From Pelomyxa schiedti (taxonomy: Eukaryota; Protista; Evosea), in assembly GCA_020536535.1 (NCBI GenBank), contig JAHLWZ010000788.1:1-34757 (forward strand): DNA of 34,757 bases, written 5' to 3'. The notes under the pieces are model-generated. The model did not search any database. It had not been told where the DNA came from and worked only from the letters and a program-made list of their open reading frames with translations. The translations under genes and the position numbers were made by a program. Positions 1-34,757 of this stretch are shown here, in pieces; within the stretch, counting starts at the first letter, position 1, and the number at the start of each line of letters is the position of its first letter.

Positions 1-1071
1 GAAATCTTAGTTTGCAAGACAAAATATTGCTCTGTGGGAGGATACTGCTGTTTCCCAAAGCGAATACGTTTGTGACATTACCGTGACTTCCGAATTTTTA
101 CTCTTTTTAGGGTTGAAGAACATCCTCTGGAACTTGCCTCTCTTTCCGGTGAGAGTATCATTCGGCTTGCGTTTCACTTGCTATGCTTCTGCGACTACCA
201 TAACTCCAGCAACACATTCTGCCTGGACATCAACATTTTCCGCATTTTTGAAATCAAGTTTCCGAATATACGCGGAAACATCTGGACAGTCCGGCACCGG
301 TGTTCCCGTTCTTTTATGCACAACGGAGACCAGGTCCTGTGTAAATCGGGAGAGAACATTTCCCGGTACCAAATGCATTCCGCTCCGGAGCTCTTTGTTC
401 CTGTTCAACACTCAGAGTCTCTGGTCATGTATCGCGTATCAAAAGCTGATGTCTGGTCGGTTGGAGCAGTTCTACTTGCAGCACTGAACAAAGAACCCAA
501 CTCAAAAAGAACCAGAAAAACAACTCAAGCCATAGCCACTCCACCTTACATTCGCCAAGATAATTCCCCCACATCAGTTCTGATACAATGGCTCCTTGAG
601 CCGGACTATTTCCTCAGGCCAACATCAAAGCAGGCCATGCTGCTTTGTGGCGCATTGATTTTCCTATCACCTCAGTGCACATCCATGCTATGTTCCCCAG
701 GTTCAATGGAACAACCCATCGAACTCTTCTCCAAAAACACACAAGAAATCAGGGACCTACTTATAAACCTACAACAGTCCGCAGTAACATCGCTTCTTAC
801 CAGTGATATTCCAAGTAAACAAGCCATTGCAGCATTTATGACAAACAAAACCCGTATCAGAATGGTGATGAAGAACCTCAATGAATTCATATCAACGCGA
901 AAAAGGGAAGATACACCACCGGCTCCTGCTCAATTGATGTGCTTGTTAATGTTCAGTACAGCAGCGCTGTCTGATGTAGAGTTTTTCCAAAGGACCATGC
1001 TGGAATTTTGTATAACAAAGGACTTGATGTACAACAAGAGGTCATTGGCCACACTGGCCAGTGACCTTTGA
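1..1071 (+). CDS. 3' part of a protein-kinase-fold protein, probably a pseudokinase (5' end outside window; likely intron ~68-110)
   Basis: ORF 178-1071 has kinase C-lobe motifs 'HSAPELF', 'SKADVWSVGAVL' and 'LLEPDYFLRPTSKQAM' (subdomain XI). The expected HRD loop reads 'FCLDINIFRIF' and no DFG is seen. Stop TGA at 1069-1071. Confidence 0.6.
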
Positions 1072-1113
1072 GAAAAAGTAAAAAAAAAAGCTTGTGATTT
1101 GGTTTTTTTAAGA

Positions 1114-3031
1114 TTAGTTTGCAGACCATATTTTTAATGAGCCATCCATAGCACCAGAAGCTATTAGGGGTTTGATAGGGCACACATCAAGGCAGGAGAT
1201 AAAGTGCGGGTGCCCATGTGCATCCTCTATTGTCTTGACGCAATTACCCTATGAGATTTTAATTAGAATTAATTGACTATTGGAGTGAGGTCTTGGTACT
1301 TGCTCCCAGTTCCACAATTTGATGGACCGGTCATCTGAACCACTGAGAATGTATGTGTTACTGTGATGTCCAAATATCACTCCGCGGACCCAGTTATCAT
1401 GTCCACTCTGAGCATGGTATTAGAAAGCTGGTAAAAGTGGTTGACAATGGTCCGGTACAAGAGTTGTGAGACAATCCATTGTTGCCAATGACCATACTTT
1501 GATGGTATTGTCCCGGGAACCAGACACAACAAGATATCCAGAGCCTCCTTCAGAGCTGCCGGTCTGTTATGGATGTGAGTTTATGTTCTTTTTTATCTTG
1601 ATAAGGGGAAAGCAAACCGATTTCAAAGTGTGAGGTTTGGGTGAAACCGCAATGCATTCAATCACATGAGAATGTCCTTCTAAGGTCGCAACACAGGTCC
1701 CTTTTTGAAAGTTCCACACTTTCAATGTCTTGGCTTGTAAGTGAAAAATAAAAAGAAAAGACAAAAATACTCTGTCTGCAGAGGCGGATATGATCAATGC
1801 GGCATCTGGTGTAATGGCCACTGCTCGGACCCATTCCGTGTGACCATAGAGTGTAGTTGTACAGTAACCCGTTGCTGTGTCCCAGACTTTAACACTTGTA
1901 TCACGCGAGCCTGTCACAATGTGATCCCCGTTGGGTGTAAATCTGTGCTATCTGAGAAGTTGCAAGACAACGAAACGAACTCACTTGACAGAGGAAATGG
2001 TATGATCATGTCCATGCAATGTCTTTTGACACATGTAAGTTTGCATATCCCACAACTTGATGGTAAGATCACCTGAACAGGACACTATAAAAGTATAAGT
2101 ACTTGAAAATTGGGAAAGACACAGAACCTAGTAGATTTCCATTGGCGTTGAAGTCCAGTGCTTTGATTGGTTAAACTGGTGTTTATTTTATTTTTGGTCA
2201 ACCATAAACAGTTTGCGTGTGGCCTTTAATAGTTCTTTCAAATTCTCCTGTCTCACAGTCCCATATTCTTATTGTTCCATCTTCTGATCCGGAGGCAATA
2301 ATACTGCCAAGGTTGAGCAAAGAAATGGAAAAACTTGAATGCACAAACCTGAATTTGGGGTGGAATTTTATTGATGTGATGTTTCCACGATGACCTGGGT
2401 TGCATTAGTCACAAAAAATACAATCAAGAAACGGTCGAAGCACACCCGTCATAGAAAACTTGGCAGGTGATGTGAGTGTGATTTCTGAAGAGTCAGTTGT
2501 TCTTCTGGTGCTAATTGATGCTGAGGTACTTTCATCAGATGCACTCTCAGTGGGTGTTGGCTGATACTGTGCTAATTGTTGTTGTTGTTGGGCTACTTGC
2601 GCCTCCAGGTCCAGAACCTAAATATTTAATATAATAATGTAAGCGTTATATATCCAAAAGTCAAGAAATGCCCACTTTTTTCTGCAGTCTTAGGATTGAA
2701 ATCCACTTCTTCTCCAGTAGGGTTTTATCCTCCTGTTGGGCCTCTTTTGGCAGTCCACATTCAGCCACAAATGCATCTCTGCTGTTGGTGAAGCCTTGTC
2801 CCATCAGGTACCCTGCAATTGCTCCATGCCTTATTTGTGATAGATAGTCATTTGAATGAAAGAAAAAAAAAAAAAAAAGCACAATATAGAAAAAACAACA
2901 CACAAAGCTGGCAAGTTGGCAACAAAAGCAGCGGGGAATAATAACACTAAACGACATTATGGGCGCCGCCACGAACCAAGTTGGGTACACACTCACAAGG
3001 ACTCTCGTTGTTTGGGTGTCAGAAACGCCAT
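1114..3031 (-). CDS. LIS1: Lissencephaly-1/NudF homolog (LisH + coiled coil + WD40 dynein regulator), multi-exon
   Basis: The spliced N-terminus '[12 protein letters not shown]|[13 protein letters not shown]...[15 protein letters not shown]' matches the LIS1 LisH/coiled-coil signature. WD40 repeats follow: '[32 protein letters not shown]', '[10 protein letters not shown]', 'GHDNWVRGV', ending '[15 protein letters not shown]' (stop 1114-1116). Confidence 0.93.
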
Positions 3032-3181
3032 AACGTGGAGGCTGTGATTAAATTAATTGCCCGGTCGTCGGCCTGAGTGTTTGTCCTTTTTCAAAAAAAA
3101 AAATGATTTATGCTAAATCTCTCATCTTGAAACAAAACAGGCAAGCAGCGTTGAAAGTCATAATACATTGTTGTCAGCGAA

Positions 3182-4494
3182 TCAATCAATGTGGGCATAT
3201 ACAGCACCACTGTAAATGATCAGTCTCTTGAGGTTGTGCTTCTGAAGCATTTGGCGCAAGAAATAGAACTCACGCATTCTCATGCGGCGGTATTCGGGTG
3301 ACGGGTCTTGTATCTGAAAATCAATTAATTTAAGTTATATTTGTATAGAAAATTGCAATTTAATCAGTCTATTTAAAGGGGCACTGAGAGAATTACCTGC
3401 TTGTGGAATACTTTCACGTCATTGCATGTTGCTACACCAACACCGGCAAACTTGGCACGCAAAAAGAAGTCCTGATGCTCACCCAACTTGAGGCTGTCAT
3501 CCCACCTCAGCTTCTTCACCACGGCTGTACGCGCGAGGAAAAAGTTTGCCACAACATCAACTTTCTTGCACTCTGGCCCAAATCCAGGCACTGGGCCGTA
3601 GTCCCCGTACCTCATGCGTATCGCATCTCCTTCCACTCCAATCATTCCTAAATCAAGTTAAGGAATACAGTTGGGATATTTTGACCTTATTTACTGCCAA
3701 ATACTACTACTAATAATAATAACCACAGTTCGGCCACTATGCAAGGCACAAAAATTCACTTCACATCAGTAAATTGGTTACAGAATTGACAATAACTTCG
3801 AGGCACGAACCAAACCAGGCAAATGTAGTGACACACACACAACACACACAGACATGCGTACAGACAAGTACCCACCAGCATAATCGTAGAACTCTATCTC
3901 GGTTGTAAACAGCCCCCCGCTCACAATGTCCAAGTCGTCCCTCTTATCAAGCACCTCCATCAGCTTCTCTATCCTGGTGTCTTCCGTGAACACGAAGTCG
4001 TCGTCGAGCAGCGCGAAGTACTCTGTGCCGACGCGGTCCACGAGCGCGTTACGCGAAGCCGACAGCCCGGCGTCCCGCGGCATTCTCATAAACTCGGCGC
4101 CGGCCCGCGACGCGGCCGAGCGCGTGGACCGCGGCGAGGCGTCGTCGGGCTGCGCGGCCGGCGACAGCGGGCCGTCGTCGGCGACGATCACGCGGGCGCT
4201 GGGGTAGCGCGCCCTCAGCGAGACGAGGAGCTCCTCGACGCAGTCGGCGCGATCCAGCGTCTTGACTACGAACGTGACTTTCGAGTCGAACGCCGACATC
4301 GGTGTCGGCGGACTGACTGCGGCTTCTATCGTCGCAGGTGGCCGTGCGTCGTCGCGTCGGACGCCGGCGCACGCGTCGCCCTCGCAGGAACCAACTTGAT
4401 CGCCGCCATCGGCGCAGGCAAGTGGTGTCAGGAGCAGCACCAAATACAAATAGCACAGGGCGGCTATTGGCGCTTCGACACCCAACAGCTTCAT
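3182..4494 (-). CDS. Glycosyltransferase with GT-A (Glycos_transf_2) fold resembling the B4GALNT1/2 catalytic domain, N-terminal signal/anchor; 3 exons
   Basis: Motifs 'VTFVVKTLDR', 'VIVADDG', 'GLSASRNALV', 'LLDDDFVFTEDTRIEKL' (DxD), 'DVVANFFLART' and 'EHQDFFLR' parallel animal B4GALNT motifs. Hydrophobic N-terminus 'IAALCYLYLVLLLTPLACA'. Stop at 3182-3184. Confidence 0.85.
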
Positions 4495-4750
4495 TTTTTT
4501 AAATTCCGGAGCTGCGTCTTGTGATGGTTNNNNNNNNNNNNNNNNNNNNNNNNNNNNNNNNNNNNNNNNNNNNNNNNNNNNNNNNNNNNNNNNNNNNNNN
4601 NNNNNNNNNNNNNNNNNNNNNNNNNNNNNTCGGCGCAGGCAAGTGGTGTCAGGAGCAGCACCAAATACAAATAGCACAGGGCGGCTATTGGCGCTTCGAC
4701 ACCCAACAGCTTCATTTTTTTAAATTCCGGAGCTGCGTCTTGTGATGGTT
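4409..4750. other. 100-N scaffold gap (4530-4629) flanked by an identical 121-nt direct duplication (4409-4529 = 4630-4750); assembly overlap artefact
   Basis: The two flanks read identically base for base, so the contigs probably simply overlap. Confidence 0.9.
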
Positions 4751-4786
4751 GATACAATTTTTTTTGACGCGTTTTGGGTTCGGGTT

Positions 4787-7700
4787 TTACTCTGTGTTCA
4801 CCTCTTTGGACAGAAGTTGTACTAGTTCTTCAAAGGCTAGTATTTGGTTAGTACAGTCTTTAAAAAAAGGATTCTGGGTAGAAGGGATACATGGTCTAGC
4901 TGAGGGTTCTTGTGCCCAGCAAGATGTTATAATGGTAGCCTGCGGTGGTGGAATTCCTTCAGGAATAGCAAGTCTCTGGGAATTCATTAATTGGTTGCTG
5001 GTGGAGGCTTGGAGAAATGTACCTGGCCACTAATGGCATATTCTGCGATTTCTGAATATTGGGAATTAGTGTTGCAGGGAGGGAAAATGAAAAGAGATGG
5101 AACAACTCCAAGAAGAGGAAAACTCCTTTGTAGCATAAGGCTCTGTAGTTGATGAGATGGAATTTTATTGAATAGTAAGGGTCATACCTATCCCGGTGAA
5201 TACATAGTAGGCCAGAACACCAAAACTAGAACCGGGTGAAATGAAATGCAGGAGTGAGGGGAGGAACCTGTACACATCCGCTTTCAAGGAATAATTACCG
5301 TTGGTCATAGCCTGTTTTATTGTAAGATGAGATAAGAATTTCGGTACACAAACCTCAGGAGCCATATAGGTAGGGGTACCGACATTTGTGGTCATGTTTT
5401 GGGAACCATCGGAAACTTCTCGTGTTGTTCCAAAATCACTTATTTTGGCGCATACGGCGGCAGAGACTTCCAAGCTGGCAACCATAACATTTCCAGGTTT
5501 AAGGTCCCTGTGACTTTAAGAAATCTTCAAAGTAATCTGGCTGGATACCTATGCATTACGCCGCTTTGGTGCAGGAAGTTCATCCCTCTAGCGACGTCTC
5601 CTAATATCTTCAACTTTAAGGGGAGGCCCAGAGGCTGCTTTTTCAGAATGCCTTCCAAACTTCCGAGAGGCATGTATTCCTAAATACGCGTTAAAATGGT
5701 AGCAACCCCTTAGGTAAAGCATACAAGAAGAATGGCGAGTTTGGATTTAAAGTGCACAGCGCCAATAAAATTCACTATTTGGGGGCTGTGCATAGATTCC
5801 ATTGTCTGAACCTGTTCAGGTGGAGAGAGGAAAATTAGACAACAGATTTTTGAACGGATCGCCAACTTCTCTAGAAAATCCTTTATATAAATCCGCATAA
5901 GCCGTTCCTTGTGCTTTCAGTACCTAAAACTTAGCGTAAGCCATTTCTTCTCTAACGTGATTCTACCTTAATAGCTACATCTTGGCCTCTCCAGCTCCCT
6001 CTAGGAAGTGTAAGTACTAAGCGGAAATAAGAGAAGCTTGTACTTGAACACTGTGGAATATGTCCCTTCGCCAATTGGGGGCATTGCAAGGTTGATTTCA
6101 TCTGGGTCAATCTTGAACAAATTAGTGAATGGGCGAATTTTCCAGGACGCACTTTCATTGACAGTTTCGATTCAACTTTCATTTTCAAGTAAGTGTGCTG
6201 CATGTCACTTCCACTCAGAGAATCCCCTGTTGTTCCCGTTAGAGTTTTTCAACAGAAGAATCAACCTTTCGCAGCAGCCACAGTAACAAACGAGTCTATG
6301 CATGTTGTACAGTGGATGAGTGCTGAAATTACGATATCCATTTCAAATCCCTAGGTCTGACTTACTGATGAAGATAGATGTTTTGTATGGATACAGGTTG
6401 AAGAACAGACTCGACAGGATCAAAGGTTAATTTGTACTTATAGGTAGGCTGCTGGAAGAACTTGCAGAAGACAGGATTGTCAGTTGGATTCATAAGACTT
6501 ATTGTCTCTGTTATAGATTCTCCCACTGGTGCTCGGTGGGACTTGAGCCCAAATTTGAGTGCTGGTACAGATACCTAGGAAGCAAAGGTACAAAAAAAAA
6601 ACGGCTCAGCTGAATTTACCTTCACAATGAAGTCATCCAGTGGTACCTCTCTAAAGAAAGTAAGGACCATACAAAAGGTAAATCACAAACTTTGAAAGAG
6701 AGGCATCAAAGGTCTCAGTGCACTCGGACTCTCCTTCCACTCCTGGCCCCACAATAGTATCCATTGCGATTTCAGTTTCTGGTTTATTTTGGTTCCTTTT
6801 TTTTGTTGTTTGCGTTAAAGAGAGGTTACAAAAAAATCTACCTTTTGTACAAAAGAAGAAATGCTGCACAAAGAGCTCCAGCGGCAAGGAGACAGACCCC
6901 TCCTACACCAACACCTACACCAACTGCTAGAGCTGTATGAGAGGAACCTATTGAAAAGGGATCAGCCATCTGCTCTCGGAATATTTTCAAAATACCTGTG
7001 TGAAAACTCATTTTAACTGTTTCATTGATTATATTGCCTGAGAGGTCAGAGACTACGCCAGGGAGAAGCGTAACACTACAAGAAGAACCTTTGCCTTGCT
7101 TTTTCAAAGTAAGGGTGTACAACCGGTCATTGTTTGGCGCAACAGCGATAATGGAGCAACCCTTGCTGGAAAACGCGGAAACTGTAACCCCTCTCACAGA
7201 TTCACTGCATGAGAGCATTGGTGACCAAACACTAGAAGTGTCCTTAAACTCGCAATCGGGAGGAGTGATATCGATAAAGCTGAATTGACTATAGGGTGGA
7301 GATGTTTGCTTTTCCACAGTAACAGTAACAGACAGATTGCTACCAGTTCCCTTTCCAACGTAACAAGTAATTCGAGTATGAGGTTCGGGTATAGAGATAT
7401 TTTCACAGACGGTTGAGGCTTCTATTTGAACAGAAATGGCATCAACAAACTGACCAAAGTTCGTTCCTTGAAAAAGTCAGAAAGGAAGCAGATTATAATA
7501 ACAGTAATACCTGTGATATTTGTTGCACCTCCTTCAGTGGAGGCAGGAGTCATGCTCGCTATTACAGGACCTGGAGGAATGTGAGGTGCAACACGATTTT
7601 CCATACATATACCCTTGTAGTCAAACATGTACACAGTGGTAGTTTGCCCGTCTTGCGCAGGTAAAGTGACAACGATGCTATTATCTAAGCCAACACCTGA

Positions 7701-10700
7701 CGGTGCATCACAGGTAATGGCACTAGAATTTATAATCACAGCGTTTTGACAAGAGGTGCCTCCGATGCTAACAGCAGCACTGTAGTTCGAGGTGCACAAA
7801 TTATCCCCAACAATTGTAGTCGAACCCCCTCTTGTATCAACAGGGGTGGCAAGGAACACAGAAGGAGCTAAGAAGGCAGTGAGTACAAGAGAGAAACAAA
7901 TGGTGAGTACGGGAAAATGCAAAGACATTCTTCCGATCAGATTGACAGCCGACAGGACTGCAGGTTGCAGGTACAGTTACGTCAACTTGGTGTCCCATTC
8001 CACATCCAGGTGGAGGACGGCAGGATATTGTTGTATGGTCAATAACCGTAGCATTCAGACATTGCACAACGTTGTTGTAGTATGTGAGTTTCACTAGCAC
8101 AGGTGTATTTGCGGGTCCAAAATTTGCTCCTTTTATTGTTGTGTAGACCGTTCCCTTTGTGGGAACAGGAGTAGCGGAGAAAACTTGGGGTGCTGATAAA
8201 AAGTGAGTTTCAAACATTTACTGTAGGTAGAGTACGATTGTATGAAAATCTATCGAAGGTTCCTGTAAGATTGCCAACAGTTACCGTGATTAGAATTCCG
8301 GAGCCAACCCCGGCATTAACTACACAAGTGATCTTGGTACTTGAGACCAATTGAACATCGTTGCAAGGTGTCCCCCCTACGGAGACTGATAAGTTTCCTG
8401 GCGAGTAGAAATTGTTTCCGATGATCGTTATTAGGCCTCCAGTGGTGTCTATCGGAGACACGAAGCTTATAGCGGGACCTTCAATACCATTAGGTGAAAG
8501 AGAGTTCATAATATCACACCGGAGTAAATGTAAAAGTAATCAGCTCTCTGTGAATATGAGCCAGCAGGTACATATACAGACAATGAGCCCAACCACACTG
8601 AGCCAGGTGCAACATCACAAGAGAAGAGTACATCCTTGATGATGACTATGGCATCATTGCAGGTGAAAGATGTGTTGTAATCGAGGATAGCAAGAATTTT
8701 ATCTCCTTCATAGCCAAACCCAGAACCCCCTACAAAGAGGCGGAGGATGCCGTTTTGTTGTTGAGCTCGGTTGATGTACGTAATTTCTGGTTCTGGAAAA
8801 GAAAGTGAGAACGGAGTAGAAGGGATGAGGAAAACCAGTGTAATTCCAGTAAAATGTGTTGCTGATTTGACCCTCTACCCTGACTCTAACTTCGTGATGA
8901 CTTCCAACACCTGCACCACAGGGGCACAGTAGTGAAGTCTGGTTGTACCATGTTGCATCCACCCAAGTGCCGTTGTCAAGTGAGACTTGACATGAAAAGT
9001 CAATAGGTGGAGCGAAATTTATCCCCTAAGAGTAAGGAAGCAACCACTTCAAAAATTAACACAGAATAACCTCAATTAATTGTTTCATTGTTCCAACTGT
9101 TGGCACTGTGCTGACGCGGGTTATGCGAGGACCTGTAAAGGGTGAACAAATCAGAGGTAAGTTTTTTTTTGTTCAAACCAATATATGTCAGAATAGGGGC
9201 TTTCCCAATCTGTGAGGACCCTGATGGAACCTCCACTGTTATGACAGTATTCACTCCAGCACCAGCTGGAGCAACACATGTAATTTGCGTGTGGGCAACA
9301 GTAACAGTAGCATTGGCACATTCCAAAGAATTATACCCAATGTATACGGAAAGATCTTGAGTACCCAATGGGCCAAAATTATCTCCTTCAATGGTCAAAA
9401 TTCCGCCGAGAGTGCCAATTGTGGAAGCAGAATACAAAAGTGGTACTGAAAAATAAAGGTGAGCGAAGATTGATGTGTGGGCATAAGAATACATTCATAA
9501 GAAAACGTAGAGAAGACCACTTTGGCTCCTACAGTGTAAGGGCTGGGAACATAAAGAGCAAGAACAAGGTTAGACCCATGTCCCTCGGGTGCAACACATC
9601 TTATCTCCGTGTGGGCTTGCATAAGTGTTGCATTTACACATATTTTGTAGGTCCCGTTTAACATTATTTGTACAGAATCCAGTGAAAGCACTTTGCCAAA
9701 ATTGTTACCGGTAATGAAGATGTAACCCCCAGTTGTGTTTGTACTGCTTACTGTGTATATCACAGGGTCTGAAAAAGGAAAGCCCCTAGTGAGGTTCTAT
9801 GTTTAGATAATGAAACACTAACTTTGGTAGGTGAAGGAGCCATTGCAGGTCAGAGAATTGGTTGTAGAGGGAACACTGACAATCACTTTGGCAGAACCTA
9901 CTCCTTCTGGAGGAGTGCAAGTTATTTTTTTGTGGGCCACCACTAAATGAGCATTCAAGCACAGGCAGGAACTAGTGCCGCCTAGGCACTGCACTCCATT
10001 GCCACTGACCATCACGGAAATAGAGGTATTTAAAGGGCCAAAGTTTTCACCAGATATTGTGAGTTGGTCGGTGCCATTCGAACTTGGAGAAGTAATACTT
10101 GAGATCAAAGGACCTACATCTCAGGATAAGCACAAGTATCTGGAAAGAAGCGAGAACCATCATAGGAGAAATCAATTATGTTGGTGGACTGCCCACCAAC
10201 AATTGCTTGCAAGATATGGTGTGCGCCACTTCCTGCAGGGAGACAGGTCACGATGTGCTGGACAGATTGCCAGTGAGCAACTTGATTCTGCAAGTCAACA
10301 AGTACAAGAACACTCGTAGTTCCATCTGCTCCAAAGTTTGACCCCTATTAGAAGGTGAAAAATAATTCCCAAAGAAAGAATAAAGATACATATATAATAA
10401 TCGTACAGCTTCCTGATGTAGGGATATGCGATTTGATTGCCGTAATATTGGGTACTAGAAAGATTAATATTTGAAAAAGCTGGTACGGAGAGAACCATTA
10501 TAAGAAAAGACTGGACTTGAGGTACAAATGGGGTGTGCTGGAACACAAACTTTCACAGTCTTATTTGTTCCAGCCCCAGATGGGGTGACAAGACATTTAA
10601 TTTGTTTGTGAGCATCTATCACACTGGCTCCTGAGCATGGAATTCCCGAAATATTGACTTCTACAGTTTGGTGGAGGGGGCCAAAATTCTTACCACTTAT

Positions 10701-13700
10701 GAGAGTGAATTCCTTTACATCCGTGGAGGTGGAAGTGGCTGTGTAGATTTCTGGTCCTAGGAGCAAATATGAAAACACAGAAGGTGATAAAACGAAAAGA
10801 ATACCATTATAGGAGAATGTGCTGGCACTAATTTGTCCTGTTATTCCAAGTGGAACCGTCAGTGTCAGTGCATGGGAAGAACCACATCCCTCCCCCACAA
10901 TACATCGAATCTCTGAGTGTGGGATTGTTACACTTGCATTCTCACATGAATGATTGCCAATTGACACAGAAACCAGTGTCTCAGAGCCACCAAAGTTTTG
11001 CCCTGTTATAACAACAGGACCCCCAATAGTGTCCACTGATGACACTGTTGATATCTCTGGTCCCTTGTACGAAAAAGCGGCATTGGCAGTAATCCGACTC
11101 ATAGATGGCACATATATAACTACAATATGCCCTGTTCCAACTCCAGCGTTCACAATACATTTGATCTCCTCATGTGGGCATGTCACATTAGCATATAGGC
11201 ATTCGTAGCTGTTGTTACAGCATGAAAGGCAGGGGCACACAAAGACAGAAACTTGGGTTCCAAGGGGACCAAAATTTTTTCCAGTCACCACAAGCGGCTC
11301 CATCCCATTTGTACTCACTGAAGGAACACTTGTTATGGAAGGGACTAAAAGGACTTAGAGAGTGTAGTGAATCATAAGAACTTACTTTGGTAGCTGTAAA
11401 TGAAAGCGGAACTGCACTGTCCGGAAACACAAACAATAATGCTGTTGTTTCCGGCACCCTCTGGAAATAGGCACTTAATAACAGTGTTGCTAATCCATGT
11501 TGAATCCGAGGTTTGGTTGTTAATGATAGAAGTGATATTGGTGCTGGAAGTTCCAAAGAAGTCACCCTCCTCAGAGTGAGAAAGAAAAGTACAAATAGGT
11601 TCACATACATAAACGAAATGGTTGCTGTATCCAGCCGTTCCCGTTGTTGGGACAAGTGGTACTAGTAAAATTTTGGGAACTGAAGAAAAATTAAAGTTAC
11701 ACCTGGAAAAATAGAAACCACCTTGATACGAGAAAACACTAGCTTTTCCGCACTGAGTGCCAACAAATACCTCAACAAGCAAATGCTCACCAACTCCAGC
11801 AGGAGCGCTACAGCTTATTTGCTGGTGTGATGTTATAACTTTGGCACCAGAGCATTCCTTTCCAGCCACTCTAACTGTGACAGGAGTGTTTATTGGGCCG
11901 AAATTGTCACCTGTGATATTGATATCTGAGCCTGTCGTACTTCCTAACGTTGCATTGAATATAACAGGACCTGTGGTAATATTAATTGAGTGGATAGAGT
12001 ATTACCAAAGTACCGTTATAAGAAAAAGCAGGTGTCCCAACTGAGCGGAGGGATTCCACAGAAACTTGTATTGACAAGTTTGTGCCATATCCAGGGGGAG
12101 CATTACAGGAAATTTGAGTATGCTCAACTAAAAGTTGTGGATTCGTGCAGTTGGAACTTCCAATTGTGACTGAGAGTCTTGAACCATTGATACCAAAATT
12201 GTCACCATTGATTGTTATTACTCCACCACAGGTATTAACAAGAGACGAACCAAGTACGATGGGATCTATTTTATTATCAGGATTGATCGTTCTCTGAGTG
12301 GCAAAAAAACCTGCGTAGCGCAAGATGCCTGACCCTTGCTGGGAAGTATTAGTGGGAACTGTTACGCGCACTTGGATATTAGCTCCAGCACCAGGAGGTG
12401 CCAAGCAAGTGATTTGTGAATGCGGAATGGTAACTTGTGCCGCACTACAAGGTACCCAGTTTGTGTGTATCTGAACATCAACAGATACAGATGTGTTAAG
12501 ATCACAGAAATTCAAGCCGGTAATGTTAAGAAGAGAGCCACTAGTTTTAGGGCGCGTTGTGCTGACTATACCAGGTGCTGTGAAGGATTTAGATAAAGGG
12601 TCAAGTTGAGGGGGTATACCAGAATAGTTGTAGAAAGAACTATTGCTTTGTTGTGAAGCAACACGTACAGAAATATTGTGGTATAAACCGCACCCCGCCG
12701 GAATGAAGGCACCAAGTAATGTATGACTTAAATACAGAGCCGTGTGCCAGGTTACTCCATCAGTTGTAGTTTCTAGCGTGTTCTTTGTTTTTGAGGTTCC
12801 AAAGTTATCTCCCTGCTATTGGTAAAAACGATGGTAAAAGATGACCAAATAACTGATATACGGGATCCTGCACTCCCTTCTGTAGGAGCAGTTTGCAAAA
12901 CTTTTATTATATACGGACCTAACAACATTAGTAGAGCGGAGAGAGAAGCCAACAACTGTACCCTTGTAAGAAAATACTGCTCTTGAAACTGCTTGAGAAT
13001 TTGAAAGTGAGCTTGGTACTCTGACTTCGAGTGTGTGATTTGTGCCTTACGTCATGTGAGTCAAAGGTATTTTATATTTGCTATTCATACCTGCACCGGG
13101 TGGGGCAGTACAAGTTATCTTTTTATGTGGTACCACAATGGATGGGGATGTGCAAGGGATACCCTGGACAGAAACCAGTACAGAGGTGCCGTTTGGGCCA
13201 AAGTTTGAACCCCATATTTCAATCAAACCTCCAATAGTGTTTACTTGAGATACGGAACTTATGGTAGGTTCTGTACATTGTAAGTCCAAATGGGAGTTTG
13301 CAGGACTTTCTACCTTCATACGCAAAGACATGTGATCCAAAGGAGAAATTTCCGGATTTAACTTGAACAGCCAAATCTTTCCCGGCTCCTGGCTGGACTG
13401 TGCAATTAATTTCGGTGTCGTTCTTCAGTATCACTGCATGGTAGCATGGCTTGTTGTTGATTGTGACCTGGACTGGTGTCCCAATCTTCCCCATGTTCTC
13501 ACCATATATGGTAGTATTGCCTCCTTCTGTTGAACATGGAGTACAATTGAAGACAGAAGACTCTGATAGTAACTATCAGACTTTTGAACCAAAAAGGAAC
13601 AAGTACCAGCGTAATCAAAAATGTTTGCCGTGCTCGATTGGGCATGTTCACCATTAGCAGGTACAGTGACATTAACGGTTTTGTCATATCCAATGCCAGG

Positions 13701-16700
13701 AGGAGGGCCACAATTAAACATCAGATGTGGAATGATGAAGACCACATGTTTACATGGCTGTCCGTCAATTGTCACAGAAAGATCTGCTTCATTAGCCCCG
13801 AAATTCTCTCCGGTAATATTTGTTGTTGACATGAACATTTCAGAAGTCGAAGTTATGATAGGGGCTGTGGTGAGTAAGTTGGCACTTACTCAATACGTGG
13901 AAGCACACCATTGTATGAAAAGATATCTCGTGTTGTTGTGAGTCCAGCCACATTGACATAAACATCTACGTTTTTCCCAACACCAGTAGGTGCCGTACAA
14001 GTAATTTCTCTATGAGAAGCAGAAACAAAAGGAGAGGAGCATGTTTTTCCACCAATCATAACATCCACTGTAGTGCCTAGAGCACCAAAGTTTTTCCCGG
14101 CGATTTCAATAAGTCCGCCTTTTGTGTTAACACTGGTGGCATAGGTCAGGGTTGGTGCTAAAAGCAGTAAGAAGATATTTTTACTGAGAGGAAAGAATGC
14201 CTTCATATGAGAAATCACATGTTGAAGAAACAGCACTTGCACCAGAAGGTACCTTAATTTCGACTCTGTTGTGTGGGCCAACACCTGGTGGTGGATAGCA
14301 TGAAATTTGCTGATGTGCAATGGACACTTGGGCAGCTCGACAGGAAAGATTCTTATCCATAAAGAAAACTGATACTGGTGTCCCCACATTACCAAAATTC
14401 TGGCCGCGAATAGTAACAAGTGACAGGCCATCAGTGGCAGCACCATAAACTGAAGTAATCGTCGCAGCTTAGGCAAAATTACTAATAGGGAAAGGGGGAA
14501 GAAGTACTTACCACTGTAACTAAAAGGCACCGAGGCTGTGCATTTACCCTGTACACATATCTTGACAGAGTGATTTGTTCCTGAGCCAGATGGAACTGAG
14601 CAAATTATGTGTGTATAGTTCACAATTTGGGCATATGATGCCGAACTATCCACGTAAAAGTTGATGGAGGTACTGGGAAGCCCAAAGTTTTTGCCCTTTG
14701 AGGTCTAAGTAGTATTCTAGAGTAATTTTGTGCCTTACCTGAATAAGAACTGTTGTAGAACCAGCAGTTGGAACAGAGGGGATGACGGATACCAAAGGAC
14801 CTGAAGGAGCATGAATTTCTTGTGTTTTACTGTGGATTACAAACTGCTGTAATTGAAAACCGAGCCTGTTCCAGATAAAGCAGTATCTGTGGAGGGGACA
14901 TGAACTGTGACTGCTAATTTTGTCCCTACTCCTACTGGGGCGATGCAATCTACCCTTGTGTGGTCTTGAATAACTGTAGCACTGGTACATTTCACTCCAC
15001 CAATTTCTACACTGATTTGCGTTCCAACAGCACCAAAGTTGGTTCCCGAGATGGTAGTATGTGAAATTCCATCTCCATCGGCGGCTGTTGCACTGACAAC
15101 CACAGGGCCTAAAAAAAAAAGGAATCAGAAAACGTAAGAATTGGAATGGGAAGCGCTTACTGCTGTAGGAAAATATACTGGCAGAATACACTCTGAGACT
15201 ACGACTTGTGCTTGGGTAGACTTCCAATGAGACAGGTAACTGTCCTCCAACGCCACTTGGTGCGGTACAAACAGCTTTGAAATGAGCAACAGTAACATGA
15301 GCATTGGCACAGTCAATATTATTCACATATATTTTCAATGGAGTTCCTATGGGGCCAAAATTCGAACCAGATACAGTGATATTTCCCCCTGAAGTGCCAA
15401 TTTTGGAGACATCTGACATAATTGGAGCTACAAGAATAAGATGGAATGAATTAGTGGTTGTTTCAACCATTGTAGCTGAAAAAGAAGAAGTAGGCCGTTT
15501 GCCAAAGAGTTCCAACTTGGAGAGTCAGAGTAAGTATGTTTCCTTTCCCAGCACATTGCGGAGGATAAAAAGCAACTTTGTTGTGGGCTTCTGTTACATT
15601 TGCAGGCACACAAACAGTACCAGTAACTGTATTATTAAGACATACAGTTATCACTTGCCCTCCATTAATGGCTCCAAAGTTACTTCCAGTTAAAATGGAG
15701 CGAGCTACCCCAGTTGTATCTACTGATGTAGCGGATGTTATGGCAGGTCCTAAAAGAAAGAGTCAATAGTATTCAAACTCTCGGCAAGTTTACCTTTATA
15801 GTTGAATATGGTTGCTGAGGCACTTTGTGAGTTGAGCGCAGGAGGTGGCGGAATTGTAACAACAACAGGAAGATTAAATCCCACTCCAGCAGGAGCTTGG
15901 CATGTGATCTTTGTGTGGTTTTGCACCACTACACATAGAGAACTGCAAGCTCTCCCGCCAATACTAACAGAAGCAGTAGTGCCAATAACACCGAAATTGT
16001 ACCCTGTGATATCGACACTTGAACCAGAAGTATCAGACTGCGTCACAGAGAAAATTTTGGGCTCTAGAGTAATATTAAAAAATCATTTTTCTCATAGTAC
16101 GCACGATTGTACAGAAACTGGGAATATGAGGCTGATGCATTTAAACTTGGAAATGAGACTTTGAGTGTATGATTTGTCCCTACACCCTGGGGAGGATAGC
16201 AAGTTATTTGTGTGTATGCAGTCACCACTGTGGCACTGGAGCAAGGAAGATTGTCAATTGTGACTATGACTGGAGCTGTTGTATTTCCAAAATTTCTTCC
16301 AGTTATGGTGATTTTACTTCGGCCATCAGTATTTCCAGGTGTCACAGTCTGAATAAATGGAGCTATGGGGAGATGAGTATGTTGTGCCATTTTAGAGAGG
16401 AAAACCTTGGTAGAAATACCGCTTGATGTTGCTTGTTTGTCCACAAACTTTGACAACGCAAGAGTACCCACCAGAAAAGAAACATTTCATAGCAGTGACA
16501 TTCACTGGGAACCCTGATGTCCAGGATATTCCTCCATCAGAGGAGCACAATATGTCCTGTGTTACTGTTTTTGGGGCGAAGCCATATCCCTTTTCAATTA
16601 TGAGAAAAGCCAATGAATCAGTAGGGAGCAGGAACTGTTATTGTAGCGTATGAAAATCCTGGTGCAGGGATGGAGGGAACAGTATCGATCATTGGGGCTG

Positions 16701-19058
16701 TTTTATGTTCACTTAATAGGTTGCACAGTGGGGCACTTACGAGAATAAGAAAAGACAGAAGCATAAGAGTATTGGCCTATTGCAGCAGGTATCCACACCT
16801 GGACAAGTTGATTTGTACCGGCACCATCTGGAACGGTGCACCGTATTGTTGTGTGATTGATAACACTCTGACTTGAGCAAGATAATCCCCCAATTTTTAC
16901 AGTTGTTGTTGTGCCTGCAGGACCAAAATTCGTGCCTTTGATGTACGTTATGGCGCTTGGGTAAGCAGGGGATGCGGATTGCACCATGGGGCCTATCAGG
17001 AACATGAGTCTCAAGGAAAGAATGGAGGCTATGCAACCATAATAGGAGAACACATTGGCAGAACCAGTCTGTAGACCAATTGTAACTTCAATAGAGTTAT
17101 TTACTCCCTTCCCTTGTGGTGCAGTGCATGTGATTTTGTTGACTGCTGTTACAGTTGCAGGGTAGCAGTCAGAACCACCAATCTTCACAGTAGCTGTGGG
17201 AAGATAGGTGCTCCAGCCAAAATAATTCCCTGTGATTTCAGTACTACCACCAGATGTGCCAACAGGTAGAGCAGATAACACAATTGGGGCTAAATGTAAT
17301 ATGAGTGGCACACTATACAGTTGGATCATACCCCAAAAACTAAAAGTAAAACTGGCGAAATTGATTGTTGACAATGGAGGAACCCTCACCACCAGTGAAT
17401 GTAATGTGCCCCAAGGATAGACAGGTTTACAGACAATTCTAGTGTGTAACACTTCAAAAGATACTGATCCACAAGTCACTTCATCTATCTTCACACCCAC
17501 ACTTGCAGTAGAAACTCCAAAGTTGGAGCCAGTTATCCTTAACCACGTCTCTCCACTACTCAGAAAAGGAACTGCAGATACAATAGTCGGGGCTGGAAAA
17601 AGTATATTAACCCTATTTTAATTATTTTGATGTTAAACCTGAGTAGGAGAAGGCATTTAGAACAGAGCCGACATCTGTTGAAGATGAGGTTGGCCATACA
17701 GACACATTCAATCCCGTCCCAATGCCTGCCCTGGTAACGCATGTGATTGTTGTTTGGTTTATCACGGATGGAAAGTCACAGTATTGGCCACCAATGGTAA
17801 CAGAAAGTGAAGTTCCGGTGGGTCCAAAACCACTTCCACTTATTGTTGTAAGACCTCCCTTCGTCGGTGTTGATGTGGCTCGAGTAACTGAAGGGGCCAA
17901 AAACTTAAACCACACGTAGTTCGTGCTGTCAACACCTCTGCAAGTAGCCACAACTCTGTACCAAGCTCCAGGTGTGCCTGGCTAGGAATATTTAGTAGTC
18001 AGAAGAAAGCAACAGTTCAGAGAGACCATACCGGCATAGTGCACGACAGCTTGGAAGAGTTGTGTACGGTGATATCGGTACAAGACATGCTGCCGACCAT
18101 AACTTTGCCGCAGGGGGCGAGCCAAGTACCTGAAACAAAAATCCTGCCTCCAGAGGCTTGCACAAGAGTAACGGCTGAAATAACAGTTCCTGTTAAAGAA
18201 GTCACTCCAAGATGTAAATCAGAAAATAAGTACTGCAGATTCCACTGTCACAAAATGAGGCGTAATTGCTGTACACCTTTACATAGGTACCGGCATCAAC
18301 CTCGTACCACCCTGTGTCACCAAGTCCAGACCAGTACAACTTTACATAGTTGTACCAGTTTCCGACACAGGTGGCAGTGGTAAAATTGGCTGAAAAATAG
18401 ATATACCGATAGGTATCAAAGTACATGAGAGGTGTTTGCAGAGTGACGTAGCCACCAGGTGTGCAGTAATAACTATCTGCATGCTGTGAAAAGTGTACCA
18501 GATGAAAACGATACTTCCATACAAATGGTAGTGCTTGTTGTGAATGCCGACAAAGAGCCTGAAGCAGTATAGATTGTGATGGCACCATCCATAGTTGTTG
18601 TATTTAAATAAAACATAAGAGATCGTAGTGCTGGTCCTTGTGTGGGTGGTATCTGAAACATACAGTCAAACGTTACGTAATGAAAGAGATAGTCTCATCA
18701 CACACTATGATGGCACCACGCATTTCGTAACAACGTCTAGACGTAGTTGTGGTTTGAGACAAGACGTCGTCAATTGGGCAAGGATAACAGTGGGCCATTG
18801 CACTGTCCAGATTACATTGTCCGTATAGCCCCCAAGAGACACTCTGTCCAGATTGTCCTCTTTCAATATATCTTGGAAATTTTTATTCAAGTCACAGAAA
18901 GGAAAAAAAAGAGAGAAAGTGACGAAGTACCCATATGCCCCACTGGAACAAGTTGTGCTACCAAGGCATAAGAAATCGTACGATACACCGTACTCACAGA
19001 GGCACCCAATCACAATGCAAACTACTGCAATGATGCCATGCACATTTAACCTCGCCAT
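4787..19058 (-). CDS. Giant single-pass transmembrane receptor kinase (roughly 3,900-4,000 aa estimated, about 55 short introns): signal peptide, N-terminal domain, ~35 IPT/TIG domains, Ig-like stalk, TM, cytosolic Ig-like domain, TKL-type kinase
   Basis: Signal peptide 'MARLNVHGIIAVVCIVIGCLC'. Repeats of the form 'P.I..v....t.GG.itI.G.NFG......V.igg..C....v...H..I.C..P.G.G....V.V.V.......FSY'. TM 'ALAVGVGVGVGGVCLLAAGALCAAFLLLYKR' (~6848-6934). The spliced kinase reads 'IGEGTYSTVFKGSWRGQDVAIK', 'MHRDLKPGNV', 'KISDFGTTR', 'VGTPTYMAPE', 'CWAQEPSARP'. Stop at 4787. Confidence 0.9.
7280..18190 (-). repeat. Tandem array of ~35 diverged IPT/TIG domain units (~300 nt period including intron)
   Basis: Hand count of G.NFG / C..P.G.G / FSY units. 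The repeat is evident at protein level only; the nucleotide copies are highly diverged. Confidence 0.85.
14158..14200 (-). other. Predicted 43-nt GC-AG intron at an IPT domain boundary
   Basis: 'TTC TCA TAT GAA G|gcattc...cttttag|CA CCA ACC' gives FSYE-APT in the same phase-1 position as the other boundary introns. The only GT in the interval gives the wrong frame. Confidence 0.65.
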
Positions 19059-19490
19059 TATTTACGTTCAAAAACGCCTTTTGGCATCCGTTAAAAAAGA
19101 GCCAAACGTTTTTTTTAAAAAACGGACGAAAAAAAAAAACAAAAACAAAGTGAAACCCTGGAGGCCTGAAATTATATATAGGCAATATTGCTCTCAATCC
19201 AATACAGCCCCCGCGGCCAACACCCAACAACAACAAACGACGTTGTCTCCTTCGTCGGTTTTGTATGATACACAAAAAATGTTTGTGTCAAAAAATTCCG
19301 GTGTTTAGTTGATCAAGATGTTTGTCTAACCAACCACTCAAACTTGGAAGGTTCGGGTAACCACACAAAGGGTAAAACCCCCATGCAGTTTGTTTGTTTG
19401 TTGCTTAGTGGTTGATGAGTGTTAATTTATTATTATTCATACGGGGAGGTGGTGGCGTTCACATGAACAGTTAGTTCATTGAGTTTGTTT

Positions 19491-20927
19491 TTACAAGGCA
19501 ATCAACCGGGTTGGCTGCGTGAGCAATCCTCTAATTTGAGAAGTGAGTGTGGAAAAAAATGAAAGGCCATGCAACATGTACCTTGGGATGTCCCGCAACT
19601 CCTTTTGGATGCAAAGATATTCTCCAAGTGAGCAGGTTATTATCACACATATAACATTTAGAATCCACCACAGCGGACAGCATAGTGGAATAACACCAGA
19701 AATAAGGACGCATGCTACCATGTGGATGCCTTGCATTGTGCAGGAGAAGTCCTGGATTAGGTTAACAACCGATGAAGAGAATTCCAGTATAGTACCAAGC
19801 ATTTACGCTGGTTTCCTACAGCATACATCAAACAAAAGGCACTGGAAGAGAAATTAGATAAAGGGAACATTGTTGTGGTTTGTGTTTTCTTACCTCGCCA
19901 CGGAATTTATCAAAAACGACAATGTAGCCACTACCCCAGATAATGTATTAAGCCGAATGTAGTGCGGCGAGAACACCATATTAACGGCCACGGTTCCGTG
20001 TCTTTCCACATCCTCCCAAGAGCTTCTAGATGTGCTTGCACTTGAAGAAAACGAAGAGTCGCCGTCAAGCGAAGAATAAGAAGAAGCCGAGCCAGCCGGA
20101 TCAGAATCCCCCCCGCTCAAGAGGTGATCGTCTTCCGCCCTAGCCGAGTGTAGCCCACCACCAGCAGCAGCAGCAGCATAACCGGCGGCCATCAGCTGCC
20201 CCCCCAGGCCGCTCAGAGGCGCGGATTCCATCTCGCTCAGCACTACCGCGGTCCTTGCCTGGTACGAAGAAGGTAGCAGCACGAGGCTCAGCGCGAACAT
20301 GGTCGGCACCAGGAACGCGTAGAACGCCGCCTGCACGAACACAATCTGCGCGACGATCATTACGGGGTCCCACGCCCCAACCGTGCAACTCGTGTGCTGC
20401 CTCTTCTGCCTGTCAATGTCACTCTCCCCCCTCAGCGCCCCGCCGCCTTTCTCCCCAACACCATCGCCAACGCCAACGCCAACGCCAACGCCATCGCCAT
20501 CACCATCACCGGGAGTCATCATCATCGTCGCGATCGTAGCCATTGTCATCATCCCATTATTACTGTCGTTGCCGCCGTAGTGGTGGTACTGAGTCGTTGG
20601 CCGGTAGTCGATGTCGCCGTTGGCGTTCACGAATGTCGTTACGGTCGGCGGTGTTGGTGTTGAGGCGTAAGTGGCTGTGCTTGTATTTTCACAATGGAAC
20701 GATGATGACGATGATGATGTGCTGGTGGTTGTTGTTGTTGTTGTCGGTGTTGGCGTCAGTGGGACGTCGCTGTACTCGAAGTCGTCGCCGTCGTTCATAA
20801 CTATCACCACTGTGCCTGCGTGTACATGATTACATTTTGGGGTCTCTGTGCGTAATTAGGGGATGATACCTTCACGTGCTGCTGCTGCTGTGCCATTCCC
20901 GATCCCGTTCCCCCCTCGTTGCTTCAT
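19491..20927 (-). CDS. SYS1: SYS1 homolog (Golgi membrane receptor for Arl3/ARFRP1) with long low-complexity N-terminus; 5 exons
   Basis: 'WDPVMIVAQIVFVQAAFY', 'SFLINSVA|SAFCLMYAVGNQRKCL|DFSCTMQGIH' and 'WWILNVICVIITCSLGEYLCIQKELRDIP' match the SYS1 consensus. A first exon 'MKQRGG...AREG' splices in frame. Confidence 0.88.
20461..20510. repeat. Imperfect hexamer microsatellite (GCCAAC/GCCATC)n inside SYS1, encoding GDGDGDGVGVGVGVGDG
   Basis: Directly visible: 'ccatcgccaacgccaacgccaacgccaacgccatcgccatcaccatcacc'. Confidence 0.8.
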
Positions 20928-21020
20928 TTTTTCGATTGATGACTAGATCACATCAAAAGCGTCAAATTGGTGGAAAAGTGAAAAGATAGGGAACAAGGTT
21001 CTTCACAGCCGTAAGATCGG

Positions 21021-24000
21021 TCAGTGATGGTGATGGTGCTGTTGTTGTTGTTGTTGTGCAGGCGCAGGAGGAGGCGGAGGGGGCAGGCTGAGGGCCAGTG
21101 CCAGTTCCTGCTCAGAGTAGTTTGCGGATGCGCCAGACGAATCGGGGTTGTGGGACAGGTGGTACTCGTTGTAGTCGAGGCACATGGCGAGGTGGGCCAT
21201 GCCGGGGTTGCCGCCCCTCCGCGTGTGCAGCGTGGTCAGGAGCTGCCTCAGCGACGTGTTGTAGCTGTCGGCCAGGTTGCTGAGCGTGGCCAGGGTCGTC
21301 ACCCCGTGCTGCGTGCTCATGTACTGCGTGACAAGCTGCGAGTTCCGCGTCAGAACCCGCGATGCTGCTGTTGATGATGTTGATGTTGATGCGGGGTTGG
21401 TGGTGGTGGTGGATGGGCCTTGTGGGGCTGGGTGGCGGGCCCCGGGGGCTCCGGGTGGGAGTGGTTGTTGTGTATTGGTTGTGGAAAGTGGTGGCACCCC
21501 TGTGGGAGAATTAGTGGGTTTGGTTTTTTTAAATTCGGAATTTTAAATAGTTCAATATTAGGTAAAAGAATTAGGGAAGAAGTGATTGCGGGGGACTGCT
21601 CACCGGGGAGTGTTGAGGACTTGGCTGTGCTGATGGCTGATCGGAGCTCGCGGGAAAGGGAGTCGGCGTGCTTGGCGAACTTGAGGCAGTGAGCAACTAG
21701 CCGCGTTACGATCTTGACGAGATGTGGGTCGGTGAGGTTGCACTGGACGAGGCAGGTGTCCAAGAAGTCGTTGTGTAGTTGTATAACTTCATCAACGGTA
21801 GAAGCGGTACTGTTTATTTGTTGTATGAATTTGTGCCAGTTCGGCTCCAAAACCTGTGATTGTGGAACTGAGTAATTCGGTGTTTACCCGCGTTCATTAC
21901 CTCGTATACAATGAAAAAGAGGAAATTCTGGAGTAAGTGTATCATCTGTTGTCTCAGGGTGTGAATTTTGTGAAGGCCGGACCCTTGGCCCTTGATTCTA
22001 TTGAAGGATGAGCTTCCCATACAAAAAACCCAGCTCACATACGCCATCAGGTTCACCCAGGAAGAGTTTAGACATCTCTCTACATGCTTGAGCATAAACA
22101 AATGCCTGAAGATGAACTGATACTTTGCGATGGCACTGTTGTTGATTACCAGTGAAAGAGGAAACTTGACCAAAAAGTCAAGAGTAAAAGCTTCTAACCC
22201 TGGGGCAAAGTGAGTTCGGTACCGCTATTTGGGTTTTTGTACCAGATATTTTCTCAGATTGGGGAAGGGAATCACCACTCCGAAGCTGGACAACCCCCTT
22301 CGAATCGACATGAAGCACACTTAATAGCATATTAATGTTGCTGTAAGGAAGCAAGTCACATTGAAGGTTGTCTCGAAATGGATCAGATTCTGGATTCATG
22401 GTGAAAAAAGGAAAATGAAGAAAGAATTTGATATAAAGTCCATAAATAGTACTTGCCAGCAGCAGAAGACCGGAGTGAGAGTTCTAATAGAGCATCCAAC
22501 TTTGACTGTTGAATATCACGATAATTTTTTCTCAGCTCTTCCTCAGCGGTGTCCATGAAATGAACCAAAAAGTCCCCCTAGATTACATTTGTGAATGATC
22601 CCTCCACTTATGTGAAATAGAACCTGAGCAAGAAGGAAATACGATTTGATAGACTTAAGGCAAGCCAAGAGTTTGTGCTTATGCATGAGAAGATTTAACA
22701 ATGATTTACTTGCAAATGAAAATCTGGGAGGAATGTTTAACTTGTTTGTCGTTTTTAACGTCATACGTTTTGTTAATTATTTCGGCGTAGCTGCAGCTAT
22801 TTGGGGAATAAACCAGTTGCTCCAGATCGTTGTATTTGATTGCCTCGCCACATTCTCTTATAACATTTAATTGCTTCCCAGTTGTGAGTATCTTTTCTTT
22901 CCATTCGGCTAAGAAGTCTTTTGTTTCCCTTATTAAGTGCACAAGAAATGATAGTTTTATTACAGACCGGGAACCATCACCTCACAAATGGAAAATTGTT
23001 GCACAAATTCAAGTGTAGACAGTACTTGCTGCTCAGACGGATTTTGGAGCCGCTGTTCCACAAAAAATTCGTGGAATGGATCATCCACCAGCCCTTCACA
23101 GATCCACTGCTTCACAAAGTTCTGGAAGGAAAATATGAGCAGTGCCAAATAATCATGTACCCGCACCAAATATGGAACAGAAGCTTGTTGCATTAAAAAT
23201 AAGAAAAGTTTGTCCGAGCACTCATCACCGCCTTGTGTTACCCAAAGTCGACTTATTACATTCAACAAACTGCCTCCTCGAGCTTTCTTGGCAGTTGCTT
23301 CCTGGATATGGGGTGAGAGCTGTAAGAAGAGAAAGAGTAAGTTACCTCTGCGAGCATATTCAATAAACTTAGCGTATGAAGTGAATCGTGCAGATAAAAC
23401 ATCATCTTTTGCAGGGTGAGAGCACCTTGCCTCAGTTCGTGCTCCAGTTGCGCAATAAGTACACAATACTGCCTTCAATGTGAGCGATAAACCTCTGAAT
23501 GTGGGGTTACCTTTAGCAACAATTGGTCAATTGCTGCAGCAAGTGCATGGCACACCAAACCACAGTGGTACCATTGACTTGCAGAGCAAAACTGACGAAC
23601 AGAGACATAGAATACACCGCAAGGAAGAATGCGATCGACTAATGAGCGGATCCCAATGTCGGTACTGTCATCAACCTGAAGTTTATTGTTAGGGATGTTA
23701 CAGAGCCTTGTGGCATAGAACACCTCAAAAGAGAGTTTAAGTTTTCCTCGGGGGTGTTGTGCATCACTATGTAATACGCCCCGAATATAACTTCCCTCTA
23801 TTCCAACTAGAACATACAACAAATCACCCATTATCAGCAACTCCTGTGGAGCCGAAAATGAGAAAGTGAGAGTACGAAAAACATACTTACTTGAGATTGT
23901 AATGGAATTCCTTTCAGGGAAGGGGCCACCTGCGCACTCGAGTGTACAGCCGGGAAAAAATCTGCTTTTACAAAGTCACCCGTTATATTGCTCCTCGTGA

Positions 24001-24680
24001 AGGCCTGTGAGTGACTTAACAATCAATCAGCAATGAACAGCTCCATATATCTCGCTACCAAATCGCGCAAATCCTTCCATTTCCCACATTTTTGCCGGAA
24101 ACATACATACCCACTTTGGCACCTTTGGCATCCTCAGTCTCAATTCATCACCTCCTCCATCACCATCTTCGTAATCATAGTAGTCACCAAATCCCCTGTA
24201 TTCCTCGTCCTGGTACTCGCTATTTCTGGCGTCGCTGATGTTGTCGATTCCGCTGTTGTTATTGCTGCTGTCCAGCAGAATGTCCCGGTCGCCTATTCCC
24301 ATAATCCCCGCTTCGCCGTCACCATTTCCGTCGCGGTCGTCGCGGTCGTCGTCGTAGTCGCCGTCGTCCTCGGGGTTCCTGTCCCTGTCCGTGTCGCGTT
24401 GGTCGGCGTCGTTCACGTCTACGTCCCCTCCCACAATGGGGGGTTGTTCTTCCGGCCTGGGCGCGTTGCGGTTGCCGGCACCCCGCCGCGCCGACGCGGG
24501 TGCCTTCCCCCCCGTGGCTGAGTCCGAGGCCCCCGCCACCGACATTGTGGGTGTTGATGAACTTGTGGCGTTGGCCACGAAGTCCAGTTGCTTCATGATG
24601 AGTTGTTCGCGCTCTTGTTGTTGTTGATATACAAGCGCAGCGCGCCCTTGCTGTTGCGCGCCTGTCGAGGGCCGGCTCAT
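21021..24680 (-). CDS. TUBGCP2: Gamma-tubulin complex component 2 (GCP2/Spc97), multi-exon
   Basis: GRIP motifs 'PLQSQ|ELLIMGDLLYVLVGIEGSYI', 'WICEGLVDDPFHEFFVE', 'KILTTGKQLNVIRECG', 'SIKSYFLLAQ|GDFLVHFMDTAEEEL', 'VKFPLSLVIN...KYQFIFRHLFMLKHVERCL', 'HNDFLDTCL' and 'LAMCLDYNEY'. Confidence 0.9.
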
Positions 24681-25075
24681 CTGGGATCGTTATTGCTTGT
24701 TTCAACGAATTTTACACTTTTTCGATGCTAGTCTGGTCACTTCACAGTTACTACTTCTTACAAACTGCCCACTGGCTTCCAGTCCTTTCTTCAAGTTTGG
24801 GACTTTGTTTCTGCCATGTGATGCTCCTCAGAGGCTGGAAAGAAACCACAACGAAACGGAAGAATGTGCCTGGTTCAGATGTGGTCCAGACATTTCAGAA
24901 TTTTCCCTTCACAGGGCAGAGAGAACCGGGACCTTTTCTGCCCCGTTGATGCAAAAAAGTGTGAGTCCCGAACTTCACTCTCCTCTAACTTGGTATTTCT
25001 CTGGCTAGAACGCCAGCTCATTCTATTTCGATGACGAACGGTGGCTTGGAATCTCGACGGGAGATTGTTTGTGGG

Positions 25076-26506
25076 TCAAACAACCTGAGAGAATAAACTC
25101 TGCAACTGGATGTTGCCAGTATAGCTGAAGGAGAATAATGTGTTTCCAGATGACGGTTCAGTGATCTGCAAGCAGCAGTTACCACTTTCACGGATAACAG
25201 TGGTTATAATGAGTCCCCCCTCTGCAAACACACTAGTACAACCAACTGGGCACCCAATGTTCCTCAGAGCACTGTGCAGGTTGTTGCAATCCCATATTTC
25301 ATACCACGTGGGTCCGCTGAACATCAGCAAGGGGACCATTGACGCATCCATGTGGTGCCTGGCAATGCAAAACAGGGACCCACTGAGTGGACATATGCCA
25401 TCAACGTAGCCATCCCCCTTCACTTGGATTTGAGTGCCGGTTCCTTCTTCAATGGCAATTGCACACCTCCCACCAGCTTGGTACATGTCCAGCACAACAA
25501 CAAAAAATCGGGAGCCATGTTGGTTCCTGAGAACGACTCCTGAGGGAACTTCACATGGCCAGACGTTGAATGCAGAAGTGGTGGAACTCAGGATTGACAC
25601 TCTCTTTCTTGACCAGGTTTGCGAAGTATCAATTACCATCAGGTGAGCCATATAAGGCCGCAAGTTCTTTGCCCCATTCCCAAGCTGCACTATCACGGCC
25701 TCATCCTGAACAGCATGGTTGAAAAAGAACACTATGTTGATGTCAGACATTCGATATGAAGCCGGCATGACCAGAGGCACGTCGTCAATAACACACCTTG
25801 TACCGGCTTCATCCCCAAAGGTGGGCGTGACTTCCAGCTTAGAAAGAATTCCATAGTAAACCAGAAGCCACTTTCCATTGACTTCTGTCTTTCTTGCCTT
25901 TTGGGTGACAGTTAGCCCCTCCCAGACTACCAACTTGGTCCCGGTCGTAACACCAGCCAGCTCCAATCGATCGGAGAGTCTGTGGAACGAGAGGGCATTA
26001 TGGGAGTTGACAGAAAGGAGCCGCGTGTTCGGCCTGTTGTCCCTCCAGAAAGTTACCTCCCTTGTGATTGCACCAGTCAGTGGCGACACTCCAAACGTGG
26101 TCAGGTTGTTTGTGAAGCACAGGGGCATGGAGCTGTCAATCCAATCTACACTAATCACCAAAGTTGGGAAATCTACAAGCCACTCCCATAATACCCTCGC
26201 GGCGCACCACGCGTAGCCACAACCGTGGACGGAGCCGCCGAGGCGGCGGCATGGGCCCCCGCAGCGAGGGTGGGTCCACATCAACAAGGCAAAGAACTGG
26301 TCCCGCAGGCGCAGGACGGGCCCCGTCGGGGTGACGACTCCGCGCTGCGATGGGGGCCGCGGGGCCGACAAGGGGTGCGGGTGCGCTGTCGCGAGAACGC
26401 GGGGATCAGCACCTGATCTTCCTCTCTTGTATTTTGGCGGCTGAGGAGTTTCGCCGTCGTTGTGGTTGCAGTTGTTGGAATCGAGGAGCCGGCCGAGGTC
26501 GGACAT
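25076..26506 (-). CDS. Intronless hypothetical protein (~476 aa) with N-terminal 'LRDQFFALLMWTHPRCG...ARVLWEW' motif and beta-rich C-terminal region
   Basis: Long uninterrupted ORF; the first ATG is at 26506 (MSDLGRLL), while the ORF track start at 26527 is a TTG. No characterised domain recognised. Confidence 0.75.
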   Translation of the reverse strand: MSDLGRLLDSNNCNHNDGETPQPPKYKRGRSGADPRVLATAHPHPLSAPRPPSQRGVVTPTGPVLRLRDQFFALLMWTHPRCGGPCRRLGGSVHGCGYAWCAARVLWEWLVDFPTLVISVDWIDSSMPLCFTNNLTTFGVSPLTGAITREVTFWRDNRPNTRLLSVNSHNALSFHRLSDRLELAGVTTGTKLVVWEGLTVTQKARKTEVNGKWLLVYYGILSKLEVTPTFGDEAGTRCVIDDVPLVMPASYRMSDINIVFFFNHAVQDEAVIVQLGNGAKNLRPYMAHLMVIDTSQTWSRKRVSILSSTTSAFNVWPCEVPSGVVLRNQHGSRFFVVVLDMYQAGGRCAIAIEEGTGTQIQVKGDGYVDGICPLSGSLFCIARHHMDASMVPLLMFSGPTWYEIWDCNNLHSALRNIGCPVGCTSVFAEGGLIITTVIRESGNCCLQITEPSSGNTLFSFSYTGNIQLQSLFSQVV

Positions 26507-26563
26507 CAAACTCTGTTGTTTGACCAAATTGTCTGTTCGCGGAAATCATCGTTCGAAAACAAA
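26507..26563. promoter_or_regulatory. Putative 57-nt bidirectional promoter/5' region between divergent start codons
   Basis: ATG (-) at 26506 and ATG (+) at 26564 (context gaaaacaaaATG), inside a CpG-rich region. Confidence 0.5.
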
Positions 26564-29106
26564 ATGGCAGCATGCGCGGAGGTGCGCAGAGGTGATGGAA
26601 CGGATTGTGGGACGGCTGGAAGTTGTGAGGAGATGGTAGAGCGGGCTAGGGTGATGGCTGAGAACGACCCGCAATGGGCAAAAACCCCGTTTCTAAATGG
26701 TAAATCATTGGCTTAATGTTAATGAAGTCATAGCAACTGTGAAGTAATTTGTCCGGTGCGTAGAATAGTGTAGAAATAAGACATGGCATACATAACAAAA
26801 AGGTTTTTACCCTTTGCAAATTGCTTGCAAGAGGGGATATGTGAAGGCCACCCGGTACTTGATTGAGGAATGTCACTGTGATGTCAATGTGAGAGATGCA
26901 AAGAGGGGCTGTACCCCATTACACCTTGCATGTGCTTCGTACATTCTGCCCCCCTCCCTTTCCCCTTTTTTTTCACTTGCTACTACTGCAGAGGGCATGC
27001 CTACCTTGCGTATATATTAATCAAGCAGTACAACGCCTACGTTGACGCCAGGGATGATCGCTTGGATACCCCTCTTGTAGCGGCTATTGATCGCGGGCAA
27101 TTTGCGGTTGTGAAAGTGCTCATTCAAAACTGTATATACTTCTTGTTTGCAGTCTCTTATATAACCACTGAAACAGGCAATGCAAATCCGATGCTGCGGG
27201 ATGAATACGGCGAAACCCCACGTGAGATTGCTGTGAGGACTAAGCACCATGACATTGCTGTGTTTCTGGAAGGGTGCCATTATTGTTCCACTAACAAGGT
27301 AGGTTTCACAGACAATTTCCCTGTTCTCAAACCCAAAAATACAGAAGAAGATAAGTTTAGAAGAGCTTATCACAATTCCAGCAAGTGGGCAAGAAGTGGA
27401 TGACAAGCTCAAACTTCAACTTGAACTTACAAAGCAATCGAGTCCACTTGAGGGACAGCAAGATATCTTTGGCGAGGCACCAAAAACTTTGGAAAACATG
27501 CGCAGCCACACCATAAGGCTCACAATTAGGGAGGACAATCACCAAGACACACTGAATTATGTAAACTTGCAAACAAGTTCATTGGCAATTAGGCTAGTAT
27601 GTGCCGGCAGAGCAGTGTGTCCCCTCTTAAGCCCGTACTACTTTCCAAACTTTTAACAGTGTTCTGGCAGCCACCTGTTGTCTGGGAAGGATTGCATCGC
27701 ATGCAATCAAGTGTGCACAATGTGGCGCAAAGCACTGTCCACTGATGATTCGATTTGGGTTCCTCACATCAAGTTTGCAACTCCAGCCAATTTCCTCTTT
27801 TTTTTATGCTTAATTTCAGCTTACTATAGACAAGCAATTAGTAATGCCCTGTGGAACACAATTGAATACCATGATCAGGTCATTCCCCAAGAGGAAAAAG
27901 GGGAGTGGAGAGACGTATCATTTTGGAGTTCCAAAAAGGATGTGCTGCAGGCTTGGTCAGCAACACCACCTGAGAAGTTTTACCACAATTCCAAAGTGAA
28001 GTACCTTTGGGTAATGAGGAAAAAAGGGAGAGTTCCTCTGCCTGCGGGAGATGTTCCAAGATACAATCCCTTGATTCATAACAAATGGTACTGCTCTTCT
28101 TCAAACCGCGCAAAGCCTCACAAAAAAAAAAGGTGGTCTCCAAGGGATGCAGCACTTTGTTTTTGGTGCTATATCTGGCAATACCAGGTTTTTTGTCACA
28201 CTCTTCTTTTTTTTCAAGTCACTCAACAATCCAAGTGGCTGGGCTTCTTCATCAAACAGAGTGTTAGCATGAGAAGCAGTTATGACCCCAAAGTGTTGAA
28301 ATCCGTAAGAAATTCGGTTGGAGCCATTGGGGTGATGATCACGCTTCTTGTACTTGGGAAGTATCTCAGTCTTCCGCGCAGTGAGACAGACAACAACTGC
28401 TCCTTGTGGCCAATCAGTCAGAATTATATTGCCACATCTGTTCTTGTAAGTGCTCCTTACTTGAACAATAAATGTAATTAAAATTGGCCAGTTTTCACAG
28501 CAGTTGTCCTGGATTCTTTACGCATTTTCGCTTGGAGCCAAGGTTGTTTGTTTTCCTCACCAACTTCCTCTCATTCGCACCTCCAGAAGAGGAACGCGTT
28601 TTACTGGTTCCCATGGTTTATTCTGATTTTAGGAATGATTCCTTTTCCCTCGGAGTGGGTTTGCTTCTTCCGGTCAATTGTAACAACACATGAAACAATG
28701 GAATGTAATTACTAACCAAAATTTCAGACACACCCGAACCCGATTTTCCTGGCCATGGCTTCTTGTGTGTTGCTGGCTTCGGCTTTACTCTTATGCAAAT
28801 ACAAATTGCACAAACCAGTTAACCTCAATTCACTGGTTTGTCTTTGCCGAACAATATAATATTAGTAAGTAACGTACCGCCGGCATATAAAAAAAAACCC
28901 CGCAGGGTCTTGGAATACTGGCGACTTCCATTGGTCTCATTATCTGGTATGATAGATTCGTGATTGTGGCACGTTGTACTTGCACTGCACAGCTGATGCT
29001 GCGAGGAGCCTATCCTGATTATGACCTCACATGGGGCAGGCATAAACTAGCCATGGCCGCATTCGCACTTGTGATTCTGGCCCTCCTGGTTTTGTTCTTT
29101 GTGTAA
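26564..29106 (+). CDS. Ankyrin-repeat + F-box-like + ~6 transmembrane helix protein, multi-exon
   Basis: ANK motifs 'TLLQIACKRGYVKATRYLIEE', 'GCTPLHLAC', 'DTPLVAAIDRGQFAVVKVLI' and 'GETPREIA'. F-box-like 'LLSGKDCIACNQVCTMWRKALSTDDSIW'. The spliced C-terminus has hydrophobic helices and ends 'LAMAAFALVILALLVLFFV*' (stop 29104-29106). Confidence 0.7.
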
Positions 29107-29163
29107 AACCAAAAATAACCCAACCTCCGTGAGAGCTGTTTGTTTGTTGTTATCCTTTGCTTT

Positions 29164-32100
29164 TTAGTTGAAGTGGTCACAGATGCGCAACAGCGATGAC
29201 ATCGGTGACCTGGCGAAGGGATCAGCAACAAGGCAGCATGAAAGCAGCTGAAGTGACCACGGCGGCATGGTAGCGGCGTCGCAGCGGTCAGTGTCAACAA
29301 CAAAGGCCCCGCGGCTGAGTGCCGGTGCAACGTGGAACCTCTCGACCTCTGTGTGCCATGGTTTCATCCCTGAGGGTGGTGGGGGTGTTCTTCTGCTCGT
29401 AGAAGCTGCGGTCGGGGCTGAGTCCGGTACTGAAACTGTTGGTTGTGAATTAGCGGCGGTGGTTCGTGGGAAAGAAGAAGGAACAGATAGCCAGGTACCG
29501 GTAGTTGTGGTTCCGGTCGCAGTGGATGTTGCACTGGTCGTCCCGCCGGTGGATTGGGAGCTCAGTTGTGTTGTAGGTGGTGGAATTGATGATGTTTTAG
29601 AGGGTCCGGTATTTCCTGTTGAAGATAATGTAACTGACTTGAGGGCAACATAAGATAGCGGCGCCACTAAGTTGTGCACAAGAATTCCTTTTTACGGAGT
29701 TAGTTTGCAGTGTGATGAGTGGCAGTAACGAAATACCAAAATCCCACACATCGCTCTTGGGACTGGCCCGATACCCATTCAGGACCTCGGGACTCCTGTT
29801 CCTTCCATCCAACAGCCGCGTTTTCTCTGGCTTTGCTTCGGAAGTGGCATCATTCGTCGGGGCTGCATAATTGTCCCATGGAATCGTTGGGTGTGTAATC
29901 TATTGTTTAAGAACAGTTAAACCAAAACAACCGGCCAATTAACCTTCGCGCAAGGTCCGGTTGCCTCCAATGAAGTTATCAAGACATGCTCTGTGACAGA
30001 GTTATTTGGAATTGTGACAGACGAAACGGGGCAAACCAATGTCAATCCCACCGTGAACGATGGGAGGATCCTGCTTGTGGAGGTGACTGAGTCCCTCGGC
30101 AACATCTCTGAGTATCCTTTGCCGCAAGGCCATGGGCATGACCCGATTTAATGTTTCAAGGTTCGGCGGTTGTTGGAGGCACACTTTGAGGAGATCGTGC
30201 AAAGAAATCACTTGGTTGAGACTTGCAGATTCCGGTGGATTGGGGCCAGGAGTTGTGGTGGGAAACAAACAAGCAGGGATGCTGAGAGGGGGGAGGAATT
30301 CACTCAACCCCAAGAGTGTGCCTCCACGCAGAGCCACTCCGTAGAACTGTGCCACATTGGTATGGCCCGGAGTTTCCCTCAGTGTCGTAATTTCTGTATG
30401 GCCTGGAGTTTCACTAAGAGCCGTAATTTCTGTAAATAAGACCTGGGCATTTCTGACTCCTTTGGTCTCAGCTTTGGTATCAAGAACAAAATTAGAACAC
30501 CACGTTTTTGGTTGGAGTGTGACCGCAGGTCGCCCTTCTTGTTCACCATCATATCTGGTTATCAAATTCGATTCCGGCTGAACGGCATTGATGTTGATGA
30601 TGGAAGGAAAACCCAGGCTGAAGAGAGATGGGGCAATTTCGGCAATTGGCACACCTGGATGCACAGCGCAATCCATGCTATCTTTGCCCTTCAGGGCTTC
30701 CTCCATGATCTGTTCGGGAAAGAAGATGCTGCGGACACTGCCATCGGGAATGCACTGGAAACGGGGTGCTGATTCTGTGACAGAGGACAAGTACTGTTTC
30801 AAGCATTTCGGGCACGGAAACGAGTAGCTCACTGCATGTTTATGGGCCAACACAGTTCCGCGGAACAAATTGAGGGCGGTGGTCATGAGATTACCCTTCC
30901 AGTTTGCTTGCTCTCCCTCCTTGCAGACCGTTTTCATGACAACTTCCACTATTGTATCTTGTGTCACTTTGTGCTGACCACGCGTGATCAATAAGTAGGA
31001 TTCTTGGTTTCGCACATCACTGGACCGTTTGAAGAACACAATTCCATCTCTCCAAAAGAATTGCAGTCCTATTCCCTTGCATAGAGAGCGTAGAACCGAC
31101 GAAAAGACCTCAGATGGAAGGAAACCAAAGTTGAGGATGCAACCAGATGTAAACACCTCCCTGTTCTTTGAGTTGCATGTCTCCGAGAAGGCCTTTAGAT
31201 AGTCGAAAGGTGTTTGAGGGAGGAGGAAGAAAGGCAAATGCAGGCACTGAACCCCAATGTCCATGATCATCCCCAATTTGGAAAGAACATCCAGCACCGC
31301 CCTGGAATCAAAGCCATGTGGCCACTTGATGGTGGACACCCTCATTTTTTCCATGGAGGTCATGTGAGTGGGTGCACCAACTGCTGTTAAAGTTGCCTGG
31401 GTCAATGTGGTCATTACGTCATTGAACCAAGAGGGATCCAACACAACAATCTCATTCCTCTCTGACGGACTTTGGCAGCCATCTTCGCTGAAGTTGTGCC
31501 TAAAGTGGAAAATGGAACCCACATTGGACAAGTAATCAAAGCAGTCCCTCAATTCCTTTTGCTCCTCGTATTGGCTCCTTTTTGCTGTGTTTCTCGCAAC
31601 TCCACACTGGCGAGCAATATTTACCAACTGAGACCAATTTAGTACCTTGGTTTTAACTGAAGTTCTCAGGTAATCCTCCAGCCTCAACCAGCTTAGTGGA
31701 ACGGACTCTGCAGAATTGAATGTCTTTTTCAGAGCATCAGCAAGGTCTCCGATAATGCGGTGGCGATAATTTCCATCTGGTTGATAATTCTCACAAAAGG
31801 TATAGCCATCTCCCAATCTCAAGTCAACTGCAAAGCATCCTGCAAAGTCGATTGTTTTTGACCAGGAGCTCGTGACGGATTGGTATAACGCTTTGAATGA
31901 TTCAGGACGGCGGGAGCTTTCTTCATAAATCCCAACAAGTAAAACCGTGGGTATTGGTGTGTTAACAAAACGTGTGAGTGCTGTCTTGCCGGAATGGTAT
32001 GAGTTGATTTTGTTGAGCCAAAAGGTTATTTTGGCAAGTGCTGGATGTTGATGGCTATATCCCACCCCAACAGGTGTTGGGGATGGCGATGGGTCAAAAA

Positions 32101-33651
32101 CGAGCATAAATATTTTGTTGGGGATGAAGAAACATGGGTAAAATGAATTCCAGTTCTCATCGTCCCCTCCTTTTTAAATATTAATCAAGGACAAAAAAAA
32201 GAGTGCGGGAGAAATAAACCCAAATCCCACGCTGTCCAGCTGATTTGGCTGTTGTTTGGATGCTTCCACTTGAAAGGCTTGAGTACAGATGCAACTGGAC
32301 TGCGGGGGTTGGAAGGTGGTAGCACTTTCATTTTGCGTTTGTTCTCCATCAAGCATTGCAATAATGCTGCTTTGAGAGGGCGATTGCCACCAACAACAAT
32401 AATTCTGTAGTTGATTTTGGATTTTGAATCACCTGAGATTCCTTTCAGTTGAAACGGCGCATCTTGCAGTTCCAAGGAGTCAAGGTTAATGGACGGAAGG
32501 TGTGTATCACTCGAAAAGCAGAGCTCCTTTACTGCAGGCCAATTTTCAGCTTTCACCCATGCTCGGATTGCTGATAATAGTACGTGAGGGTAGGTGTCCC
32601 CTGAGAAAAGCTCCAGCAGCGATCGGACAATCAAATGGTTCATCCAGGTAATATCAATTGGCCCTTCCACTGGCAGTGGTATCATGCTTATCTCAAAGGA
32701 TGGTATGGGGAGAGGTATGGGCCTGCAAATACCTGGTTGCGAATCAATGGCAAAATAGTATTTGTGGAGGAGACAACCTTGGCAAATTTTTGCTGCAGTG
32801 GCTGTTTCAATGATTGTCGATACCAGAACTTTTAAGGAATCAGTAGATATCCCAAAGGACTTTACAAGCTTGGTTGCGTGCATCTACAACCAATCATCGA
32901 AATCACTTAGAAAAAAAAAAAAACATTAAACAAAAAAACATACAGTAAAAGCGATTCCAAGTGGTGACAAAAGGGCCTCGTCTCCCTTCTTGTAAATCGG
33001 AGCCTTCTTACTGGAGTTGAGCAGGATGAGCGACCTGTAACGAGACCACCGGGCCGGATCCACCCCCTCGTCGGGGCCATACTTATCGTAGGTACCGTAA
33101 AGCACAGAGGCGGCCCGGCACACCTCCTTCACCGTCGAGCTGGTCACGTCTTCCGGCGTCAGTGCCAGGACCACTGATGGTACCCCCTCTTTTGCGGCGC
33201 AGCCGGCATTCATCATGGCGCTTCCGTCCCGGTGGAACACAACACGGCCGGTGTCCGACGCCGAATCGAAGGTCGTAAGATCCACCGCGACGCGGGGCTT
33301 CTTATTCAAGACCGCGGACGACGACGACGACGACGACGGAGGGGGTGCCTCGAACGCGATGCCGTGCCTGACCAGGGAGCCGTACAGGTTGAGTGCCTTT
33401 GTTTTCTTTCCCACCATCGGCGCGATTACGTAACAGTGGGTGACTTGGCGGTCTTCGGCCGCGGTCGTCGGCGTCGCGGCAGCCGGTACGTCGGCGTAGG
33501 CTGGGGCCGCTCCGCCTTCGGTCGCTGCAGTCGCTGGTTTGGATGGCACCGCGAAGGCTGGGCTTCGCGGCATTGACTGAATGATTTCTTGGTTTTTTCC
33601 CTGCTTAAACAGAACCTCCACAACCACGAAGACCGACTGACCCACAGTCAT
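29164..33651 (-). CDS. Degenerate Roco-family protein: N-terminal Ras-like domain (inferred), ROC, COR and pseudokinase; start at 33651 or 33573
   Basis: ROC-like 'RIIVVGGNRPLKAALL', 'AWDLG|GDDENWNSFYPCFFIPNKIFMLVFD', 'FWLNKI' and 'VLLVG'. COR 'VPLSWLRLEDYL...YLSNVGSIFHF...VVLDPSWFNDVMTTL', 'FGFLPSEVFS' and 'FWRDGI'. Kinase fold 'HTNVAQFYGV', 'LRQRILRDVAEGLSHLHKQDPPIVH', 'SPEVL', 'SDVWDFG' and 'CLVADPFARSPM'. Confidence 0.8.
30360..30431. repeat. Two-copy 36-nt tandem duplication in the Roco kinase domain (TEITALSETPGH / TEITTLRETPGH)
   Basis: gtatggcccggagtttccctcagtgtcgtaatttct followed by gtatggcctggagtttcactaagagccgtaatttct. Confidence 0.9.
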
Positions 33652-33941
33652 GTGGTGCCTGTATCAACATGTGAAAATTGGCAACAAATACAGGAGTAGG
33701 AGTCGAATGAATCGATTGTGCAGGTGAGGCCGCCATTGATCAAAAGACACAGCTGCGAAGTTTGAGAAAATGAGAGTGGTGTGTAGTGACTTCATGTTGT
33801 TTTTTCTTGGATTGAAAAATTTGCTCGTGTGCTGGGGAAGCATTTTCCTTCTCTTACTCAAGTCATATTACATTCAATTTCATGCATGCTTTTCTTTCAA
33901 GTGGAGCTTTTATGCACCACAGGGGCGCTCACAGCCGAGCC

Positions 33942-34041
33942 NNNNNNNNNNNNNNNNNNNNNNNNNNNNNNNNNNNNNNNNNNNNNNNNNNNNNNNNNNN
34001 NNNNNNNNNNNNNNNNNNNNNNNNNNNNNNNNNNNNNNNNN
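33942..34041. other. 100-N scaffold gap
   Basis: Run of 100 N. Confidence 0.98.
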
Positions 34042-34579
34042 GCACAGAGGCGGCCCGGCACACCTCCTTCACCGTCGAGCTGGTCACGTCTTCCGGCGTC
34101 AGTGCCAGGACCACTGATGGTACCCCCTCTTTTGCGGCGCAGCCGGCATTCATCATGGCGCTCCCGTCCCGGTGGAACACAACACGGCCGGTCTCCGACG
34201 CCGAATCGAAGGTCGTAAGGTCCACCGCGACGCGGGGCTTCTTATTCAAGACCGCGGCCGACGACGACGACGGAGGGGGTGCCTCGAACGCGATGCCGTG
34301 CCTGACCAGGGAGCCGTACAGGTTGAGTGCCTTTGTTTTCTTTCCCACCATCGGCGCGATGACGTAACAGTGGGTGACTTGGCGGTCTTCGGCCGCGGTC
34401 GTCGGCGTCACGGCAGCCGGTACGTCGGCGGCTGGGGCTCCGCCTTCGGTCGCTGCAGTCGCTGGTTTGGATGGCACCGCGAAGGCTGGGCTTCGCGGCA
34501 TTGACTGAATGTATTCTTGGCTTTTTCCCTGCTTAAACAGAACTTCCACAACCACGAAGACCGACTGACCCACAGTCAT
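34042..34579 (-). CDS. Partial second copy (allele or paralog) of the first exon of the Roco-like gene, cut off by the gap
   Basis: 34042-34757 aligns with 33102-33828, with scattered substitutions and in-frame indels; the reading frame is intact. Confidence 0.65.
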
Positions 34580-34757
34580 GTGGTGCCTGTAGCAACATGT
34601 GAAAATTGGCAACAAATACAGGAGTAGGAGTCGAATGAATCGATTGTGCAGGTGAGGCCGCCATTGATCACAAGACAAAACTGCGAAGTTTGAGAAAATG
34701 AGAGTTGGTGTGTAGTGACTTCATGTTGTTTTTTCTTGGATTGAAAAAGTTGCTCGT

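What the first reader, a model, noticed from the sequence alone, without database searches (positions are those of the whole stretch)
4787..19058. Giant receptor kinase fusing a Tgr-like array of ~35 IPT/TIG domains to an Entamoeba-TMK-type cytoplasmic module
Seen: signal peptide, ~35 IPT/TIG units (most with a Cys pair), one TM helix, a cytosolic beta-rich segment ('LKFGLKSHRAPVGESITETISLMNP...KYKLTFDP...LIHCTT...VESKLSMKIDPDE') and a kinase with intact VAIK, HRDLKPGN, DFG and APE. Known: IPT/TIG ectodomains characterise the Dictyostelium TgrB1/TgrC1 allorecognition/adhesion proteins, which have few such domains and no kinase. Entamoeba transmembrane kinases carry a similar juxtamembrane domain plus TKL kinase, but mostly Cys-rich (CXXC) ectodomains. 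Inference: this is a long-reach surface receptor, potentially >100 nm if extended, that could span a glycocalyx and signal directly on contact with kin, prey or symbionts. It is a candidate undescribed recognition system.
Basis: partly seen in the sequence, partly recalled or inferred. Interest (0 to 1): 0.8.

Follow-up and report, generated by a model that had tools for sequence, protein, structure and literature searches.

The report
Giant 35-TIG amoeba receptor kinase
This is a real, expressed gene of the anaerobic amoeba Pelomyxa schiedti for a very long single-pass receptor kinase: 35 Ig-like TIG domains outside the membrane, and inside it the same cytoplasmic module as the transmembrane kinases of the parasite Entamoeba. 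It is one of at least 14 similar genes in this genome.

Summary
On the minus strand, 19058 to 4787, lies one intron-rich gene of 57-64 exons with GT-AG introns of 39-61 nt, encoding about 3,800-3,900 aa. In order it encodes:
- a signal peptide;
- an unassigned Cys-containing tip of about 220 aa;
- 35 IPT/TIG units, most with the Cys pair;
- a bacterial-type Ig-like membrane-proximal domain;
- one TM helix;
- a cytosolic ASH/MSP (PapD-like) beta-sandwich;
- an intact TKL kinase.

Spliced single-cell RNA contigs join the kinase, the TM helix and the last TIG exons. The genome is Pelomyxa schiedti (Archamoebae).

At least 13 paralogous loci keep the same order of parts. Some are annotated in GenBank as 'tyrosine protein kinase' of 1,300-4,700 aa. 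Mastigella eilhardi has TIG versions with 8-11 TIG units. Entamoeba TMK-type kinases share the ASH-plus-kinase module, and the kinases form one clade (98/92).

Its claim that amoebozoan TIG proteins lack kinases is not: Dictyostelium rk3/VSK3 is a TIG-TM-TKL kinase.

Verdict: a new variant of a known kind. The function (contact or particle sensing) is inferred.

This scan had already reported the same family on other contigs of this genome.

The parts
4787..19058 (-). Whole coding region of the receptor kinase gene (ATG at 19058, stop codon ends at 4787). 57 exons in my model, up to 64 if the probable in-frame introns are real.
   Evidence: Open segments; splice model; RNA joints and contigs for 4787-10700.
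18996..19058 (-). Signal peptide (MARLNVHGIIAVVCIVIGCLC).
   Evidence: Read from exon 1. Hydrophobic core after a basic residue. No predictor was run.
18234..18995 (-). N-terminal 'tip', about 200 aa after the signal peptide (exons 1-4). It contains Cys residues and its fold is not assigned. The splice junctions here have no RNA check.
   Evidence: No Pfam, PDB or Atlas match. Exon 4 has relatives only at C847:52339-52557(-) and C218:40693-40929(-).
7276..18189 (-). Array of 35 IPT/TIG units. Most occupy one exon each, bounded by phase-1 introns. Seven units of a second subtype (positions 6, 12, 18, 22, 26, 30, 35) are split before the G-x-N-F-G motif.
   Evidence: Pfam TIG; own-genome PF01833 scan; exon-wise HMM count; unit list.
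6997..7284 (-). Membrane-proximal extracellular Ig-like beta-sandwich of bacterial S-layer/Big type. It is conserved in TIG-type paralogues and in Mastigella.
   Evidence: Weak DUF7933/Big_12 matches; alignment A3; model with pLDDT 93; Foldseek hits to the TssM Ig domain and SbsB/SbsC, TM 0.63-0.69.
6842..6947 (-). Exon 40, holding the single transmembrane helix (ALAVGVGVGVGGVCLLAAGALCAAFLLLY), followed by basic residues.
   Evidence: Exon borders fit the RNA contig lengths.
6620..6795 (-). Acidic cytosolic linker (exons 41-42).
   Evidence: RNA joints at 6651-6690 and 6575-6619.
6153..6574 (-). Cytosolic juxtamembrane ASH/MSP (PapD-like) beta-sandwich (exons 43-45). It runs straight into the kinase glycine loop.
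   Evidence: Profile A1 hits Hydin, FAP81 and FAP65. Atlas gives PF22544. Paralogue P0016 passes the Pfam MSP cut-off. The model of paralogue P0004:3118-3255 (pLDDT 86.6) matches OCRL1 ASH, Hydin, CEP192 and VAP. Window exons 43-46 are colinear with P0004 3128-3262.
4787..6111 (-). TKL-type protein kinase domain in 12 small exons (46-57). The glycine loop, VAIK, HRDLKPGN, DFG and APE are all intact.
   Evidence: Pfam on exons; RNA-supported introns; motifs read.
7571..7612 (-). In-frame, stop-free 42-nt intron inside my 'exon 38', which the gene model read through.
   Evidence: The RNA contig holds 315 nt where the model has 357.

Best explanation
The stretch is one expressed gene of Pelomyxa schiedti. 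It encodes a type I transmembrane receptor-like kinase of the archamoebal 'TMK-type' family.

Outside the membrane it carries a tip of unknown fold, a rod of 35 tandem IPT/TIG domains and a bacterial-type Ig-like domain next to the membrane. Inside it carries an ASH/MSP-fold beta-sandwich fused directly to a catalytically intact TKL kinase.

Shown here: the gene structure, the domain order, expression and splicing across the TIG-TM-kinase junction, the paralogous family, and the common descent of the cytoplasmic module with Entamoeba TMK-type kinases.

Inferred mechanism: the tip, the rod or both bind a ligand on a particle, a cell or the matrix. Clustering then brings the kinase domains together for trans-phosphorylation. 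The ASH/MSP domain, a fold that binds Rab GTPases in OCRL1 and FFAT peptides in VAP, recruits or positions a cytosolic partner. The output feeds adhesion, phagocytosis or vesicle traffic, as reported for Entamoeba PATMK and Dictyostelium VSK3.
For: - Open frame and Pfam TIG/kinase domains.
- Splice model of 57 exons with no stop.
- Spliced RNA contigs X1 record 1 (2,545 nt) and X2 record 3 (2,111 nt) run from the kinase exons through the TM exon into TIG exons up to 8192. Their lengths fit the model.
- 35 TIG units.
- 13 colinear paralogous loci.
- Organism and annotated paralogues identified, and the genome paper gives the same 52.4 Mb in 5,337 scaffolds.
- Paralogue architectures from Pfam.
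- ASH/MSP fold of the juxtamembrane domain.
- Entamoeba proteins share the module.
- One kinase clade with 98/92 support.
- Functional analogies from the literature: PATMK (PMC2211552) and VSK3 (PMC2064856).
Against: - No ligand, localisation, kinase activity or binding partner is known for any member of this family in Pelomyxa.
- RNA support was examined only for 4787-10700. The 5' two thirds rest on the open frame, splice signals and colinearity with paralogues.
- The model between 12813 and 12960 (exons 22-24) is uncertain.
- The juxtamembrane fold and the kinase tree were obtained with paralogues, chiefly P0004 (57-65% identical in the matching exons), not with the window's own joined protein.
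- A search of proteins of 1,930-6,140 aa did not return the window's own product, so it may not be annotated as one protein.
- The HRDLKPGN loop is of the Ser/Thr type, so the GenBank label 'tyrosine kinase' is not established.
Confidence: 0.78

Rival explanations
1. The protein sits not on the cell surface but in endosomal, phagosomal or symbiont-holding vacuole membranes, with the TIG rod facing the lumen. There it reports on vacuole contents and controls maturation, as Dictyostelium VSK3 does. This differs from the best explanation only in place of action.
For: VSK3 (signal peptide, TIG, TM, TKL kinase) is on late endosomes and lysosomes with its N-terminus in the lumen (PMC2064856). PATMK was found in early phagosomes (PMC2211552). 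The closest structural match of the juxtamembrane domain is the Rab8-binding ASH domain of OCRL1. P. schiedti houses prokaryotic symbionts (PMC10579272, abstract listed).
Against: A rod of 35 domains is much longer than seems needed inside a vacuole. There are no localisation data. Homology of the kinase to VSK3 was not tested here.
Confidence: 0.3
2. The family is a self/non-self or kin recognition system like Dictyostelium TgrB1/TgrC1. The polymorphic ectodomains would bind each other in trans and the kinase would report the match.
For: There are TIG ectodomains as in Tgr proteins and many paralogues. Two of them lie head to head on contig C847. The ectodomains are less conserved than the kinase (40-50% against 60-65% identity to P0004).
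Against: There are no population data. Tgr proteins have no kinase and few TIG domains. Faster divergence of ectodomains is usual for any receptor family. Earlier follow-ups in this scan found no evidence that the head-to-head pair recognise each other (unchecked by me).
Confidence: 0.1
3. The rod is mainly structural: a glycocalyx or adhesion filament. The kinase would act as a tension or attachment sensor rather than a ligand-specific receptor.
For: The rod has 35 tandem Ig-like domains, many N-glycosylation sequons and an S-layer-like Ig domain at its base. Long TIG arrays occur in non-kinase surface proteins such as fibrocystin (my own knowledge).
Against: A distinct tip domain, shared with only two paralogues, suggests specific binding. 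The same cytoplasmic module sits on LRR and Cys-rich ectodomains, which is typical of ligand receptors.
Confidence: 0.15
4. Two separate genes (a TIG adhesin and a kinase), a pseudogene, or an assembly chimera were read as one gene.
For: The contig comes from a single-cell assembly with N gaps. The window's product was not found as one long protein. One RNA contig retains two introns.
Against: Spliced RNA contigs cross the TIG-TM-kinase junction. No stop codon occurs in 57 exons. Thirteen loci have the same order of parts. Single complete ORFs with TIG plus kinase occur in an independent Mastigella transcriptome.
Confidence: 0.03

Closest known systems
Entamoeba histolytica transmembrane kinases (TMK family, e.g. 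PATMK, EhTMKB1-9)
   Same: Both have a signal peptide, a single TM helix and a cytosolic TKL-like kinase. The ASH/MSP-like juxtamembrane domain lies at the same distance from the kinase. The kinases fall in one clade. Both organisms are Archamoebae.
   Different: The TMK ectodomains described so far are Cys-rich CXXC repeats (PMC2211552). Here the ectodomain is a 35-TIG rod with a separate tip and an Ig-like base, and the protein is three to four times longer.
Dictyostelium discoideum rk3/VSK3 (TKL group, DRK family)
   Same: It is an amoebozoan protein with signal peptide, extracellular or luminal TIG domain, one TM helix and a C-terminal TKL kinase (PMC1420674, PMC2064856).
   Different: It has one TIG domain against 35. 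Whether it has the ASH/MSP juxtamembrane domain, or is orthologous in its kinase, was not tested. It resides on late endosomes and lysosomes.
Metazoan MET/RON receptor tyrosine kinases and plexins
   Same: They have IPT/TIG domains in the stalk of a single-pass receptor, with a kinase (MET/RON) inside the cell.
   Different: They have Sema and PSI domains and only 3-4 IPT domains, and the kinase belongs to the TK group (my own knowledge). Here the catalytic loop is HRDLKPGN and the nearest kinases outside the family are Raf-like CTR1/EDR1. No Sema or PSI domain was found.
Dictyostelium TgrB1/TgrC1 allorecognition proteins
   Same: They are amoebozoan single-pass surface proteins with IPT/TIG ectodomains.
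   Different: Homology of the TIG units to Tgr proteins was not tested.
Fibrocystin (PKHD1) and PKHD1L1
   Same: They are very long single-pass proteins whose ectodomain holds many tandem IPT/TIG domains (my own knowledge).
   Different: They have no kinase, they carry G8/PbH1 parts, and they are metazoan or ciliary. This is an analogy of form only.

Membership tests
Archamoebal TMK-type receptor kinases (Entamoeba TMK sensu lato) | Type I topology: signal peptide, one TM helix, C-terminal cytosolic kinase | tested here: met
   Exons 1, 40 and 46-57; RNA contigs across the TM exon.
Archamoebal TMK-type receptor kinases (Entamoeba TMK sensu lato) | Kinase belongs to the same clade as Entamoeba TMK kinases | tested here: met
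   Pelomyxa TIG-type paralogues, including the closest one (P0004), group with Entamoeba P0145, P0048, P0052 and P0076 at 98/92, apart from CTR1/EDR1, Roco, MLK and LRRK2. The window's own joined kinase was not put in the tree. Its exons are 63-65% identical to P0004.
Archamoebal TMK-type receptor kinases (Entamoeba TMK sensu lato) | Conserved juxtamembrane domain directly upstream of the kinase | tested here: met
   Profile A1 matches P0145 at residues 652-708 (hhalign E 4.8e-5). It also matches Entamoeba P0048, P0052 and P0076 in the representative search. Alignment A2.
Archamoebal TMK-type receptor kinases (Entamoeba TMK sensu lato) | [quoted passage not shown] | tested here: not met
   The ectodomain is a TIG array. 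TIG-type paralogues have 0-4 CXXC motifs and 2-3% Cys, against 6-8.6% Cys in the Entamoeba proteins.
Dictyostelium DRK-family receptor kinases (rk3/VSK3) | Extracellular TIG domain + TM helix + TKL kinase | tested here: met
   The architecture is met. Description of rk3 in PMC1420674.
Dictyostelium DRK-family receptor kinases (rk3/VSK3) | Kinase orthologous to the DRK family | not tested
None was identified among the named hits.
MET/RON receptor tyrosine kinases | TK-group kinase (HRDLAARN-type catalytic loop) with a Sema-PSI head | tested here: not met
   The catalytic loop is HRDLKPGN. No Sema or PSI domain in Pfam scans of the N-terminal exons.
TgrB1/TgrC1 allorecognition proteins | TIG ectodomain with a short non-catalytic tail, in a polymorphic linked gene pair | tested here: not met
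   A full kinase is present. The window holds no partner gene of this type. Polymorphism is not testable here.
ASH/MSP (PapD-like) domains | Seven- to eight-stranded Ig-like sandwich with sequence or structure similarity to MSP, VAP, Hydin or OCRL ASH | tested here: met
   Window exon 43 profile against Hydin, E 5.4e-6. Atlas PF22544 at 0.95. Paralogue model against OCRL1 ASH, Hydin, CEP192 and VAP at probability 1.00, TM 0.55-0.66. P0016 scores 27.2 bits against the MSP cut-off of 25.9.

The most novel reading that the evidence does not exclude
The Pelomyxa/Mastigella TIG-rod kinases would be a long-reach, contact-dependent recognition system. Interchangeable tips on rods of fixed length would let the amoeba tell prey, partners or its own prokaryotic symbionts apart. 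They would signal through a kinase governed by an ASH/MSP domain, a regulatory arrangement also used by the TMKs of pathogenic Entamoeba and, as far as I could find, not described there.
Probability: 0.15. Interest if true: 0.8.

Novelty: new variant of a known kind. Interest (0 to 1): 0.5.

Why it matters
Receptor kinases of unicellular eukaryotes are few and poorly understood. Two amoebozoan examples have been studied: the Entamoeba TMKs, tied to phagocytosis and virulence, and Dictyostelium VSK3, tied to phagosome maturation.

This gene shows that free-living relatives of Entamoeba put the same cytoplasmic signalling module on a completely different and extremely long ectodomain. It also shows that the module includes a conserved ASH/MSP-fold domain next to the kinase. 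That domain gives a concrete, testable handle (partner binding, kinase regulation) for the whole family, the parasite's TMKs included.

The 35-domain rod, which would reach roughly 100 nm or more if extended (an inference from typical Ig-domain size), raises the question of what a single cell needs to sense at that distance.

Tried and rejected
- Plus-strand reading: no long open frames.
- First splice model with a flat intron penalty stopped early at 6650 and missed short exons. It was replaced by a model with splice-site matrices plus RNA-fixed 3' exons.
- Pfam on the tip exons, the juxtamembrane exons and the divergent TIG unit 6: nothing significant.
- Tip domain: the Atlas features search was weak (0.80). 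The PDB profile search gave only E 1.3. Pfam on the tips of two paralogues found nothing.
- A kinase exon against PDB gave only generic kinase hits (CHK2, LRRK2, Roco4), which is not informative for class.
- Literature searches found nothing on TIG-array kinases in Amoebozoa or Archamoebae, or on an MSP/ASH domain in TMKs. The P. schiedti and M. balamuthi genome papers do not treat these genes.
- The window's own product did not appear among proteins of 1,930-6,140 aa.
- Whether Dictyostelium VSK proteins share the juxtamembrane domain could not be settled, because no VSK sequence was obtainable by name.
- The two-gene, pseudogene and chimera readings were rejected (see rivals).


Full report
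**Where the gene is**

The plus strand of 4787-19058 has no long open frame. The minus strand has a chain of open segments that change frame every 100-900 nt. Pfam finds IPT/TIG (PF01833) on nearly all of the upstream segments. It finds PK_Tyr_Ser-Thr/Pkinase on three downstream ones. The finding is therefore a minus-strand, intron-rich eukaryotic gene.

**RNA evidence**

Three single-cell RNA runs from one study hold 21-62% of the sampled words of 4787-10700. One further run, whose kind is not on record, holds all of them. Laid on the stretch, the RNA contigs are spliced at GT-AG introns of 40-55 nt.

- X1 record 1 (2,545 nt) and X2 record 3 (2,111 nt) run from the last kinase exons through the juxtamembrane exons and the TM exon into TIG exons, as far as 8192. 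The TIG array and the kinase are thus on one spliced RNA. These are assembled contigs, not single reads.
- Other contigs cover 8263-10700 and run beyond it.
- One contig retains two introns that another has spliced out (10345-10389 and 10455-10495). This fits pre-mRNA in the library.

**Gene model**

I wrote a small dynamic-programming gene finder using codon log-odds, donor and acceptor matrices trained on RNA-confirmed introns, and an intron-length prior. I fixed the last five exons by the RNA joints. The result:

- 57 exons and 3,905 aa.
- The contig-length arithmetic agrees with the model between 5678 and 7465, including a 39-nt intron at 6227-6265.
- The same arithmetic shows that a 42-nt in-frame, stop-free intron (7571-7612) was read through by the model.
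- Six more candidates of the same kind lie at TIG borders.
- The true product is therefore about 3,800-3,900 aa from up to 64 exons.
- The stretch 12813-12960 (exons 22-24) is uncertain, as are the unverified junctions of exons 1-4.

The joined translation was made only inside scripts, to fix frames and find the stop. All searches of the window's gene were done exon by exon, by reference. Where a contiguous protein was needed I used stored paralogues and say so.

**Anatomy, from N to C terminus**

- A signal peptide.
- About 200 aa of Cys-containing 'tip' without any family match.
- 35 TIG units, 34 significant against a self-built HMM and one divergent. By a strict pattern 28 of 35 carry the C-x(9-20)-[ILVM]-x-C pair, and they hold many N-x-S/T sequons.
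- A 96-aa membrane-proximal domain. Its model (pLDDT 93) is an Ig-like sandwich nearest to the TssM Ig domain and the S-layer proteins SbsB/SbsC.
- One TM helix followed by basic residues.
- An acidic linker.
- A juxtamembrane domain of about 125 aa.
- A kinase with glycine loop, VAIK, HRDLKPGN, DFG, APE, DVYSFG and the CW...RP motif. It is an intact kinase of TKL flavour with a Ser/Thr-type catalytic loop.

**The juxtamembrane domain**

- A profile of exon 43 and its eleven paralogous exons (A1) matches Hydin, FAP81, FAP65 and CFAP74 in the PDB sequence set (E 5e-6 for Hydin).
- The Atlas features search gives HYDIN_VesB_CFA65-like Ig clusters at 0.95.
- Paralogue P0016 passes the Pfam MSP gathering score in this segment.
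- An AlphaFold model of the closest paralogue's segment (P0004:3118-3255 with alignment A2; pLDDT 86.6) matches several known folds at Foldseek probability 1.00: the Rab8-binding ASH domain of OCRL1, Hydin and CEP192 PapD-like domains, and MSP/VAP domains.
- Window exons 43-46 align colinearly to P0004 3128-3262 at 35-64% identity.

A strongly conserved motif (ESKLSxKLDPxEI...PPIGEG) links it directly to the kinase glycine loop.

**Organism and family**

- The genome handle has 52.4 Mb in 5,337 contigs.
- Proteins found with the A1 profile are GenBank entries of Pelomyxa schiedti, on contigs whose lengths equal those of this assembly.
- The genome paper gives the same 52.4 Mb and 5,337 scaffolds and a density of 7.4 introns per gene. 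It does not discuss kinases.
- Within the genome, the kinase exon, the juxtamembrane exon and PF01833 hit the same contigs in the same order.
- I fetched 13 loci. All are colinear with the window's exons 39-56.
- Annotated members range from 1,323 to 4,705 aa, with 10-33 TIG units by my HMM.
- The same cytoplasmic module also sits behind LRR ectodomains (P0016, P0064, P0144) and unassigned ones.

**Relatives elsewhere**

- The exhaustive profile search found 138 proteins at E<=1e-3.
- TIG + ASH + kinase occurs outside Pelomyxa in the Mastigella eilhardi transcriptome (P0247, P0020, P0041, P0114; 1,750-2,020 aa). It also occurs in one unnamed ENA metagenome protein (P0131; 1,064 aa, 3 TIG units).
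- ASH + kinase behind Cys-rich ectodomains occurs in Entamoeba histolytica, E. nuttalli, E. dispar and E. invadens (P0145, P0048, P0052, P0076).
- Beyond these, only the kinase aligns (64% coverage), best to plant CTR1/EDR1/SIS8 Raf-like TKLs.
- In a PMSF tree of 46 kinase domains, the Pelomyxa, Mastigella and Entamoeba proteins form one clade (98/92). It excludes CTR1/EDR1, dictyostelid Roco, MLK, LRRK2, a Mastigamoeba cyclase-kinase and a Tritrichomonas kinase. Eight of the nine Pelomyxa TIG-type kinases group together (94/81), and P0004 is unresolved.
- Among proteins of 1,930-6,140 aa, giant TIG kinases came only from Pelomyxa and Mastigella. The window's own product was not listed.

**What is known**

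- Dictyostelium rk3/VSK3 is described as signal peptide, one TIG domain, one TM helix and a TKL kinase of the DRK family. It sits on late endosomes and lysosomes and is needed for phagosome maturation (PMC1420674, PMC2064856).
- Entamoeba TMKs are described as CXXC-rich ectodomain, TM helix and kinase. PATMK takes part in erythrophagocytosis (PMC2211552).
- I found no paper on TIG-array kinases in Archamoebae or on an MSP/ASH domain in TMKs. The library searched is limited to open-access papers and preprints.

**Reading**

The gene is a new, extreme variant (35 TIG units) of a known kind of amoebozoan receptor-like TKL kinase. It belongs by descent of its cytoplasmic module to the family that includes the Entamoeba TMKs.

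How it works is inferred. Ligand- or contact-driven clustering of the ectodomain would activate the kinase in trans, and the ASH/MSP domain would act as a partner-binding or regulatory element. The likely field of action, by analogy with PATMK and VSK3, is adhesion, particle uptake or vacuole maturation. Whether it acts at the surface or in vacuoles, and what the tip binds, is open.

**Earlier notes of this scan**

The same family was reported on other contigs of this genome, including two neighbouring genes with 35 TIG units in the same order and 'tips' said to have been exchanged with two relatives. Two of my own results fit this.

- The window's exons are colinear with P0004.
- The window's tip exon resembles the minus-strand gene of the C847 pair, while its cytoplasmic exons are closest to the plus-strand gene.

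The sugar-binding nature of the tip was not confirmed here.

Noticed in passing
window 7276-18189 (-): Seven TIG units (positions 6, 12, 18, 22, 26, 30, 35) are of a second subtype. They are split by an extra intron just before the G-x-N-F-G motif into an exon of about 62 nt and one of about 184 nt. They often carry a conserved Trp and lack the usual Cys spacing. Their spacing of 6, 6, 4, 4, 4, 5 units suggests a higher-order repeat in the rod.
   Followed up: partly
window 7571-7612, and candidates 17290-17331, 16993-17037, 12578-12619, 12266-12310, 11680-11718/21, 11570-11608/14 (-): These are introns whose length is a multiple of three and which hold no stop codon, so a gene finder reads through them. 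One is shown by RNA contig length. If retained, each would add a 13-15 aa linker between two TIG units.
   Followed up: partly
window 10345-10389 and 10455-10495 (-): One RNA contig (X1 record 2) keeps both introns, while another (X3 record 9) has them spliced out. This points to unspliced precursor or intron retention in the single-cell libraries.
   Followed up: no
window 18235-18474 (-) versus G000:C847:52339-52557 (-) and C218:40693-40929 (-): The tip exon has relatives in only two other genes. The closer one is the minus-strand member of the head-to-head pair on C847. The window's juxtamembrane and kinase exons are closest to the plus-strand member (P0004). This mosaic pattern fits an old exchange of tips.
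   Followed up: partly
window 4494-4719: A 100-N scaffold gap (4530-4629) is flanked on both sides by the same 30-codon sequence (minus-strand peptide KNEAVGCRSANSRPVLFVFGAAPDTTCLRR). This is probably an unresolved assembly overlap just downstream of the kinase gene. A second N gap lies at 33942-34041.
   Followed up: no
window 3781-4494 (-), 19893-20810 (-), 21353-21850 (-), 30005-32107 (-), 178-1068 (+): Open frames in the neighbouring DNA match family-2 glycosyltransferase, SYS1 and the gamma-tubulin complex C-terminal domain. Below Pfam's cut-offs they also match Roco COR-A and a protein kinase. None is a TIG or TMK-type gene.
   Followed up: partly
P0045 (GenBank KAH3760235.1, 1,360 aa): It is annotated 'bicyclomycin/multidrug efflux system' yet carries the ASH-like juxtamembrane segment and a kinase at residues 356-675. 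This is probably a merged gene model.
   Followed up: no
P0016, P0064, P0144 (Pelomyxa schiedti): The same ASH-plus-kinase module sits behind leucine-rich-repeat ectodomains. The cytoplasmic cassette has been combined with several unrelated ectodomains in this genome.
   Followed up: partly
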